This document shows, piece by piece, positions 1 to 64,000 of a stretch of 64,000 nt of DNA. Positions within the stretch are counted from its first letter, which is position 1. Each line of letters opens with the position of its first letter. The DNA is from Clostridia bacterium (GTDB taxonomy: Bacteria; Bacillota; Clostridia; Christensenellales; CAG-138), in assembly GCA_017416425.1 (NCBI GenBank), contig JAFQCL010000036.1, forward strand, positions 10,782 through 74,781, written 5' to 3'. The position numbers and the translations under genes are program-made. The notes beneath the pieces are model-generated. The model saw nothing but the letters and a program-made list of their open reading frames with translations, was not told the origin of the DNA and made no database searches.

Positions 1-1
1 T

Positions 2-748
2 ATGGAAATGGCAAGCAATCCCTATTTAGATGCTGCATTAATACTTGTCTATTGTAATAGTGATGAAAATAAAGAAGGCAGCATATCAGATTCCCAAAAT
101 TCAGGCGGGCAAAGCGATAGCAGCTCAAGCGGGGGAAGTCAGAGTGATACAGGCGCCGGGAGCAAATCCGGAACCCAAAATAGTGCGCAGCAAAACTCTT
201 CCGCTAATGAAAACCCAATTAAGGATCCAATGACCGGTGCATATGTAGTAGGCGGTTCAGGGGTAAGCGTTAAGGGATGCGCTATTTTTTCGGGATGGAA
301 TATGGTGGGCATTTTGGATGTGCATGACACTGTTTTAATGCAGATTGGGAATGGAGGCTTTGACAAAGGAGAGCTTGCGATACCATATAATAATGAAAGT
401 GAAGAGCTGGATCTCCAATTAAAAAGGAAGGGTAGTCCAAAGGTTGAAATGGAACTTGGAGATTCCCCCAGGGCAAAAGTATCCATTACGCTCGAATGTC
501 GCGAACTTACACCCATTAGCGAAGGTTTCACTTGGCTACAGATAAAAGATCAACTTGAGGAAAATATGTCAAAGGAGCTGCATAGGGTATTTAAAGCGGT
601 TCAGGGATTAAAAAGTGATGTATTTGGATTTGGCCGTTATGCATCTCTTCATTTTTCAACCACAGAGGAATGGCAAGAATATGATTGGCAAGAAAAATAT
701 CAAAAGCTTGAGGTAGAATTTGATATAACACTAAAACTGGAGGAGTGA
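2..748 (+). CDS. Ger(x)C-family spore germination receptor lipoprotein, 3' part (5' end outside window)
   Basis: The ORF is open to the window edge. The C-terminal ~150 aa (KVSITLECRELTPISEG...DVFGFGRYASLHF...EVEFDITLKLEE) resembles the conserved C-terminal domain of GerAC/GerKC-type proteins. The neighbourhood contains sporulation genes. The family call is from memory of the domain, not a search. Confidence 0.5.
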   Translation: MEMASNPYLDAALILVYCNSDENKEGSISDSQNSGGQSDSSSSGGSQSDTGAGSKSGTQNSAQQNSSANENPIKDPMTGAYVVGGSGVSVKGCAIFSGWNMVGILDVHDTVLMQIGNGGFDKGELAIPYNNESEELDLQLKRKGSPKVEMELGDSPRAKVSITLECRELTPISEGFTWLQIKDQLEENMSKELHRVFKAVQGLKSDVFGFGRYASLHFSTTEEWQEYDWQEKYQKLEVEFDITLKLEE

Positions 749-751
749 TAT

Positions 752-907
752 ATGACATGGTTTATCTGGACAGGGATTGCATCGCTAATATTTACTGCAA
801 TATACGGCATACATAACATTAAAATAAAAAATACAGCAGGAGTCTTTGGTACTTTGTTTTGCATGACTCTAGTGATATTGGGCATTTTTGTGGTCAATTC
901 CCTGTAA
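752..907 (+). CDS. small two-TM membrane protein (51 aa), not in the ORF track
   Basis: ATG at 752 follows GGAGG (741..745) by 6 nt, and starts 4 nt after the gerC-like stop. Translation is MTWFIWTGIASLIFTAIYGIHNIKIKNTAGVFGTLFCMTLVILGIFVVNSL, two hydrophobic helices separated by a basic loop. Confidence 0.4.
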   Translation: MTWFIWTGIASLIFTAIYGIHNIKIKNTAGVFGTLFCMTLVILGIFVVNSL

Positions 908-948
908 TAAAAAAGTGTGCAGCATTTTTACTGTACGCAAAGTGAAAA

Positions 949-2439
949 CTATAATACAAATGCATCGATTATATCTGAGGCAATAGGCATTCTTGTAATA
1001 AGGAGCTTCATTCCCTCATTTGACGACATTCCAAGCAGATAAGGAGCTGCCCAGGCGGCATCAGAGGGAGCCATCCCTTGCGCCAAAAATGATCCTATTA
1101 TGCCGCAGAGAATATCGCCGCTTCCGCCTTTTGCGAGCTCACAGCCGCCTTTTATATTGTAGATGAGCCTACTCTTGGATGCGATAATGGTAGTCGCGCT
1201 CTTTAGTACGAGATTAACATCGTGCTGTGATACAAAGTCAAGCGCAAATTTTTGCAAATTCTCAGATATATTTTTTGTGGTATCTGAGCAAAGCCTTGCC
1301 ATCTCTCCAACATGAGGCGTAAGTATTATGTGCTTACCCGATGGAATAATGCCGCGTGCCGCAAATGCATTCAGTGCATCCGCATCCATCACGCATGGTT
1401 TATTTGAGCCGGATACGAGCATGGCTATATCAAAAACAGAGGGATTTTTGCCCATACCGCTGCCAATTGCTATTGCATCCGCCCATTGAAGCTGATCTTT
1501 CAAAACATCTTTGTGAAGAGAGTCCCAATCGCCTTGGATAGGCACGAGCATCGCTTCCGGAAGATTTGAAAAAGCTTCACATATACATTCTGGACAAAGC
1601 ACCCTTACAAGTCCTGCGCCGCTTTTTAGAGCAGCTTTAGCATTTATAACTGCCGCGCCCCGCAGATATTTACTTCCGGCAATTATTAGAAGCCTTCCGC
1701 TGTTTCCCTTATGTGCGTCAGGCTTTTTTATAGGCAACGCGCTTTTAAAATCTTCATCCGTAGCAATAAATTCATTGCTGCCGTATTCGTAGTCGGGTTT
1801 TAACACGCCTATAGGATACACCGTGGTATTACCGCAGTGTTCACGCCCCGGATATAAAAGCTGGCCACGTTTTTGTGTTTGAAAGGTGATGGTTTCATCC
1901 GCAATGAACGCATATCCGCATATGCGCCCGGTATCGCTGTCAATGCCGGAAGGCATATCAATCGCTACCTTGATTCCGGCTGCGTTATTCATGCGCAACA
2001 ACGCATGTTTATAGATACCTTCTACATTTCTAGTAAGCCCTGTTCCGAAAACCGCGTCTACGATCATATCATGATCTTTGTTTAACACTTTGTCAAATTC
2101 AGCAGGATCAGAAACGATATAAATGGGGAGAGAGCAATTTTGCGCTATCGATAGATTAGTGCGTGCATCATTTGAAAAACATTTACCATTATTTATAACT
2201 ATTGCTTTGGCATTATAACCAAATGTACAAAGTATTCTTAAAAGAGCAAGTCCATCGCCACCGTTATTTCCGCTGCCGCAAACTATCAATATAGACTGCT
2301 GAGTATTAATAAGTTTTGTGATATGGTGAAAAACAGCGATGGAAGCCTGTTCCATAAGTACAAGCCCATGCATCCCACATTCATCTATAAAATATCGGTC
2401 AAGTTTTCTTGATTCTAAAGCTGATAATACTCGTTTCAT
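949..2439 (-). CDS. nnr: bifunctional NAD(P)H-hydrate repair enzyme (epimerase / ADP-dependent dehydratase)
   Basis: 496 aa. The N-terminal YjeF_N-type region has GSGNNGGDG. The C-terminal carbohydrate-kinase-like region has KGGSGDILCGIIG. Confidence 0.9.
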   Translation of the reverse strand: MKRVLSALESRKLDRYFIDECGMHGLVLMEQASIAVFHHITKLINTQQSILIVCGSGNNGGDGLALLRILCTFGYNAKAIVINNGKCFSNDARTNLSIAQNCSLPIYIVSDPAEFDKVLNKDHDMIVDAVFGTGLTRNVEGIYKHALLRMNNAAGIKVAIDMPSGIDSDTGRICGYAFIADETITFQTQKRGQLLYPGREHCGNTTVYPIGVLKPDYEYGSNEFIATDEDFKSALPIKKPDAHKGNSGRLLIIAGSKYLRGAAVINAKAALKSGAGLVRVLCPECICEAFSNLPEAMLVPIQGDWDSLHKDVLKDQLQWADAIAIGSGMGKNPSVFDIAMLVSGSNKPCVMDADALNAFAARGIIPSGKHIILTPHVGEMARLCSDTTKNISENLQKFALDFVSQHDVNLVLKSATTIIASKSRLIYNIKGGCELAKGGSGDILCGIIGSFLAQGMAPSDAAWAAPYLLGMSSNEGMKLLITRMPIASDIIDAFVL

Positions 2440-3344
2440 GGCGCTATGTTAACAGCATTATGTATTGCCATTACTGCTACTTTTGTTGCGGCAGTAAGTA
2501 TTGGTAGTATATAACTTGAATCTATATCGATCTCACAGGTCGAAATACCAAACAAAGTATCTCCATCAAGCGTTGTATGAACAGGACGTATGGCAAGGGC
2601 AAGGCCATCATGTCCCATGCCGGCAAGCTTTGTCGCGCCTTCCCTTGTGAGAGTTGCGTTCGTAGCTATTATGCCGATCGTGGTATTTGTAAAGGATCGT
2701 CCCTTAATAGCGGTTTCATTATTTAAGGCAAGAAATCTATTTCCCTCATGCGCACCTGATAATAGTTTTCCGGAATCAGGATCATAAACATCACCGAGTG
2801 CATTCACAACAATAAGAGCTGCTACCTTTATACCATTTTCAAGGTCGATGCAAGCTGTTCCAATACCACCCTTGTCACTATAAATTGCCCCATAAGCCTT
2901 ACCTATTGTAGCCCCGCATCCGGCACCCACACTCCCCGTATCAAAGCTCTTTGAGGCGGCTTCGCATGCATAATAGCCGGCCGCCTGATCCGGACGCACA
3001 TTGTGCTTTCCGACAGCAAGATCAAATATTACCGCAGCAGGCACTATAGGTACCTTTGTTACGCCAACATCTATGCCGATATTGTGCTCTTCAAGAAAAC
3101 GCATAGCACCTGAGGCCGCGTCAAGCCCAAAAGCGCTTCCTCCACAGAGCATGATAGCATTTATTTTTTCTACAAGGTTATAGCCTCTAAGCAAATCAGT
3201 TTCACGAGTCCCTGGTGCGCAGCCACGCACATCTGCTCCACAGACTGCACCGTTATCAAAAAGCACGGCTGTACAACCGGTCTTTGCATCAAAGTCGGAC
3301 CAATGGCCGACTCTTATACCTGATATGTCAGTTATGGTTTTCAT
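2436..3344 (-). CDS. P1 (S58, DmpA/BapA-like) family aminopeptidase
   Basis: 302 aa. The N-terminus ITDISGIRVGHWSD...TGCTAVLF and the Gly/Ala-rich core are typical of the DmpA family. There is a 4-nt overlap with nnr. Confidence 0.75.
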   Translation of the reverse strand: MKTITDISGIRVGHWSDFDAKTGCTAVLFDNGAVCGADVRGCAPGTRETDLLRGYNLVEKINAIMLCGGSAFGLDAASGAMRFLEEHNIGIDVGVTKVPIVPAAVIFDLAVGKHNVRPDQAAGYYACEAASKSFDTGSVGAGCGATIGKAYGAIYSDKGGIGTACIDLENGIKVAALIVVNALGDVYDPDSGKLLSGAHEGNRFLALNNETAIKGRSFTNTTIGIIATNATLTREGATKLAGMGHDGLALAIRPVHTTLDGDTLFGISTCEIDIDSSYILPILTAATKVAVMAIHNAVNIAP

Positions 3345-4146
3345 GTAAGTTTCTCCTTAATGATACATCTCCTGAATCTATTATATGAAGTCTTCCATCG
3401 AAAGCTTTTAGTATAAGTAATCCATTTTCATCAAACCCCTTAACAATGCCATCTATCACCGAATCGGCTCTTATAATGCGAACGGGGGTATCGATTATAA
3501 GAGAGCTTGCGGAAAAATCAGAAAGCAGGTCGTCAAATCGCTCATCAATCAGCTTCACATGTCTATCTATCTCCCATATTATGCTTGATATAAGCCGGTT
3601 TACGTCAAATTCCACACCCGCCTTTTTGAGCGAGATAGCGGTGTTCGATATCTCCTGTGGAAATAAGGTTTGATAGAGATTTAAACCAATGCCTATTATC
3701 GCGCAGCAGAAATTCTTTTCGGTAATAAGCTCCGACATGATACCGCATAGCTTAAGGTCGTTTAAAAATATATCGTTTGGCCATTTGATTTTTACAGAAA
3801 CAATCGGCCTGAGCGCACGGATCATTGCAACGGCGGCAGCAATAACAAGCTTTGGTGCATCGCTAAGCCTTTTAGGAGAAGCAACACATATACTCATGTA
3901 GAGGGCTTCACCTGATGGGGAATACCATGTTTTTCCACGACGTCCACGCCCTTGCGTCTGAGAATCGGCAATTATTATGCTGCCAGGTCCTGCTTGGTTT
4001 TTATGTATAGCACGTTTTAGCTCAGCATTAGTTGAGTCTGTTTCCGGCAGAAATTCTATATTGTAGTTTAGACCCTGTTTATCTAGCGTAACTGATATTG
4101 CCTTTGTATTTATGGTATTATTCATAGTAGTCTTCGGATGAGTCAT
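3328..4146 (-). CDS. birA: biotin--[acetyl-CoA-carboxylase] ligase, group I (no N-terminal HTH)
   Basis: It carries the GRGRRGKTW biotin/ATP-binding motif and KWPNDI. At 272 aa it has no winged-helix repressor domain. The start could instead be the internal Met at 4125. Confidence 0.85.
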   Translation of the reverse strand: MTHPKTTMNNTINTKAISVTLDKQGLNYNIEFLPETDSTNAELKRAIHKNQAGPGSIIIADSQTQGRGRRGKTWYSPSGEALYMSICVASPKRLSDAPKLVIAAAVAMIRALRPIVSVKIKWPNDIFLNDLKLCGIMSELITEKNFCCAIIGIGLNLYQTLFPQEISNTAISLKKAGVEFDVNRLISSIIWEIDRHVKLIDERFDDLLSDFSASSLIIDTPVRIIRADSVIDGIVKGFDENGLLILKAFDGRLHIIDSGDVSLRRNLHENHN

Positions 4147-4642
4147 CTATATTAAATTCAACCGAATTTGAAACTTTTTCCATTGCTATACGGATCGTAG
4201 AATAATCATAGCCTCTTGATTTTAACCTGCTTGCGGTACGATCTTTTCTCTGCTTTTCATCCCTGTCCGCAAATTGAGCATAGAACTTTTCAGCAGTAGC
4301 TATGGCGTTATTTTGCTCAGTCTCATCATCTATCAAAAGAAGAGCTTCTTTTATTATATCAGTATCTATTTCATGCTTTAAAAGTTGTTCAAAGAGCCTC
4401 CTTTTACTGATGGGCTTTGTTGCAAGGCGTGTTTCAATGAATTCCTTTGCATACTTTGCATCATTAAGGTAGTCAAGCTCCTTTAAGCGCTCAACCGTAG
4501 CATAAACATCATACTCGGCGTAGTGACAGGAATCAAGATGATATTCCACCTCACGTACGGTTCGAGCACGCCCGGTCAAATATTTTAATGCTGTATCCAT
4601 TGGAGAAGATACAGATACTGATTGTTGTTTTTTATTTCTCAT
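4118..4642 (-). CDS. recX: RecA regulator RecX
   Basis: 174 aa helical-repeat protein. YLTGRARTVREVEYHL and the repeated ~45-aa helical units are typical of RecX. Confidence 0.75.
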   Translation of the reverse strand: MRNKKQQSVSVSSPMDTALKYLTGRARTVREVEYHLDSCHYAEYDVYATVERLKELDYLNDAKYAKEFIETRLATKPISKRRLFEQLLKHEIDTDIIKEALLLIDDETEQNNAIATAEKFYAQFADRDEKQRKDRTASRLKSRGYDYSTIRIAMEKVSNSVEFNIDDSSEDYYE

Positions 4643-4832
4643 GTAATATTACCATTACTTTATTTAAATTCAAGTTTCCTTTCTAATAAATTAGTATTCA
4701 ATTTTATCAAAATTCTACCACCAGATATTTCTTTCTTTGTAAACAAATTTTATCAGGTTTTCCTCAATAAAACAATAATAATTTTGAGCATTTAAGATCA
4801 AACTATTATCGACAAACCACAAGGAGGTCATT

Positions 4833-5111
4833 ATGTCAAAGCAATCAACAACAACTAACAACTTTGACCAGTTCTTCAACCCAACCGGAAGCACGAACTG
4901 GAACACAGAGGCCGGCTGCTCTCAGATCGATTCAAAGGATCTTGGAACAGTTCAGGATGCGCTTTATAATGAGGCGCTTGCCTACAAAAAGTGTTCGCTT
5001 TATGCGGACAGACTAACTGATCCTCAGCTGAAAACTATGGCGGCAAATGCTGCACATCACCATAAGCAGCATTTTGATTCACTGCAGCGCTATCTTGATG
5101 GAACCAAATAA
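4833..5111 (+). CDS. small spore-coat-like protein (CotF-related, tentative)
   Basis: Strong SD AAGGAGG (4821..4827). 92 aa with a His-rich helical C-terminus (AANAAHHHKQHFDSLQRYL). It is paired with a clear CotF-domain gene downstream. Confidence 0.45.
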   Translation: MSKQSTTTNNFDQFFNPTGSTNWNTEAGCSQIDSKDLGTVQDALYNEALAYKKCSLYADRLTDPQLKTMAANAAHHHKQHFDSLQRYLDGTK

Positions 5112-5122
5112 GGAGGAACACT

Positions 5123-5407
5123 ATGGCTAATCAAAATCAGATGTTATCCGAAAAGGAACTAGTTCAGGATATTTTAAATGAGGAGAAATCCCTTGTTAAG
5201 CAATATGCAGGCGATATAGTTGAAACTGCTTCACCTGGGCTTCGAGCTATTATGATGAGTATAATGAGCGAATGTGCATCCGATCAGTATAGCATTTTTG
5301 ATGAAATGCATAAGCGTAACTGGTATAAAACTAAGGAAGCACAGCTCTCAGATATTCAGACGGCAAAGCAGGATATGCAGCAGCTGAGAACACAGACGGG
5401 CATCTAA
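5123..5407 (+). CDS. CotF-family spore coat protein
   Basis: SD AAGGAGG lies upstream. LSEKELVQDILNEEKSLVKQYAGDIVETASPGLRAIMMSIMSECASDQYSIFDEMHKRNWY matches the Coat F domain pattern. Confidence 0.7.
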   Translation: MANQNQMLSEKELVQDILNEEKSLVKQYAGDIVETASPGLRAIMMSIMSECASDQYSIFDEMHKRNWYKTKEAQLSDIQTAKQDMQQLRTQTGI

Positions 5408-5449
5408 TGCATTATGGGCGGGTAATTGCGGTTATCCGCCCCACAGCAT

Positions 5450-5722
5450 ATGACAAAAAGAAAGACAATAGTTGTTTTGATTGCAGCAATAGTTGTACTT
5501 CTCGTTGCAGGTATAGTGTTCATCGTTGCATTCGTTAATGATAATGATGAACTTACGGGAAACAGACTGAAATTTGTTATGAAGGAAAATAATATGGATA
5601 TTGAAAAAGACTCACGTATGCGGGAGGTAAGCATCGGGATTGTATTTGGAGCATGTGAGCACCCAGCGGAGCAAGAGATAAGGACTAAACCCATTTATAA
5701 ACCGGATAAAGAGAGGTGTTGA
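5450..5722 (+). CDS. hypothetical N-terminally membrane-anchored protein
   Basis: The ORF sits between cotF and spoVAC. From Met 5450 it reads MTKRKTIVVLIAAIVVLLVAGIVFIVAF, a signal-anchor. No clear SD and no recognisable domain. Confidence 0.3.
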   Translation: MTKRKTIVVLIAAIVVLLVAGIVFIVAFVNDNDELTGNRLKFVMKENNMDIEKDSRMREVSIGIVFGACEHPAEQEIRTKPIYKPDKERC

Positions 5723-5724
5723 TA

Positions 5725-6171
5725 ATGGCGTATTCAGATAAAGAAAAGAAACGATATCAGAAACAGGTTACTGAGCGAATGCCTAAATCAAACGCGTTTG
5801 TTCAATGTATATCTGCTTTTTTGGTCGGCGGCTTAATATGTTGTATCGGTCAGGCTATTATGACACTTGGTACTGAATTCTTTAAATTTAGTAAAGAAAA
5901 TACCGCTGCATTTACATCCATGAGTATGATCTTTTTAGGCTCATTCTTAACAGGCCTTGGTGTGTACGACAAGATCGGCAAAGTGGCGGGCGCCGGCTCA
6001 ATTATACCGATAACCGGATTTGCAAACTCTATAGTCGCACCGGCCATGGAGCATCGATTTGAGGGATATATTTTGGGTGTTGGAGCTCAGATGTTTACAG
6101 TAGCAGGTCCTGTGCTTGTTTACGGTGTTATCTCCTCAATCATAGTAGGAATAATATACTGTTTTATTTAA
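5725..6171 (+). CDS. spoVAC: stage V sporulation protein AC
   Basis: SD GAGAGGTG precedes ATG 5725. It is a four-TM protein with AFLVGGLICCIGQ and GAGSIIPITGFANS, typical of SpoVAC. Confidence 0.9.
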   Translation: MAYSDKEKKRYQKQVTERMPKSNAFVQCISAFLVGGLICCIGQAIMTLGTEFFKFSKENTAAFTSMSMIFLGSFLTGLGVYDKIGKVAGAGSIIPITGFANSIVAPAMEHRFEGYILGVGAQMFTVAGPVLVYGVISSIIVGIIYCFI

Positions 6172-6182
6172 CAGGAGGTGCC

Positions 6183-7232
6183 ATGTATAAAAAAATAGGA
6201 AGACAAAGCGTAGCCTTTAAGGAACCGGTAAGAATACTATCATCAGGTACCGTAGTCGGAAAAAATGAAGGCAAAGGGCCTTTATCGACCTTCTTTGATG
6301 TGATTGTAAATGATGATATGTGGGGAACAGACAGCTTCGAAAAATGTGAACGCAAAATGTATGAGCAGGCTGTAAGGATAGCGGTGCAAAAATCAGGGAT
6401 TGAGCTTAACGGTGTAGATTATCTTCTCGGAGGTGATCTTTTAAATCAAATAACCACGGCAAGTTATGCTGCAAGGGAACTAGAAATTCCTTTTTTGGGT
6501 CTATATGGAGCTTGTTCAACTATGGCTGAATCATCCCTTTTAGGAGCTATGTTAATTGATGGTGGTTTTGCAAATACGGTCGCATGTGCAGCCAGTAGCA
6601 ATTTTGCCGCAGCGGAAAGACAGTATAGAATGCCGCTAGAGCTGGGAGGACAGGATACCCCGACAACTCAGCGCACTGTTACAGGTGCGGGTTCCTTGCT
6701 TTTAACATGCGGAAGCAATAAAACTACAAGAAAAGAACGGCCCGAGATACTTGAACATGTATATATCACGCATGGTACTATCGGTAAAGTTGTTGATTTT
6801 GGTATTACAGATGCTAATAATATGGGTGCTGCAATGGCTCCAGCAGCGATGGATACTTTGCTTCGTCATTTTGAAGATACCGGAAGAACGATAGATGATT
6901 ACGATCTGATCATAACAGGGGATCTTGGAAGCTTTGGTTCAGAAATGCTGATAAACCTATGTAAGGGCAGGGGAGTTGATATAGAGTCTAAGCATATAGA
7001 TTGCGGAAACATCATATATTCTAAAGAACTCAATATACCTTGCGGAGGAAGTGGTTGCGGTTGTTCGGGCGTTGTCATGGGAGGATATCTTCTAAAGCGC
7101 CTTGACGCATGTGATTACAGTCGCTGCTTTTTTATGGCAACAGGCGCACTTATGAGTCCAACCGTAAATATGCAGGGGGAAAGCATCGCTTCCATTGCAC
7201 ATGGCGTTTCCATAGAAAGGCTGGTGATTTGA
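6183..7232 (+). CDS. spoVAD: stage V sporulation protein AD
   Basis: 349 aa thiolase-fold-like protein (LYGACSTMAES...). It holds the conserved position between spoVAC and spoVAE. Confidence 0.9.
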   Translation: MYKKIGRQSVAFKEPVRILSSGTVVGKNEGKGPLSTFFDVIVNDDMWGTDSFEKCERKMYEQAVRIAVQKSGIELNGVDYLLGGDLLNQITTASYAARELEIPFLGLYGACSTMAESSLLGAMLIDGGFANTVACAASSNFAAAERQYRMPLELGGQDTPTTQRTVTGAGSLLLTCGSNKTTRKERPEILEHVYITHGTIGKVVDFGITDANNMGAAMAPAAMDTLLRHFEDTGRTIDDYDLIITGDLGSFGSEMLINLCKGRGVDIESKHIDCGNIIYSKELNIPCGGSGCGCSGVVMGGYLLKRLDACDYSRCFFMATGALMSPTVNMQGESIASIAHGVSIERLVI

Positions 7233-7597
7233 TGGACATGCTTATGAATTTTGTATGGGCTTTTATTATTGGTGGAGCCATATGTGTTGTTGGCCAGTTG
7301 TTACTTAGTTTTACAAGGCTTACATCCGCAAGAATACTTGTTTTATTCGTTGTGCTTGGTGTATTTCTTACCGCTATAGGTATATATGAGTCAATCGTAG
7401 AGCTTGGAGGGGCGGGAGCAACCGTACCGCTTACCGGATTTGGATATTCACTTGCAAACGGCGCTATCGAAGGTGCTATGGAAAACGGTATTATCGGTGC
7501 GATAACAGGCGGCCTTACGGCTACTGCTGCCGGGATCGCGGCTGCAATATTCTTTGGATACCTGTTTGCTATAATATTCAAACCTCATTCAAAGTAA
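7229..7597 (+). CDS. spoVAE: stage V sporulation protein AE (AEB-type)
   Basis: 122 aa membrane protein with GAGATVPLTGFG, paralogous to the SpoVAC motif. There is an ATGA overlap with spoVAD. Confidence 0.85.
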   Translation: MMDMLMNFVWAFIIGGAICVVGQLLLSFTRLTSARILVLFVVLGVFLTAIGIYESIVELGGAGATVPLTGFGYSLANGAIEGAMENGIIGAITGGLTATAAGIAAAIFFGYLFAIIFKPHSK

Positions 7598-7612
7598 ATT
7601 TTAGCTTTTTAT

Positions 7613-7647
7613 CACACGCATTTTTGAACTAGTGCGTGTGTTTTTTA
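7613..7647 (+). terminator. intrinsic terminator after spoVAE
   Basis: CACACGCA (7613..7620) pairs with TGCGTGTG (7633..7640) and is followed by TTTTTTATTT. Confidence 0.7.
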
Positions 7648-7696
7648 TTTGCGATATGGTATAATAATTTGATTATAAATCCAGGAGGTAACTTTT

Positions 7697-8440
7697 ATGG
7701 CAAAAATATGGGCGCATAGGGGAGCAAGCGCATATGCCCCTGAGAATACAATCGAGGCTTTTAAGCTTGCGGCTGAAATGGGAGCTGATGGAGTTGAACT
7801 CGATGTTCATATGAGTAAAGATGGCAAACTCGTGGTAATTCATGATGAAAAGATAGATAGAACCTCAAATGGTACCGGCTATGTAAAGGATATGACTGTA
7901 AAAGAGCTTAAGTCATACGATTTTTCAGCAGGAAAAACAGGCTTTAAAAACATACGCATACCGACCTTGCGAGAAGCCTTAAACTTTTTAAAGCCTCTGA
8001 ACATTGACGTAAATATAGAAATAAAGGCTGATAAAGTGATCTACGAGGGTATATGTGAAGATGTAATAAAGACAGTAGATTTGGTAGGCGTAGGCGATAA
8101 GGTGATCTACTCATCCTTCAATCACTATATTCTTATGAAGATGCGCGAGATAAACCCTGCAGTACGAATTGGATTGCTTTATGCTGGGGCCCTATTTGAG
8201 CCTTGGGTGTACGCAAAACAGCTTAAGGCTAACGCGATTCATCCCAATTTTGCAATACCTATTAACATAAAAAATACCGTAGCTGCTTCCCATGCTAACG
8301 GAATAGCAGTGCACGCCTGGACAGCTGATGATCCTGAGATAGTAGCTAAACTTGCTGCCATTGAGGTAGATGCAATAGTTACAAACAGACCCGATGTGGC
8401 GGTAAGAGTCAACAAAGGTGAAATTATCTATAAGAACTGA
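7697..8440 (+). CDS. glycerophosphodiester phosphodiesterase
   Basis: WAHRGASAYAPENT and VELDVHMSKDGKLVVIHD are GDPD-domain signatures. An extended -10 TGGTATAAT lies at 7657..7665. Confidence 0.85.
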   Translation: MAKIWAHRGASAYAPENTIEAFKLAAEMGADGVELDVHMSKDGKLVVIHDEKIDRTSNGTGYVKDMTVKELKSYDFSAGKTGFKNIRIPTLREALNFLKPLNIDVNIEIKADKVIYEGICEDVIKTVDLVGVGDKVIYSSFNHYILMKMREINPAVRIGLLYAGALFEPWVYAKQLKANAIHPNFAIPINIKNTVAASHANGIAVHAWTADDPEIVAKLAAIEVDAIVTNRPDVAVRVNKGEIIYKN

Positions 8441-8470
8441 GAGCCTTCACGGGTATTCATAAAACATTTT

Positions 8471-8507
8471 AAGGGATTATATCGTTTTTGATACAATCCC
8501 TTTTTCT
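8471..8507. terminator. hairpin between convergent glpQ-like and GNAT genes
   Basis: AAGGGATT (8471..8478) pairs with AATCCCTT (8495..8502). It is flanked by a T-run on the plus strand and an A-run upstream. Confidence 0.55.
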
Positions 8508-8513
8508 TTCGAC

Positions 8514-9044
8514 TCATATAGAGTTTTTGTCTATGTAGAGCATACCGTATAAATATTCACTTTGCTCTCCAGTCAAATAGTTTATGCCATTTTCTTCCTC
8601 TATTTCAAAGCCGCATTTTCTATGTGTCGCAAGAGAAGGCACGTTCTCCTTATCCACATTGCTGCGAATGATTACTCCTCCTCGCTTCCTAAGCAGCAAA
8701 ATCACCTCATTAATGATCTTGGCAGCAAACCCTTTTTTTCTATATTCAGCAGAAGTTTCCAATGCTTCCAGGTAATAGAAATCACTAATCCTTGTCAATC
8801 TAAGGGCGCTGACCCATTGCCCATCGTTTTCAAGAACGTAATATTTATTTTCCTCATTTTGCAAGAATGTTCTTAGAAAATCCATAGCCAGAATTTCTTC
8901 CTGTTTAATAGCTTCTTCACAATCTACGATTTCAGGGTATCTGCACTCTGCGTTTTCTGCATTCGATTCAGCGTATATTTCACGTACCATACGATACATT
9001 TCGCTTTCATCCATTACATCAAATTCTATAAGCTTAATTGACAT
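8514..9044 (-). CDS. GNAT-family N-acetyltransferase
   Basis: Acetyl-CoA-binding pattern AEYRKKGFAAKIINEVILLLRK. Met 9044 is preceded by GGAGG at 7 nt. The longer track ORF start at 9074 lacks an SD. Confidence 0.75.
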   Translation of the reverse strand: MSIKLIEFDVMDESEMYRMVREIYAESNAENAECRYPEIVDCEEAIKQEEILAMDFLRTFLQNEENKYYVLENDGQWVSALRLTRISDFYYLEALETSAEYRKKGFAAKIINEVILLLRKRGGVIIRSNVDKENVPSLATHRKCGFEIEEENGINYLTGEQSEYLYGMLYIDKNSI

Positions 9045-9114
9045 TCCATTTCCTCCTTCAAATCGGTGATCCAAAACTGTTTACAAATACCGGCTATCCA
9101 GACTTTTTGTATAT

Positions 9115-10161
9115 TTAGATGAAACGCAGCTCATTCTGATCCTTACCTGCTCTTACCGATATGAGCTGGGCTGCTATGCTGATGGCTATTTCTGCAGGAG
9201 TTTGAGCACCTATATTAAGCCCGATTGGAGAGTATATCCGATTGCAATCCTTTTGAGTGAATCCATCCTCCATAAGTCTATTTCGTGTTGCCACAATCTT
9301 GTGCTTACTGCCTATGCAGCCTATATAGCGTGCTTTTGTTTTAAGGCTAAAACGCAAAACCTCATAATCTGCCTGATGCCCGGGAGTCATTATTACTATG
9401 TAATCCGATTCAGTTATAGGTAGATCGATACTATCATATTTACCGATCATAAGCCTGATCTTATCAGAAAACAAGGGCTCGAGCGCAAGCCTTTCTCTAT
9501 CGTCAAATACTGTCACGTTAAAATCGATTTCGGACAGACGTTTCATAAGCTCAAGCCCTACATGTCCACCACCGAATATATACACGGTTCCGCTTCTTGA
9601 TAACGGCTCTATATATAGCATGTGTTTAAACGTACCTTCTTCCGGTTTATGAAACACCGCTTTACTGCATAATAGCGGAAAAAGCACGTCCAAAGGGAGT
9701 TCCATTCCAGTTAAACCATTATACTTTTCAAAGAGACCCATTTCACAGGCTGCATCCGAATCTTCAAGCTTTGTTATAAGCCATGAATCTTTTCTTCCAT
9801 CAATAGAATCTATTGCAGCTCGAAATAAGCTAATTGCATTTTCATCCCCACTTTTTATATACTGAAAAAACACGGTGACGTTTCCTCCGCATATCATGCC
9901 GATATCAGATATTTCATTTTTCGACAGTATGTAAGAATGCATTTTTGATACCTTTGTGCTGTGAACATCAGTGGCCAGCTTTATAGCATTAAGCTCTACC
10001 GCTCCACCTCCGATAGTTCCAATGGTATTGCCGTCATCAAAAACAGCCATTTTTGCGCCTGCTCCGCGTGGTACCGAGCCCGAGCCTGCGATTATACTGC
10101 ATAAAACTACCGAGTGACCGGTCGTTATTTGATTGATTATTTTGGAAAAGATAGCTCTCAT
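9115..10161 (-). CDS. XdhC/CoxI-family accessory protein
   Basis: The N-terminal XdhC_CoxI pattern is GSGSVPRGAGAKMAVFDDGNTIGTIGGGAVE. The C-terminal Rossmann-like part is IFGGGHVGLEL...MTPGHQADYE. Confidence 0.8.
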   Translation of the reverse strand: MRAIFSKIINQITTGHSVVLCSIIAGSGSVPRGAGAKMAVFDDGNTIGTIGGGAVELNAIKLATDVHSTKVSKMHSYILSKNEISDIGMICGGNVTVFFQYIKSGDENAISLFRAAIDSIDGRKDSWLITKLEDSDAACEMGLFEKYNGLTGMELPLDVLFPLLCSKAVFHKPEEGTFKHMLYIEPLSRSGTVYIFGGGHVGLELMKRLSEIDFNVTVFDDRERLALEPLFSDKIRLMIGKYDSIDLPITESDYIVIMTPGHQADYEVLRFSLKTKARYIGCIGSKHKIVATRNRLMEDGFTQKDCNRIYSPIGLNIGAQTPAEIAISIAAQLISVRAGKDQNELRFI

Positions 10162-10172
10162 ATTCTTTATCC

Positions 10173-11228
10173 TTATTTACTTGATTTACCGACAAGGGCG
10201 TCATATTGTTCTTTTGTAAGCTCAGAATGATAAAAGAGCTCAAAATATTCTGCGGTTTTTTCATACATATCATAATTTGCAGCTTCTGGATAGAGCACAC
10301 TTGTAAGCCACAGCATGCCAAGAAGTCTCTGAGAGGATGGGGGAAAGCCCATCCAATTATATGGCCCAAGCGGAACTTCATAATAATTACCGGCTTTTAT
10401 CGCTGAAATATTTGCCCACAGATCATCTGAAGCTACGTTGTCGTATATGCTGTCAGGTGCGAAAATCACATAATCGGGATCCCATAGCATTATCTGCTCC
10501 ATATCTACTTCATTGCCTGTACCTTTAGATGATGGTGTATCTACCACCGCAAGATTATTGGTGAGCATATCGAGCGCTTCACTATGATATGATCCCTTTG
10601 CGATCACGTTTAGTCCGCTGCTGCCAAGCACATAAAGTACGTTTTTCTTTTTTACACTTGCTGCCATATTAGAAACAAGCTCATATGTATCGTGACAGTA
10701 GCGACTTAAGGTTTGAGCTTTTTCTTTATCGCCTGTAAGCTCACCAAGTATAGTATATGTCTCATCGAATGTAGAAAGTGTCGCATTAATGTGAACAAAG
10801 GGTATGCCTGTTTGCTCGGTAAGCGCATCCATTTCCTTTCCAATGTTGGCCTTCACTTCTCCCACATCAATAACTACATCCGGATCAGCATTTAAAAGCT
10901 CCTCAAAATTCAATTCACCCTTTCCGCCATAAAGTTGTCCTGTTGTTGGAAGGTTATAATATTCGGGTTTTAAATAATGCTCCGCGGATGGATCCCATTT
11001 GGCTGCAATGCCAACAAGCTTATTTGGAGCAAGGGCAAATACCACCATTTGAGCAATTGGGCCTGTTACAGCGATTTTTTCAATTTTGTCCGGCAGTAAA
11101 ATTGTTCTTCCAGTTGAGTCGATAAACTCACGAGTATTGCCACGATCTTCTTGATCTGGCACAGTGCATGAAAATACGCTTAAAATGATCGATAACAGCA
11201 GTAGAATAGTGAGTAGTTGTTTTTTCAT
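10173..11228 (-). CDS. ABC importer substrate-binding lipoprotein (class 8, siderophore/cobalamin type)
   Basis: Signal peptide plus lipobox (LSVFSC). It looks like a FecB/BtuF-like periplasmic-binding fold and overlaps the ATPase gene by 4 nt. Confidence 0.8.
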   Translation of the reverse strand: MKKQLLTILLLLSIILSVFSCTVPDQEDRGNTREFIDSTGRTILLPDKIEKIAVTGPIAQMVVFALAPNKLVGIAAKWDPSAEHYLKPEYYNLPTTGQLYGGKGELNFEELLNADPDVVIDVGEVKANIGKEMDALTEQTGIPFVHINATLSTFDETYTILGELTGDKEKAQTLSRYCHDTYELVSNMAASVKKKNVLYVLGSSGLNVIAKGSYHSEALDMLTNNLAVVDTPSSKGTGNEVDMEQIMLWDPDYVIFAPDSIYDNVASDDLWANISAIKAGNYYEVPLGPYNWMGFPPSSQRLLGMLWLTSVLYPEAANYDMYEKTAEYFELFYHSELTKEQYDALVGKSSK

Positions 11229-11974
11229 TTATAAACACCCCCTAATAAAGTATTACTATCAGCGTCAATATCATAAAGCTTTTTTATCATGTCAGTATTA
11301 ATAACATCATGTGGATCTCCGGCGCATAGAATAGTACCGTTTTTTAAGGCTATGACTTTACTTGCATACATAAGCGCATGCTGTGGGTTGTGCGATGATA
11401 CAATGGCCGTATAGCCATTTTTACACAGTTCCTTAATATGCCCCAGTACCTTTAATTGATTTCCAAAGTCAAGGCTTGATGTAGGCTCGTCAAGAATGAT
11501 CGTATCGCCACCCTGAGCTAGTGCTCTTGCTATCAAAACAAGCTGCTGCTCACCTCCGCTTAATTTGTTATAGCTCTCATTTATAAGATGCCCTATTCCC
11601 AGAGTATCAAGAGCCTTTTTACTTATCTCCTCTTCTTTTTTTTGAGGTATCGAAAATAATGAAAGGGAACTTGCGGTACCCATTAAAACCATATTTAACA
11701 CATTATGTGAAAATATAGCGCTGCTTTTTTGCGGTAAAAAGGCTACCTTTTTAGCAAGCTCACGTTCGGAAAGCATTGAAATGGGGACGCCATCAATGCT
11801 TACAGTACCTTTTTCAGGCTTTAAAAGCTTTAATATGCAACCAAAAAGAGTACTTTTACCGGAGCCGTTTGAACCTAAAATGAATGCAAAATCACCTTTA
11901 TTTATTTGCAGTGAAATATCATGAAGCACACGATTAGAGCCATATGAGAAGGATAAACCACTTATATCTATCAT
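11225..11974 (-). CDS. ABC transporter ATP-binding protein (FecE/FepC type)
   Basis: Walker A GSNGSGKST, signature LSGGEQQ, Walker B IILDEPTS. Confidence 0.9.
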   Translation of the reverse strand: MIDISGLSFSYGSNRVLHDISLQINKGDFAFILGSNGSGKSTLFGCILKLLKPEKGTVSIDGVPISMLSERELAKKVAFLPQKSSAIFSHNVLNMVLMGTASSLSLFSIPQKKEEEISKKALDTLGIGHLINESYNKLSGGEQQLVLIARALAQGGDTIILDEPTSSLDFGNQLKVLGHIKELCKNGYTAIVSSHNPQHALMYASKVIALKNGTILCAGDPHDVINTDMIKKLYDIDADSNTLLGGVYK

Positions 11975-12993
11975 GAATACTTTCTCCTAAGTAAAAGATA
12001 CAGGAAGAAGGGAGCTCCAATGAATGCGGTAAGTATGCCTATGGGTATTTCGGTAGGCAGAAGATTTCGAGAAACATTATCCACAATCAACAAAAACAAT
12101 GCGCCAAGCAGCATTGAAGCAGGCAATAAATAACGGTAGTCATTGCCGATAAGCTTCCTTGCAAGGTGAGGAACCACAAGTCCCACCCAGCCTATCATGC
12201 CGCTTACAGATACCGATGCGGCTGTTATAAGAGTAGCGCAAACTATCACGATCAGACGAAGCTTGTCCGTTGATATACCCATGGTTTTTGCCTCATCATC
12301 GCTTAGCGTAAGAAGGTTTATACGCCATCTAAGCAATATGAGAGGAATGGTTCCGAGCACTATAGGAATGAAGGTAAATAATACATCGTTTAAACTGTTA
12401 CCCGAGAGGCTGCCCATAAGCCAATATGTTATTGCCGGCAACTGGTCGGTAGGATCGGCTACCAGCTTTATATAGGAAACTCCGGCAGAAAAAACAGAAC
12501 CTATCATAATGCCTGCGAGTATAAGGTTGACAGTTCGCTGGCCGGGGGATATTTTTGCTATTAAATATACGGCAAAAATGCTTATTAAGCTGAATAAAAA
12601 TGCCGATGCGGTCAAAAGCTGACTGCCAAGCCCTAAAAGTATAGCAAGCGCGGCGCCAAATGCAGCGCCATTTGAAGCACCAAGTATGTCAGGAGAGGCC
12701 ATTGGGTTATGGAAAATCCCCTGATAACAAGCGCCCGCCGCTGCAAGGCTTGATCCAACAAGACATGCAAGAAGTATCCTCGGAAGGCGTATATTCAGCA
12801 CAGCGGCTTCCATGTTGGCAGTCCAAGTACCTTCGATCGGTATGAATCTTGAAAGAAATATTTTTAATACCTCAGATAAAGGTACGTTTAATCTGCCTAT
12901 GCAAAAGGATATTCCAATAGCTGATAGCAGCAATATAAAAAGCAGCAATATAATAAAGTTCCGGCTTTTTTTAAAAATACGCTTCTTCAGCAT
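11971..12993 (-). CDS. FecCD-family ABC transporter permease
   Basis: 340 aa with about 9-10 TM segments. ASPDILGASNGAAFGA is typical of the FecCD/BtuC family. Confidence 0.9.
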   Translation of the reverse strand: MLKKRIFKKSRNFIILLLFILLLSAIGISFCIGRLNVPLSEVLKIFLSRFIPIEGTWTANMEAAVLNIRLPRILLACLVGSSLAAAGACYQGIFHNPMASPDILGASNGAAFGAALAILLGLGSQLLTASAFLFSLISIFAVYLIAKISPGQRTVNLILAGIMIGSVFSAGVSYIKLVADPTDQLPAITYWLMGSLSGNSLNDVLFTFIPIVLGTIPLILLRWRINLLTLSDDEAKTMGISTDKLRLIVIVCATLITAASVSVSGMIGWVGLVVPHLARKLIGNDYRYLLPASMLLGALFLLIVDNVSRNLLPTEIPIGILTAFIGAPFFLYLLLRRKYS

Positions 12994-13032
12994 TAGATCA
13001 ATTACTCCAATTATAAAAACAGGATATCACAG

Positions 13033-13071
13033 GCAGCTTTGTAAAGGCAAGAGATTGCATTACAAAGCTGC
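13033..13071 (-). terminator. hairpin downstream of glyQS
   Basis: GCAGCTTTGTAA (13033..13044) pairs with TTACAAAGCTGC (13060..13071). On the minus strand a moderately T-rich stretch (CCTGTGATATCCTGTTTTTAT) follows. Confidence 0.5.
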
Positions 13072-13106
13072 ACGAGCAAGTAAGATTCAGATATTAAATG
13101 AATATT

Positions 13107-14498
13107 TTAGAATAAAAGCTTTTCCTTAATATAGGGGATAAGCTCATTAATTCCAATACGAATCTGAGCCATTGTGTCACGATCGCGAATGGTCACGCTG
13201 TCATCCTCTAGCGTGTCAAAATCGATCGTTACACAAAGAGGAGTACCTATCTCATCCTGGCGACGATAGCGCTTTCCTATAGCTCCTGTCTCATCGTAGT
13301 CTACACTAAATTCCTTTGCAAGCATTGCATATATTGACTGAGCTTTTTCGCCCAGCTTTTTCTGCAGCGGCAAAACAGCCACTTTATATGGAGCAAGCGC
13401 AGGATGCAGATGAAGTATGTTGCGAATATCGCCATTTTCAAGTATTTCCTCATCATAGGCATCGCATAGGAAGGCAAGAGCGAGACGTCCGGCTCCAACG
13501 GATGGCTCTATGCAGTATGGAACATACTTTTCGTTTGTAAACGGATCCTGATACTCCATCTTTTCGCCTGAATGATTTGCATGCGAATTAAGGTCGTAAT
13601 CAGTCCTGTCGGCGATGCCCCAAAGCTCGCCCCAACCGAAGGGGAAGAGGTATTCTATATCGGTAGTGCCGTTTGAATAGTGGCAAAGTTCGTCCTGCGC
13701 ATGCTCACGAAGCCTCATATTGTCGGGCCTCATACCAAGATTCAGCAAAAAGTCATGGCAGGCTTTTCTCCAATATTCATACCATTCAATGTCGGTACCG
13801 GGTTCACAGAAGAATTCAAGCTCCATTTGTTCAAATTCTCTGGTTCTGAATATAAAGTTACCGGGCGTGATTTCATTTCTGAAGCTCTTTCCTATCTGAC
13901 CTATTCCAAAAGGCAGCTTTTTCCTCATGGAACGCTGTACATTTTTGAAGTTTACAAAAATTCCCTGGGCGGTTTCCGGCCTTAAATATACCTCGGAGGC
14001 TGTATCCTCATTTACGCCTTGGAATGTTTTGAACATCATATTAAATTTGCGAATAGATGTAAAATCGCTCTTTTTGCATTCCGGACATACGATACCATTA
14101 TTATGAATGTACTCCATCATCTGTTCATTTGTCCAGCCATCAGGGTGTAAATCTGAAAGCCCATTTTCAAACGCATAATCCTCGATCAGTTTATCAGCCC
14201 TAAAGCGCGCCTTGCATGATTTACAATCCATTAAGGGATCATTAAAATTGCTGACGTGACCTGAAGCTACCCATGTTTCGGGATTCATAAGTATAGCGGA
14301 ATCCATTCCGACATTATATGGACTTTCCTGTATGAATTTCTGCCACCATGCGCGCTTTATATTGTTAAGAAAGAGAACGCCCAGTGGACCATAATCCCAA
14401 GTATTGGCAAGTCCGCCGTATATCTCACTGCCCGCAAATATAAATCCACGGTTTTTGCATAATGCTACTATCTTATCCATGGTTACCTTTGTTTCCAT
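13107..14498 (-). CDS. glyQS: glycine--tRNA ligase (alpha2 GlyQS type)
   Basis: 463 aa. Class II motifs include [21 protein letters not shown] and [10 protein letters not shown]-terminus: [23 protein letters not shown]. Confidence 0.95.
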
Positions 14499-14578
14499 CG
14501 ACTTTTATCTCCTTAAAAATACTCATTTTAATATTATCATGGAAAGAAAATTTGTCAACCCTTAACGAAGAAGGCGAT

Positions 14579-16249
14579 TTAATCTGCATCAGGCTGCTTT
14601 AAAAAGTTAATAGTGACGCAGGTTCCGCCTCCAAGCTTACTGTTAAGGGATATTTCGGCCCCATGCAGCAGGGCGGCATGTTTTACAATGGAAAGTCCCA
14701 GCCCCGTTCCACCGGTGTCCCTTGAATGACTTTTATCTACCCGATAAAAGCGCTCAAATATGCGGCCGTGATGCTCAGGCGCTATACCTATGCCGGTATC
14801 CTCGACCGCGAACAATATGTGACTATTTTGCTCCCATAGTGATATTGTAACACTACCTCCAACGATATTATAGGTAATTGCATTGTCACAGAGGTTGAAT
14901 ATCATTTCATACAACGTGTTAGATATACCTTTTATGAAGTAATGCGTGCCCTGGATTTTTAATGTTACCTCATATGCCTTAGCCTTGCTTCGAAGCTGTG
15001 CAATGACGTTTTCTGCGATAACGTATAGGTCAACATCGGTAAATTCGTGACGAAGTCCATCCTCATCCAGGCTTGACAGCTTAATTATATCGTTTATGAG
15101 CGATAGCAGTCTTTTTGCTTCGTTATAAATCTGTTTAGTAAACCTTGGGTGATCCTCAATCCTGGCTATCCCGCTTTGCATTATTTCTGCATACCCCATT
15201 ATTGAAGTGAGCGGCGTCTTAAGCTCGTGGGATACGTTTGCTGAAAACTCACGTCTCATCTGCTCTGATTTTTCGGCAGCCGTTATATCAGAAGCGAATA
15301 AGACCGCAGCAAATCCAGTCGCACGTGATACAGGATTGAATATCAACCTATATATGTGTCCATCCTTAGAAAGCTTTGCTTCGGAACGTACTCCTAAAAA
15401 AGCTGCTTCTGCTGCATGAATAAATTCAACGTTGCTGCATAGTTCAATGTGATCCGTGCCGCTTATGGTTTCAGAAAGCGCAAATAATCTTTTTGCGCTT
15501 AGATTAGCGGATAACACCTTTCGTTCCTGAGAGAATACGATCACCGCTTCGCTCATTCCGTTTGTTATTTCCGAAAACTCTTGCTGGGTCGCTGTTAATT
15601 CCGATATCTGCAACGCTATCCGCTCATTTTGCTTTGCGATCCGTTGTATAAGAGGGGAAAGCTCATCATATGTATTTGATGAGAGGGGATCTTTAATATC
15701 TATTTCGTTCAGAGGAAGTATTATGCGCTTTGTAAGCAGATGTGCTGTAAGAAGAACTATTACAAGCGTGAATATCACTATTACAACTATATAATTTGCT
15801 GTATCATCTATTATACGTGTTATGCTTCTGATGGTTATAGATACACGAAGTACATTTCCATCGTCAAGCTTAACAGCATAGTAGTAAGTACTTTCAGAAA
15901 AAGTACTCGATCTGCGCTCAGATTCTCCTATGCCGTTTTGTAAAGCATCTATTACTTCAGGGCGATCCGCATGGTTATCAAGCTCCTTAGAATCCACGTG
16001 GCTGTCGTATAGTATAGACCCATCACCTGAAATAAGTGTGATCCGTTGTTCGGTATTTACATTGATTTCGTCAAAGCAGCTTATGCCAACTTTATCATAA
16101 AATGAGATGATATAACATGTATCGACCTTTATTTCCTCTTTACGTTCTGACTGAAACTCATGATAAAATATCACCGTGCTTACCGATATAGATACGGCTA
16201 GAGTTAAAAAAGCAACAAGGAAAATACTCCAGAATATTCGTCTTTTCAT
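14579..16249 (-). CDS. membrane sensor histidine kinase
   Basis: Two TM segments. H-box SHELKTPLTSI, N-box LCDNAITY, G-boxes EDTGIGI and GGTGLGLSIV. ATGA overlap with the response regulator gene. Confidence 0.9.
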   Translation of the reverse strand: MKRRIFWSIFLVAFLTLAVSISVSTVIFYHEFQSERKEEIKVDTCYIISFYDKVGISCFDEINVNTEQRITLISGDGSILYDSHVDSKELDNHADRPEVIDALQNGIGESERRSSTFSESTYYYAVKLDDGNVLRVSITIRSITRIIDDTANYIVVIVIFTLVIVLLTAHLLTKRIILPLNEIDIKDPLSSNTYDELSPLIQRIAKQNERIALQISELTATQQEFSEITNGMSEAVIVFSQERKVLSANLSAKRLFALSETISGTDHIELCSNVEFIHAAEAAFLGVRSEAKLSKDGHIYRLIFNPVSRATGFAAVLFASDITAAEKSEQMRREFSANVSHELKTPLTSIMGYAEIMQSGIARIEDHPRFTKQIYNEAKRLLSLINDIIKLSSLDEDGLRHEFTDVDLYVIAENVIAQLRSKAKAYEVTLKIQGTHYFIKGISNTLYEMIFNLCDNAITYNIVGGSVTISLWEQNSHILFAVEDTGIGIAPEHHGRIFERFYRVDKSHSRDTGGTGLGLSIVKHAALLHGAEISLNSKLGGGTCVTINFLKQPDAD

Positions 16250-16917
16250 GAAAGATCACCTATTTTATAGCCAACTCCACGAACGGTTTCAATAATATCA
16301 CCAAAATCCTTAAGCTTAGCGCGAAGTGTTCGTACATGTACATCAACAGTACGAGTTTCGCCGCAAAAATCATAACCCCATACCTTTTCAAGCAGCATAT
16401 CGCGTGTTAAAACGGTACCGGCGTTTTTCATCAAAAGGCGTAATAACTCAAACTCCTTAAGTGTAGTGTCTATTAGCATGCCATTTATCGTTACAGTATG
16501 GGATTTTGCATTAAGTGTTACTCGTCCGCATGTATATACTTCGTCGGGGCTGTTTTCACTTCTTCTAAGTACGGCTTTTACACGTGATATCAGCTCCATC
16601 ATACCAAAAGGCTTTGTAATATAATCATCCGCACCATTATCAAGACCTAAGACCTTATCGTATTCCGTACTTTTGGCTGTGATCATAATGACGGGCAGTT
16701 TTTTTGTTGCCGCACGACCACGCAGCCTTCTTAGTACGGATATCCCATCCTCGCCCGGCATCATAATATCAAGCAAGATAAGTCTTGGAGCTTGAGTTTT
16801 CATAGCTTCAAAAAATGAGCTTGCATTCGAGAAGCCCTTGGCCTTAAATCCTGTGTTGCAGAGCGTATATACGATTAGTTCTCGAATGCTTGAATCGTCC
16901 TCAACCACATAGATCAT
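16246..16917 (-). CDS. OmpR-family response regulator
   Basis: The receiver domain has VVEDD...LILLDIMMPGEDG...MITAK. The winged-helix output domain has RTVDVHVRTLRAKL...VRGVGYKI. The track start at 16944 is TTG, so ATG 16917 (MIYVVEDD) is preferred. Confidence 0.9.
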   Translation of the reverse strand: MIYVVEDDSSIRELIVYTLCNTGFKAKGFSNASSFFEAMKTQAPRLILLDIMMPGEDGISVLRRLRGRAATKKLPVIMITAKSTEYDKVLGLDNGADDYITKPFGMMELISRVKAVLRRSENSPDEVYTCGRVTLNAKSHTVTINGMLIDTTLKEFELLRLLMKNAGTVLTRDMLLEKVWGYDFCGETRTVDVHVRTLRAKLKDFGDIIETVRGVGYKIGDLS

Positions 16918-16993
16918 AACTATTGTACCCCAAAATATTCCCAATTAGTGCTTAAACATTTATTATACTTTTTAAGCCGCAAAAACTCGACCA

Positions 16994-18085
16994 TTATTTA
17001 TCTTCCGTATTCTCATCTTGATAAGAGGAGGTAAGGGGAGGGGGCTGAATATTATTGCTGCCTCTGAGCTTAATTACATCTGCTGCTTTTCGTTTATGCT
17101 CCATATCAAGTGCTGCATAGTGTTTTCTTGTCGTATTTACATCCTTGTGCCCCAGTACTCCTGCGACAAGATATATGTCACCAGTCTCTTCATAGAGCAT
17201 TGTGCCAAATGTGCTTCGTAGCTTATGCGGCGATATCTTTTTTAAAGGGGCAGCAAGTGAAGCATACTTTTTAACAAGTAACTCCACACTTCTTACGGAC
17301 ATACGGCGTCTCTGCATTGACAGAAAAAAAGCAGTTTCATGTCCTTCAAGCGGGATCATTTTTTCACGTTCCGTCAGATAACTCAAAAGAGCATATCTGA
17401 CCTCTTCACCGAATACTACTATATCCTGGTTTCCGCCTTTTCTCAGCACAAGCAATTGATCGTTTTCAAAATCGATATCATCAAAATCTATATTTACAAG
17501 TTCGCTTACTCGAAGTCCGGTACCGAGAAACAGCGTTATCAGGGCAAGATCACGGGAAACGGTATAGGCATGGTACTTTTTTTGCCCCTTTGTCAATTTA
17601 TCACCATTTTCGACTATGCTTAACATCTCCGTTATTTCGTCCATGTTAAGACGAATGATTGGTTTTTCATGTATTTTGGGTGTTTCTATTATACCTGCCG
17701 GATTATTAGTCAGTCTATTCTTTCTTAAAAAGTATTTATAAAGAGATCGTATCGCGGCAAGCTTTCTCGATTTTGCAGAATTTGCATTTGAAAGCTCGCG
17801 TTCATTACTGTTATAAAGGCTAAGATATTCAAGATATATCTCAATATCCGTAACGGTAAGCGTATTTAGATCATCAAGAGTTATATCCATTAAAGAGTCC
17901 TTTTGTATACGTTCTTTTATTAGAAAATTAAAGAAATTTTTTATGTCTTGAAGATAGTTGAGCCTTGTCAGAGGCTCGGTAATATTTGCGATCCCACGTA
18001 TGAATTCTCCTATGAACATAGGAAAATCATGCAAGCTATCTCGAACTCTTTGCAATACTTCTTTATTTGTTATGTCTTTATTCAT
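16994..18085 (-). CDS. tyrosine-type site-specific recombinase (Xer-like)
   Basis: Catalytic residues fit the R...H-x-x-R...H...Y pattern (GLRVSEL, HKLRSTFGT, GHKDVNTTRKHY). Met 18085 is preceded by GAGG at 8 nt. Confidence 0.85.
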   Translation of the reverse strand: MNKDITNKEVLQRVRDSLHDFPMFIGEFIRGIANITEPLTRLNYLQDIKNFFNFLIKERIQKDSLMDITLDDLNTLTVTDIEIYLEYLSLYNSNERELSNANSAKSRKLAAIRSLYKYFLRKNRLTNNPAGIIETPKIHEKPIIRLNMDEITEMLSIVENGDKLTKGQKKYHAYTVSRDLALITLFLGTGLRVSELVNIDFDDIDFENDQLLVLRKGGNQDIVVFGEEVRYALLSYLTEREKMIPLEGHETAFFLSMQRRRMSVRSVELLVKKYASLAAPLKKISPHKLRSTFGTMLYEETGDIYLVAGVLGHKDVNTTRKHYAALDMEHKRKAADVIKLRGSNNIQPPPLTSSYQDENTEDK

Positions 18086-18115
18086 ATAATTTACCTCGAG
18101 GGGAAGTATGGACAA

Positions 18116-18145
18116 CTATTCGCAAAAGACAGATTTTGCGAATAG
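18116..18145. other. perfect 12-bp inverted repeat between rnhA and the recombinase gene
   Basis: CTATTCGCAAAA (18116..18127) and TTTTGCGAATAG (18134..18145) are separated by a 6-nt spacer. No convincing U-tail follows on the minus strand. Confidence 0.4.
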
Positions 18146-18192
18146 TTCTTTAAAATAATAACACAGCTGATTACTTTTGTCTACTCTTAAAA

Positions 18193-18657
18193 CTATAAAA
18201 ATTCAGCGTTTCTTATTTTGTCAATGGCTTGTCTTGCAAGCTCATCACAACGATTGTTAAATTCATTATCTGAATGACCCTTGACCTTATGCCAATTGAT
18301 TTTGTGTGTTTTAGAAAGCTTTATAAGCATTTCCCAAAGGTCTCTATTTTTTACCTCTGATTTATTTGCGGTACGCCAATTATTGGTTTGCCATGTTGAT
18401 ATCCAATCGTTTAAAAAAGCATTGCAAAGATATGCACTATCCGTATATAGCTCAACATTACATGGCTCTTTTAACGCATTAAGGGCATTTATTGCTGCTA
18501 GAAGCTCCATGCGATTATTGGTAGTACTTTTTTCATTCCCGGAGAGTTCTTTTTTTGCGCCATTGTACATCAAAATGCAGCCCCAGCCTCCGACACCCGG
18601 ATTTCCGGAGCATGCACCATCCGTATATATTGTTACTTGCTTCATAATGTTGTTCAT
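18193..18657 (-). CDS. rnhA: ribonuclease HI
   Basis: IYTDGACSGNPGVGGWG, ELYTDSAY and KGHSDNEFNNRCDELA cover the DEDD catalytic residues. Confidence 0.9.
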   Translation of the reverse strand: MNNIMKQVTIYTDGACSGNPGVGGWGCILMYNGAKKELSGNEKSTTNNRMELLAAINALNALKEPCNVELYTDSAYLCNAFLNDWISTWQTNNWRTANKSEVKNRDLWEMLIKLSKTHKINWHKVKGHSDNEFNNRCDELARQAIDKIRNAEFL

Positions 18658-18737
18658 CTGTTATTTAATATAGACATATACTCAGCGGCATATTCAAATG
18701 TGTTTGTAGCGAAAGATCGATTTTCAGTATATTTCAT
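18654..18737 (-). CDS. candidate 27-aa upstream ORF translationally coupled to rnhA
   Basis: GGAG lies 7 nt before ATG 18737. Translation is MKYTENRSFATNTFEYAAEYMSILNNR. Its TGA overlaps the rnhA ATG (ATGA at 18654..18657), and rnhA has no SD of its own. Confidence 0.25.
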   Translation of the reverse strand: MKYTENRSFATNTFEYAAEYMSILNNR

Positions 18738-18761
18738 AAAAATTCTCCAATAAATATATTA

Positions 18762-18798
18762 AAACGTTTGTTTGTTTTTGGTCATTTTGTGATATAAT
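18762..18798 (+). promoter_or_regulatory. lexA promoter with a degenerate LexA (Cheo-like) box
   Basis: Extended -10 TGATATAAT at 18790..18798. AAAC-GTTT-GTTT at 18762..18773 approximates GAAC-N4-GTTC and overlaps the -35 region. Confidence 0.35.
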
Positions 18799-18825
18799 AC
18801 AAGAAAAAGCTACATCGGAGGACTT

Positions 18826-19509
18826 ATGACTACAAACATTACAGAGCTTCGCCCAAAGCAGCGCGAGATATTTGAGTTTATACGCTCATATGTAAACAGC
18901 CATCGCATTCCGCCTACAGTGCGCGAAATTGCTATTGCAGTAAACTTGCGCTCCACATCAACTGTACATATGCACCTTAAAGAGCTAAAGCGCAAAGGCT
19001 TCATCTATATGGAGAATAACAAGCAGCGCACTATCGTAATAGCCGATAATGTTGTAGATGAGCACAACAGAAACATTAAAGCTGCATCTGATCCTTTAAG
19101 CGATGCACAAAAGCATAGCGTTATGCCTGTTCCGCTTCTGGGTGATGTTGCGGCCGGAAACCCAATTATGGCGCTTGATGCCGTAAATGAAGTCCTAATA
19201 CTGCCGAATTCGCTTCTTCATGGAGCTTCAAAAGACGAAGTATTTCTTCTTAGCGTTAAAGGAGACAGTATGATCGATATCGGAATGTATGATGGCGATA
19301 TGATCCTTGTAAATACCGGTCTTTCATATAATGATGGTGATATAGTTGTTGCCCGAGTTGAGGGCGAAACAGCAACTGTAAAGCGTATATATAGACAACA
19401 GAGCTGTGTACGACTTCAGCCTGAGAATTCAACCATGGATCCCATAATTGTGGATTATTCAGCAGTAGAAGTTGTAGGTAAGGTCATAAGCCTTATAAGA
19501 AAATATTGA
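18826..19509 (+). CDS. lexA: LexA repressor
   Basis: N-terminal wHTH (LRPKQREIFEFIRSYV...PPTVREIA). Cleavage site VAAGNP. Ser/Lys dyad in GDSM and TVKRI. Confidence 0.9.
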   Translation: MTTNITELRPKQREIFEFIRSYVNSHRIPPTVREIAIAVNLRSTSTVHMHLKELKRKGFIYMENNKQRTIVIADNVVDEHNRNIKAASDPLSDAQKHSVMPVPLLGDVAAGNPIMALDAVNEVLILPNSLLHGASKDEVFLLSVKGDSMIDIGMYDGDMILVNTGLSYNDGDIVVARVEGETATVKRIYRQQSCVRLQPENSTMDPIIVDYSAVEVVGKVISLIRKY

Positions 19510-19533
19510 TAAATAGCCATTTCCTGGGGAAGC

Positions 19534-20817
19534 TCAATTATGGAGGCTTCCCCCTTCTATCGAGTTCAGTGCCTCCATTACGGCTATTTTCCCATGAGAA
19601 TAAGTGAGAGCGCCTTGAATATATGCCGTATAGGGCTTGCATATCGGAGCGTCGGCGCTTAGCTCTATGGAGGCACCCTGTACAAACGTTCCCGCTGCCA
19701 TTATTACCTTATCCGCATAGCCCGGCATTTCCCAGGGCTCAGGCGATACAAAACTATCGACAGGCGATACGCTCTGGATTCTCTGTATAAACGATATGAG
19801 GGCTTTATCATTCGGAAAACGTAGTGCCTGAACGATATCCGACCTTCTTGCGGTTGAGGCTGGCATTGTATTTAGTCCAAACTCTTCAAAAACACCTGCG
19901 AATAATACTGCTGTTTTAAGCGCCTGGATCGTAACATGCGGCGCAAGGAATATTCCTTGATAAAAGGGTGCATATGAACTTGCATAGGAACCTACCTCTT
20001 TTCCGATTCCGGGAACTGTAAGCCTAAACGCAATTTCTTCGATAAGCTCACGCCGTCCGCAGATATAACCTCCAGTAGGCGCAATGCCTCCTCCCGGATT
20101 TTTTATAAGCGAGCCAACGATCACGTCCGCTCCATGTGTGGTAGGCTCGTCTATACAGGTGAATTCACCATAGCAGTTATCTACAACAACGACTGCATCT
20201 TTACTAGTGCCATGTACAAGCTCAATAGCAGCTCTCATTTCTTCAGGCAAGAGTGCGTTTCGCCATGAATAGCCTCTTGAGCGCTGTATATAGACAACTC
20301 TTAAGTTAGAATCATTTAAAAGAGCGGCCTTAAGAGCATTCAGGTCTATTTTATTATCAGAGTCAAGCTCGATCTGTGAATATGAGACACCCAAGCTGGT
20401 TAGTGAAGATGCTATCTCCCCTGTTATCCCGATAGCATCAAGTAGCGTATCATATGGCGCTCCGGTAATCGATAGCATAGAATTTCCAGGCTTCAAAAGA
20501 CCGGCAAGAGCAGTAAAGATCGCATGAGTTCCCGAGACGATCTGCGGCCTTACTATCGCGTCTTGGGTCTCAAACACACGCGCAAACACCCTATCAAGCG
20601 AATCTCTGCCAATATCATCATAGCCATAGCCGTAGGACGGCATAAAAAGACGTGTGCTTACTCTTTCCTCACGAAACGCATTCAGCACTTTCAGTTGATT
20701 AGCGTTTTCAATTGTGTCAAGCTGCTCAAATACAGGCGCAAGCTTTTTTTCAACCCTTGAAACTATTGCTTGTACTTTATCAAAAGTATTGTTTAAAAAA
20801 TCCATGGATGTGACCAT
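19534..20817 (-). CDS. methionine gamma-lyase-family PLP enzyme (YnbB / aluminium-resistance-protein family)
   Basis: 427 aa. It has family-typical N-terminal helices (QLKVLNAFREERVS...GYGYDDIGRD) and the conserved position after miaA. The start is ATG 20817 or the in-frame ATG 20805. Confidence 0.75.
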   Translation of the reverse strand: MVTSMDFLNNTFDKVQAIVSRVEKKLAPVFEQLDTIENANQLKVLNAFREERVSTRLFMPSYGYGYDDIGRDSLDRVFARVFETQDAIVRPQIVSGTHAIFTALAGLLKPGNSMLSITGAPYDTLLDAIGITGEIASSLTSLGVSYSQIELDSDNKIDLNALKAALLNDSNLRVVYIQRSRGYSWRNALLPEEMRAAIELVHGTSKDAVVVVDNCYGEFTCIDEPTTHGADVIVGSLIKNPGGGIAPTGGYICGRRELIEEIAFRLTVPGIGKEVGSYASSYAPFYQGIFLAPHVTIQALKTAVLFAGVFEEFGLNTMPASTARRSDIVQALRFPNDKALISFIQRIQSVSPVDSFVSPEPWEMPGYADKVIMAAGTFVQGASIELSADAPICKPYTAYIQGALTYSHGKIAVMEALNSIEGGSLHN

Positions 20818-20888
20818 AACTTTCGTATAACGAAAGTCTCCTTTCTTGTGGGGTTGGGACCGGTTTTGTGCGAACGCAAAACAGCCGG
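20811..20888 (-). promoter_or_regulatory. structured leader module, copy 1 (miaA-ynbB spacer)
   Basis: The minus strand reads hairpin CCGG..GUUUUG..CAAAAC..CGG (20860..20888), then CCACAAGAAAGGAGAC, then the 8-bp hairpin ACUUUCGU-UAU-ACGAAAGU (20819..20837), then U-AUG. The 41-nt core is 38/41 identical to 57237..57277. Confidence 0.5.
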
Positions 20889-20917
20889 TAGGCGTTAAAA
20901 GTCATAAATTTAAGATA

Positions 20918-21892
20918 TTACTCGGTTTGACGACTGTTCTCATAATACGCACGCTCTATATAGGCAGCCGCATCGCTAAAAAAATCTTCATTAGCTGCAT
21001 ATTGCGTAACATCAAACCAGCGTATTCTTGTGTCACGTTTAAACCAGGTGATCTGGCGCTTTGCATAGCGCCTGCTTTCCATTTTTATCAATTCGATTGC
21101 GTCATCAATAGTGCAGTTGCCATCAAAATAATCAAAAAGCTGTTTGCAGCCAAGAGCCTTTACGGCAGGAAGGCTTCGATCAAGCTTCATATCATACAGC
21201 ACCTTTATTTCATCTAGGAGACCGTTTTTTAGCATAATATCGACTCTCTGCTCTATGCGCGAATAGAGCAGCTCTCTTGGCATAGTTATCCCAAGCATTA
21301 TAGGATCATAATCGCATTCTCGTGCTTCACCGTTAACAAAATCTCCACCATAATCTGATATTGGTCGGCCAGATGCCTCAAATACCTCAAGGGCTCTTAT
21401 GATACGCTTGGTATCATTTGGATGCAGGCGCTGTGCCGCTTTGGGATCACAATCCCGAAGCAGTTTATAAAGCGAACCCGGATTATCCTTTTCAAGTAAC
21501 GCCAAAGATTCACGAAGATCGCAGTTTGGTTCTACAGAGGTAAACGACAAGGGATAGGATAGTGCGTTTATGTATAGTCCTGTACCCCCAACGACAATCG
21601 GTATCTTGTCGCGCAAGATTATCTCGTTTATGAAGCCATCTGTCATTTTTTTATATTCTGCCACATTAAAGCTTCGGGAGGTCACGCTTTCTATACTTAG
21701 CATATAATGTGGTATGCCTTGCATCTCTTCCTTCGTGGGTTTTGCGGAGCATATATTGAGTTCCCTATATATCTGCATTGAATCAGCAGATATTATTTCA
21801 CCACAGAGTTTCTTTGCCACATGTATAGAAAGAGCTGTTTTTCCACTGGCGGTTGGACCTACAATCATAGGAAGCCTAACTTTTTTATTCAT
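20918..21892 (-). CDS. miaA: tRNA dimethylallyltransferase
   Basis: P-loop GPTASGKT, then SADSMQIYRELNI and VGGTGLY. Confidence 0.9.
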   Translation of the reverse strand: MNKKVRLPMIVGPTASGKTALSIHVAKKLCGEIISADSMQIYRELNICSAKPTKEEMQGIPHYMLSIESVTSRSFNVAEYKKMTDGFINEIILRDKIPIVVGGTGLYINALSYPLSFTSVEPNCDLRESLALLEKDNPGSLYKLLRDCDPKAAQRLHPNDTKRIIRALEVFEASGRPISDYGGDFVNGEARECDYDPIMLGITMPRELLYSRIEQRVDIMLKNGLLDEIKVLYDMKLDRSLPAVKALGCKQLFDYFDGNCTIDDAIELIKMESRRYAKRQITWFKRDTRIRWFDVTQYAANEDFFSDAAAYIERAYYENSRQTE

Positions 21893-23880
21893 ACTATTCT
21901 CCCAAATAATTTTTCAATCTCACTCCGTTTTATCCGCACAAGCACAGGCCTTCCGTGGGGACATGTAAGCGGAGCTCCGTCGGCGGCAAAATAGTCAAGC
22001 AAGACCCGTATTTCCGCTTCATCAATATGCTGACCACCCTTAACCGCACTCTTGCATGCCATCTGTATAAGCTTCTCCTTGATAAGCTCTTTTTTGTATA
22101 GCTTATGGCGGCTCGATATAAGCGCGATGGCGCTATGCAAAAAATCAACCGTTTCGGCTCTATTAAATATGTAAGGTACCGCCCGTATACCTATGCTCAA
22201 GGCTCCCAGTTCTTCGATATCAAAACCAAGTTCTGAAAATAGCTCAAAGTTAGAAAACAATTGTGCATGTTCTTGTGCGCTTACTGTTACAGAGAGCGGC
22301 AAGAGAAGTATCTGAGAACGGCTGCTTATAGGCTTATTTATATACTCCTCATAGAGCTTGCGTTCATGTGCCGCATGATGATCTATATAAAACAGATCAG
22401 TCCCCTGCTCTACGATCCAATAGGTTTCAAAAACACAGCCAATTATATTAAAAGGCTCGTTTTTGATAAGTTTAACAGGAACCTTGGCCAGTATATCTAT
22501 ATTAGGCAAGCTCTCATCAATGGGTGCTTTTATTATAGGAAGCACATCTGCTTTGTTGGCATCTTTTTTATCATCGATGTCTTTTTGAACCGTTTTGATG
22601 TGATCCGCTTCCACCAAAGCTTTGCTGTCATGATCCGTATCATTATCTGAAGGAGCCTCTGCTATCCTTTCCTTTTGGGACAAGGCTTTTGAAGCGGCAG
22701 TATATCCGGCTAAATACTCATGCGTGCTATGTGAAGCGTCAGGTGTTTTCGCACTTGAAGCAATAGGAGGGTTATATTCCCGCTTAACGTCCGATAAAGC
22801 TGTGCTATCAGTGGGATATGTAGATCTTATTATCAATTCATACGAGCCTATGTTTTGCGGTGTATTACCTAGTCCATTATTGGGTTCAAACTGCATTCCT
22901 GTAAGCGTTTTATAAACAGCTTTACTTAAGCACAACAAAACACGCTCCTCATTTTTAAATCGAACATCCAGCTTATTTGGATGCACATTTACGTCAACCT
23001 CACTGCTGGATATCTTTATATGAGCTACGGCAAAAGGAAATCGCCCCTTCATAAGTCTTGTATCATAGGCCTGCTGGAGCGCGTATGAAAGACGCTGCGA
23101 TTTTATATAGCGCCTGTTCAGATAAAAGGACTGTCTGTTTCTTGTAGGATGCGCAAGAGTCTCTATTCCTACATAGCCTGTTATGTTTATATAGCCATCA
23201 TCATAATCGATAGCTTTCAAGCCCGACAGCACCTCGCTTCCATAAACCGTATATATAGCGTTTTTAAGGATCCCATCGCCCAAGCTTTGATATACAAGTT
23301 TATCAGCTGCTTTTAGCTTAATGGAAACATCAGGACGACACATAATAAGTCTTGCCACATAATCGCCTATATAACCGGCTTCTGCCTTTGTTGACTTTAG
23401 GAATTTAAGCCTTGCAGGAGTATTGTAAAAAAGGTCGCGCATTTCAATTGCCGTTCCATCCGGACAGCCACATGGCTCATGACGCAGGAGTTTGCCACCA
23501 TGTATCTCAACAAGCGTTCCAATATCAGAACCTCTCTCTCGTGTTCGCATTATAACTTTAGATACGGCAGCAATGGAAGCAAGAGCCTCACCACGAAAAC
23601 CAAGCGTTTCTATAGTCATAAGGTCCTGCGTGCTTACAATCTTACTGGTTGCGTGTCTTTCAAAAGCAAGTATGGACTCATCAAAGGGAATACCGCAGCC
23701 ATTGTCCGATATCCTTATAAGCTCGGTTCCTCCACCCGCTATCTCTATCGATATAGAGGTAGCTCCCGCATCCAATGAATTTTCTACAAGCTCCTTTACA
23801 ATGGATGCCGGCCTTTCAATTACTTCACCTGCAGCTATCTGGTTTGATACGAGTTCGCTAAGTATAGTTATCTTTGCCAT
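21889..23880 (-). CDS. mutL: DNA mismatch repair protein MutL
   Basis: GHKL ATPase motifs ELVENSLDAGAT, DNGCGI, GFRGEALASI. ATG 23880 (MAKITIL) lies 1 nt after the mutS stop. The longer track start at 23913 would overlap mutS. Confidence 0.9.
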   Translation of the reverse strand: MAKITILSELVSNQIAAGEVIERPASIVKELVENSLDAGATSISIEIAGGGTELIRISDNGCGIPFDESILAFERHATSKIVSTQDLMTIETLGFRGEALASIAAVSKVIMRTRERGSDIGTLVEIHGGKLLRHEPCGCPDGTAIEMRDLFYNTPARLKFLKSTKAEAGYIGDYVARLIMCRPDVSIKLKAADKLVYQSLGDGILKNAIYTVYGSEVLSGLKAIDYDDGYINITGYVGIETLAHPTRNRQSFYLNRRYIKSQRLSYALQQAYDTRLMKGRFPFAVAHIKISSSEVDVNVHPNKLDVRFKNEERVLLCLSKAVYKTLTGMQFEPNNGLGNTPQNIGSYELIIRSTYPTDSTALSDVKREYNPPIASSAKTPDASHSTHEYLAGYTAASKALSQKERIAEAPSDNDTDHDSKALVEADHIKTVQKDIDDKKDANKADVLPIIKAPIDESLPNIDILAKVPVKLIKNEPFNIIGCVFETYWIVEQGTDLFYIDHHAAHERKLYEEYINKPISSRSQILLLPLSVTVSAQEHAQLFSNFELFSELGFDIEELGALSIGIRAVPYIFNRAETVDFLHSAIALISSRHKLYKKELIKEKLIQMACKSAVKGGQHIDEAEIRVLLDYFAADGAPLTCPHGRPVLVRIKRSEIEKLFGRIV

Positions 23881-23881
23881 A

Positions 23882-26464
23882 TTACTGCTCCTTAGTGATT
23901 CCGCAAAGTTCATGTATGAGTATCATAGCCTCGATCGGTGTTATCCTGTTGGGATCTACCGATTCAAGGCGAGCCATAAGCTTTTCACCTATACGTTGAT
24001 CATCGCTTATAGCCGCTATCTCAAACTGCGCATCCATCGCATTTGAATTTATGTCGGATTGCTCAAGCCGCGTAAGTATTTCTTTAGCTCGCTTAAGCAC
24101 ACGCCCGGGAAGCCCTGCCAGCTTTGCAACTTGAATCCCAAAGCTCTTATCGGCGCTTCCTCGCACGATCTTTCTTAAAAAGATGATATTATCTTCCGAT
24201 TCCTTTACAGCGACTCTATAATTTTTTACACCTTGCAGCACGCCCTCAAGCTCTGTAAGCTCATGATAATGGGTAGCAAACAGGGTCTTACTCCGGGTTA
24301 TTGAGGAAGTGTATTCCAAAACAGACCAAGCAATGCTAAGACCGTCAAAGGTGCTTGTACCACGCCCTATTTCATCAAATACTATAAGGCTGCGTGAAGT
24401 TGCGTTATTTAGTATGTTTGCAACTTCGCTCATCTCCACCATAAATGTACTTTGACCCGTTGATAAGCTATCCGAAGCACCTATCCGAGTAAAAACTCTA
24501 TCAACTATGCATATATCCGCTCTGCTCGCAGGTACGAATGAGCCCATGTGTGCCATAAGCACTATAAGCGCGGTTTGACGCATATAGGTGCTTTTGCCCG
24601 CCATATTGGGTCCTGTAATTATAAGGAGGCGATTATCAGCTTCATCCATCTCGGTATCATTTGATACGAATCCATCGCATTGCCTTGAAGCCTCTACGAT
24701 AGGATGCCTACCGCCCTTTATAGAGATGATATTATTATCATTTATAGAGGGTCGCACATAGTTGTATTTTGCGGCAAGAGTAGCCAGCGAGCAATATATG
24801 TCTATTGCGGCTATTATACCAGACATGTCCTTGAGCCTTTCGACACAGGAGATGAGAGTATTTCTGATGCCAATAAATAGGTTATATTCCAAGGCCATAC
24901 ACTTTTCTTCCGCACCTAGTATTTTTTCCTCCAGTTCTTTTAGCGCGGGAAATGTATAGCGCTCAGCATTTGCAACCGTTTGCTTTCGCTCATAGTAATA
25001 AGGTATAACTCCCGAATAGGATTTACTTACCTCAGCATAGTATCCGAATATTCTGTTATATTTAAACTTAAGATTCTTTATGCCGCTGCTCTCACGTTCT
25101 TCGGCTTCAAGCTTTATGACCCAGTCACGACCATTTTCGGATATATATCTTAGCTCATCTACTTCGCTTGAATAGCCTTTGCGTATTATACCGCCCTCTT
25201 TCAGGGTGGTAGAAGGATCATCACATATGGCCTTACTCAAAAGCTCATATATATCCGAAAGTGTATCAAAGCGCTTTGCTATACTCACTATCGGTTTTGA
25301 GCGTAAAGAAGCTATAGCATCATATATGTCCGGGAACACAGCCAGGGAGCGAGCAATAGAAAGGCATTCCTTTGGATTTATAGTGCCATAGGCGATCTTA
25401 CTGCATAACCTCTCTATGTCGCATATTTTAGAAAGAGACCTTTTCAAATTATCACGCACTATCACATTGTCCATAAGCTCTTGGGTAGCGTCAAGACGCT
25501 TATTTATCGCCTTAGCATCAGTGAGCGGTTGCTCTATGCATGTTCTAAGCAAACGTCCTCCCATTGAGGTGTTTGTATAGTCCATATGACCAAAAAGCGT
25601 ATGTGCCTTGTTGCCGTCATATCTTAGCGGGCGAGTCAATTCAAGGTTTTGTCTTGTTGCTTTATCCATTATGACATACTGCTTGCGCTCATATGGAGTT
25701 AGCTTTAAAATATGTTTCAGCGCATTTTTTTGCGTATCCTCAAGGTAGTATAAAAGTGCGCCGGCTGCGTTTATGCCTGCATTGCCGGCATTATCAAAGC
25801 CGAAGCCGCTAAGGGTCGCAACACCAAAATGCTCCGTTAAGCATCTATAAGCCGTACTATATACAAAATGAGAGTCAGCAATTACCTGCACAAGTATGTT
25901 AGTATCATAGACGTATTGCTGTGCAGCTTTGTTAACTATGATCTCACGCGGATGTATCCTTGCAAGCTCATCCAGAAGCTGATCGGCGGCATAATTACCG
26001 ATCAGCTCAAATGCGTGAAAATCTCCAGTAGATATATCGCAATACGCAATACCAAATACTCCTCCTAAGAATGATACGGACGTAATAAAGCTATTAGCTT
26101 TATTATCAAGCATAGACTCTTCTATCACGGTTCCGGGAGTAAAAACACGCACAACATCGCGCTCAACAAGCCCTTTTCCGGCTTTTGGCTCTGTGAGCTG
26201 CTCGCACAGCGCAACTTTATACCCTTGTTTTATCAGCTTATTTATATAACCATCAACCGAATGATACGGCACACCGCACATAGGCGCCCTATGCTCAAGA
26301 CCACAGTCTCTTGCAGTCAATACGATGCCGAGTTTAGAAGAAGCAAGCTCTGCATCCTCAAAAAACATCTCGTAAAAGTCTCCAAGGCGCATCATTAATA
26401 TGCAGTCCTTGTATTTCTCTTTAAGATCGAGATATTGCTGCATAAGCGGCGTAAGCTTTGCCAT
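23882..26464 (-). CDS. mutS: DNA mismatch repair protein MutS
   Basis: 860 aa. Mismatch-binding motif RLGDFYEMF, Walker A GPNMAGKST, then STFMVEM, DEIGRGTST and ATHYHEL. Confidence 0.95.
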   Translation of the reverse strand: MAKLTPLMQQYLDLKEKYKDCILMMRLGDFYEMFFEDAELASSKLGIVLTARDCGLEHRAPMCGVPYHSVDGYINKLIKQGYKVALCEQLTEPKAGKGLVERDVVRVFTPGTVIEESMLDNKANSFITSVSFLGGVFGIAYCDISTGDFHAFELIGNYAADQLLDELARIHPREIIVNKAAQQYVYDTNILVQVIADSHFVYSTAYRCLTEHFGVATLSGFGFDNAGNAGINAAGALLYYLEDTQKNALKHILKLTPYERKQYVIMDKATRQNLELTRPLRYDGNKAHTLFGHMDYTNTSMGGRLLRTCIEQPLTDAKAINKRLDATQELMDNVIVRDNLKRSLSKICDIERLCSKIAYGTINPKECLSIARSLAVFPDIYDAIASLRSKPIVSIAKRFDTLSDIYELLSKAICDDPSTTLKEGGIIRKGYSSEVDELRYISENGRDWVIKLEAEERESSGIKNLKFKYNRIFGYYAEVSKSYSGVIPYYYERKQTVANAERYTFPALKELEEKILGAEEKCMALEYNLFIGIRNTLISCVERLKDMSGIIAAIDIYCSLATLAAKYNYVRPSINDNNIISIKGGRHPIVEASRQCDGFVSNDTEMDEADNRLLIITGPNMAGKSTYMRQTALIVLMAHMGSFVPASRADICIVDRVFTRIGASDSLSTGQSTFMVEMSEVANILNNATSRSLIVFDEIGRGTSTFDGLSIAWSVLEYTSSITRSKTLFATHYHELTELEGVLQGVKNYRVAVKESEDNIIFLRKIVRGSADKSFGIQVAKLAGLPGRVLKRAKEILTRLEQSDINSNAMDAQFEIAAISDDQRIGEKLMARLESVDPNRITPIEAMILIHELCGITKEQ

Positions 26465-26495
26465 AAAGTCCTCCTAAATCAGTAACAAGGTACAT

Positions 26496-27896
26496 TTACT
26501 TCACCATTTGCCCAACAAGCGAAGTATTGAGTGTATCTATGATCTTTACGTGTATCATTTTACCTATAAGGCTCTCGTCTCCGGGGAAAAACACCGTTCT
26601 AAAACCATTCATCTTGCCATAAACCATCATGCCGCCCGGCTTTTGATCACAACCTTCCACAAGCACTTCACCGATTTTATTGATATAATTTTTGGAAGCT
26701 ATCGAAAGCTTAGAGGCAACTTTTGCATTTAGCGCGTGCAGGCGCTCTTTTTTTATTTCAGGAGGTATCTGATCCGGTATTTTTGCTGCAATAGTACCCT
26801 CTCTTTGCGAATACATAAACGTATATGCTGCGCAATAGCCTACTTCATCAACAAGAGAAATAGTATCCTCAAAGTCGGCGTCTGTTTCGCCAGGGAACCC
26901 GACTATTATATCAGTCGTAATGTCAATGTCAGGCATATTAGCTCTCAGCTTGTCGATAAGTCTCAGGTAATCCTCACGCGTATAACGACGATTCATTTCA
27001 CGTAATATCCTGCTGCTTCCGGATTGCACAGGAAGATGGATATGGTGACACACCTTATCAAGATCACGCATCGCGTATATCAGTTCATCGGAAAGATCCT
27101 TAGGATGCGATGTCATAAAGCGTATGCGCTTGACACCGTCTATATCGTTTACAAGAGCAAGGAGCCCTGGAAATTTAATTCCGCTATCGGGCGCATTGTA
27201 TGAATTTACATTTTGACCTAAGAGCGTTATCTCCAAATAACCAGCAGCAGCAAGCTTTTTTACTTCGCCAACTATATTTTCGGCACTCCTTGAGCGCTCA
27301 CGGCCTCGTACATACGGTACAATGCAATATGTACAGAAATTATTACATCCAAACATTATATTAACGTTGGTGGAAAAAGTGCTGTTTCGCATTATAGGCA
27401 GATCTTCAGCTATATCGGCATCACTGCCGCTTATTCTAAACACATGATCGCCGGAAAGTACACTTTCCAGCATTTCAGGAAGTCTAAAAAGCTCGTGAGT
27501 GCCAAATATTAAGTCGACAAAAGGATAACGTTTGCTTAGCTTTTTTGCTACCTGCTCCTGCTGCATCATACAACCGCACACACCTATTATGAGAAAGGGC
27601 TTTTCATCCTTCAGAGCCTTTAAAGCTCCTACGTTTCCAAAAACGCGAAGCTCCGCATGCTCTCTAACGCAGCATGTATTGAATATGATTATATCGGCAT
27701 CGTTTTTGCTGTCTGCCGGCCTATAGCCTGCTTCATTTAGCATTCCGGCTATGCGTTCCGAGTCATGGTTATTCATCTGGCATCCATATGACTCAATGTG
27801 ATAACGATAGTCATGTCCATAATTAGCATCATATATACTTTTCAATATGCTTTTTTGACGTAGAAGCTCTGCTTTGCTTACCTCGTGTTTTAACAT
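26496..27896 (-). CDS. miaB: tRNA-i6A37 methylthiotransferase
   Basis: N-terminal UPF0004 region YGCQMN...NTCCVRE. Radical-SAM cluster CNNFCTYCIVP. C-terminal TRAM domain. Confidence 0.9.
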   Translation of the reverse strand: MLKHEVSKAELLRQKSILKSIYDANYGHDYRYHIESYGCQMNNHDSERIAGMLNEAGYRPADSKNDADIIIFNTCCVREHAELRVFGNVGALKALKDEKPFLIIGVCGCMMQQEQVAKKLSKRYPFVDLIFGTHELFRLPEMLESVLSGDHVFRISGSDADIAEDLPIMRNSTFSTNVNIMFGCNNFCTYCIVPYVRGRERSRSAENIVGEVKKLAAAGYLEITLLGQNVNSYNAPDSGIKFPGLLALVNDIDGVKRIRFMTSHPKDLSDELIYAMRDLDKVCHHIHLPVQSGSSRILREMNRRYTREDYLRLIDKLRANMPDIDITTDIIVGFPGETDADFEDTISLVDEVGYCAAYTFMYSQREGTIAAKIPDQIPPEIKKERLHALNAKVASKLSIASKNYINKIGEVLVEGCDQKPGGMMVYGKMNGFRTVFFPGDESLIGKMIHVKIIDTLNTSLVGQMVK

Positions 27897-27992
27897 TTAA
27901 AAATCCTCACAGTTTTTCTTTACACGAATTATACCTTTTTTTGCGATCGATGGCAATATGGCTTTTAGCAGCTTATCTTTTGGAAAGCTTAT

Positions 27993-28017
27993 TATAAAAG
28001 CCGGCATTTGCCGGCTC
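27993..28017 (-). terminator. intrinsic terminator after ispDF
   Basis: The minus strand reads AGCCGGC-AAAT-GCCGGCT followed by TTTTAT. Confidence 0.65.
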
Positions 28018-28021
28018 TTTG

Positions 28022-29158
28022 TCATATGTCAAGCTTATAAAGAAGCGCTACCGCTCTTGCGGTCAAAGCTTCCAGGCGACCCTCAGGTCCCGTATGTTCG
28101 GGGGTAGTAGCCTTAACGCTTACGCACTCCATCGGAATATTGATCGCATTAGATAAGTTTTCTCTCATAATCTCAATAAATGGAGAAAGCTTTGGCTCCT
28201 GCGCTATTATCGTGATATCTATATTCAAAATTTGCCACTTCTTCCCTAGAATTTCATCTACAGTATGCCTTAAAAGCAATACAGATGAAGCTCCTCTATA
28301 TTTCTCGTCTTTATCGGGGAAGTGATATCCGATATCACCAAGAGCGGATGCTCCAAGCAGAGCGTCTATTACGGCATGTATCGGGGCATCCGCATCAGAA
28401 TGACCTATAAGTCCCATGCTATAGGGAATGGTTACACCGCAAAGTATCAGATCGCGCTCCTGTGCATATCGATGAGTATCTTCACCATGACCTATCCTAA
28501 GGTTTCTAGGGCTAAAGATCAGCCTTTGAAAAAGCTCGGTATCCGACCTGTATGTAAGCTTTTGATTCATAATATTTCCCTCAACAAAGTGTGGTGTCAT
28601 GCCCATCAAAGTAAAAGCTGTGCAATCATCCGTTGGAAGAGTATCCGCATATTTTTGATATGCAGATAGTATATCCCTATAGCGAAACGCCTGAGGGGTT
28701 TGGGTCATCACAAAACGGCTTCTATCGACATTTGTGTTATTGACTGTATCCCATAAAGTATCGCGACAGCGTATAGCCGGTATACCGCTTCCATGCTCTA
28801 TCACACTTTCTATAATCCTATCAATCGTGTTCTGGTCTATAAGACAGCGTGCGGCATCATGAATAAGTACGATATCAGTTTCTTTGGGAAGCACTTTTAG
28901 CGCATTTAAAACAGATTCCGCCCTCGTTTTACCACCCTTAACAAGTATTACTTTTGAATAGCTGCCTGTTTGTGACTGCACATAATCAATATTGCTGTCA
29001 GAGCACGCGATCGCTACGCTATCATACTTTAAAAAAGCATGCAAACAAATTGAAAGCGGCGTAGCACCGCCAAGTTCGAGTGTGGTTTTATCCATCCCGA
29101 ACCTTTCGCTACTGCCCGCCGCAAGTATAACTACCGAAATAAAATGCCGTTTTTTCAT
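28022..29158 (-). CDS. ispDF: bifunctional MEP cytidylyltransferase / MEcPP synthase
   Basis: N-terminal IspD region (VILAAGSSERFG). C-terminal IspF region (RIGHGEDTHR, GHSDADAPIHA). Confidence 0.9.
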   Translation of the reverse strand: MKKRHFISVVILAAGSSERFGMDKTTLELGGATPLSICLHAFLKYDSVAIACSDSNIDYVQSQTGSYSKVILVKGGKTRAESVLNALKVLPKETDIVLIHDAARCLIDQNTIDRIIESVIEHGSGIPAIRCRDTLWDTVNNTNVDRSRFVMTQTPQAFRYRDILSAYQKYADTLPTDDCTAFTLMGMTPHFVEGNIMNQKLTYRSDTELFQRLIFSPRNLRIGHGEDTHRYAQERDLILCGVTIPYSMGLIGHSDADAPIHAVIDALLGASALGDIGYHFPDKDEKYRGASSVLLLRHTVDEILGKKWQILNIDITIIAQEPKLSPFIEIMRENLSNAINIPMECVSVKATTPEHTGPEGRLEALTARAVALLYKLDI

Positions 29159-29400
29159 TGCTGTATTACTTCAAACATATCTGAAGCATCCGCCTTTGTA
29201 GCATGATCCCTTACGCTTGTAACTCGTACATTAAGCTGACGACCACCAAGCGTGACCTCCAAAACATCGCCTACCTTAACTTCTGCGGATGGCTTTGCTA
29301 TCTTTCCGTTTATAGTCACCCTGCCAAGGCTGCATGCTTCATTTGATACCGTTCTTCGCTTTATTATACGAGAAACCTTTAGATATTTATCAAGACGCAT
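29155..29400 (-). CDS. S4-domain RNA-binding protein (YabO/Hsp15-like)
   Basis: 81 aa. MRLDKYLKVSRIIKRRTVSNEACSLGRVTINGK is a canonical S4 motif. Confidence 0.75.
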   Translation of the reverse strand: MRLDKYLKVSRIIKRRTVSNEACSLGRVTINGKIAKPSAEVKVGDVLEVTLGGRQLNVRVTSVRDHATKADASDMFEVIQQ

Positions 29401-29405
29401 GTTTT

Positions 29406-30824
29406 TTACTCTACTTCATCGGGAAGCTTATCCGCACCAACATGGCGCACGCTTTCTATATCAGCATTAAGATCACTGCTGTTTAACCATTCCTCTATAA
29501 GCGCGTCCCATTCATCCGATTTTATGCTTTCAAGAAGTGATGCATAAAGCTCATCTTTAACAGCATCATAACTAACGGGACCCTCGGAAACATCCTCAAG
29601 GTAATAGATGATGTGATAACCGGTACTATCACTGAATATCTCAGAGTATTCACCAATGCTAAGCTTTGAAAATTCCTCCTTGATAAGATCAGACCAGTCC
29701 GTATAGCTTTCATAGCTGCTTATCAGCATACCGTGCTCCATAAAGTATTCAGTATTTACAAAATCAGCATCTTCAGTATACTCGGAAAGCACTTCTTCAA
29801 AGGCCACACCACGCTCAAGCTTTTCATATGCTTCTTCGATCTTGTCAAGCGCATCTCCAAAGTGCGCACTGTATATACGATCCATATCATGCTTTACGTC
29901 TTCATATTCATCAAGAAGCAGCGCCAGTGCTTCAGCATTTTCGGATGTCTCATTTATAGCATCACTGAGAGCCAGCTCGCCATACTCAGATTTTATTTCA
30001 CTAAGACGCGCTTCAAGTTCGGTGTATTCGGTATCTATCGCGCTCTCGGCAGTAGTAAATATATGCATGATCCTAAAGTAGCCTTCGGGAGTATAATAGG
30101 GTCTGTAGCCACTGTCGGGATACGCCTCAAAATATTCCGCGTCATCCTTATAGGAACCGGGATCATCTTCGTATGTCTCCTTATCGGCTGCTACCATTAA
30201 ATCATACTCCTCATGCATTATAGCATCATCAACAGTAACATCTTTTAGTACGGCAGCTTCGACAAGCTCGAGCTGATAGTTTTCGATGATCATATCCGTA
30301 AGATACGTTTCATATTCCTGACGGGTACATCCTTCACCCAGAAAATGAGCTCCCTCTTCCGCTATGAGTTCCTCTACACGTGCGGAGAGCTGTTCATCGG
30401 TATAGTCTTCCCCAAGGCTGTCAAATTCTTGAATAGCGGACTGCTCATGATACTCAACAAGGCTTATAAGCTCCTCATCGATACGGCTCTGAAGCTCAGC
30501 GGTCTGCTCTTCGGTATAATCAAATAGATTAAGCTCATCACCCATATGCAATGCGCAGATAGTCCCAACCATCATGTCAAAAATGGTTTCCTGAAATGCT
30601 TCAAGCGTAGCTTTGTCGCTATATACATTTTGACTGTAGTAAACGGAATACATATTTGCGTACATCTCAAACGTTTGCTCATATACACCAAGGGTAAGCT
30701 CCCTTTCTCCTATGCTTGCAATAACGGTATTGGGATCTTGAGTAGCCGTAATATTGCAGCCTGCCGCTAAAATGGATATCGCGCACATCATTAACGCCAC
30801 AAGTAAGCATAAAAGTTTTTTCAT
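29406..30824 (-). CDS. acidic lipoprotein, SurA/PrsA-like foldase (tentative)
   Basis: AAGGAG lies 10 nt before ATG 30824. Signal peptide plus lipobox LAAGC. The C-terminal SDSTGYHIIYYLE resembles the end of a parvulin domain. It sits after mfd, as in other Clostridia. Confidence 0.5.
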   Translation of the reverse strand: MKKLLCLLVALMMCAISILAAGCNITATQDPNTVIASIGERELTLGVYEQTFEMYANMYSVYYSQNVYSDKATLEAFQETIFDMMVGTICALHMGDELNLFDYTEEQTAELQSRIDEELISLVEYHEQSAIQEFDSLGEDYTDEQLSARVEELIAEEGAHFLGEGCTRQEYETYLTDMIIENYQLELVEAAVLKDVTVDDAIMHEEYDLMVAADKETYEDDPGSYKDDAEYFEAYPDSGYRPYYTPEGYFRIMHIFTTAESAIDTEYTELEARLSEIKSEYGELALSDAINETSENAEALALLLDEYEDVKHDMDRIYSAHFGDALDKIEEAYEKLERGVAFEEVLSEYTEDADFVNTEYFMEHGMLISSYESYTDWSDLIKEEFSKLSIGEYSEIFSDSTGYHIIYYLEDVSEGPVSYDAVKDELYASLLESIKSDEWDALIEEWLNSSDLNADIESVRHVGADKLPDEVE

Positions 30825-30866
30825 AAAAATCAAGCTCCTTTAATTCATTGCAATTTAGTATACCAC

Positions 30867-33800
30867 TCACTTATGCTCTATGCAATCATAAATGCCGTGA
30901 ACAATTTGTAACAAGGCGTTTTTTATTGATTTAACGGATGCGTTTTTTTGCCGAATAAGCAGAGCTGGTTCTTTTCCGTTTATCATTCGTGCGCCTTTTG
31001 TTTTTTGAACGATTCTAAGTAGCCTTTCTGTCTTTAAAGGGGCGTTGCCCGAAAACTCCATCCTAAGCTCTCCTATGTTTACATTTATAGATTTAATATA
31101 AGCCTTTTTGGCTTCCGATCTAATTAAAGCTATATCAAGTAAATTTTGAACACTCTGCGGAATATCGCCATATCTATCAAACAGCTCATCCTGAATATCC
31201 TGTACATCCTCTATGCCGCCTACCATGGCTATCCTTCTATACATAGCCATGCGCTCAGGCGCATTTTGTATATACGTATGAGGTATGTTAGCGTTTATCG
31301 GAATGCTTACCGAGGTTTCGATATTTTCTGGTACATCCTCGCCTTTTGCTTCCATTATGGCTTCATTAATAAGTTTGCAGTAAAAATCATATCCAATTGC
31401 CGCCATAAAACCATGCTGTTCAGGGCCTAGGAGATTACCGGCGCCTCTTATTTCAAGATCTCGCATTGCAAGCCTAAAGCCAGATCCAAACTGAGTAAAT
31501 TCTCCAATTGCTTTAAGACGTTTTTCAGCATCACTGGTAAGGACTTTGTTAGCGGCAAACATCAGATAAGCATATGCAATTCTGGTACTTCTTCCTACTC
31601 GGCCTCTCAACTGATAGAGCTGGGAAAGGCCAAGGCGATCAGCATCAAATACGATTATGGTATTAACATTTGGTATGTCGATACCATTTTCTATAATCGT
31701 TGAGCATATCAGCACATCTTGCTCGCCTTCCATAAAGGAAAGCATCGTTTGTTCAAGCAGGCGTTCGGGCATCTGTCCATGGGCATAAGCAATACGCGCT
31801 TCGGGTATTAGCTCAGATATCCGTTCTTTTAACTCCGGCATGTCGTTAACGCGGTTATAAAGTAAAAACACCTGTCCGCCTCGCGCCATTTCCTTTAAAA
31901 CGGCTTCACGGATAACCCTTGGCGATTCTTCGATCACATAAGTTTGTACTGGATAGCGTTCTTCAGGAGGAGTCTCAATAAGGCTCATATCTCGTACACC
32001 AGACAGGGACATATGAAGCGTCCTGGGTATAGGGGTGGCTGTCAATGTAAGCACATCTATATCTTTTTTAAGCTCCTTAATCTGCTCTTTATGTCCAACG
32101 CCAAAGCGCTGCTCCTCATCGATTATCATCAGTCCAAGATCGCGGTATTTTACGTCCTTGCTTAAAACTCTATGTGTACCGATAATAAGGTCGGCTGTTC
32201 CAAGTTCGATATCGCGAAGCGTTTTTTTAATCTCATCGTTTGTACAAAAACGCGATATAATGCGTACTTCAACAGGAAACCCTCTAAACCTTGCGAGGGC
32301 AGTATTATAGTGCTGCTGAGCAAGTACTGTTGTAGGAACAAGGAACATGACCTGCTTTGAATCCATAATAGCTTTAAAGGCGATTCTAAGTGCTACCTCT
32401 GTTTTACCAAAACCAACATCGCCGCAAAGAAGTCTATCCATCACCTTTCCTTGCTCCATATCAGCTTTTATCTCGGAAATAGCATTTAGTTGGTCGACAG
32501 TCTCCGTATATGGAAAGCTGCTTTCCATCATTAGTTGCCAATGGTTATCCGGGGAATATTTAAAGCCTGTTTTTTGGGAGCGTTCACCATAAAGCTTTAC
32601 AAGGTCAAATGCAAGCTTTTTTACACTTTCTCTGGTTCTGGATACGGTATTTTGCCACTCGTGTGAATCAAGCTTTGAAAGTTTGGGGCATATATCATCA
32701 GCTCCGGTTCCTATATACTTTTGGACACAGTCGAGTTGGTCTGTAGGAATAAGCAAGGCGTCGCTTCCATGATATGAAAGCCTTATATAATCTCTTACAA
32801 CACCATCTACAGTTATAGTCTCCATGCCAACAAAGCGACCTATACCATATTGCTCATGTACGATAAAATCTCCAGGATTAAGCTCTGAAAAATTTAAAAA
32901 GGAACGCTTTGGGGTCAACTTTTTTGAGGATTTTTTAGCTATAACTCCATATAACTCAGCCTCTGAAATAACTACATATGACGAATCGATGTATTCAAAA
33001 CCACGAGCAAGGCTTTGCGCCACTATTATCTGTTCGCCTATCTGAGCAGTTCTAAAGCAGGATGTTAAAACAGGCAGGTTATGACCAAGCGAAAAGAGTT
33101 CGTCCTTGAGCCTGGAGGCATTCTTGCCAGCCAGTATGGTGACGCTATATCCATTGCGCTTCCAGTGAGCAAGGTCATCTGAAAGCAGCTTCATGTTGGT
33201 GCTGTACTGCGATATACCTCTTGTTTTAAATGAAAAAATATTGTGCGCGGGTATTGTGGAATAGCTTCTTGTAAGCGAAAAAAGCATTATGGTCTTAGGT
33301 GTATTTAATCGGTTCATGATTTCAGCCACACCCCAAATAAGCCCTTCCTGACGTTTGTCAGCCGCTTTTTCAAGCATAAGTGTGGAAAGTGATTCAAAAA
33401 ATAACGTCTGCTCAATGTTTGCCGCATCCTCTATCCGATTGGGTTCATCCAATATAATAATTGCGTCATTACTTATATATTCCAAAATACTCGAGCATTT
33501 ATCAAATAGATAGGGAATCAGATTATCAGCTGCAGATGGCATTATACCCTGCTCCAAAAGTTCCCTTTCAGAAGAAAGTCCCTGTGCGTTTTTAAGTTTC
33601 ACTGCAGCTTTACGCCTTTTTAGCATCGAGAGCGGAGTTTCTGTTGCCGGAGATATAGTAATTTTATTGGTATTTTCAGTTGACCTCTGGGAAAGAGGAT
33701 CGTAATAACGCATAGTATCTATCTCATTATCAAAAAGCTCGATTCTGATTGGTAAATTTGAAGTTATGGGATATATGTCGATATAGCCTCCGCGAACACA

Positions 33801-34334
33801 AAACTGTCCCTTTCCTTCGCATACATCGGATCTTTCATATCCAGAAGCATTTAAAAGATCAAGCAATTCATTTATTTCAATAGTATCGCCAATTTCAAAC
33901 TCGTATATATATTCGGAAAGCTCATATTTTGGAATAATGCATTGCATAAGAGCATTAATAGAAGCTATAACTATACTTTCTTCACCGGAAATAAGCCTTA
34001 AAAGAAGCTGCAGGCGCTTTGCAGCAAGATCCTTTGACTGAGCATATGTGTGGGCGCTTAGCGCAATTGTTTTTGCACTAAAAACATATACATTTTTAAA
34101 ATATGTAGACAATTCCTGAAAAAGCTCAGAAGATGCGGATTCATTGGCTGTTACATATAAAAGATTTCCGCCATGACGCTTGTAAAGACATGCGGTAAAA
34201 TGAGCTTTATGCGATACCCCAAGTCCAAATACGGATATAGGGCCTGTTTTTTTAGCGATGGCTTCTGTTAGCCTTATATATTCCTCGCTATTATCAAGAA
34301 TTTTAAGTATTGGATCCATTTTCCTTATTTTCAC
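30867..34334 (-). CDS. mfd: transcription-repair coupling factor
   Basis: 1155 aa. Helicase motifs GDVGFGKTEVA, DEEQRFG and TATPIPRT, plus a CarD-like region. The track start at 34334 is GTG; ATG 34319 is an alternative. Confidence 0.95.
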   Translation of the reverse strand: MKIRKMDPILKILDNSEEYIRLTEAIAKKTGPISVFGLGVSHKAHFTACLYKRHGGNLLYVTANESASSELFQELSTYFKNVYVFSAKTIALSAHTYAQSKDLAAKRLQLLLRLISGEESIVIASINALMQCIIPKYELSEYIYEFEIGDTIEINELLDLLNASGYERSDVCEGKGQFCVRGGYIDIYPITSNLPIRIELFDNEIDTMRYYDPLSQRSTENTNKITISPATETPLSMLKRRKAAVKLKNAQGLSSERELLEQGIMPSAADNLIPYLFDKCSSILEYISNDAIIILDEPNRIEDAANIEQTLFFESLSTLMLEKAADKRQEGLIWGVAEIMNRLNTPKTIMLFSLTRSYSTIPAHNIFSFKTRGISQYSTNMKLLSDDLAHWKRNGYSVTILAGKNASRLKDELFSLGHNLPVLTSCFRTAQIGEQIIVAQSLARGFEYIDSSYVVISEAELYGVIAKKSSKKLTPKRSFLNFSELNPGDFIVHEQYGIGRFVGMETITVDGVVRDYIRLSYHGSDALLIPTDQLDCVQKYIGTGADDICPKLSKLDSHEWQNTVSRTRESVKKLAFDLVKLYGERSQKTGFKYSPDNHWQLMMESSFPYTETVDQLNAISEIKADMEQGKVMDRLLCGDVGFGKTEVALRIAFKAIMDSKQVMFLVPTTVLAQQHYNTALARFRGFPVEVRIISRFCTNDEIKKTLRDIELGTADLIIGTHRVLSKDVKYRDLGLMIIDEEQRFGVGHKEQIKELKKDIDVLTLTATPIPRTLHMSLSGVRDMSLIETPPEERYPVQTYVIEESPRVIREAVLKEMARGGQVFLLYNRVNDMPELKERISELIPEARIAYAHGQMPERLLEQTMLSFMEGEQDVLICSTIIENGIDIPNVNTIIVFDADRLGLSQLYQLRGRVGRSTRIAYAYLMFAANKVLTSDAEKRLKAIGEFTQFGSGFRLAMRDLEIRGAGNLLGPEQHGFMAAIGYDFYCKLINEAIMEAKGEDVPENIETSVSIPINANIPHTYIQNAPERMAMYRRIAMVGGIEDVQDIQDELFDRYGDIPQSVQNLLDIALIRSEAKKAYIKSINVNIGELRMEFSGNAPLKTERLLRIVQKTKGARMINGKEPALLIRQKNASVKSIKNALLQIVHGIYDCIEHK

Positions 34335-34920
34335 CCCAATTGGGCTCCTCTTTTTTTGACTTTGGCTTTTTATTGTACTTTGCTTGCGCCTCGGTCAAAT
34401 GACCGGTACATATAAGTTCTACGGCTGATACAGCATCATCTATAGCAGTCTTCAAAGTTTCTTTTTCATCACCTATTGGTTTGCCTAAAACATATGATAT
34501 AAGGTTATCTTTTCCCGTTCCAATACCTACACGCACCCGAGTAAAATCACTTGAACCAAGTTGGGCTATTATATGCCGCATTCCGTTGTGAGTTCCTGAG
34601 CTCCCCTTTTCTCGTATACGAAGCGTGCCCACAGCGAGATCTATGTCATCATAGATTACGATTAAATTATTCCAATCAAGCTTATACCACCACAGCGTTT
34701 CGCATACAGCAAAACCGGAAAGATTCATGAATGTCTGAGGCTTTACTAAGATAACACGCTCAGAATCAATTCTAGCCTCCCCTATAAGCGAGCGGTGAGC
34801 CTTTTTAGATATATTTACATTAAGGCGCCGTGCCAACTCATCTATTACCATAAATCCTACATTATGTCTGGTTTCAGCATATTCAGCACCCGGATTCCCT
34901 AGACCAACGATAACGTACAT
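34303..34920 (-). CDS. pth: peptidyl-tRNA hydrolase
   Basis: GGAGG lies 5 nt before ATG 34920 (MYVIVGLGNPG). It has RHNVGF and GTHNGMRHI. A Lys/Glu-rich C-terminal tail overlaps the mfd start. Confidence 0.9.
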   Translation of the reverse strand: MYVIVGLGNPGAEYAETRHNVGFMVIDELARRLNVNISKKAHRSLIGEARIDSERVILVKPQTFMNLSGFAVCETLWWYKLDWNNLIVIYDDIDLAVGTLRIREKGSSGTHNGMRHIIAQLGSSDFTRVRVGIGTGKDNLISYVLGKPIGDEKETLKTAIDDAVSAVELICTGHLTEAQAKYNKKPKSKKEEPNWGENKENGSNT

Positions 34921-35045
34921 ATAAACCTCCATATTAGAAAACGATGATCCAGCTAAACTGTATAACCACATTTACATTTTGTTAAGCATTATTTTATTAT
35001 ACGTAAATTTTAAAAATATTCAAGTCTAATACCTAGATCATTCAT

Positions 35046-35081
35046 GAAAAACGACCGACACACCTTTTGATGTACCGGTCG
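35046..35081 (-). terminator. intrinsic terminator after the Tim44-like gene
   Basis: The minus strand reads CGACCG...CGGTCG (6-bp stem, 18-nt loop) followed by TTTTTC. Confidence 0.55.
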
Positions 35082-35099
35082 ATATTTATTTAAATGTAA

Positions 35100-36011
35100 T
35101 TAACCTCTGCGCTGAGATATGCCTATGATATTAGACAATACCCAATCATGCTCCTCAACTGTGACAACGGTGTCACAATATGGGCACTTTGCGCTACTGT
35201 TGATATTAAGCGGTGCTCCACAGTTTGGACAGTTATGCACTGTCACATCTCCCTCATCTCTCGTGGTATAGCCTGTGGGACGTGTCAGTATCCACTCATA
35301 CTCCATGAAGCACTCGGCAGTCTTATTGCCTCGTATCACTTGTCCTGTTTTATCGTCTATCACATAATCAATTATTCGTGTATTTAAGTAGACGACCAGG
35401 CAATCATCGTCCTCCTGAGTATACCAGCCACGTATCGTACAGGTAAGAACTGTAGGACGCTCGATATAGTTTGTTTGACCGTTTCTAATATATGCTTGAA
35501 CTTGGCGTTCCATTTGAGCATAATACGCATCGCTCATATAAGGCCTTATTGGCGTAATGTCCTTATCCTGCCATGCATTCTGCATTTGTATATAAAGGTT
35601 ACGGAATTTTTCGCTAACATCTCCTATGTTGAAATTAGGATCCTTTTGGACATAGGTCTCAATGGGCTGAAGCTTTTCAGCAGACGTCCTTTGACCACCG
35701 GCCCTTACGGGCTGGCTACTCGCCCCCTTCTTCTTCCTTGAAAATACTAGCACTACTATTATAATAAAAATAATCAAGCCATATACAAAACCGCCACCGC
35801 CATCAGAATCGATTGTTCCGCCACCGTAATAGGAATAGTCACTACCCCAATCGTCACTATCCCAATCGCTACCGCCCCAATCGCTTCCACTTCCGCCTCC
35901 CCAGTCGCTGTCACCGGAAAAATCCCCAAAATCAGCTACAGACTCAACAGGAATAAAAAATGCACACAATAATAGCAAACAGCAGATCATTAGTGCGAAA
36001 TAACGTTTCAT
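35100..36011 (-). CDS. Tim44-like domain membrane protein with C-terminal zinc ribbon
   Basis: AGGAGG lies 9 nt before ATG 36011. Signal/TM segment, then a D/W/G/S low-complexity segment and a second TM. The Tim44-like core is QNAWQDKDITPIRPYMSDAYY. CPNCGAPL...CPYCDT lies at the C-terminus. Confidence 0.6.
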   Translation of the reverse strand: MKRYFALMICCLLLLCAFFIPVESVADFGDFSGDSDWGGGSGSDWGGSDWDSDDWGSDYSYYGGGTIDSDGGGGFVYGLIIFIIIVVLVFSRKKKGASSQPVRAGGQRTSAEKLQPIETYVQKDPNFNIGDVSEKFRNLYIQMQNAWQDKDITPIRPYMSDAYYAQMERQVQAYIRNGQTNYIERPTVLTCTIRGWYTQEDDDCLVVYLNTRIIDYVIDDKTGQVIRGNKTAECFMEYEWILTRPTGYTTRDEGDVTVHNCPNCGAPLNINSSAKCPYCDTVVTVEEHDWVLSNIIGISQRRG

Positions 36012-36138
36012 TTTAAAAGGCCTCCTATAGCTATATATATGCATTTTATCATATGTTTATAATAACTGCAATAGCTACAAATCGACATAAGTTTTAGCAA
36101 AGTTACACTTGAAATGGAAAAGGACAACACGTATGTTG

Positions 36139-36176
36139 CAAAAAACAGGAAACTTCACACAAGGAAATTTCCTGTT
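36139..36176 (-). terminator. intrinsic terminator ending the lysine-fermentation operon
   Basis: The minus strand reads AACAGGAAATTTC...GAAGTTTCCTGTT followed by TTTTTGC. Confidence 0.7.
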
Positions 36177-36189
36177 TAATCAATTCTAA

Positions 36190-37038
36190 TTACTTTGTAT
36201 AGGTAAAAAAGCCCCTTCCAGTCTTTCTACCAAGAAGCTTTCCGCGCACCATCTTTCGAAGAAGCGTATGAGCGCGATACTTAGGATCACCGGTTTCCGA
36301 ATATAGCGTGTCCATAATAGCAAGTACAACATCAAGTCCGACCAGATCTCCCAAAGCAAGCGGCCCCATAGGATGATTGCAACCGAGCTTCATGGCGGTA
36401 TCAATATCTTCAGGAGAAGCTATGCCCTCTGATACAATACCTATCGCTTCATTTATCATGGGTATGAGTATCCTGTTTACAACAAAACCAGGGTTTTCCT
36501 GCACTGAAACGGGCTCTTTTTCAATTTCGCGAGAAAGCTCCATAATATAGCTGTAAGTTTCATCTGAGGTATGCACTCCGCGTATCACCTCAACAAGCTT
36601 CATAGCAGTTGGAGGATTAAAGAAATGCATTCCGATAAATTTATCCTGGCGCTTTGTAGATGTAGCTATGTCGGTAATCGATATCGAAGATGTATTTGTG
36701 CAGAATATGGTCTTTTCATCGCAAATAGCATCAAGTTCACCAAAAACCGACTTCTTTACCGAAGAATTTTCAACGATAGCTTCGATGACAACATCCGCAT
36801 GAGCAGCAAGACTAAGATCTGTGGTAAAACTGATATTACCTAAAACTATATTCATGTATTCTGCGCTGATCTTGCCACGCTCAAGACGCTTAATAAGGCT
36901 CTTTGAAAGACGTGCTGAAGCTGCCTCAATTATGGAGTCATTTATATCACGAACGATAACTTTCATCTCATGCGAAGCAAATACATGGGCAATATCAAGA
37001 CCCATCGTGCCTGCACCTATAACAAATATGTGTTTCAT
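36190..37038 (-). CDS. hbd: 3-hydroxybutyryl-CoA dehydrogenase
   Basis: Rossmann motif IGAGTMG. The HFFNPP motif and 282-aa length are typical of Hbd. Confidence 0.85.
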   Translation of the reverse strand: MKHIFVIGAGTMGLDIAHVFASHEMKVIVRDINDSIIEAASARLSKSLIKRLERGKISAEYMNIVLGNISFTTDLSLAAHADVVIEAIVENSSVKKSVFGELDAICDEKTIFCTNTSSISITDIATSTKRQDKFIGMHFFNPPTAMKLVEVIRGVHTSDETYSYIMELSREIEKEPVSVQENPGFVVNRILIPMINEAIGIVSEGIASPEDIDTAMKLGCNHPMGPLALGDLVGLDVVLAIMDTLYSETGDPKYRAHTLLRKMVRGKLLGRKTGRGFFTYTK

Positions 37039-37044
37039 CTATAA

Positions 37045-37818
37045 TTACACTCCCTTAAATTCATCTCTTTTTTCCTTGGTAACAAAGGCTTTCATTGCCA
37101 TCTTCTGATCGTGCGTTGCAAAGCAGCGGCTAAACATATCGGCTTCATAATCAAGATCGCCAATGAGCGCAGCATCGGTAAAACGACGTATAGCCTGTTT
37201 TGCTCCGTAAACCGCAACAGGAGCATTTTGTGCAATAGATTCAGCAAGGTCAAGTGCCCTTTGCATCAGCTCATCCTGCGGATATACCTTGCTTACAAGT
37301 CCTATGTCCAAGGCTTCCGCTGCATTCATCGATTTTCCCGTAAGTATAAGCTCTAAGGCATTCGATATACCAATAACCCTCGGTAATCTCTGCGTGCCGC
37401 CAAACCCGGGCGTTATGCCAAGCGTGACCTCGGGCTGTGCAAACTTCGCTTTTTCGCCTGCGAGTCTGATATCGCAAGCAAGCGCAAGCTCACAGCCACC
37501 ACCAAGAGCGTAACCATTTATAGCTGCAATAAAAGGCTTTTTCATACTTTCTATCATTGAGAATACCGTATGCCCCAAATGGCAAAAGGCTTTTGCTTCT
37601 TCCACGTTAAGCTGCGCCATCTCACCAATGTCTGCTCCGGCAACAAAGCTTTTGCCAGCACCGGTGATTATTGCAACTCGTATATCATTGTCTGTCTTTA
37701 CATTGCAAAGCACCTCCGAGAGGTTATTTAGCATCTCGCGATTGAGTGCGTTCAAAGCTTCCGGCCTATCCATGGTAATTATTGCGACATGCTCTCTTTT
37801 TTCAAGTTGTACGCTCAT
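37045..37818 (-). CDS. crt: short-chain enoyl-CoA hydratase (crotonase)
   Basis: 257 aa. GAGKSFVAGADI and ALGGGCELALACD are crotonase-fold oxyanion motifs. Confidence 0.85.
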   Translation of the reverse strand: MSVQLEKREHVAIITMDRPEALNALNREMLNNLSEVLCNVKTDNDIRVAIITGAGKSFVAGADIGEMAQLNVEEAKAFCHLGHTVFSMIESMKKPFIAAINGYALGGGCELALACDIRLAGEKAKFAQPEVTLGITPGFGGTQRLPRVIGISNALELILTGKSMNAAEALDIGLVSKVYPQDELMQRALDLAESIAQNAPVAVYGAKQAIRRFTDAALIGDLDYEADMFSRCFATHDQKMAMKAFVTKEKRDEFKGV

Positions 37819-37846
37819 TTTGCTTGACTCCTCTTTATTGTATTAT

Positions 37847-38647
37847 TTAGAAGCTTTTCCTATTCATACCTCTGTTCACAAGCTCATTTACGGCAAAGGT
37901 TGCAACGTCCTCGGCATATTTTTGAGGACCAAAGCCCGCATCAAAACCAAGCTCCTTCGCGAGCTCATGGGTGATCCTTGCCCCACCGCATACCACAACG
38001 AAGCGTGAACGAAGCCCTTCCGCCTCTAGCAGCTCTATAAGCTCAGTGAGATTTTGTATATGGACATCCTTTTGCGTTACTGTCTGTGAAACAAGGAGTA
38101 TATCGGCATTAAGCTCTGTAGCTTTTTTAATGAACTCCTCATTTGGAACCTGAGCTCCAAGATTATAGGCTTCGATCATTTCATAGCGCTCAAGCCCATA
38201 ATGACCGGCGAAACCTTTACGGTTCATTATAGCATCAATACCCACAGTATGAGCATCAGTTCCGGTAGACGCACCGACTACCACAAGCTTACGACCGAAG
38301 TGTTCGCGTATAAAATCATCGACCTCATGCATATCCATTACGGATCCTTCAATAGTCTGTACGGTTATATTTTCATAATTGATAGTATGGACACATGAGC
38401 CGTATACCACATAGAATGTAAATTCCTTATCAAGAGGCTGAGCTAAAGCAACATTTGGGTCGGTAAGCCCCATTGCTCGCGCCAATATCCGTGCGGCTTC
38501 TATTCCTTTTTCGTCATTTTTGACAGGAAGAGTAAATGAAACCTGGACCTTGCCATCATTCATCGTATCGCCATATGCCTTGAGCTTTGTGAGGTCAAGG
38601 GTCTTGTCAAAATCCTGTTTATGGGTATTATAAAGTCCTGAACTCAT
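37847..38647 (-). CDS. kamE: lysine 5,6-aminomutase beta subunit (B12-binding)
   Basis: DxHxxG cobalamin-binding motif (GTDAHTVGIDA) in a Rossmann-like C-terminal domain. There is a 1-nt TAATG overlap with kamD. Confidence 0.85.
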   Translation of the reverse strand: MSSGLYNTHKQDFDKTLDLTKLKAYGDTMNDGKVQVSFTLPVKNDEKGIEAARILARAMGLTDPNVALAQPLDKEFTFYVVYGSCVHTINYENITVQTIEGSVMDMHEVDDFIREHFGRKLVVVGASTGTDAHTVGIDAIMNRKGFAGHYGLERYEMIEAYNLGAQVPNEEFIKKATELNADILLVSQTVTQKDVHIQNLTELIELLEAEGLRSRFVVVCGGARITHELAKELGFDAGFGPQKYAEDVATFAVNELVNRGMNRKSF

Positions 38648-40203
38648 TAGTTTATACCTCCGCTCATAAGCTCAACAAATGGATTAAAGTAGTTTTCTTC
38701 CTTTGAAACTACGCCATCAAGACCTTTTCCAGCGTCACGCATACGTTTGATATCCGCAAATATGCCCTTTTCAAGGGTAGCAAATAATCCCATTTGTTCA
38801 ATTTCCTCAAGAAGCACCATGGCCTTTGTAAGCACCTGGTCAGCACGCTTCTCCATAATACCACCATCCTTAAATGTTATCTCATTGCCAAGATCAGCCA
38901 TGGTGCGGAAAATGTATTGCGCATTTTCAATGGCAAGCGCCCTATCCGACATAAACGGAGTATGAATGGCTTCTGTCAGCATACCGAGGAGATGTATTTT
39001 TTGCCCCGTAAGTATAGTGACCATATTAAACAGAGCATCCTGAACGTGACCGCGGAATATATTGCCCGTCATAAATTTGGTGGGTGGCATATATTTGAGC
39101 GGTGCATTAGGGAATATCTCTCTTGCCATCTGAGCTTGTGCTAACTCATAGAGGAAGCCATTTTCCAAATCTGGGGTTATTTCAAAAGCGTGTCCCAATC
39201 CCTGCTGTTTTTCAGGCAAACCTGCGCAAAGCGCAAATTGCTCATTTAAAAACTGAGATGCCAAAACGGTATGCGCTTCTTCGACAGCATCAGCTGTGGT
39301 CAAATAGTTATCCTCACCCGTATTTATTATAACGCCGGCATAGGAATTGATGACCCTTGAAAAATACTGGTCAACAAGAGTTCTTTGCATGTTTATATCA
39401 CGGAAGAGAATGCCATAAAGCGCATCATTAAGCATAACATCAAGACGCTCCAGCGCACCCATAGCAGCTATTTCGGGCATACAAAGACCTGAACAATAAT
39501 TACAAAGCCTTATATAGCGTTTTTCCTCTATTCCAACCTCGTCCAAAGCCGCTCGCATAAGACGGAAATTTTCCTGAGTTGCATAGGTTCCACCGAAGCC
39601 CTCGGTAGTTGCGCCATAGGGTACATAATCAAGCAGGCTTTGACCCGTGGTACGAATAACAGCTATAACATCCGCGCCTTGCTTTGCTGCCGCTTTAGCC
39701 TGGGTTATATCCTCATATATGTTTCCGGTAGCCACTATTACATAAAGATAAGGACCTTCCTTGTCACCGTATTCACGAAGAAATTCATTGCGCTTTGCAA
39801 CATTTCCCTTTATCCGTTCTGTAAAAGCTTTGGCCACGGGCATTATAGCCTTGCGTATATCATTGATATGATTTGATTCGATCGTCGCAAGATCGATCGC
39901 GCCATTATTGATTGCCTCCGCCACACCCTGTGGCGAAAGCCCGGTGGATATCATTGCGTTACCGATGCAGTATGCAGCGCCAAGACTCAGAATATCTCGC
40001 TCCATCATATGGTCTACTACCACATTTGGAAGCGGAACTTCTGACTCATTTACTCCGTCAATGCCAAGGAGTCTGCAAACAGCACGTTCAACTGTAACGG
40101 TTGTATGTAGATCGATGAAGGCTTGCGTGTCAAGCGCAATGCGTCTGGCAGATGCCCTTGCGCGCTCAACCTTTGAAAAATCAAGATGCAGTTTGCTTTC
40201 CAT
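38647..40203 (-). CDS. kamD: lysine 5,6-aminomutase alpha subunit
   Basis: 518 aa large subunit directly upstream of the B12-binding subunit and downstream of kamA. Its length and context match KamD. Confidence 0.8.
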   Translation of the reverse strand: MESKLHLDFSKVERARASARRIALDTQAFIDLHTTVTVERAVCRLLGIDGVNESEVPLPNVVVDHMMERDILSLGAAYCIGNAMISTGLSPQGVAEAINNGAIDLATIESNHINDIRKAIMPVAKAFTERIKGNVAKRNEFLREYGDKEGPYLYVIVATGNIYEDITQAKAAAKQGADVIAVIRTTGQSLLDYVPYGATTEGFGGTYATQENFRLMRAALDEVGIEEKRYIRLCNYCSGLCMPEIAAMGALERLDVMLNDALYGILFRDINMQRTLVDQYFSRVINSYAGVIINTGEDNYLTTADAVEEAHTVLASQFLNEQFALCAGLPEKQQGLGHAFEITPDLENGFLYELAQAQMAREIFPNAPLKYMPPTKFMTGNIFRGHVQDALFNMVTILTGQKIHLLGMLTEAIHTPFMSDRALAIENAQYIFRTMADLGNEITFKDGGIMEKRADQVLTKAMVLLEEIEQMGLFATLEKGIFADIKRMRDAGKGLDGVVSKEENYFNPFVELMSGGIN

Positions 40204-40219
40204 ACACTCACCCTATTCC

Positions 40220-41473
40220 TTAATTATGACGACCGCGCTCAGTACGTTTTAAGCCCTTAGGCTCCATTGAAAGCATCTGTCCCTGCTCAAGCGCAGATAC
40301 ACCTATCGTGTTTGCTTCCCTCTCACCACGGCATACTTCGCAGTTACATGTCTCTTCATAGTGAGTAGGCTCGGTATATGTAGTTATAACGCCTTCAAAA
40401 TTGCGCAGTATCACCCGTTTTGGGGTTTGGCTTATTACATATTGAGGCATGACAGGGGTCTTTCCTCCGCCGCCAGGTGCATCAACAACAAATGTGGGCA
40501 CCGCATAGCCGGATGTATGACCTCTTAAGCCCTCTATTATTTCGATACCCTTTGAAACCGGGGTACGGAAATGTTCAAGACCCATAGAAAGATCGCATTG
40601 ATAGATATAGTATGGGCGAACACGCATTTTAACAAGTTCGTGTACGAGTTTTTTCATAACATGTACGCAGTCGTTTACTCCCGCAAGAAGCACGCTCTGA
40701 TTCCCAAGGGGTATACCGGCGTCTGCAAGCATCGCACAAGCCTTTGCTGCTTCATCGGTTATTTCATCTGGGTGATTAAAATGCGTATTAAGCCATATTG
40801 GATGATACTTTTTAAGCATGTTGCAAAGCTCCGGTGTGATCCTTTGCGGCATCACAACGGGGGTACGAGAACCGATACGGATTATTTCAACATGCGGTAT
40901 CGCGCGAAGACTGCTTATTATGTATTCAAGAGTTGCGTCGTTTTGCATGAGCGCATCACCGCCCGAAAGTAAAACATCGCGAACTTCGGGATGTTTTCTT
41001 ACGTATTCAATGCAGCCATCGATCTGCTTTCTTGGCACCGCACCATCATTTTGTCCTGCAAAGCGTCTTCTTGTGCAGTGGCGGCAATACATGGAGCACT
41101 GGTCGGTTATAAGTAAAAGCACCCTATCCGGATACCTGTGAGTAAGTCCGGGTACGGGAGAGTCTGTATCCTCATGAAGCGGATCGAGAAGATCGGCCTC
41201 AGCACGATGAAGCTCCGCAGCAGTCGGGATAGCCTGCTTACGCACCGGATCATGCAGATCGCTGGGATCGATAAGCGATAGATAATATGGAGTAATAGCC
41301 ATACGGAGCGTTCCCAGACATTTTTTGACACCATCTTCCTCTTCGGGAGTAAGCTTTATGTATTTTTTTAGGTCTTCAAGGGTCTCTATACGGTGAGTAA
41401 CCTGCCAGCGCCAGTCATTCCACTGCTCATTCGGTACATCCGCAAAAAGACCGTACATTCTACTCGATTTCAT
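40220..41473 (-). CDS. kamA: L-lysine 2,3-aminomutase (radical SAM, PLP)
   Basis: CxxxCxxC cluster CSMYCRHCTRR. It also has LLSGGDAL and the C-terminal Zn-site CNCEVC. AAAGGAGG precedes ATG 41473; the longer track start lacks an SD. Confidence 0.9.
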   Translation of the reverse strand: MKSSRMYGLFADVPNEQWNDWRWQVTHRIETLEDLKKYIKLTPEEEDGVKKCLGTLRMAITPYYLSLIDPSDLHDPVRKQAIPTAAELHRAEADLLDPLHEDTDSPVPGLTHRYPDRVLLLITDQCSMYCRHCTRRRFAGQNDGAVPRKQIDGCIEYVRKHPEVRDVLLSGGDALMQNDATLEYIISSLRAIPHVEIIRIGSRTPVVMPQRITPELCNMLKKYHPIWLNTHFNHPDEITDEAAKACAMLADAGIPLGNQSVLLAGVNDCVHVMKKLVHELVKMRVRPYYIYQCDLSMGLEHFRTPVSKGIEIIEGLRGHTSGYAVPTFVVDAPGGGGKTPVMPQYVISQTPKRVILRNFEGVITTYTEPTHYEETCNCEVCRGEREANTIGVSALEQGQMLSMEPKGLKRTERGRHN

Positions 41474-41538
41474 GTGATCCTCCTTTAAACAGAACAGGGA
41501 TGGTGCTATTTTTGCAGCCATCCCCAGAATTTTATTGA

Positions 41539-42579
41539 TTAAACATATTTCTCGTCAAAAAGCTTACGAAGCTTTTCATTTTCACGAAGTACGTTAAGGG
41601 TTATATCTGCATGCTCCTTAGTGTAGCCGTTTCCAACGATCATCGTTACATCCTTACCGATACCCTCTGCACCAAGCGCAGCCTTTGTAAAGCTGGTAGC
41701 CATGGAGAAGAAGTATACGATACCATCATCACGAACGGGAAGGATCGCGCTCATCTCGCAGGACTCGACATTTACACAGCTTATAGAGATATCATATTCC
41801 TTGCCATCATTAGCGGCAAGAGCAGCTTCAAGAACAGCAATAGGCTCTGTTGCGCTTGCAACTACGACTTTATTATATACACCAAGTTCCATGAGAGCGT
41901 CTACCTGCTTGGGATTTCTGACAACGCCTACTACATTTCCCTTGGGACCAACCTTCTTCATGGCTTCATAGCCGCAAAGAACGCCGCTCTTTCCGTTTGC
42001 ACCAAGAATAAGCACACTGTCACCTTCCTTGGGGAGCTTTCTTGCCTGAGCAGGTGCGCCTGCAACATCAAGAGCCGCGAGTGCAAGAGGTTCGCTCATA
42101 TCATCCGGGAGCTTTGCATAAATGCCGCTCTCAAAGAGCACAGCCTGACCGATGATGTCAACACGGTCGATATCCTTATGGATAGCAAGGATCTTCTCTA
42201 TCTTAAGAGGAGTAAGTGAAAGTGATACAAGGGAAGCGATCTTATCGCCAACCTTAAGATCACGATGCGCAAGATCTTCACCGATATAAGCAACTGTGCC
42301 AATAAACATGCCGCCGGAACCAGTTACGGGATTCTGCTGCTTGCCGCGCTCAGCTACAATACCCATTATCATTTCGCCTATCTTCTGCTCATCACCGCCG
42401 CAGGCTTCCTCTATCTGGGTGAATGAAGCTGAATCAATGTTGAGCGACTGTACATCACAGATGATCTCATTGGAATAACGCTTGGTCATATCGTTATCGA
42501 TCCTATAAGCAGCCTGAGTCAAAACGCCCTGGGGCTCAAGAACCCTATGTGTACCATACTTGTTTCCCTTAATTGCCAT
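41539..42579 (-). CDS. kdd: 3,5-diaminohexanoate dehydrogenase
   Basis: About 346 aa from ATG 42579 (GGAGG 8 nt upstream). N-terminus: GNKYGTHRVLEPQGVL. It has a Rossmann-like GANGKSG segment and sits in the kam cluster. Confidence 0.75.
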   Translation of the reverse strand: MAIKGNKYGTHRVLEPQGVLTQAAYRIDNDMTKRYSNEIICDVQSLNIDSASFTQIEEACGGDEQKIGEMIMGIVAERGKQQNPVTGSGGMFIGTVAYIGEDLAHRDLKVGDKIASLVSLSLTPLKIEKILAIHKDIDRVDIIGQAVLFESGIYAKLPDDMSEPLALAALDVAGAPAQARKLPKEGDSVLILGANGKSGVLCGYEAMKKVGPKGNVVGVVRNPKQVDALMELGVYNKVVVASATEPIAVLEAALAANDGKEYDISISCVNVESCEMSAILPVRDDGIVYFFSMATSFTKAALGAEGIGKDVTMIVGNGYTKEHADITLNVLRENEKLRKLFDEKYV

Positions 42580-42636
42580 AAAATTTACCTCCAATAAATT
42601 ATTCTTTTTCTTTCGCTTAAATGAGCTGTATCAAAC

Positions 42637-43464
42637 TTAGTTTCTCGGTTTTAAACCCAGTATTTTCCTTGCCTCATCGGGAGTTGCCACAGGTCTGCCA
42701 AACTCTTTCGCGAGCCTTACTACCTTTTCAACGAGCTCAGCATTGCTCTTTGCCGGTACGCCCTTTTCAAGATATACATTATCTTCAAAGCCAACGCGCA
42801 CATGACCGCCCATGATTATTGCCATAACAGTCATTGGGAACTCAAACCTCCCAACGCCGGCAACGGTCCAAGTCGAGCCTTCCGGTATGCTTTCCGCCAT
42901 AAATATAAGGTCTCTGGGTTCACCTGAAATACCGCCATTTACGCCCATAACAAAGTCAAAGTGCATCGGGGTCTTTATGTGACCCTTCTTCGCAAGGCGC
43001 TTTGCCATATCGATCATGCCCTTATCAAACACTTCTACCTCGGGCTTTATATCAAGAGCGTTCATCTTCGTAACAAAATCAATTATCATGTTCTCGGTGT
43101 TAACAAAGATATCGTCTCCGCCAAAATTACAAGTACCGCAGTCAAGCGTTGCCATTTCCGGACGAAGAGTTATAGGCTGAAGCCTTTCATCATTGGTCAT
43201 ACCAACAGCGCCGCCGGTGGAGGGCTGTATTATGACATCAGGGCAAAGCTCATATATAGCTTTCATACATTCCTCAAAGCGGTCTCGTGACTGAGTGGGA
43301 GTGCCATCGTCCTCACGAACGTGCAGATGAATTATTGAGGCGCCTGCTTTATAAGCGCCATAAGCCTGCTCGGCTATTTCCTGAACCGTATAAGGAACTG
43401 CGGGATTATGCTCCTTTGTTACCTCTGCACCACATATACATGCTGTAATAATAAGCTTTTCCAT
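42637..43464 (-). CDS. kce: 3-keto-5-aminohexanoate cleavage enzyme (BKACE family)
   Basis: 275 aa. LIITACICGAEVTKEHNPAVP and IIHLHVRED fit the TIM-barrel BKACE pattern. Confidence 0.8.
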   Translation of the reverse strand: MEKLIITACICGAEVTKEHNPAVPYTVQEIAEQAYGAYKAGASIIHLHVREDDGTPTQSRDRFEECMKAIYELCPDVIIQPSTGGAVGMTNDERLQPITLRPEMATLDCGTCNFGGDDIFVNTENMIIDFVTKMNALDIKPEVEVFDKGMIDMAKRLAKKGHIKTPMHFDFVMGVNGGISGEPRDLIFMAESIPEGSTWTVAGVGRFEFPMTVMAIIMGGHVRVGFEDNVYLEKGVPAKSNAELVEKVVRLAKEFGRPVATPDEARKILGLKPRN

Positions 43465-43476
43465 AATGTCCTCCTT

Positions 43477-43866
43477 TTATTTTGCGCTTTTACGCTGCTT
43501 ATCAAGCGGAACCACACAAGTTCCGCTTGCTCTTGCTACTACTATAGGTTCAGGAAGAACATCACATGCCGAATCATTTATATCCGGGCGAGGCGCTATT
43601 ACCTTTCTTGCCTCAAATACCATTTTACGAGATGTACGACCACAGCTTACTATTTCACCTATCGCTTCAATGTAATCTCCGGCATAAACAGGCGCGATAA
43701 ACTCGATCATGTCATATGCCTTAAAAAGTCCTTCATCACCATCGTTCATAATAAGCAATTCGGTAGCGACATCACCAAAGAGTTGAAGCATACGAGCCCC
43801 ATCTACAAGGTTCCCGCCATAATGCGCATCGTGCGCACTCATACGCAGCCTGATCACAGATTTCAT
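43477..43866 (-). CDS. kal: 3-aminobutyryl-CoA ammonia-lyase (hot-dog fold)
   Basis: 129 aa, first gene after the riboswitch, with SD AAGGAGG. The size and position match Kal of lysine-fermentation clusters. Confidence 0.7.
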
Positions 43867-43954
43867 TGTTTAGCCTCCTTGTGGTAGAAAATTTAAAAAA
43901 GCGCCAAAAATCAGCTTTTTAACCGATTGATAGCGCATCATCCCGTGTATAATA

Positions 43955-44004
43955 AACAAAAAACTATTGAAGCGCATTAAAATACATAATATGCGTTTCA
44001 ATAG
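43955..44004 (-). terminator. riboswitch-controlled intrinsic terminator
   Basis: The minus strand reads CUAUUGAAACGCAU - 13-nt loop - AUGCGCUUCAAUAG (13 bp, one A.C mismatch) followed by UUUUUUGUU. Confidence 0.75.
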
Positions 44005-44166
44005 CTCTCCGCCCTCTCAGGACGACAGTCACAACGCGCTAAGCGTTGCGCCCAAATATGGAGTGTGGGTAACACCAATCATATTTTCGGCGATAGCACA
44101 TTCACGCAAAGCACATTACCCCATGTATAACTCAACGCTACCTTACACATCGCTCCTCTATACAAC
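43995..44166 (-). promoter_or_regulatory. lysine riboswitch (L-box) aptamer
   Basis: The minus strand reads GUUGUAUAGAGGAGCGAUG...GGGG...GCUAUCGCCGAAA...UUGGGCGCAACGC...GUGACUGUCGUCCUGAGAGGGCGGAGAGCUAUUGAAAC. This reproduces the conserved L-box blocks (AGAGG-GCG, CGCCGAA, ACUGUC, GGAGAG) in the right order and spacing. Compared from memory with the B. subtilis lysC and T. maritima aptamers. Confidence 0.8.
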
Positions 44167-44177
44167 ATCTTGTTATT

Positions 44178-44207
44178 ATAATACCAAAAGCAAGTAGTTT
44201 TTGTCAA
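44178..44207 (-). promoter_or_regulatory. sigma-A-type promoter of the riboswitch/lysine operon
   Basis: TTGACA (44207..44202, overlapping the TGA stop of the upstream gene), then an 18-nt spacer ending in TGG, then TATTAT (44183..44178). Confidence 0.55.
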
Positions 44208-45655
44208 TAATGTTTTTTTATATAATTCATAAGCAATGGGTTAGTTCCTAAAAGCTCACATATTGAAAGTGCATCGTGAGGTACGATAGACGAATCCTCC
44301 ACAAGATAGACCCCGTAGCTCATAGCCTCTTCAATTATGCTTATGCGGCTCTTATTTGAATTATCAATGCGTTTTTTTAGCCCGTACATATCAGTATCAC
44401 AAAGTCCTTTCACCCTATATTGCCTATCGGCAAACGGAGCCACTCCATCATAATGTGTCGCAAAAAGGCTTATGCAGCGCATATCGCATACATATTCTAC
44501 AGCACCCTTTACGATAGCAGCGCCCTCATCCGGATTGGTACCCCTTGCCAGCTCATCTACAAGCATAAGCGAAAACCCGGATGCTTCAATACCGGAAATA
44601 GCATCGTTTAACTGGGTTATCTCGCTGCCAAAGCTGGATAGCCCCTTGTTATAGTCCCCGGTCGCTCCGGACACCATATAGATATTATCAAAAAGCGGCA
44701 TCTCGCAGCTATTTGCAAATGGAAAAATACCTGCCTGAATACATAGTGCATTAAGTGCAATCGTGTACAGCACAATGCTTTTTCCTCCCATATTCGCCCC
44801 TGTAAGTACGCTTGCACCCATTTCAAGCTCAATGGAAAGAGGTGTAAAGTTACCGCCACTGCGCGACTTTATTGCATATGCAACAGCCGGGTTAAACATA
44901 TTGGTTAACACCAATCTTTTATCAGTGATATGGGGCATAGGACATCCGTATTTTACGGCAAGCGCAGCCTTAGCCATGGAAAAATCAAGTTTTGCTATTG
45001 ATCCTACGGTCGATAGCATCTCCTGAGCGTATGGTCTAAGTTCCATACATAGATTTCGTTTTAAGGCCGTCTCCTCAGCGTCCTCCATGGCTACAAATTC
45101 AGCACGCTTTAGTAGGAGCGACTCTCGCCTCTTTGCATCAGTACATGAATTGATTTGAAGCTCAATCAGGCGCTTCTGCTCACGCGCATAGCTAAGCTTT
45201 TCCGAAAGCGCACCCGAAAGCATGAATGCAGGATTGCGCTTTTTCTCCGGATCTAAAATATCAAGCGCTGCGGAAATGCGGTTGATAGTTATACCACTAA
45301 GCTCAAGCTTAGCATTTAAAGTATCAAAAAGGGGCGCGATCGTGTCAAGCTGCAATAAAAAACGCTTTATTTCAAAAAGTTCTATTTCATTAAGGGTAAG
45401 AGAATCTATGGAAACTATAGATCTCCTTATATCTTTAAGGCTCATGAGCATGTGGGAAATCTTTTTATATTCAGGAAGCTCCTGCGCTTTGCAAAGCTTA
45501 TTTATATTTTCCAACTCCTCAAGGAGCAGCCCTCTTTCCTCTGGTTTAAAAAAGCGCAGCTTACGTTTTAGCTCAGCGCCATATGGCGAGCAGGTCTCTA
45601 TCTCGTTTTTTACAAATGTAAATCCGATCTCATCCATGTATTTTTCATCTATCAT
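44204..45655 (-). CDS. truncated MutS paralogue (ATPase domain V only; no mismatch-binding or Smr domain)
   Basis: Walker A GANMGGKS, Walker B LMLVDELARGTNPDEG, then FATHY. About 483 aa from ATG 45655 (AAGAGG upstream). It has no GDFYE-type N-terminal domain. Confidence 0.8.
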   Translation of the reverse strand: MIDEKYMDEIGFTFVKNEIETCSPYGAELKRKLRFFKPEERGLLLEELENINKLCKAQELPEYKKISHMLMSLKDIRRSIVSIDSLTLNEIELFEIKRFLLQLDTIAPLFDTLNAKLELSGITINRISAALDILDPEKKRNPAFMLSGALSEKLSYAREQKRLIELQINSCTDAKRRESLLLKRAEFVAMEDAEETALKRNLCMELRPYAQEMLSTVGSIAKLDFSMAKAALAVKYGCPMPHITDKRLVLTNMFNPAVAYAIKSRSGGNFTPLSIELEMGASVLTGANMGGKSIVLYTIALNALCIQAGIFPFANSCEMPLFDNIYMVSGATGDYNKGLSSFGSEITQLNDAISGIEASGFSLMLVDELARGTNPDEGAAIVKGAVEYVCDMRCISLFATHYDGVAPFADRQYRVKGLCDTDMYGLKKRIDNSNKSRISIIEEAMSYGVYLVEDSSIVPHDALSICELLGTNPLLMNYIKKHY

Positions 45656-45687
45656 GATATTACCTCTTAATTTTATTGGATCAAATG

Positions 45688-46674
45688 TCACGAGCCCGCT
45701 AAAACGTCAAACACGGGCACATGAACAGCATTACTCATTCGTGATAGAAGTTCTGAAGCAGAAAGACTCATTCCATATGCATTAAAAGGATTTACCGCAA
45801 CACCGATAAGGTTGATTGTCCTAAGTACGGTAAGCTGCATTCCTTTTTTCTTAATCTTATCCGCCGTACCGCTGCTTATAAGAAACTTGCTGGCATCCTC
45901 CGCGCACAGTTCCATGCCGTTAAGCTTTATTCCGCTCATAAGAAGCGGCTTCAGCATTGCATCAGTCACGGCTCCTTTTAAAAATACAGCAGCTACGTTA
46001 GAATTCTTTCTTAATACATCGCATAAAGCTGTTTCTCTTTGGATAATGATGCAGTCATCTTTTGTGTAAAGCGCCATATGCTTATCAAAGCCATGTTTAA
46101 ATCGTTCCGATCTATTAAGCAGTAAAAGCTCACATATATGTGCCGTATCGGTAATGAGCGTATTTATATCAGGTGAATAGGACGCCCCGGCGCATAATAT
46201 CGTAGCCTCAGATACTAACGGGGCAGATAAGGAACGCCTGCTGATAGCTCCGTCTATGAAGACTTTATTCGCGCCTTCTTTTTTCAAGATTTCATTGAGC
46301 AAGATTAGCTGTCCCGTCATAGAAGGGCCCCCGATACGAACATAGCCATCGCTTACCGCACGTATCACAGCTACCTCACCCATGGGCGTAAGCATGCCTG
46401 TAGTAGCTAATATTTCCTTGGTGATATCGCAAAATTTGACCAGATTCGCAGCCGTTGCAATAATAGTATTAGCACGAACATATATCTCCGGCTTTTTTGT
46501 TGAGGTAACTATATCGATAGTCTCTCCGTCCATTCCAATAGAGGTTACCCCAAGTGTTGTATTCGTATCAAAAAGCGACAGCATTTTATTTAAAACGGTA
46601 GTCTTACCGGCATTTTTACACATCCCGATTATGGATATCGCATCATAAGGTTCTATATGAGCTCTCGTCAGCAC
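45688..46674 (-). CDS. uncharacterised P-loop NTPase
   Basis: N-terminal P-loop IIGMCKNAGKTTVLNKM; the rest is unrecognised. GTG 46674 is preceded by GGAGG at 6 nt. The track start at 46692 is TTG without an SD. Confidence 0.6.
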   Translation of the reverse strand: MLTRAHIEPYDAISIIGMCKNAGKTTVLNKMLSLFDTNTTLGVTSIGMDGETIDIVTSTKKPEIYVRANTIIATAANLVKFCDITKEILATTGMLTPMGEVAVIRAVSDGYVRIGGPSMTGQLILLNEILKKEGANKVFIDGAISRRSLSAPLVSEATILCAGASYSPDINTLITDTAHICELLLLNRSERFKHGFDKHMALYTKDDCIIIQRETALCDVLRKNSNVAAVFLKGAVTDAMLKPLLMSGIKLNGMELCAEDASKFLISSGTADKIKKKGMQLTVLRTINLIGVAVNPFNAYGMSLSASELLSRMSNAVHVPVFDVLAGS

Positions 46675-46756
46675 CCTGTACCTCCAATACAATAAAAAAT
46701 ATCACCTTCATATTGTGTGGACAGTCTGAATAACTTTTAATGAAAGGAGATGCCTC

Positions 46757-47689
46757 ATGTATCCATCACGCAGATTCAGACCGCAAAAAAACTATAAACG
46801 CATATTGTTTTTTACAATAACTTTATGCCTTTTTCTTTTACTTCCGACAATTGCTTCAGGAGGTAAAGCAAGTAAACCCGTATTGCTTGAGCTGCACAAC
46901 AAGGTGTCGGAAAGATTAAACTTTGTCATCGACATTGAGGAGGATGTGCCTCAAGACATACGAGATATGCTTGTCAGCCAAACAACCGATAAGTCGAGTC
47001 CTGCAAAAACAGGCAAGTTGGATTTGTCGGGCGATCAGCCGACTGTGCTCATATATCACACTCACGCTACCGAGGCCTATACGCCAACGGATCAATACAG
47101 CTATGTGTCAACCTCTGAATGGCGCACAGATAATGCCACAAGAAGTATCATAGCGGTTGGGGAGGAGCTTGCGCGCATACTCCGGGATGATTACGGTATA
47201 TCCGTAATACACGATACTACCGACTATGAACCGCCTAAGCTGTCTACAGCATATGAACGCTCTGAAACAGGTATGCTCTACTATAGGGAGCAATATCCCA
47301 GCATACAGCTATTTATAGATATCCATCGCGATGCGTACGAAACCGAAAGCGGGACTTCAGATTATGTACTAATAGACGGTGTACGCACCGCGCGAATGAT
47401 GTTTGTAGTCGGCACTGGCGAAAACTATGATGATAAGCCCAACTTTGATGCTACATTCTCACTGGCGGAAGACCTATCCAACAGACTTTCAGCTATAGAT
47501 GAACGCCTTGTGCGCAGTATCCGTGTAAAAACAGGACGCTATAATCAGCATATATCCGATGGATGCGTTCTGGTTGAGGTTGGGCACAATCGAAATACGC
47601 TGGAGGAAGCGCTCAATGCGGTGAGGCTTTTGGCACAGGTAATAGCCGAATCCGCAAACGTGCCAAGGACAGTATCCTTTATTCCTTAA
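46757..47689 (+). CDS. spoIIP: stage II sporulation protein P
   Basis: N-terminal TM segment. VLIYHTHATEAYTP and LFIDIHRDA are SpoIIP amidase-family motifs. SD AAAGGAG. Confidence 0.85.
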   Translation: MYPSRRFRPQKNYKRILFFTITLCLFLLLPTIASGGKASKPVLLELHNKVSERLNFVIDIEEDVPQDIRDMLVSQTTDKSSPAKTGKLDLSGDQPTVLIYHTHATEAYTPTDQYSYVSTSEWRTDNATRSIIAVGEELARILRDDYGISVIHDTTDYEPPKLSTAYERSETGMLYYREQYPSIQLFIDIHRDAYETESGTSDYVLIDGVRTARMMFVVGTGENYDDKPNFDATFSLAEDLSNRLSAIDERLVRSIRVKTGRYNQHISDGCVLVEVGHNRNTLEEALNAVRLLAQVIAESANVPRTVSFIP

Positions 47690-47693
47690 GTTC

Positions 47694-48914
47694 TTACCTT
47701 TTTAGCCCTGCAAAGCGCGTAATTATACCTAAAAGCACATTGCAGACCTTTTCCATAGACTGAATGGGAATGTATTCAAATCTGCCGTGAAAATTGAGCC
47801 CGCCTGTACAGATATTCGGGCAAGGCAAGCCCATATAGGAAAGCCTGGCTCCATCTGTGCCTCCTCTTACCGGCACTACGATTGGCTTAACACCCACCTC
47901 AAGCATGGCATCGCAGGCTATATCGATCAGAAACATATACGGCTCTATTTTTTCACGCATATTATAATATGAATCGGTTATAGTAAGCTTGAGCGTATCA
48001 TTTCCGTATCTTTTATTTATAAAATCTGCAGCAGCTATCATAAGCTGCTTTTTTTCCAGGAAAGCTTTCATATCATGATCTCTGATTATGTAAAAAAGCT
48101 TGGTAGTCTCAATATCACCTTGAATATCATTTAAGTGTATGAATCCTTCATAACCCTCGGTGTATTCCGGACGCTGAGCGGCGGGAAGCATGGCATTGAA
48201 TTCATTGGCTACATGTATCGAGTTTATCATGCGATTTTTAGCTGAGCCGGGATGGATACTACGCCCATGTACGGTCACCTTGGCGCTTGCCGCATTAAAG
48301 TTTTCAAATTCGATCTCACCTATCTCACCGCCATCGACAGTATATGCAAAATCCGCTCCAAATTCGGGAACATCAAAAAGATCAGCGCCTCTTCCTACCT
48401 CTTCATCAGGTGTAAAACCTATGCAGATAGCACCATGCGGTATGCTTGGATCATCCAAAATTCGCTTAATGACCGTCATTATCTCCGCAATGCCTGCCTT
48501 ATCATCGGCGCCGAGCAAAGTAGTTCCATCTGTCGTGATTATGTCCTGGCCTATGCAGTTTTTCAGGCTATCAAAATCTATAGGCGAAAGCACTGTACTT
48601 TCATTAAGCACAATATCGCCTCCCGTATAATTTTTGTGTATGATCGGCTTTATATTTGCTCCGGATGCATCGGGAGATGTATCCATATGAGCTATGAGTC
48701 CCAATGCGGGCGCTCCGTCCACGTTAGCCTCTATACGAGCGTATACATATCCGTTTTCAGTCATATAGGCATTTGATATGCCCATCTCATGCAGATCGCT
48801 AACGAGCAATTTCGCAAGTTCAAACTGACTTTTTGTACTTGGAATGGATTCCTGATCCTCAAGCGATGCGGTATCATAAGATACATACCTTAAAAAACGA
48901 TCAACAACTGTCAT
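47694..48914 (-). CDS. pepT: peptidase T (tripeptide aminopeptidase, M20B)
   Basis: N-terminus VVDRFLRYVSYDT. Metal ligands lie in HMDTSPD, GADDKAG, PDEEVG and the C-terminal H. Confidence 0.9.
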   Translation of the reverse strand: MTVVDRFLRYVSYDTASLEDQESIPSTKSQFELAKLLVSDLHEMGISNAYMTENGYVYARIEANVDGAPALGLIAHMDTSPDASGANIKPIIHKNYTGGDIVLNESTVLSPIDFDSLKNCIGQDIITTDGTTLLGADDKAGIAEIMTVIKRILDDPSIPHGAICIGFTPDEEVGRGADLFDVPEFGADFAYTVDGGEIGEIEFENFNAASAKVTVHGRSIHPGSAKNRMINSIHVANEFNAMLPAAQRPEYTEGYEGFIHLNDIQGDIETTKLFYIIRDHDMKAFLEKKQLMIAAADFINKRYGNDTLKLTITDSYYNMREKIEPYMFLIDIACDAMLEVGVKPIVVPVRGGTDGARLSYMGLPCPNICTGGLNFHGRFEYIPIQSMEKVCNVLLGIITRFAGLKR

Positions 48915-49023
48915 GTAATATTATCCTTTCGAAAGTTTTAATAATTATACCACTCTTTCTTAAGGTATGCAAACAAATTGCCGTATCTGAATATTACTTG
49001 GAAAAGTTACCCATAATACAGTT

Positions 49024-49836
49024 ATGAATAAATTACTTAAGGATCATTATGCTAAATCTCAAGCCGGAGGACGCAGCAAGCTAGGACGTATATTTGATTT
49101 TGTATTTTTCCGCTTGCTGCTTTTTGGCGTACTCTACCTGATATTTTCGGATATTACTTCAAGTCATATAAGCTTTTTTTCAGCGCTTGTGACTACGATT
49201 GCTATTATAATACTCTTTGAGTTATTCAGAAAATTCAGGTTTGAACGATTTGTAAAAAAATACAAAAAGCGGCTTTCAGAGCAGTATACACTTGAAAGGC
49301 TTGCACTTCTTGACCCAGCTTCGATAAAGTCGATCTGCCTTGGTTTATCTTGTAAGGGTACGGTTATTGTATTGCAAAAGATCAGTGAAATAACGCTAGA
49401 TGATCTAATTGCTGCGCTGCGTGGTATAAATGACAATATCGTTCATATCTACTCAATATCGGCCTATTCAGGCACTGCTCAGGAATTCATTAGATCCGCT
49501 ATACTAGATAAACAGCAGATAATATTGCATAATCCAAGCGAACTTATCACTGCCACAAAACAGGCTGGACAATATATAGGAACGCACGAAGCAGAAGCTA
49601 TGCTTCTTCAAAAACTTCAATATGATCAAGCACAGAAAAAGCCGGTGTTAAAGCGTTTTTTCACCTTAATACCGACGAATGTGAAGCGCTACGCGATCCT
49701 TGGCATAACGCTGTTTATTATGTCGTTCATAGTAAAGCATGGACTGTACTATCAGTTAATGTCGATGCTATGCTTCTCTCTCACCACGCTCAGCATATGG
49801 ACAAATGCGGCTAAAAAACAGCCCGATCAGCAATAA
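49024..49836 (+). CDS. hypothetical membrane protein
   Basis: 270 aa with two N-terminal and two C-terminal hydrophobic segments. No SD and no recognisable domain. Confidence 0.45.
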   Translation: MNKLLKDHYAKSQAGGRSKLGRIFDFVFFRLLLFGVLYLIFSDITSSHISFFSALVTTIAIIILFELFRKFRFERFVKKYKKRLSEQYTLERLALLDPASIKSICLGLSCKGTVIVLQKISEITLDDLIAALRGINDNIVHIYSISAYSGTAQEFIRSAILDKQQIILHNPSELITATKQAGQYIGTHEAEAMLLQKLQYDQAQKKPVLKRFFTLIPTNVKRYAILGITLFIMSFIVKHGLYYQLMSMLCFSLTTLSIWTNAAKKQPDQQ

Positions 49837-49839
49837 AAG

Positions 49840-50130
49840 CTATATCTCTATGCGCTTTTTTGTATGTGATTCGCGATAAAGCACAAACTTACGTCCTATG
49901 ACCTGTATCACTTCGGCATGGACACGCCCTGCAACCATATCAGCAATCTCAGCCGCGCTCTGTTCGCAGGTTTCAAGTACGTTTACCTTAATAAGCTCCC
50001 GCGCCTCAAGTGCAAGATCAAGCTCAGAGGTTATCATTGGCGAAAGGCCGTCTTTGCCTATTATGAATATCGGCTGCATGGTATTGGCCATGGAGCGAAG
50101 CTTTGCTCTTTGCTTTCCTGTAAGTTTCAT
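49840..50130 (-). CDS. yhbY: ribosome-assembly RNA-binding protein YhbY (CRM domain)
   Basis: GGAG lies 7 nt before ATG 50130. KLTGKQRAKLRSMANTMQPIFIIGKDGL is the CRS1/YhbY signature. Confidence 0.8.
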   Translation of the reverse strand: MKLTGKQRAKLRSMANTMQPIFIIGKDGLSPMITSELDLALEARELIKVNVLETCEQSAAEIADMVAGRVHAEVIQVIGRKFVLYRESHTKKRIEI

Positions 50131-50144
50131 ATTATACTCCATTC

Positions 50145-51413
<1,269 letters not shown>

Positions 51414-52067
51414 TCATTTCTCGCTTTCCTTTTCTTGATAGTATCTGCAAAAACAGCGTAGCGTACACTCAAAACAGCGCGGCTTTTTTGCAATGCATAC
51501 CCTTCTTCCGTGGAATATAAGCCAGTGATGCGCTATAGACCACTTATCCTTCGGTATGACCTCCATAAGCCTGCGCTCGATTTTTAAAACATCCTCACCA
51601 TCTGCAAGACCTATTCGAACGGATACCCTTGCAACATGAGTATCAACAGCCAGAGCGGGTATATTAAATGCATTTGATAGAACCACATTTGCAGTTTTTC
51701 TTCCCACGCCCGGCAGCTTAATAAGCTCCTCCATCGTTCTTGGAACCTCTCCACTATACTCATTGCATATTATGGTTGCAGTCTTTATTATATTTTTGAC
51801 CTTTGTATTATAAAAGCCGCACGATTTTACATAACTTGCAAGGGTTTCTTCGCTTAGTTTAGATATGGCTTCCGGCGTATTATGATCCGCAAACAGTACA
51901 GCAGTACATTTATTTACCTGCCTATCGGTACACTGCGCGCTTAGTATGGTCGCAACAAGCAATTCAAAGGGCGTGGAATAATGCAGCTCGGGCTTCGCAT
52001 CCGGATGTAGCTTATCAAGCTCGTCAAGGATAAAGGGTACGTTGTTATTGTTCATTTTCAACCTCAC
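51414..52067 (-). CDS. nth: endonuclease III
   Basis: HhH-GPD motif LPGVGRKTANVV and a C-terminal four-Cys [4Fe-4S] cluster loop. Confidence 0.9.
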   Translation of the reverse strand: MRLKMNNNNVPFILDELDKLHPDAKPELHYSTPFELLVATILSAQCTDRQVNKCTAVLFADHNTPEAISKLSEETLASYVKSCGFYNTKVKNIIKTATIICNEYSGEVPRTMEELIKLPGVGRKTANVVLSNAFNIPALAVDTHVARVSVRIGLADGEDVLKIERRLMEVIPKDKWSIAHHWLIFHGRRVCIAKKPRCFECTLRCFCRYYQEKESEK

Positions 52068-52080
52068 CTGTGATTTCCTG

Positions 52081-52776
52081 TTACATTTCCGCTATGAATC
52101 TAGGGCAAAAATTCAAATGATCGCTAGAACAAAGATGATACTCGATACCATTTCTTATACCGTCTATACCCACCTCACGCGATCTTCCATGTAAGTGCCC
52201 ATACACTACTTTTTCAACGCCAAATTCCTCCATAAGTATTGAAAAAACAGTATCGCGCTTATTTTCCGCAAGAGGCGGATAATGCATCATGCATATTATT
52301 CGCTTGGATTTATCGGCATGCTCAAGTGAAAGCCTTAGGCGCTGACCTTCCCTTTTATAAAGGTGAGCATCATTTGTTTCCGAATAACCCGCAGCGCCCG
52401 GACATAACCATCCCCTTGATCCGCAGAAGCAAAAATCTCCAAGCGAAATGGAGTCGTTTTGGATCGCATACATACCATCAGGCAACAAAGCTCTGACCCT
52501 TCCGATAGCAGACCACCAAAAGTCATGATTGCCCCTCAAAAGTATCTTACGCCCCTTTAATCGCCCGATGGTATTCAGATCAAAAACAGCATCGTTAAGC
52601 GTCATAGCCCAGCTTATATCACCTGGAATGAGAACAATATCTTCGTCTCCAATATGTTTTTGCCAGTTATCTAAAATCCGTTCAAAGTGGTTTATCCAAT
52701 TTGAACCGAATATCTCCATCGATTTGTCATCATCCCCTCCGGGAAGGTGCAAATCACCTATGGCAAAAACTTTCAT
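52081..52776 (-). CDS. metallophosphoesterase-family protein
   Basis: GDLH, GDISW, GNHD and GHLH fit the calcineurin-like phosphoesterase pattern. Confidence 0.8.
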   Translation of the reverse strand: MKVFAIGDLHLPGGDDDKSMEIFGSNWINHFERILDNWQKHIGDEDIVLIPGDISWAMTLNDAVFDLNTIGRLKGRKILLRGNHDFWWSAIGRVRALLPDGMYAIQNDSISLGDFCFCGSRGWLCPGAAGYSETNDAHLYKREGQRLRLSLEHADKSKRIICMMHYPPLAENKRDTVFSILMEEFGVEKVVYGHLHGRSREVGIDGIRNGIEYHLCSSDHLNFCPRFIAEM

Positions 52777-53159
52777 TCATCCTCCGAATCCATTTCATCA
52801 TCTTCATCCTCAGGCTCTTCTTCGTATGCAGCTCCTTCTTTATCGGTTTTAGGATGCATAACAGTTACTTCTATTTCAAGCTCATCAAGATCGCCTTCAA
52901 CATCGATATCAATTGCATCAATACTATGTATTGTATCGCCTATATCATTACGAGCAAGCAAGCGTTTCTTTTCCGCAAGACACTCTTTACAAAGTTCGCC
53001 ACCGGGAATATGAGGTCTTTCACCGCATTCAATACACATTACAGCATCTATGCCCTCATCTTCAACGGCAGCCTTTACAGAACGGCTACATACCTTACAC
53101 AATTTTTCGTCTTCACGAATGTAGTTTAGATCGCATTTCGGACATCTTCTAAAGCCCAT
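52773..53159 (-). CDS. double zinc-ribbon protein with strongly acidic tail
   Basis: GGAGG lies 7 nt before ATG 53159. CPKCD...CKVC and CIECG...CKEC are followed by a D/E-rich C-terminus. ATGA overlap with the phosphoesterase gene. Confidence 0.5.
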   Translation of the reverse strand: MGFRRCPKCDLNYIREDEKLCKVCSRSVKAAVEDEGIDAVMCIECGERPHIPGGELCKECLAEKKRLLARNDIGDTIHSIDAIDIDVEGDLDELEIEVTVMHPKTDKEGAAYEEEPEDEDDEMDSEDE

Positions 53160-53250
53160 GCGCCTACCTCCAACATTGATTAATTTTGTCATTACATTAT
53201 GCAAAAACACAGTGCATATGTCAATATCATTTTGTACTGATTTTCAAATT

Positions 53251-53853
53251 TTAATTTGCAGAACAACTATCGGTGATAATAGCCCCAAGCATATTAAGTA
53301 TTTCCTGCCTGCCCTGCCCTGATTCAGATGAAAACGGAACCGCATAAGGAGGAGCGCCTAAAGCCTTTGCCACTTGATTAGCAGCCTGCTTGCGCCTTGA
53401 AACAGCAAGCTTATCGGCTTTTGTGGCCACAAGGGTAAAGGGTATTCCATAATAGAGTATCCAATTGAACATCTGTCTGTCTTCAGCTGTGGGGTCATGC
53501 CTTATGTCGATCAGCATAAAAATGTGTGTGACTCTACCGGACGATAAATACCTGTCAATAAGCTCACCCCATTTTTGCTGTTCGATCTTAGGAGCTTTCG
53601 CAAAGCCATATCCGGGCAGATCTACAAGATGGTGGCTTGTATTTATGTTGAAAAAGTTAATAAGCCTTGTCTTACCCGGATGCTGTGATGTTTTGGCAAG
53701 TTTATAATTATTGCAAATCGAATTGATAAGGCTTGATTTGCCAACGTTTGATTTACCTACCATAGCAACTTCAACGCCAGTCTTTTCGGGGTATACGCCG
53801 CCAAGACCCACGCTTGTTATAAATTTAGGATTTTTAATTATAAAATCTTGCAT
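53251..53853 (-). CDS. engB: ribosome-biogenesis GTPase YsxC/EngB
   Basis: G1 is GKSNVGKSSLIN, G3 is DLPGYG, G4 is TKADK. Confidence 0.9.
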   Translation of the reverse strand: MQDFIIKNPKFITSVGLGGVYPEKTGVEVAMVGKSNVGKSSLINSICNNYKLAKTSQHPGKTRLINFFNINTSHHLVDLPGYGFAKAPKIEQQKWGELIDRYLSSGRVTHIFMLIDIRHDPTAEDRQMFNWILYYGIPFTLVATKADKLAVSRRKQAANQVAKALGAPPYAVPFSSESGQGRQEILNMLGAIITDSCSAN

Positions 53854-54310
53854 CGTTGCTCCTTTTATCCAGGAAAAAACGTTTTAAAAGCAATGCACAT
53901 TCCTTTTCCATCACACCGCCTATGGTTACAATACTATGATTAAACCATGAATCACCAAGGTCGATCCTTGAACCCGCGCATCCAAGACGCTCATCATAAG
54001 CTCCGAACACGAGCCCTTTCAGCTTTGAATTCACACATGCGCCTATACACATAACACATGGTTCAAGAGTAGAATAGAGCGTACAATCACTAAGCCTCCA
54101 ATCGTTTATAAACTTTGAAGCCTTTCTTATTGCAAGTATCTCAGCGTGCGCCGTTGCGTCGTGCTTTTTCTCCATAAGATTGTGTGCGGTAGCTATCACT
54201 TCTCCATTTCGCACGATGATCGCGCCTACCGGAACTTCGCCATTCCTATACGCCGCCTTTGCCTGCGCAAGCGCAAGCTTCATGTATTTTTCATGTTCGC
54301 TTAAGAGCAT
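53834..54310 (-). CDS. tadA: tRNA adenosine(34) deaminase
   Basis: CDA zinc motifs HAEILA and PCVMCIGA. Confidence 0.9.
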   Translation of the reverse strand: MLLSEHEKYMKLALAQAKAAYRNGEVPVGAIIVRNGEVIATAHNLMEKKHDATAHAEILAIRKASKFINDWRLSDCTLYSTLEPCVMCIGACVNSKLKGLVFGAYDERLGCAGSRIDLGDSWFNHSIVTIGGVMEKECALLLKRFFLDKRSNDARFYN

Positions 54311-55671
54311 TGAAATATCGCCTCACGAATGATCTCACACACGGTCGGATGCGGGAAAACTACTTTTTTCGCCTGCTCGATGGTCATGTCCATGGTTATC
54401 ATTATACCGGCAGCTACTATGAACTCTGAAGCATAATTGCAAAGGGCATGAGCGCCGATTATTCTTCCGGTGGCACACTCAACAATCAGCTTGAATATTC
54501 CGTCACCGCCTTCATTTTCAGCAAGGTAGCGTCCCGAGTAGCGCATGGGTATCTTTATAGCCTTTATAGCCATGCCTGCCTTTTCGGCTTCCGCTTCGGT
54601 ATAGCCGATGCTTCCAAGCTCGGGATTCGTATAGATAGCTGCAGGTATAGCATCATAGCGTACGCTATCCTCTATACCGAGCATGTTGTTTACAGCCACT
54701 TCCGCCTCTCTATACGCTGTATGCGCAAGCATGGATCTGCCGTTTACATCTCCGGCAGCATATACATTAGCAACATTCGTCCTCATCGTTAGATCAGTTA
54801 CGATCGCACCTCTATATAATTCAACACCTATAGTTTCAAGACCTATATCGGATGTATTCGGCCTTCTGCCTATCGATAACAGGACCTTTTCACAGCAGAT
54901 GCTTTCGGTTTCGCCGTTAAGCTCATAGGTCACAGAACCAGCTCCTATCTCTGTAACCTTTGCTCCAAGCTTAAATATTATACCTTTCCGCTCATAGTTC
55001 TTCTTTAAAAGCTCAGTAAGCTCGCGGTCATTTTCCCCGGCAATGTGATCCAGCATTTCAACCACTGTCACCTTTGTTCCCACAGAGTTAAAATAGGATG
55101 CCATCTCAAGACCTATCACGCCGCCGCCTATCACAACAAGGCTTTCAGGTATAACGGTAAGATTTAATATTTCACGATTAGTGAGCACAAATCCATTTTC
55201 ATATTCTTCATAAAGTCCCGGTATTTTAGGCATAGCCGGAGATGAGCCTGTAGCAATAAGCAGTTTTTCAGCCGTGTACTCGGAATCATTCACACAAACA
55301 ATAAACCTTCCCTCTGCATTTTTGCCGCAAATAACAGCCGTTCCCATTACAAGCTCCGCTCCGTTTGCCTTGAGCGTACTCTTTATTCCGTTTGTAAGCA
55401 GCTTTATAACCTTTTCCTTGCGCTTAATCACAGCGCCATGGTCAAAATCTGCTTCGCTTACTGTTACTCCATATTTTTTGCTGCCTACCGCGCCATCATA
55501 GAGCTTTGCACTATAAAGCAGAGTTTTTGTAGGTACGCAGCCCTCATTTAAGCATACACCGCCAACGTTTTCACGCTCGATCACCAATGTCTTTATACCT
55601 GCATGCGATGCACGCTCAGCAGCAAGATATCCCGCAGGACCGCCGCCTATTATAACTAAACCGTAATCCAT
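54301..55671 (-). CDS. lpdA: dihydrolipoyl dehydrogenase-type flavoprotein disulfide reductase
   Basis: FAD motif GGGPAGY, redox-active CLNEGCVPTK, NAD motif GGGVIGLE and a C-terminal dimerisation HPT motif. Confidence 0.8.
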   Translation of the reverse strand: MDYGLVIIGGGPAGYLAAERASHAGIKTLVIERENVGGVCLNEGCVPTKTLLYSAKLYDGAVGSKKYGVTVSEADFDHGAVIKRKEKVIKLLTNGIKSTLKANGAELVMGTAVICGKNAEGRFIVCVNDSEYTAEKLLIATGSSPAMPKIPGLYEEYENGFVLTNREILNLTVIPESLVVIGGGVIGLEMASYFNSVGTKVTVVEMLDHIAGENDRELTELLKKNYERKGIIFKLGAKVTEIGAGSVTYELNGETESICCEKVLLSIGRRPNTSDIGLETIGVELYRGAIVTDLTMRTNVANVYAAGDVNGRSMLAHTAYREAEVAVNNMLGIEDSVRYDAIPAAIYTNPELGSIGYTEAEAEKAGMAIKAIKIPMRYSGRYLAENEGGDGIFKLIVECATGRIIGAHALCNYASEFIVAAGIMITMDMTIEQAKKVVFPHPTVCEIIREAIFQCS

Positions 55672-55703
55672 ATTCTTCTCCTTATGATGTTATCTTTGTG
55701 CTA

Positions 55704-55732
55704 ATGATAGCAAGTTATTACAGATACTGCAA
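55704..55732 (-). promoter_or_regulatory. candidate sigma-A promoter for lpd-tadA-engB
   Basis: TTGCAG (55732..55727), a 17-nt spacer, then TATCAT (55709..55704). It lies about 30 nt upstream of SD AAGGAGA. Confidence 0.4.
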
Positions 55733-55817
55733 TATTTAAAATAACCATAGCAAGCCCATTCCATAAAAGGCAGTGCTTAAGCTGATATGGCTTTACACGA
55801 CCAATAAACCTTATAAC

Positions 55818-57230
55818 TTATACATTTATGCTGACACCTTCATCGGAATACTCTCCTACATCTATCGCTTCTATAAATTCAGCGACCTGCTCTGGACAGC
55901 GGCCTATAAAATCGCTCGGATTCATAACGGCCATTATCTCTTCGCGGTTGAGAGGGAAGCTTTCATCCTCGCTAAGCCTATCTAAAAGATCACAGCCCTC
56001 GCCGTCCTTCATACGCGCTGTAGCCGCCATTGAGTGCGTTCTGATTATCTCGTGGAGCTCCTGCCTGTCGCCACCCTTTTTCACGGCGCTCATAAGAAGA
56101 TTCTCTGTCGCTATAAAGGGCAGATACTCAAATACGGTACGTTCGACCACTTTAGCATTTACATGTATGCCGCTTGTGACATTTCGCATAAGCCTCAGCA
56201 CCGCATCGGTGGCAAGGAATCCTTCGGGAAGAGATATGCGCCTGTTTGCCGAATCATCAAGCGTCCTTTCAAACCACTGCGTTGAAGCCGTCATAGGTGC
56301 GTTAAGCGCATTTGCCATCACATAGCGTGAAATGGAGCATATACGTTCGCAGCGCATGGGGTTTCGCTTATAAGCCATTGCCGATGATCCTATTTGGTTC
56401 TTCTCAAAGGGTTCTTCGACCTGTCTTAGGTGCTGCAAAAGTCTCATATCATTCGCAAATCTATACGCACTCTGTGCTATTGCGCTAAGCACATTTAATA
56501 TCCTGCTGTCATATTTTCTTGGATAGGTCTGGCCTGCCACCGGAAACATCGTATTAAAGCCAAATTCTTCCCCTATAAACTTGCTTAGCTGCTTCACTTT
56601 CTCATGATCTCCATCAAAAAGGCTCAAAAAGCTCGCATCCGTTCCCGTAGTGCCGCGGCAGCCATGAAAATGAAGATTTTCGATCACAAAATCCAGCTCC
56701 GATAGGTCAAGTAAAAGATCCTGTATCCAAAGACAAGCGCGTTTTCCTACCGTAACAAGCTGCGCCGGCTGAAAATGCGTATATCCAAGCGTTGGCATAC
56801 TGCGATATTCCATTGCAAAGTCACAAAGTGACTTTATAACGGCCGCCAGCTCGCGTCTTATATACTTAAGCGCATCCCTATATATGATAAGATCGGCGTT
56901 ATCGGTAACATAGCAGCTCGTGGCTCCAAGATGGATTATTCCTTTTGAGGTTTCACAGCTTTCTCCATATACATGAATATGCGCCATCACATCATGGCGA
57001 AACTGCTTTTCTTTTTCAGCTACTTTTGCGTAATCTATCTCGTCATTTACATGTGCGCTTAATTCCTCCACCTGCTCAGCGGTAATTGGAAGGCCAAGTT
57101 TATGCTCAGCCCTTGCGAGTGCTACCCAAAGCTTTCTCCAGGTTCTATATCGGGTATCCGGAGAAAAGAGCCCAAGCATATAGTCCGATGCATAGCGCGA
57201 TGATAAGGGGGATTCATAACGATCCTTCAT
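55818..57230 (-). CDS. purB: adenylosuccinate lyase
   Basis: Fumarate-lyase signature GSSAMAYKRNP. The N-terminus MKDRYESPL is family-typical. An in-frame TAA two codons upstream fixes the start. Confidence 0.95.
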   Translation of the reverse strand: MKDRYESPLSSRYASDYMLGLFSPDTRYRTWRKLWVALARAEHKLGLPITAEQVEELSAHVNDEIDYAKVAEKEKQFRHDVMAHIHVYGESCETSKGIIHLGATSCYVTDNADLIIYRDALKYIRRELAAVIKSLCDFAMEYRSMPTLGYTHFQPAQLVTVGKRACLWIQDLLLDLSELDFVIENLHFHGCRGTTGTDASFLSLFDGDHEKVKQLSKFIGEEFGFNTMFPVAGQTYPRKYDSRILNVLSAIAQSAYRFANDMRLLQHLRQVEEPFEKNQIGSSAMAYKRNPMRCERICSISRYVMANALNAPMTASTQWFERTLDDSANRRISLPEGFLATDAVLRLMRNVTSGIHVNAKVVERTVFEYLPFIATENLLMSAVKKGGDRQELHEIIRTHSMAATARMKDGEGCDLLDRLSEDESFPLNREEIMAVMNPSDFIGRCPEQVAEFIEAIDVGEYSDEGVSINV

Positions 57231-57236
57231 AAATTA

Positions 57237-57314
57237 TGATCATAACTTTCGCATAGCGAAAGTCTCCTTTCTTGTGGAATTAGAAATGGTTTTATGCTAC
57301 GAAAGTCACAAAAC
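57237..57314 (-). promoter_or_regulatory. structured leader module, copy 2 (purA-purB spacer)
   Basis: The minus strand reads hairpin GUUUUGUG...CAUAAAAC (57289..57314), then CCACAAGAAAGGAGAC, then the 8-bp hairpin ACUUUCGC-UAU-GCGAAAGU (57245..57263), then U-AUG. It is 38/41 identical to copy 1, and 2 of the 3 differences form a compensatory C-G versus U-A pair. Confidence 0.5.
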
Positions 57315-57337
57315 GCAGAAAATTTATTTTTAAACTT

Positions 57338-58612
57338 TTACCTCACGATTATTTCATCGCGTCCGGCGCCTACCGAAACATAGCTTATTCGGCAGCCGAT
57401 AGCCGATTCGATGTATTCAACATATTCCCGAGCTTCAATCGGAAGATCCTCATATCGGCGAATGGCGCTTACATCGCATTCCCAGCCCTTCATATTCTTT
57501 ATTATGGGTCTTGCTCTTGAAAGCCTTGATGGGAAGGGAAAATCTTCGGTTATCTCTCCATCGATATCATATGCGGTGCATATCGGGATTTCCTTCATAT
57601 AGGCAAGTACATCCAGTTTTGTTAGCGCTATCTCGGTAGCTCCCTGCATGATCGCTCCATACCTTGTTGCTACTATATCTATAGGCCCTACACGTCTTGG
57701 TCTTCCCGTTGCCGCACCATACTCGCCGCCCGCCAAACGGAGAGCTTCAGCATCATCGCCAAACCATTCGGCTACAAAAGGTCCCTCGCCTACGCAGGTA
57801 GAATATGCCTTCACTATACCAATGACCCTATTTACAGGAATACCGGGAGTCCCTGAGCCTATCGGAGCATAGGCGGCAAGAGGCGATGATGATGAGGTGT
57901 AAGGATATATTCCAAAATCTATATCGCGAAGCGCACCAAGTTGAGCCTCATACATTATGCTTTTTCCGCTACGTGCAGCATTCCTTAAATATGCTCCTGT
58001 ATCCTTTATATAAGGCTTAAGTATAGCTCCATATGTATCAAGATAGTCGATCATTTCCCGCATGGAAAACGGCTTATCTTCATAGACCTTCGAGATCATA
58101 AGGTTCTTATATTCCAGAATACCGCTAAGATGCTCAACAAGGTATTCCCTATCCAAAAGTTCGCCCATCATAAGCGCCTTTTTTGTAAACTTATCGCCAT
58201 AAGAAGGAGCGATTCCACGCCGCGTGGAACCATACTGCTTGCCTGCAAGCCTATTTTCCTCAAGGCCGTCCAAAGCTACATGATATGGCATAACAATTAT
58301 GGCTCTATCGCTGATCGCAAGATTTTCCGGCGAAATTTTAACGCCTGCACTGCGAACACGCTCGATTTCTCCACAAAGATGCTTTATATCGATCACAGTA
58401 CCATTGCCCAGTATGTTCATCTTCTCAGGACGGAATATACCCGAAGGAAGAAGGTTTAGTGCAAACTTTCCATAGCTGTTTACTATGGTATGTCCTGCAT
58501 TGTTACCTCCCTGATAGCGAACGATGATATCGTATTCGGACGCCAAAAGATCGACCATACGCCCCTTTCCTTCATCGCCCCAGTTAACTCCAACAATCGC
58601 ACAAGTTTTCAT
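57338..58612 (-). CDS. purA: adenylosuccinate synthetase
   Basis: VGVNWGDEGKGRMVD and GGNNAGHT are P-loop-like motifs. It also has GTTRRGIAP-like STRRGIAP. Confidence 0.95.
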   Translation of the reverse strand: MKTCAIVGVNWGDEGKGRMVDLLASEYDIIVRYQGGNNAGHTIVNSYGKFALNLLPSGIFRPEKMNILGNGTVIDIKHLCGEIERVRSAGVKISPENLAISDRAIIVMPYHVALDGLEENRLAGKQYGSTRRGIAPSYGDKFTKKALMMGELLDREYLVEHLSGILEYKNLMISKVYEDKPFSMREMIDYLDTYGAILKPYIKDTGAYLRNAARSGKSIMYEAQLGALRDIDFGIYPYTSSSSPLAAYAPIGSGTPGIPVNRVIGIVKAYSTCVGEGPFVAEWFGDDAEALRLAGGEYGAATGRPRRVGPIDIVATRYGAIMQGATEIALTKLDVLAYMKEIPICTAYDIDGEITEDFPFPSRLSRARPIIKNMKGWECDVSAIRRYEDLPIEAREYVEYIESAIGCRISYVSVGAGRDEIIVR

Positions 58613-58630
58613 AATAATCTCCTTTTTATT

Positions 58631-59149
58631 TCAAAAGATGCTGTTTCCAACCGCATCGGTTGCTACTATTGCAGGCATATCCGCTATCGTAAGGCGCCTT
58701 ACTGCCTCTGAGTCCAGTTCAGGAAATGCCACCATCTCGCATTGTTTTACCGCATGTGATATAAGTACTGCAGCGCCCCCTGTAACAACGAAATATATAG
58801 CGCTACCTTGCATGGAATCATTTACAGTCTGCGATCTTGCACCTTTCCCTATAAAGCCTGTTATACCGTATTTTACAAGCTGTGGTGTATATGGATCCAT
58901 TCTTGCTGATGTAGTAGGTCCGCATGGTCCTATTATCTCACCGTTTTTTGACGGACAAGGACCAGTGTAATATATACAGCTTCCAGAAGGTATTGGCAAC
59001 GGCTCCTTCTTTAGAAGAATATCCATAAGCTTAGCATGAGCAGCATCTCGCGCGGTATATATCTCGCCCGAAAGCAGTACTCTGTCACCCGCTCTAAGCA
59101 TTTTTATACTTTCTGTATTTAAAGGCACCCTTATATTTTTTCTTTCCAT
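58631..59149 (-). CDS. Fe-S hydro-lyase beta subunit (class I fumarate hydratase / tartrate dehydratase type)
   Basis: YTARDAAHAKL and GPTTSARMD are typical of the FumA C-terminal/TtdB family. Start chosen at ATG 59149, just after the alpha-subunit stop. Confidence 0.8.
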   Translation of the reverse strand: MERKNIRVPLNTESIKMLRAGDRVLLSGEIYTARDAAHAKLMDILLKKEPLPIPSGSCIYYTGPCPSKNGEIIGPCGPTTSARMDPYTPQLVKYGITGFIGKGARSQTVNDSMQGSAIYFVVTGGAAVLISHAVKQCEMVAFPELDSEAVRRLTIADMPAIVATDAVGNSIF

Positions 59150-59156
59150 GAGCTTC

Positions 59157-59996
59157 TTACAATATCCTTTCCGCATGTCTTGCCGCATGACATTGCATAT
59201 TTACTGCAACAGGCAAACCGGCAATATGAGTTTTATAGCTTCCCGCGTGCACGGCAAGAGCTGTAATATTTCCGCCAAGACCCATTGCGCCTATTCCCGA
59301 TGCGTTTATTCGCCTGGTTGCTTCATATTCAATAAATCTAAGCTCCGGCGTATCTGCTTTGGAGCCTATTTTTCTTAAAAGCTGACGCTTAGCCGTTTCG
59401 CACGCTATTTCTGATGTACCACCTATACCTACACCAACAATCACAGGTGGGCATGAACATGCTCCTGCAGATATTACAGTATTGACTACAGCATTGATTA
59501 TACTATCGATTCCATCTGCAGGCCTTAACATATAGAGCTTTGACATATTTTCGCTTCCAAAACCCTTCGGCGCCACTGTAAGCTTTAAATTATCACCTTC
59601 CACAAACCTTATATGTATTATAGCGGGAGTGTTATCCATTGTATTTTTTCGTGTTATAGGATCTAAAACAGATTTTCTAAAACACTCTTCAATATAAGCT
59701 TTTCTTACACCCTCATTAATTGCGCGATTTAAACTCCCCTCTATAAACACCTCTTCTCCTATATCCGCAAATACAACGGTCATGCCCGTATCCTGACAAC
59801 AGGGCCGCATAGATTGTTTTGCAAGCTCGGCGTTTTCTATAATATCAGACAGGGTCGAATAAGCAGCGCTTCCAGGTAATTCATTACATTTCGCCGCTTC
59901 AAGTGCGGATATTACATCCGACGGAAGAACACAGCAGGCATAAGTACACAGCTCATATATGCATTCTTCAATTAATCTATCCTTTATAATTCGCAT
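59157..59996 (-). CDS. Fe-S hydro-lyase alpha subunit (class I fumarate hydratase / tartrate dehydratase type)
   Basis: CQDTGM and VGVGIGGTSE motifs. 279 aa. Confidence 0.8.
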   Translation of the reverse strand: MRIIKDRLIEECIYELCTYACCVLPSDVISALEAAKCNELPGSAAYSTLSDIIENAELAKQSMRPCCQDTGMTVVFADIGEEVFIEGSLNRAINEGVRKAYIEECFRKSVLDPITRKNTMDNTPAIIHIRFVEGDNLKLTVAPKGFGSENMSKLYMLRPADGIDSIINAVVNTVISAGACSCPPVIVGVGIGGTSEIACETAKRQLLRKIGSKADTPELRFIEYEATRRINASGIGAMGLGGNITALAVHAGSYKTHIAGLPVAVNMQCHAARHAERIL

Positions 59997-60272
59997 AGTT
60001 TTGTTACCATCCTGCCAATAACAGCAATAATATCGCGTTTAGGATTAAAAAGGTAATATTTTTAGCTGATATAGCTAATTACTTTTTTCAAATATCCACA
60101 ACATCTTATGCTACCATAAATCATAGCTTCATAGAAGCAGAATTAGAATATATTTTAATCCTAATCATCCCTGTTAAACACAATTGTATATAATGAATTC
60201 ACTATTGCCAATCACTCGTCTTGTGTGTATTATTTTAATGTAATATTTTTTAATAAAGTGGGAGGTATTTGA

Positions 60273-60758
60273 ATGAAAAAGGTTGCTATTATCATGGGTA
60301 GCGACAGTGACCTACCGGTTGTAAATAAAGCAGCTGATAAGCTTAATGAACTTGGTGTTCCCTATGAAATGCATATCATGTCTGCACACAGAACACCTGA
60401 TATTGTTGCTGAATTTGCGTCAAGTGCGTATAAAAATGGCTTTGGAGTCATTATCGCTGCTGCGGGTATGGCAGCGCACCTTGGCGGAGTTATTGCAGCG
60501 CATACAGTCATCCCGGTAATAGGTATACCGATAAAATCAGGAAGTTTAAACGGTCTTGATGCGCTCCTTGCCACGGTTCAAATGCCGTCCGGGATACCTG
60601 TAGCTACAGTAGCGATCGATGGAAGCACGAATGCGGCAGTGCTTGCCGCGGAGATACTATCGGTAACCGATTCAGAGTTATACGATAAACTAACTAGAAT
60701 GCGTGAAAAAATGACTGCTTCAGTCTTGGAAAAAGATGCGAGCATCTCTAATAAATAA
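60273..60758 (+). CDS. purE: 5-(carboxyamino)imidazole ribonucleotide mutase
   Basis: [18 protein letters not shown] and MSAHRTP motifs. Confidence 0.9.
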
Positions 60759-60778
60759 CAAAAAGGAGTATTAGATTT

Positions 60779-61489
60779 ATGAATAAAACAACACAGCTCT
60801 ATGAGGGTAAGGCAAAAAAGGTATACTCTACCGATATTGAGGGTGTATATATCGTTGATTATAAAGACGATGCTACCGCGTTTAACGGTGAAAAAAAAGG
60901 CACAATACTCGGAAAAGGTATCATTAATAATAAGATAACCAATCATCTTATGAAGCTTGTCGAATCAAAAGGAGTACCAACACACTTTATTAAGCAGCTT
61001 TCTGATCGTGAAACAGCGGTAAAAGCGGTAACGATCATACCGATAGAAGTAATAGTAAGAAATATAGCGGCTGGCTCACTCTCAAAACGCCTTGGACTTC
61101 CCGAAGGCACAAAACTCGCACATACAGTACTTGAATTCTGCTATAAAGATGACTCCCTCGGTGATCCCATGATAAACGAATACCATGCACTTGCTATAAA
61201 CATAGCTACACAAGAAGAAATGGACGTTATTTCAAAGTATGCGTTTATGGTGAACGATATACTTACAGAGTATCTCAAAGAAGTTAATATTGAGCTTGTA
61301 GACTTTAAGCTTGAGTTTGGTAAGACTCTTGACGGCACCATAATACTTGCCGATGAGATTTCTCCGGATACCTGCCGATTCTGGGACTGCGTCACTCATG
61401 AAAAGCTTGATAAGGATCGTTTCAGGCGAGATCTTGGCGGTGTAGAGGACGCATACCATGAAATACTAAATCGTCTTATGGGAGAATAA
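60779..61489 (+). CDS. purC: SAICAR synthetase
   Basis: [18 protein letters not shown] and [14 protein letters not shown] motifs. Confidence 0.95.
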
Positions 61490-61542
61490 ACTTAGCAAAC
61501 TAAAAAAATCTTCGCATATCGACCTGTATTCATAAAAGAGTT

Positions 61543-61580
61543 AGCATACGTATAGTTACAATCATACGTATGCTTTTTCT
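61543..61580 (+). terminator. intrinsic terminator after purC
   Basis: AGCATACGTAT (61543..61553) pairs with ATACGTATGCT (61564..61574) and is followed by TTTTTC. Confidence 0.75.
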
Positions 61581-61774
61581 ATATCTCTATATACGAAATT
61601 TTAACTTCGAATAAGCTCTCAATCGTACCGACCAGATTATAAATACAGTGGATGGCCTTGGTGCTCTCGTCCTTTTCCAGACTTTTTTCGCTTTTCAAGG
61701 CGTTATATCTTGTGCTTTTCCTCTGCAAGCTGCGTCTAGGCTCAGAGCTATTCAAGAGTTTTTTGTTTAGCCAT
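61579..61774 (-). pseudogene. small ORF interrupted at an A6 run (frameshifted or disrupted)
   Basis: GGAGG lies 9 nt before ATG 61774. Frame 0 gives MAKQKTLE then a stop. The +1 frame continues for 58 codons (NSSEPRRSLQRKSTRYNALKSEKSLEKDESTKAIHCIYNLVGTIESLFEVKISYIEI) to TAG 61579. Removing one A from CAAAAAAC fuses the two frames. Confidence 0.25.
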
Positions 61775-61915
61775 TTTGTGTGACCTCCTTTTTTTGGAAA
61801 ATGGATATTAAAAGACCGTTAACTTTTGCACACGAGTATGCGTGTCAACGATCTGTTTTTCGATATTCAGTTATTGAGTATGAAAGACAATAAATAAACG
61901 CTTAAATAAAGCAGC

Positions 61916-62152
61916 TTAACTAATCCGTTTCTCAAGCCATTCATTTAACTTTTCACAGCTAAACACATAGCTAGCTCTCGCCACAGTATATGTGATGTCC
62001 AATTCTTCAGATTGGAGTAGTGTGTCTATACCTGCATCAGCAATATTGAGGTATGCTGCAAGTTGGAACTTTGACAAGTAACTTCCAAAAAGTTCACCCA
62101 TGGTTGTGAAAGGCTTGACGGAATAGGTAGTTCTTTTTTGATAATCATTCAT
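61916..62152 (-). CDS. small excisionase/MerR-like HTH protein (tentative)
   Basis: 78 aa from ATG 62152. LSKFQLAAYLNIADAGIDTLLQSEELDITYTVARASYVFSCEKLNEWLEKR resembles HTH_17-type excisionase-family domains. Confidence 0.45.
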   Translation of the reverse strand: MNDYQKRTTYSVKPFTTMGELFGSYLSKFQLAAYLNIADAGIDTLLQSEELDITYTVARASYVFSCEKLNEWLEKRIS

Positions 62153-62220
62153 TCTGCAACGATAATACCAATGCTGATAACACAGCAAGCAAAGGATTGT
62201 GCAATATTATAATTCTTCAT
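62149..62220 (-). CDS. candidate 23-aa hydrophobic Cys-containing peptide coupled to the HTH gene
   Basis: GGAGG lies 8 nt before ATG 62220. Translation is MKNYNIAQSFACCVISIGIIVAE. Its TGA overlaps the ATG of the HTH ORF (ATGA at 62149..62152). Confidence 0.3.
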   Translation of the reverse strand: MKNYNIAQSFACCVISIGIIVAE

Positions 62221-62396
62221 ATGGATTACCTCCTTTCAAAAAATTAAATTTGTTTTTTCAAAGTTGCTGACTGCAAGTCTACAGGGGATAACCCCTTTAG
62301 CTGCGCAAGAAGTGTAGCCATATTGGCGAAACAAAGCAATGCGACAATCTCGGTCATACAGTTTTCTTCTGCTGACTGAGAATCTTGCTTTACAGG

Positions 62397-62445
62397 GCGC
62401 ACGATACTCCAGAGAGAATAGTATCGAAGTGCGCACTTTTGTTTC
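62397..62445 (+). terminator. orphan terminator-like hairpin on the plus strand
   Basis: GCGCAC-GATACT ... AGTATC-GAA-GTGCGC (62397..62434) is followed by ACTTTTGTTTC. No plus-strand gene lies upstream of it. Confidence 0.3.
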
Positions 62446-62636
62446 ATAAAGCATATCATAATGATGTAAATGAATCAATTTGGTGTTTATAAGAAGCGCT
62501 CTGACAAAAGCGTTCAGTCACTTAGCACCGATGTACTGCTTTATGAATGGCGCCCTATACTTCAAATACTTTTTTAATTAATTGACCCAAATCAAGCACA
62601 TACTATACACATAAATTATTTTGGAGGTAAAGTGCA

Positions 62637-62828
62637 ATGAAGAAGAAGCGCCCCATAAGACATTACGATGATATCGACTATTTTCTTAACGGTCGAAAAA
62701 ACACCGCTTCAGCTACCGATTATACGGGTCTAATACCCAGCGCAGTAGACGATGAATCGGATGCCGAAGCCTATTCTGAAATGATGGGAATACCTATGCC
62801 TCATAGAGAATACTATGAGGATGATTGA
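62637..62828 (+). CDS. hypothetical small acidic protein
   Basis: GGAGG lies 9 nt before the ATG. TTGACC-16-TATACA lies upstream. 63 aa with no recognisable domain. Confidence 0.45.
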   Translation: MKKKRPIRHYDDIDYFLNGRKNTASATDYTGLIPSAVDDESDAEAYSEMMGIPMPHREYYEDD

Positions 62829-63487
62829 CCAGGAGGTTTTGTTTTGCCATTATTCATCATATTCATGAGTTGACTTAGCATTGCCGGATTAATGCTACCT
62901 CCCTTTCCTCCCTTGCCGCTTTGCGTTAGAAGCTGCATAAGCATCATCGGGTTCATTCCGCCAAATGAGGAGGAATTTTGACCCGTAGCGTTTGATCCGG
63001 CCTCCCTTTTCGGTATGTTTGGATCATAGGGCATTCCAAAAGAACGAGCTATCCATACGCGCTCGGCAGGTGCTAAAAATGGCTCCATAGCATCCAAATA
63101 GCGCCTAAGATGCTCTATGCCCTGTTCCGTCCTTATACGTTTTGCAAGAAGCCATGCAGGCGAAGCATCCTCATAAGAGTTATATACCCCATCATTTTTC
63201 TGTGTTTTTCCTGCAACGCCCCTACCAGCTGCACGTATCCGCTCCGCCCCAACCGGCGGTATTTCACTTATCCGAGATGTATCATCTGCATTTGCTGCCT
63301 TGAATGATTCACTTGTTTTGGCATAAGTTACCCGCTCTGTTGGACGGTTTACTTTATTTGTATCATCAACCTGTCCCGTTTCATTTGATATATTATGATC
63401 GGAGCTTGAAAAATTTCCCATATTTCTTCCGTTTTGTAGCGCATTGCGATGCATATGATTGCGTTGCTGTCTTTGCATTCCTATCAC
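62813..63487 (-). CDS. hypothetical protein with Met/Asn/Gly-rich C-terminus
   Basis: 224-aa ORF. The start is uncertain: 63487 is GTG, and ATG 63478 and ATG 63421 are alternatives, none with a good SD. No recognisable domain. Confidence 0.4.
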   Translation of the reverse strand: MIGMQRQQRNHMHRNALQNGRNMGNFSSSDHNISNETGQVDDTNKVNRPTERVTYAKTSESFKAANADDTSRISEIPPVGAERIRAAGRGVAGKTQKNDGVYNSYEDASPAWLLAKRIRTEQGIEHLRRYLDAMEPFLAPAERVWIARSFGMPYDPNIPKREAGSNATGQNSSSFGGMNPMMLMQLLTQSGKGGKGGSINPAMLSQLMNMMNNGKTKPPGQSSS

Positions 63488-63641
63488 CGTTCAGCTGCGT
63501 TATGCAGCTTTTCCATTAATTATAGTTCTTACTCGTGTTCTCTTTGCGGCTTTATCCGCTATTACTTCATTATATGCAAATGTATTGAAAATCGTCACAA
63601 TTTTATACACAGCAACATATAGATAAGCGAGGTGATTAAGT

Positions 63642-63887
63642 ATGAACTTTTTTGAGCAAATGCTACAGATGAATGGAGAAAATGAACAGGCAGTAAATCA
63701 GCTTAGTGATGCCATGTCAGAATATGAAGGTAAGAGCGAGGATGAGCTTACGGCTGAGCTTAAAAGGCTTAGAGAAAGCGGTCAGATAAGTGATTATGAG
63801 CTTGAACAATTTGTTGCCACGGTAGCTCCTTTTTTGGATAATGGGCAGCAAATAAGGCTATATCAGCTTATAGAAAGCTTAAAATAG
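63642..63887 (+). CDS. hypothetical small helical acidic protein
   Basis: Strong SD GAGGTGAT lies 5 nt before the ATG. 81 aa with no recognisable domain. Confidence 0.55.
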   Translation: MNFFEQMLQMNGENEQAVNQLSDAMSEYEGKSEDELTAELKRLRESGQISDYELEQFVATVAPFLDNGQQIRLYQLIESLK

Positions 63888-64000
63888 TGCTTAGCATCAC
63901 GTGCATTCTTTAAATCTTTAAATCATTTCGGCCAATTTGTGCTATAATAATTAAAAGTAATTATTATGCTGCGCAAAGGGCCTTTTATTGTGCTCTTTAG

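Follow-up and report, generated by a model that had tools for sequence, protein, structure and literature searches.

A lysine riboswitch predicted to act as an ON switch, and a second terminator-like hairpin behind it, before a lysine-fermentation operon of gut Clostridia

The leader of the kal operon in the window (i.e. the whole stretch of 64,000 nucleotides that was analysed) contains a member of the lysine riboswitch family RF00168. A complete P1 helix of its aptamer and a functional first terminator (T1) exclude each other in the predicted folds. We consider it likely that lysine relieves termination at T1, such that the element would be an ON-type transcriptional lysine riboswitch. Relieving T1 may be insufficient for expression of the operon, because a second terminator-like hairpin (T2) is present in all predicted states, whether P1 is formed or not. 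The sequence-only reading of this stretch had already interpreted the element as an ON switch. The aptamer, the exclusion between P1 and T1 and a corresponding architecture in 55 of 60 leaders support that interpretation, but it overlooked T2 and is in this respect incomplete. The features of the leader and its neighbourhood are listed in Table 1.

Table 1. Features of the kal leader, the operon and the upstream genes; positions are those of the window.
Feature	Position	Strand	Details
kamB and kamC, lysine 5,6-aminomutase reactivase	44204..46692	minus	kamB 46692..45688, kamC 45691..44204; NF052386 and NF052383 above cut-offs
Sigma-A-type promoter	44178..44207	minus	-35 TTGACA 44207..44202; 18-nt spacer ending in TGG; -10 TATTAT 44183..44178
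Lysine riboswitch (L-box) aptamer, helices P1 to P5	43994..44168	minus	RF00168 match
P1 5' strand GUUGUAUAG	44158..44166	minus	AUAG 44161..44158 with CUAU 44004..44001; GUU 44166..44164 with AAC 43997..43995
P1 3' strand CUAUUGAAAC, also T1 5' arm (shared switching sequence)	43995..44004	minus	from model alignment and folds
Terminator T1	43954..44004	minus	5' arm CUAUUGAAACGCAU 44004..43991; 13-nt loop 43990..43978; 3' arm AUGCGCUUCAAUAG 43977..43964; U6 43963..43958, then G, then UUU
Invariant 15-mer GGAUGAUGCGCUAUC	43929..43943	minus	diverged copy of aptamer 3' end (P5 3' strand, J5/1, P1 3' strand)
Second terminator-like hairpin T2	43895..43936	minus	GCGCUA-UC-AAUCGGUU-AAAA-AGCUGAUU-UU-UGGCGC (43936..43901), then U6 (43900..43895)
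kal ribosome-binding site and start codon	43864..43880	minus	AAGGAGG 43880..43874; ATG 43866..43864
Lysine-fermentation operon, kal to hbd	36190..43866	minus	
kal	43866..43477	minus	NCBIfam equivalog above cut-off
kce	43464..42637	minus	NCBIfam equivalog above cut-off
kdd	42594..41539	minus	NCBIfam equivalog above cut-off
kamA	41521..40220	minus	NCBIfam equivalog above cut-off
kamD	40203..38647	minus	NCBIfam equivalog above cut-off
kamE	38647..37847	minus	NCBIfam equivalog above cut-off
crt	37818..37045	minus	strong family-level match
hbd	37038..36190	minus	strong family-level match

On the minus strand, the RF00168 covariance model has a match at 44168..43994 that scores 51 bits (E 1.8e-12; gathering score 30) and spans the full model (positions 1-182 of 182). 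It was obtained by running the Rfam library on 601 nt with laxer filters. At gathering thresholds, a default Rfam scan of all 64 kb gave no match, because its speed filters drop the RF00168 match; since that match appears with laxer filters, the empty scan is a filter artefact, and routine scanning would have refuted the element wrongly. In the model alignment, the conserved blocks AGAGGNGC, GCCGAA, CUGUC and GGAGNGCUA follow each other in the canonical order that had been noted from the sequence, and the core blocks are invariant across the 12-sequence alignment (A2). The unconstrained minimum-energy fold of the 175-nt aptamer has the five-helix L-box shape, and a ViennaRNA fold with P1 enforced also gives the canonical five helices. 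P1 in the minimum-energy fold consists of AUAG:CUAU, an internal loop and GUU:AAC, which is the same pairing as had been assigned by eye. It thus comprises four standard pairs plus an extension of two to three pairs, with a duplex energy of -3.8 kcal/mol, and its two outer pairs are non-standard (U.U and G.G) according to the covariance model. The leader yielded a single RF00168 and nhmmer match, and hence one aptamer rather than a tandem riboswitch; the spacer between T1 and T2 is too short for an aptamer and holds just a 15-nt copy of the aptamer 3' end. Further Rfam matches in the leader (RsaF, SpF19 and manA-II) scored far below their gathering scores and were rejected, as they reflect the terminator hairpins.

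Directly before the aptamer lies the sigma-A-type promoter that the sequence-only reading had described. It agrees with the consensus at 11 of 12 positions, and its -10 is of the extended TG type; the kamC stop codon TGA (44206..44204) falls within the -35 hexamer. In the promoter, TTATTGACA is kept in the diverged leaders L161 and L173, as is the -35 hexamer, and a -10-like hexamer follows there at a suitable spacing. Transcription would begin near 44171, or read in from the upstream kamBC genes. No terminator was found between kamC and the L-box (44204..44700), so the leader probably also receives kamBC read-through transcripts.

The gene order proposed downstream of the leader, kal-kce-kdd-kamA-kamDE-crt-hbd, proved correct, with all eight genes passing NCBIfam equivalog or subfamily cut-offs. 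Genes kamA, kamDE, kdd, kce and kal are all present (NF052388, NF052387, NF052381, TIGR03820, NF052384 and NF052385 above cut-offs), and the operon codes for the complete fermentation route from lysine to crotonyl-CoA. Induction by lysine makes sense for an operon that encodes this whole route. Because the element is located before the lysine-to-butyrate/acetate fermentation operon of gut Clostridia, it probably sets when lysine is consumed. Downstream of hbd, an open reading frame of 314 amino acids is followed by a strong terminator at 35081..35052.

T1 consists of 13 pairs with one A.C mismatch, its 5' arm is the P1 3' strand, and U6 directly adjoins the stem, as the earlier description of a 13-bp terminator had it. 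The hairpin has an energy of -12.5 kcal/mol (z = -3.8), a stability that was reached by 1 of 200 shuffles. A simple terminator scanner skipped T1, since its 13-nt loop exceeds the scanner limit of 8 nt. Nucleotides C44004 to U44001 can pair either with G44158 to A44161 in P1 or with 43967..43964 in T1, where they form the base of the stem beside the U-tract. When P1 was enforced, the lower four to five T1 pairs were lost and only the upper nine-pair hairpin stayed, separated from the U-tract by 4 nt (AUAG). The stem of an intrinsic terminator must abut its U-tract. Hence, a complete P1 and a working T1 are predicted to be mutually exclusive, in agreement with the exclusion that had been proposed from the sequence. 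The folds of the window leader revealed no antiterminator between P1 and T1; the T1 5' arm is itself the P1 3' strand.

These features suggest the following mechanism. The five-helix L-box aptamer would fold first, and its last strand, CUAUUGAAAC, would then have two alternative partners. Without lysine, this strand would pair with the T1 3' arm, T1 would be complete directly in front of U6, and transcription would stop ahead of kal. Lysine bound in the junction would hold P1 closed, such that the base of T1 could not form; with the leftover upper hairpin 4 nt off the U-tract, the polymerase would continue towards kal-kce-kdd-kamA-kamDE-crt-hbd. For expression of the operon, T2 would have to be passed as well. 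The weakness of P1 counts against this ON model. The duplex energies are -3.8 kcal/mol for P1 and -17.0 kcal/mol for T1, so any effect of lysine must be kinetic, and lysine would need to win a race against the formation of T1.

We searched for the same wiring in other kal leaders, using a sample of 80 kal loci from one-genome-per-species contigs and 80 from metagenomes, and an HMM built from 12 aligned kal-linked L-boxes (nhmmer). Of 161 loci, 74 had an L-box at a distance of under 500 nt before kal. The 74 loci belonged to Clostridia, Peptostreptococcaceae and Fusobacteria, and none to Bacteroidales. RF00168 scored 57-92 bits on a sample of the kal-linked L-boxes and gave no match on two Bacteroidetes control loci. 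In 55 of the 60 non-redundant L-box leaders before kal, the P1 3' strand doubled as the 5' arm of a hairpin with an energy of -10 kcal/mol or lower. A U-tract directly followed this hairpin in 30 of the 55 leaders; the remaining 25, which are mostly from Clostridium sensu stricto, have their real terminator further downstream. In this census the Fusobacterium leaders L022, L062 and L075 were without a P1-overlapping hairpin. Leader L173, which has the same kamC-leader-kal layout as the window, conserves the T1 stem by substitutions that compensate each other (U-A to C-G; G-C to A-U). RNAalifold on 12 sequences predicted 33 pairs in P1, P2 and P5, of which 18 had changed on both sides; P3 and P4 were not recovered in this MAFFT/RNAalifold consensus, and the search for related leaders therefore relied on nhmmer.

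T2 is located between T1 and kal, 22 nt downstream of the T1 tract. With an energy of -17.7 kcal/mol (z = -5.4; none of 200 shuffles as stable) and a G+C-rich base, it looks like a better terminator than T1. It formed in all folds of the window leader, constrained or unconstrained, and barring its base cost 8.1 kcal/mol when the shared P1 3' strand (segment 1) was held. In L161 the T2 stem is unchanged and its loop alone is altered, while L173, L002, L086 and L006 carry a T2 in the corresponding position whose upper stem differs. With its 3' part, the invariant 15-mer GGAUGAUGCGCUAUC forms the T2 5' arm. Across six diverged leaders a 14-nt block, GGAUGRUGCGCUAU, is invariant apart from its one R position, even though it lies just partly in the stem. 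A search of the window and other loci found the 15-mer in kal leaders only, and we therefore rejected it as a motif used elsewhere.

Several candidate functions of the T2 region were rejected as well. A 23-codon open reading frame, MMRYQSVKKLIFGAFLNFLPQGG, opens at the AUGAUG of 43939..43934, and two of its codons, located in the T2 loop, specify Lys, but as a leader peptide it lacks usable Shine-Dalgarno spacing, a 1-nt insertion in L161 breaks its frame, and its AUG is simply inherited from the CAUGGAG 3' end of the aptamer. T2 cannot serve as terminator of a plus-strand gene, as there is no converging gene. By eye, the T1 U-tract can pair with the A-rich loop of T2 in the window and L161, but this pairing is absent in L173 and L002.

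The stability of T2 in every fold, its low z-score, the cost of blocking its base and the invariance of the 14-nt block beyond the stem are all consistent with a leader that has two gates, an account that we hold tentatively. T1 would be relieved by lysine and T2 would be an independent gate, so that lysine would be necessary but not sufficient. T2 might be constitutive and partly efficient, capping expression and insulating kal from kamBC read-through, although a strong constitutive terminator before a catabolic operon would be wasteful. Alternatively, T2 might be controlled by a putative factor that recognises GGAUGRUGCGCUAU, but no regulator gene was found nearby, the neighbours of the leader being kamB, kamC, spoIIP and pepT. 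Moreover, related leaders hold a copy of the aptamer 3' end at the position of T2, which points to coupling with the aptamer rather than to an independent gate.

This copy was found in 21 of the 60 non-redundant leaders, with at least 11 of 15 matching positions and a shuffle fraction of at most 0.06 as criterion; in these leaders the T2 5' arm reproduces the P5 3' strand, J5/1 and the P1 3' strand. Compared with the aptamer 3' end of the same leader, the copy matched at 15 of 15 positions in L026 and L050, 14 in L009, 13 in L015, L017, L051 and L101, and 12 in L002 and L086. For the window, an ungapped comparison gave 8 of 15 matches. The L-box invariants UG.AG.GCUAU are retained in the copies, even where their bases fall beyond the T2 stem. 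This conservation implies that, in kal leaders with the copy, the expression platform appears to have been duplicated, with part of the duplicate under selection.

A duplicated platform raises the possibility that one aptamer governs both terminators through the copied 3' strand, which we consider rather doubtful for the window. It could do so in two ways. The T1 3' arm (segment 2) is by construction complementary to the copy (segment 3), which suggests a relay. With lysine, 0:1 (P1) and 2:3 would form and neither terminator would; without lysine, 1:2 (T1) and 3:4 (T2) would form. The T1 3' arm, once freed, would thus pair with the T2 5' arm and block T2. In the other version, the T2 5' arm would re-close the same aptamer body. 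On transcripts that have passed T1 without lysine, the copy could close the aptamer again and give it a second chance to sense lysine.

Folds of transcripts that end just before segment 4 emerges gave a mixed picture of the relay. For L015, L026 and L050 a 2:3 helix was predicted, but only with segment 1 held, and the T2 state was 1.8-3.3 kcal/mol more stable. For the window, L002, L006 and L009 the folds contained no such helix, and the gap was 8-13 kcal/mol. At equilibrium, T2 won in all nine leaders tested. We rejected the relay for the window itself, where the duplex energies are -10.3 kcal/mol for 2:3 against -18.3 kcal/mol for 3:4 and T2 forms even with segment 1 held. The window copy is spaced (CGGGAUG-AUGCG-CUAUC) like the authentic 3' end (AGGGCG-GAGAG-CUAUU), and the P5 5' strand is able to pair with it. 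Among upstream partners of the copy, the P4 3' strand/P5 5' strand was the best, at -19.1 kcal/mol; this partner ranked first in four of six leaders and within the top three in all six. However, the window copy has a U where J5/1 of the L-box almost always has an A. Overall, control of two terminators by a single aptamer has good evidence in the family and weak evidence in the window, whose copy has diverged.

If a single aptamer does act on both terminators, it would square the OFF state without a second aptamer, and the relay version would be a ligand-driven counterpart of a trp-like attenuator. This would be an undescribed way of tightening a riboswitch; our literature search found no description of two terminators behind one aptamer. 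The duplicated platform, present in about one third of the kal leaders, could therefore be a new variant, supported mainly in the relatives of the window.

It is very improbable that the L-box of the window is decaying or non-functional, or responds to a ligand other than L-lysine, with the hairpins serving merely as kamBC terminators. Its P1 is weak, its 51 bits are the lowest score among the relatives tested, and no terminator separates kamC from the L-box. Yet this score clearly exceeds the gathering threshold, the core blocks are all intact, a conserved promoter lies directly before the aptamer, and the arrangement is shared by 74 loci. In addition, nine independent metagenome contigs carry an identical Kal protein with an identical leader. 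In L161 (57 bits), whose Kal is 96% identical and whose leader has diverged by about 7%, loops and the promoter spacer have changed and P4 has paired changes, while the T1 and T2 stems are unchanged. We give hardly any credence to an OFF switch, or to control of kal translation instead of transcription: all L-boxes characterised to date are OFF switches, but this leader has no antiterminator between P1 and T1, the aptamer leaves the kal ribosome-binding site free in all folds, and repression of a lysine-degrading operon by lysine would be physiologically senseless.

The preferred reading, lysine-relieved termination at T1, has precedents in the literature. Mukherjee and Sengupta (2017, PMC5584792) present the lysine riboswitches before kal/kce in C. 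sticklandii, F. nucleatum and Thermoanaerobacter as positive regulators, and state that lysine-catabolic genes of this kind are under positive control of the lysine riboswitch. Barrick and Breaker (2007) wrote that 'certain ... lysine riboswitches with ON genetic logic' 'bury pieces of terminator stems', and the layout without antiterminator was described there for ON-type glycine, adenine and lysine switches (PMC2258182). For the ON mechanism of lysine riboswitches, PMC2258182 gives the credit to Rodionov et al. 2003. The wiring was thus predicted in 2003 and restated in 2007 and 2017, and the window is one further example rather than a new principle. This agrees with the sequence-only reading, which mentioned hints from comparative genomics of L-boxes before kamA-type operons and an activating mechanism hardly examined at the bench: our literature search found no bench test of any natural ON-type L-box, and only engineered lysine-ON switches. 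Engineered lysine-ON switches had to be obtained by selection. A natural one would show the five-helix aptamer wired in the opposite sense, with a very short P1, and would be a ready-made lysine-inducible part.

The predicted ON L-boxes of C. (Acetoanaerobium) sticklandii, F. nucleatum and Thermoanaerobacter tengcongensis/wiegelii resemble the window in aptamer class, in having kal as first gene, and in the proposed positive regulation by lysine through burying part of a terminator stem in P1. The window differs in that it comes from an uncultured gut Clostridia lineage (its closest Kal in the genome collection is 91% identical), in its longer operon from kal to hbd with kamBC upstream, in its weak P1, and in the second terminator-like hairpin after the first.

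To our knowledge, the lysine riboswitches characterised at the bench (B. subtilis lysC, E. coli lysC and T. maritima) are all OFF switches. B. subtilis lysC, T. maritima asd and E. coli lysC share the aptamer architecture and conserved core of the window, but they switch off biosynthesis or transport genes and act via an antiterminator/terminator pair, or via translation and RNase E. In the window, one strand serves both as P1 3' strand and as terminator 5' arm, and the predicted logic is reversed. Closer in wiring are the pbuE (ydhL) adenine and gcvT glycine riboswitches, where a ligand-stabilised P1 likewise competes with an intrinsic terminator for a shared strand in a kinetic ON switch; these belong to other aptamer classes with other ligands and, unlike the window, have a single terminator. 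The two serial decision points of tandem glycine riboswitches, of tandem TPP riboswitches (B. anthracis) and of SAM plus AdoCbl on metE resemble T1 and T2. In contrast to these tandem riboswitches, the window has one complete aptamer and two platforms, the second of which opens with a 15-nt copy of the aptamer 3' end. Finally, the chained exclusive helices of the trp-type attenuator (1:2, 2:3 and 3:4) resemble the relay predicted for L015, L026 and L050, whereas the window, unlike that attenuator, has no leader peptide.

The default Rfam scan of the window (1..64000, gathering thresholds) returned no families. A search restricted to 601 nt detected the lysine riboswitch (L-box) with 51 bits, against a gathering score of 30. 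Rfam speed filters can conceal true riboswitches in long inputs.

The terminator of this riboswitch, T1, is followed by another terminator-like hairpin, T2, ahead of kal. T2 is preceded by the invariant block GGAUGAUGCGCUAUC, which is a diverged copy of the aptamer 3' end (minus strand of the window). A 23-codon ORF, MMRYQSVKKLIFGAFLNFLPQGG, spans T2, and the T2 loop holds two Lys codons. This ORF is probably not a leader peptide, because it lacks a proper ribosome-binding site and its frame is broken by a 1-nt insertion in L161, a leader from another genome.

Duplication of the expression platform was found in 21 of the 60 non-redundant L-box-kal leaders (about a third), including L026, L050, L009, L015, L017, L051, L101, L011, L111 and L124. 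The 5' arm of the duplicated platform is a copy of the 15 nt that end the aptamer and is up to 15/15 identical to them. According to folding predictions, L015, L026 and L050 have a relay by which the second terminator would be linked to the same aptamer. Furthermore, one lineage carries two complete lysine riboswitches per operon, the first upstream of kal and the second between kal and kce. The 5' arm of the terminator of the second riboswitch in L003 overlaps the 3' strand of P1, the helix closing the aptamer, which is likewise an ON wiring.

The features discussed here are listed below.

Features of the kal operon region and loci of the two-riboswitch lineage (window positions, except for loci with an L number)
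Feature	Position	Strand	Remarks
kamC	44204..45691	minus	stop codon TGA at 44206..44204, within the riboswitch promoter's -35 hexamer (44202..44207)
Lysine riboswitch	43994..44168	minus	
T2	43895..43943, including the preceding block	minus	second hairpin resembling a terminator, followed by U6; lies downstream of T1 and upstream of kal
23-codon ORF	43870..43939	minus	
314-aa ORF	within 35052..36044		after hbd; weak Tim44/TimA-like match, 26.6 bits vs cut-off 80
Strong 13-bp terminator	35081..35052		after the 314-aa ORF
L003	3711..3888		two-riboswitch lineage
L171	1025..1201		two-riboswitch lineage
L081, L083, L084, L085, L091, L101, L106, L113			two-riboswitch lineage
L001 L-box	4733..4907		

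Since the kamC stop codon lies inside the -35 hexamer and no terminator was found between kamC and the riboswitch, transcripts of the reactivase genes kamBC should continue into the riboswitch. T1 and T2 should additionally serve as terminators of kamBC. At the other end, the operon may include an uncharacterised ninth gene, as the 314-aa ORF follows hbd and a strong terminator appears only afterwards.

Among the fetched loci, riboswitch control of kal is limited to Bacillota and Fusobacteriota. No L-box was found upstream of kal in Bacteroidales and related Bacteroidota (L028-L044, L049, L052, L056, L058 and other Bacteroidales loci). The closest relative in the genome collection by Kal identity (91%), L001 from a goat-rectum Clostridia MAG, has an L-box with a low score (43.6 bits, nhmmer). 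Its 3' end, GGAGCGCAUUUUUUG, lacks the usual CUAUU P1 strand, and this switch may be degenerate or closed differently.

Leaders of Clostridium sensu stricto (L007, L010, L012, L013, L016, L020, L045, L046, L008 and L014) have a P1 of ~10 bp. No U-tract follows their hairpin built on the P1 3' strand. Further downstream comes a separate conserved terminator, consisting of GCAYUGAAAAUUCARUGC and a U-run, with a 5' arm similar to the upper part of that of the first hairpin. This arrangement suggests a four-segment chain that would give ON logic. The Fusobacterium kal L-boxes L022, L062 and L075 have no hairpin on the P1 3' strand. In these leaders the P1 5' strand plus the joining segment J1/2 (AAUAGAGG) has its complement in CCUCUAUUUUUU, further downstream. 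Their expression platform appears to be unlike the clostridial one.

Follow-up and report, generated by a model that had tools for sequence, protein, structure and literature searches.

The gene pair kamB‒kamC of a Clostridia bacterium (CAG-138) probably encodes the two subunits of an ATP-dependent ("E2"-type) factor that reactivates the adenosylcobalamin/PLP-dependent lysine 5,6-aminomutase, KamDE. An earlier note on this DNA had proposed an ATP-driven reactivase for KamDE in place of a role in DNA repair, and the present analysis supports that proposal, on the basis of curated NCBIfam names and genomic context. Both proteins score above the NCBIfam cut-offs for KamB and KamC, so the earlier inference corresponds to an existing curated annotation, and the reactivase assignment is already known at annotation level. 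A search of the open-access literature found no biochemical test, assay, structure or interaction evidence for KamB or KamC.

Organisation of the kam Locus

The DNA analysed (the window) is a 64,000-nt stretch of contig JAFQCL010000036.1 (GCA_017416425.1, Clostridia bacterium, CAG-138), positions 10,782–74,781 of the forward strand. The pair lies directly upstream of the lysine-fermentation operon kal-kce-kdd-kamA-kamD-kamE, with a gap of 337 nt to kal. The features of the region, in order of transcription, are:

45688..46674, minus strand: kamB, P-loop protein, 328 aa, 35.2 kDa
44204..45655, minus strand: kamC, MutS2-core-like ABC-type ATPase, 483 aa, 53.8 kDa
44178..44207, minus strand: sigma-70-like promoter candidate, TTGACA-18 nt-(TG)TATTAT, its function suggested by position
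43994..44168, minus strand: lysine riboswitch aptamer (RF00168), 51 bits against a gathering threshold of 30, E 1.2e-11, full model 1-182
43958..44004, minus strand: predicted intrinsic terminator in the riboswitch's expression platform, a hairpin in the minimum-free-energy fold
43477..43866, minus strand: kal, 3-aminobutyryl-CoA ammonia lyase (NCBIfam NF052388, 195.3 bits, cut-off 160)
42637..43464, minus strand: kce (NCBIfam NF052387, 462.4 bits, cut-off 382; Pfam BKACE)
41539..42594, minus strand: kdd, L-erythro-3,5-diaminohexanoate dehydrogenase (NCBIfam NF052381, 261.2 bits, cut-off 200)
40220..41521, minus strand: kamA, lysine 2,3-aminomutase, a radical SAM enzyme (TIGR03820, 629 bits, cut-off 525; Pfam LAM_C and Radical_SAM)
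38647..40203, minus strand: kamD, lysine 5,6-aminomutase alpha subunit, 57.3 kDa (NCBIfam NF052384, 919 bits, cut-off 600; Pfam Lys-AminoMut_A, E 6e-269)
37847..38647, minus strand: kamE, lysine 5,6-aminomutase beta subunit with a B12-binding domain, 29.5 kDa (Pfam OAM_dimer and B12-binding)

KamD is the presumed client of KamBC. Longer versions of both upstream genes appear in the ORF list, 45688..46692 for kamB (334 aa from TTG) and 44204..45691 for kamC (495 aa from GTG). Judged from the sequence, the shorter starts at 46674 and 45655 are the better choice: the kamB GTG has a GGAGG 6 nt upstream, the kamC ATG is preceded by AAGAGG, and the N-termini of both family alignments agree with them. 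With these starts the two co-oriented genes are, as previously described, 328 and 483 codons long and 32 nt apart. The real start of kdd is probably a few codons into the ORF listed above.

The overlap reported between the -35 box of the promoter and the kamC stop codon is present in the sequence (TTGACA, 44207..44202; TGA, 44206..44204). With 11 of 12 consensus positions matched, the candidate is the top-scoring site in 43800..46900. Promoter-like sites are in no excess across the region, eight being observed and 8.9 expected from shuffles, so the consensus match alone is weak evidence for a promoter; the candidate is credible because it stands 10 nt ahead of the lysine riboswitch. The riboswitch itself was recovered by a local Rfam scan, a scan of the whole window at gathering thresholds having given no match. 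Its terminator consists of a 5' arm (44004..43991), a loop (43990..43978), a 3' arm (43977..43964) and a T-run (43963..43958), and the 5' arm includes the 3' strand of aptamer helix P1 (CTATTG, 44004..43999). This overlap of P1 and terminator, with the arm GCGCUAUUGA..., is found again in at least 22 related loci, and we infer that the riboswitch acts by ON-switch logic. Since kamBC lies upstream of both promoter and riboswitch, it is expected to be expressed independently of the lysine-induced catabolic genes. Its position outside the riboswitch unit excludes the simplest form of co-regulation with kamDE, an observation that counts against the reactivase reading.

Linkage of KamBC to kamDE

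Gene neighbourhoods were compared in 80 loci drawn from 349 species genomes encoding KamB, and 64 of these loci were informative for the operon neighbourhood. KamB is directly followed by KamC in 79 of the 80, and the two genes form an almost obligate pair. Adjacency with kamDE, which the earlier note had put forward as a check on its proposal, was found in 47 of the 64 informative loci, with kal-kce-kdd-kamA-kamD-kamE directly downstream in 46 and upstream in one; a homologous lysine riboswitch element sits between kamC and kal in 43/46 adjacent loci. The linkage is also kept in varied gene orders. Four more distant representatives, taken from a 50%-identity library, display three arrangements, all within the lysine cluster: kamA-KamB-KamC-kamD-kamE with 4-nt overlaps (L081, L087), kamD-kamE-MaoC-KamB-KamC (L082, L083) and KamB-KamC-kal...kamE (L084). 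KamB/KamC pairs from other gene arrangements also exceed the NCBIfam equivalog cut-offs, and the linkage of KamBC to kamDE survives gene-order shuffling. While the window pair stands upstream of the operon and outside the riboswitch unit, the lineages represented by L081 and L087 embed it between kamA and kamD, and the names kamB and kamC would seem simply to denote the two ORFs in that embedded position.

Before one clade was resolved, 17 of the 64 informative loci showed no kam genes nearby. The largest of these apparently unlinked clades carries the kam operon on the same contig, about 11.8 kb (10–12 kb) away, as seen from the overlap of L028 with L089/L091 at 100% identity and from a KamD protein (P0496) named from the same MAG. 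In about 12 of the 64, the pair is found among housekeeping genes, with no kam gene in the stretches covered, 6.6 kb or more downstream of kamC and 0.4–10 kb upstream of kamB (less than 4 kb in four loci), and BLAST searches of the remaining unlinked loci against kam-bearing contigs returned no match. In six loci of the Eubacterium type, the gene directly preceding kamB encodes a corrinoid adenosyltransferase of the CobA/BtuR type. No OraE-like match was detected beside KamBC at any locus (KamD tblastn, 1e-10).

KamC, a MutS2-Core-Like ATPase

KamC matches NCBIfam NF052383 ("lysine 5,6-aminomutase reactivase ATPase KamC") with 439 bits (cut-off 300) over the full model (1-508 of 508), and the name is already carried by a UniRef/RefSeq entry of Eubacterium ramulus. 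Its sole Pfam domain is MutS_V (E 1.3e-25). The earlier description of a truncated MutS paralogue holds: the domain V motifs are retained (GANMGGKS at 286, DELARGTNPDEG at 367, FATHY at 398), the mismatch-recognition N-terminus is absent, there being no MutS domain I or II, and the Pfam search gave no Smr match. A KOW domain was likewise not found. In this KamC is unlike the canonical MutS encoded elsewhere in the window (23882..26464), which has domains I–V and is adjoined by MutL (21889..23913). The ATPase residues include Walker A K292, Walker B D367-E368 (with the catalytic Glu), a signature-like SSFGSE at 340 and H401. The aligned KamC homologues show no variation in Walker A, in the signature-like motif, in Walker B including its catalytic Glu or in the His loop (GANMGGKS, DELARGT, ATHY).

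The AlphaFold2 model of KamC (pLDDT 90.3) combines an intact ABC-type ATPase with a predicted helical lever region and, at the C-terminus, a helix-turn-helix. Foldseek returned MutS2 and MutS at TM 0.70–0.76, with the MutS2 core constructs 7vuf and 9kce (almost) fully covered. KamC shares with the MutS2 core (T. thermophilus 7vuf, T. maritima 9kce, B. subtilis 7qv3) the core/lever region, ATPase domain V and C-terminal helix-turn-helix, but unlike MutS2 it has neither Smr nuclease nor KOW, is paired with KamB and is linked to kamDE. Against the MutS2 equivalog TIGR01069 it scores 141.5 bits (cut-off 400), covering only 237-462 of the 790 model positions, and against the MutS equivalog TIGR01070 it scores 111.4 bits (cut-off 641.7). 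An anti-phage defence role was considered for the pair and rejected, as PADLOC models match neither KamB nor KamC at E<=0.01.

KamB, a P-Loop Protein

KamB is a member of NCBIfam NF052386 ("reactivase subunit KamB"), with 305.7 bits (cut-off 210) over model positions 1-326 of 326. The P-loop previously recognised in this 328-aa protein, GMCKNAGKTT, was confirmed at residue 17, and Pfam gave no match. K24 belongs to this Walker A motif, and a Walker-B-like FIDGA contains D141. Profile and structure comparisons, both suggested in the earlier note, place KamB in a named family above its cut-off and return no significant PDB fold. Its AlphaFold2 model (pLDDT 87.9) shows a beta-rich insertion and, at the C-terminus, an additional alpha/beta domain; the best Foldseek match in the PDB had an E of 0.013 (none at E<1e-3) with TM no higher than about 0.3, and the best profile match, to MobB, had an E of 0.23. 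Searches of the KamB family against Pfam gave sub-threshold matches only, to MobB in 17 of 25 members (best E 0.0045) and to CobW/HypB/UreG in six of 25 (best E 0.0059, cobW).

Two specific roles for KamB were rejected. One was that of an adenosyltransferase, but hhalign finds nothing between KamB and the CobA type. The other, suggested by DdrB, was mimicry of the B12 domain of KamE, and here too hhalign of KamB with KamE was empty. No KamB-KamC fusions occur among the best 150 of 2259 representatives (lengths 208–373 aa). The two proteins together contain 18 cysteines, three of which are (near-)invariant in KamB.

Comparison with Known B12 Reactivases and Chaperones

Members of NF052383 and NF052386 align with the window proteins over their full length and have the same pairing and operon context, with no difference at the family level. 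The reactivating factors DdrAB/GdrAB (diol/glycerol dehydratase) and EutA (ethanolamine ammonia-lyase) are ATPases of the Hsp70/actin fold (ASKHA). The job proposed for KamBC, ATP-dependent release of damaged cobalamin, is the same as that of these factors, which act on suicide-inactivated adenosylcobalamin enzymes (PMC9081730), and like KamBC beside kamDE they are encoded beside their client enzyme. The proteins themselves differ, KamC being a MutS-type ABC ATPase and KamB a P-loop protein, and neither has a match in Pfam or NCBIfam to the DdrAB/GdrAB/EutA families or to an Hsp70/actin-fold subunit. With the G3E GTPase chaperones of methylmalonyl-CoA mutase (MeaB/MMAA), KamB has in common that it is a small P-loop NTPase presumably dedicated to a B12 mutase; it differs in its beta-rich insertion and C-terminal alpha/beta domain, and neither its sequence nor its fold matches theirs significantly.

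If KamBC is a reactivase, its action may be pictured as follows. Electron transfer would inactivate KamDE and leave cob(III)alamin tightly bound, and the KamB-KamC complex would bind the dead holoenzyme. The MutS-like dimer would then bind and hydrolyse ATP and, possibly with nucleotide switching by KamB, move the B12-binding domain of KamE off the KamD barrel, allowing the damaged cobalamin to be released, and the apoenzyme would be reloaded with adenosylcobalamin from a corrinoid adenosyltransferase.

An ATP-dependent activating protein of lysine mutase, E2, was described in the 1970s. The classical E2 was ATP-dependent, thiol-requiring and about 80 kDa in size, and it is described in reviews without gene names (PMC3958899; PMC9081730). 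The combined mass of KamB and KamC, 89 kDa, and their 18 cysteines speak for the reactivase reading. On the other side, the 80 kDa estimate is a rough fit only to a 1:1 KamB-KamC heterodimer, and MutS-type ATPases usually work as dimers. It also counts against the reading that E2 was reported to have adenosylcobalamin synthetase activity, whereas neither protein resembles a known adenosyltransferase. We consider it possible, at a little under even chances, that the pair corresponds to the E2 of Stadtman's lysine mutase, which was never cloned, and that it represents a third, structurally unrelated class of B12-enzyme reactivase. A dimer with a MutS2-like lever and ABC-ATPase, together with a P-loop partner whose fold is not in the PDB, would here remodel protein and not nucleic acid. 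Such a class would so far have been named by comparative genomics only, and never purified, assayed or solved.

Alternative Explanations

KamBC could load fresh cofactor instead of stripping damaged cobalamin, either as a MeaB/MMAA-like delivery or gating chaperone working with an adenosyltransferase or as part of adenosylcobalamin synthesis. The reported adenosylcobalamin synthetase activity of E2 and its transfer of label from ATP to E1 (PMC3958899) would fit this, as would the weak similarity of KamB to MobB and CobW/HypB/UreG, which are NTPases of the SIMIBI class that includes MeaB, and the CobA-type gene that adjoins kamB in six loci. However, every KamB match to the G3E and MobB families is sub-threshold, the Foldseek TM to the MeaB-like structure 3nxs is only 0.20, the comparison with CobA-type enzymes was empty, and the occurrence of CobA as a separate gene speaks against KamB itself being the adenosyltransferase. 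The curated name also specifies a reactivase, and we regard a loading function as unlikely. An ATP-sensing allosteric regulator of KamDE, with no part in repair, is a quite improbable alternative. It would explain why D-lysine mutase classically responds to ATP, an allosteric effector that requires E2 and has no effect on recombinant KamDE alone. Yet KamDE regains its ATP regulation with OraS of ornithine aminomutase, so that the allosteric effect may have its seat outside E2 (PMC3958899; PMC9081730). The fully conserved catalytic Glu and His of KamC also point to work driven by hydrolysis and not to simple sensing.

A nucleic-acid-directed role, in which KamC is a MutS paralogue for recombination control or a MutS2-like sensor of collided ribosomes, KamB its accessory NTPase and the lysine-operon linkage incidental, appears highly improbable. 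The closest folds to KamC are indeed those of MutS2 and MutS, its homologues are often named accordingly in public records, and in some one-fifth to one-quarter of informative loci the neighbours of the pair are housekeeping genes (recG, rho, tkt). Yet the protein lacks domains I and II, Smr and KOW, it falls far under both the MutS2 and MutS equivalog cut-offs, and the window already has a complete canonical MutS and MutL. Linkage to kamDE is kept through at least four gene orders, including a translationally coupled insertion between kamA and kamD, and one "housekeeping" clade proved to have the kam operon about 12 kb away.

Implications

Should the assignment of KamBC as a reactivase be right, the MutS ATPase scaffold would not be confined to the surveillance of DNA and ribosomes but would have a further use as a motor for remodelling proteins, in the service of a radical B12 enzyme. 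Fast suicide inactivation limits the use of recombinant lysine 5,6-aminomutase as a biocatalyst, and co-expression of KamBC is an obvious option against it. There is also a gain for annotation, as many public records still list KamC homologues as "DNA mismatch repair protein MutS" or "MutS2" and KamB as "hypothetical protein". Under the reactivase assignment the E2 activating protein would also be tied to genes, making it directly testable with recombinant proteins.

The gene pair and its family

The two genes beside the lysine 5,6-aminomutase (KamDE) operon are as follows:

45688..46674, minus strand: kamB, 328 aa, GTG start at 46674
44204..45655, minus strand: kamC, 483 aa, ATG start at 45655

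The mechanical ORF list gives longer versions (45688..46692, 334 aa; 44204..45691, 495 aa). The shorter starts are better, since ribosome-site-like sequences precede them (GGAGG at correct spacing before the kamB GTG, AAGAGG ahead of the kamC ATG) and the resulting N-termini agree with family alignments of both proteins. With these starts, the gene sizes and 32-nt gap of the earlier note are borne out, and all the motifs it quoted for both proteins are present. In Pfam searches the larger protein contains MutS domain V only and the smaller one has no match, while the canonical MutS of the same window (23882..26464) carries domains I-V and is followed by MutL.

Both proteins match NCBIfam equivalog models with curated cut-offs over their full length: KamB matches NF052386, "lysine 5,6-aminomutase reactivase subunit KamB" (305.7 bits, cut-off 210), and KamC matches NF052383, "lysine 5,6-aminomutase reactivase ATPase KamC" (439 bits, cut-off 300). 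KamC scores far below the cut-offs of the mismatch-repair MutS equivalogs (111-122 bits; cut-offs 480-642) and of the MutS2 equivalog (141.5 bits; cut-off 400). The proposal of the earlier note, that the pair is an ATP-driven reactivase or cofactor-exchange system for KamDE rather than a DNA-repair factor, is thus supported and equals the current curated annotation; as the family, name and proposed role are already in a curated public resource, the finding is not new. The name KamC is already carried by a UniRef/RefSeq protein of Eubacterium ramulus. Public records are inconsistent, with KamC homologues labelled "DNA mismatch repair protein MutS", "MutS2", "MutS-related protein" or "KamC", and KamB homologues nearly all "hypothetical protein".

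Genomic context in relatives

With one genome taken per species, a pattern scan picked out 349 genomes that encode a KamB relative; in the best 80 loci the neighbouring genes were then scored by tblastn with the proteins of the window. KamC directly follows KamB in 79 of these 80 loci. The sole locus without a detectable KamC after KamB is L004 9974-10960, where the approximately 1.7 kb downstream of KamB contains no convincing plus-strand gene. Among the 64 loci with enough flanking sequence, the kam operon (kal-kce-kdd-kamA-kamD-kamE) lies directly downstream of the pair in 46 and upstream in one, 47 in all. In 17 of the 64, tblastn detected no kam gene within 4-8.5 kb. These "unlinked" loci make up a small number of clades nested within the linked ones, and their proteins likewise score above both family cut-offs. 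In one clade the operon could be located: the MAG that contains L028 is also the one from which a KamD protein (P0496) is named, and L028 is 100% identical over 4330 nt to two kam-operon contigs, L089 and L091; from this overlap, kamB and kal are about 11.8 kb apart and divergently oriented. The L028 arrangement has syntenic counterparts in L040 and L038, and for about 12 other unlinked loci no overlap with kam-bearing contigs was found.

Four further representatives from a 50%-identity library all lie inside lysine-fermentation clusters, with three gene orders. The order is kamA-KamB-KamC-kamD-kamE with 4-nt overlaps in L081 and L087, kamD-kamE-MaoC-KamB-KamC in L082 and L083, and KamB-KamC-kal...kamE, as in the window, in L084. 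The first of these, with the pair embedded in the operon, runs alphabetically, which is probably the reason that the mutase subunits are called D and E.

Several other genes recur at these loci:

CobA/CobO/BtuR corrinoid adenosyltransferase (PF02572, E 7e-55), directly ahead of kamB in six loci of Eubacterium/Lachnospiraceae: L046 9438-9962, L049 8398-8922, L064 9375-9962, L072 9354-9962, L073 1990-2598, L047 13-327
CobA/CobO/BtuR ATP:corrinoid adenosyltransferase after kamE: L070 19923-20438
NhaC-like Na+/H+ antiporter family gene (PF03553), inserted after kamC and ahead of the riboswitch on the opposite strand, about 10 loci: L005, L007, L027, L043, L044, L046, L047, L049, L072, L073 (example, L073 5361-6941, minus)
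Flavodiiron-type gene (ODP/metallo-beta-lactamase and flavodoxin domains) after kamE: L031 18867-20081, L074 9487-10650, L077 11498-12664
Flavodiiron-type gene after kamC: L017 8530-9822, L020 9875-11353, L040 14293-15876; 7.5 kb downstream of kamC: L010 10421-11408

An adenosyltransferase beside kamB fits a role in B12-cofactor handling. The NhaC-like membrane protein may be a transporter of lysine or of a product, and the flavodiiron-type protein could serve in oxygen protection or cobalamin reduction. Six Christensenellales-like contigs (L088-L091, L094, L095) have no kamBC in the immediate neighbourhood of the kam operon, which is preceded in each, at about 1.6-5.8 kb of the contig, by the same conserved genes (GLUCM-like_C, D-Glu cyclase, LamB/YcsF, and the 5-oxoprolinase-like CT_C_D and CT_A_B); L094 also has a CobQ-like cobyric acid synthase ahead of the operon.

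Candidate promoter and riboswitch

The region between kamC and kal contains the following elements:

44207..44202, minus strand: candidate -35 box TTGACA, then an 18-nt spacer and TG-TATTAT (11/12 positions match)
44168..43994, minus strand: lysine riboswitch aptamer, beginning 10 nt beyond TG-TATTAT (51 bits, threshold 30 bits, E 1.2e-11)
44004..43958, minus strand: riboswitch terminator, its 5' arm starting with the aptamer P1 3' strand

The TGA stop of kamC (44206..44204) falls within the -35 box, and the observation of the earlier note is confirmed. The riboswitch was missed by the whole-window Rfam gathering scan despite its score. Downstream of it lie kal, kce, kdd, kamA, kamD and kamE; each of these passes its curated cut-off or has unmistakable Pfam domains. 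Because the terminator arm shares the P1 strand, aptamer and terminator are mutually exclusive; lysine binding should block termination, which implies an ON (antitermination) switch, a logic that makes sense for a catabolic operon. The usual lysine riboswitch of biosynthetic genes is an OFF switch; early comparative studies reportedly predicted lysine-activated riboswitches of this catabolic kind. Of the 46 adjacent loci, 43 have a riboswitch-like element in the kamC-kal interval, and the overlap of terminator arm and P1 recurs in at least 22 loci, so that in this lineage the lysine-controlled unit consistently leaves out kamBC, which lies upstream of it. The 82-nt spacer between kamB and the divergent spoIIP yielded no separate promoter for kamBC. 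Eubacterium-type loci have, between kal and kce, a further lysine-riboswitch-like element (L044 15273-15436, L046 15379-15543, L047 5891-6055, L073 8099-8263), besides the one upstream of kal.

Other neighbours in the window are:

46757..47689, plus strand: SpoIIP sporulation gene, which marks the host as a spore-forming member of the Clostridia
37045..37818, minus strand: crotonase, continuing the operon past kamE
36190..37038, minus strand: 3-hydroxyacyl-CoA dehydrogenase, likewise in the continued operon
35100..36044, minus strand: Tim44-like domain protein

Predicted structures

The KamC model is confident (pLDDT 90.3), with a helical N-terminal half (residues 1-236) of long lever-like helices, an ATPase domain (242-416) and a C-terminal helix-turn-helix. 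In Foldseek its whole length aligns with MutS2 and MutS (TM 0.70-0.76), and it covers nearly all of 7vuf and 9kce, which are MutS2 core constructs lacking Smr. Across 25 homologues there is no variation in Walker A (K292), the SSFGxE signature-like motif, Walker B (D367-E368) or ATHY (H401), so that KamC is probably an active ATPase. The KamC-specific N-terminal motifs SPYG, ELFExKRF and LDP are also conserved.

The KamB model is likewise confident (pLDDT 87.9) and suggests a P-loop core of SIMIBI type (GMCKNAGKTT; FIDGA), to which a beta-rich insertion and an additional C-terminal alpha/beta domain are joined. Its profile matches to MobB and CobW/HypB/UreG were all sub-threshold, and Foldseek against the PDB gave no significant neighbour, the best matches being ParA, MinD and Get3 (E 0.013, TM approximately 0.3). 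KamB has no detectable relationship to CobA-type adenosyltransferases or to KamE. Clustered at 50% identity, the family numbers about 2259 representatives; the best 150 of them include no fusions.

Possible relation to E2 and proposed mechanism

According to two reviews, the native enzyme consists of E1 (KamDE, an alpha2beta2 tetramer) and an accessory component, E2, an ATP-dependent sulfhydryl protein of about 80 kDa credited with reactivation, possibly by swapping bound cobalamin for free adenosylcobalamin; neither review names the genes for E2 (PMC3958899; PMC9081730). Recombinant KamDE is active yet rapidly suicide-inactivated. KamB (35.2 kDa) and KamC (53.8 kDa) together amount to 89 kDa with 18 cysteines, a rough fit to E2 that falls short of proof. 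In the Fusobacterium lysine cluster a 2011 paper labelled the pair merely "HP" and "mutS" (PMC3149608), and no paper purifying or assaying KamB or KamC was found in the open-access literature.

The inferred function of KamBC is analogous to that of DdrAB, GdrAB, EutA and MeaB, although these proteins are unrelated to KamB and KamC. Inactivation of KamDE would leave bound cob(III)alamin, and the dead holoenzyme would be bound by KamBC. Driven by ATP, and possibly with the nucleotide state of KamB as a gate, the MutS-like dimer would move so as to part the KamE B12-binding domain from the KamD barrel at their interface and release the damaged cofactor, after which the apoenzyme would again take up adenosylcobalamin provided by an adenosyltransferase.
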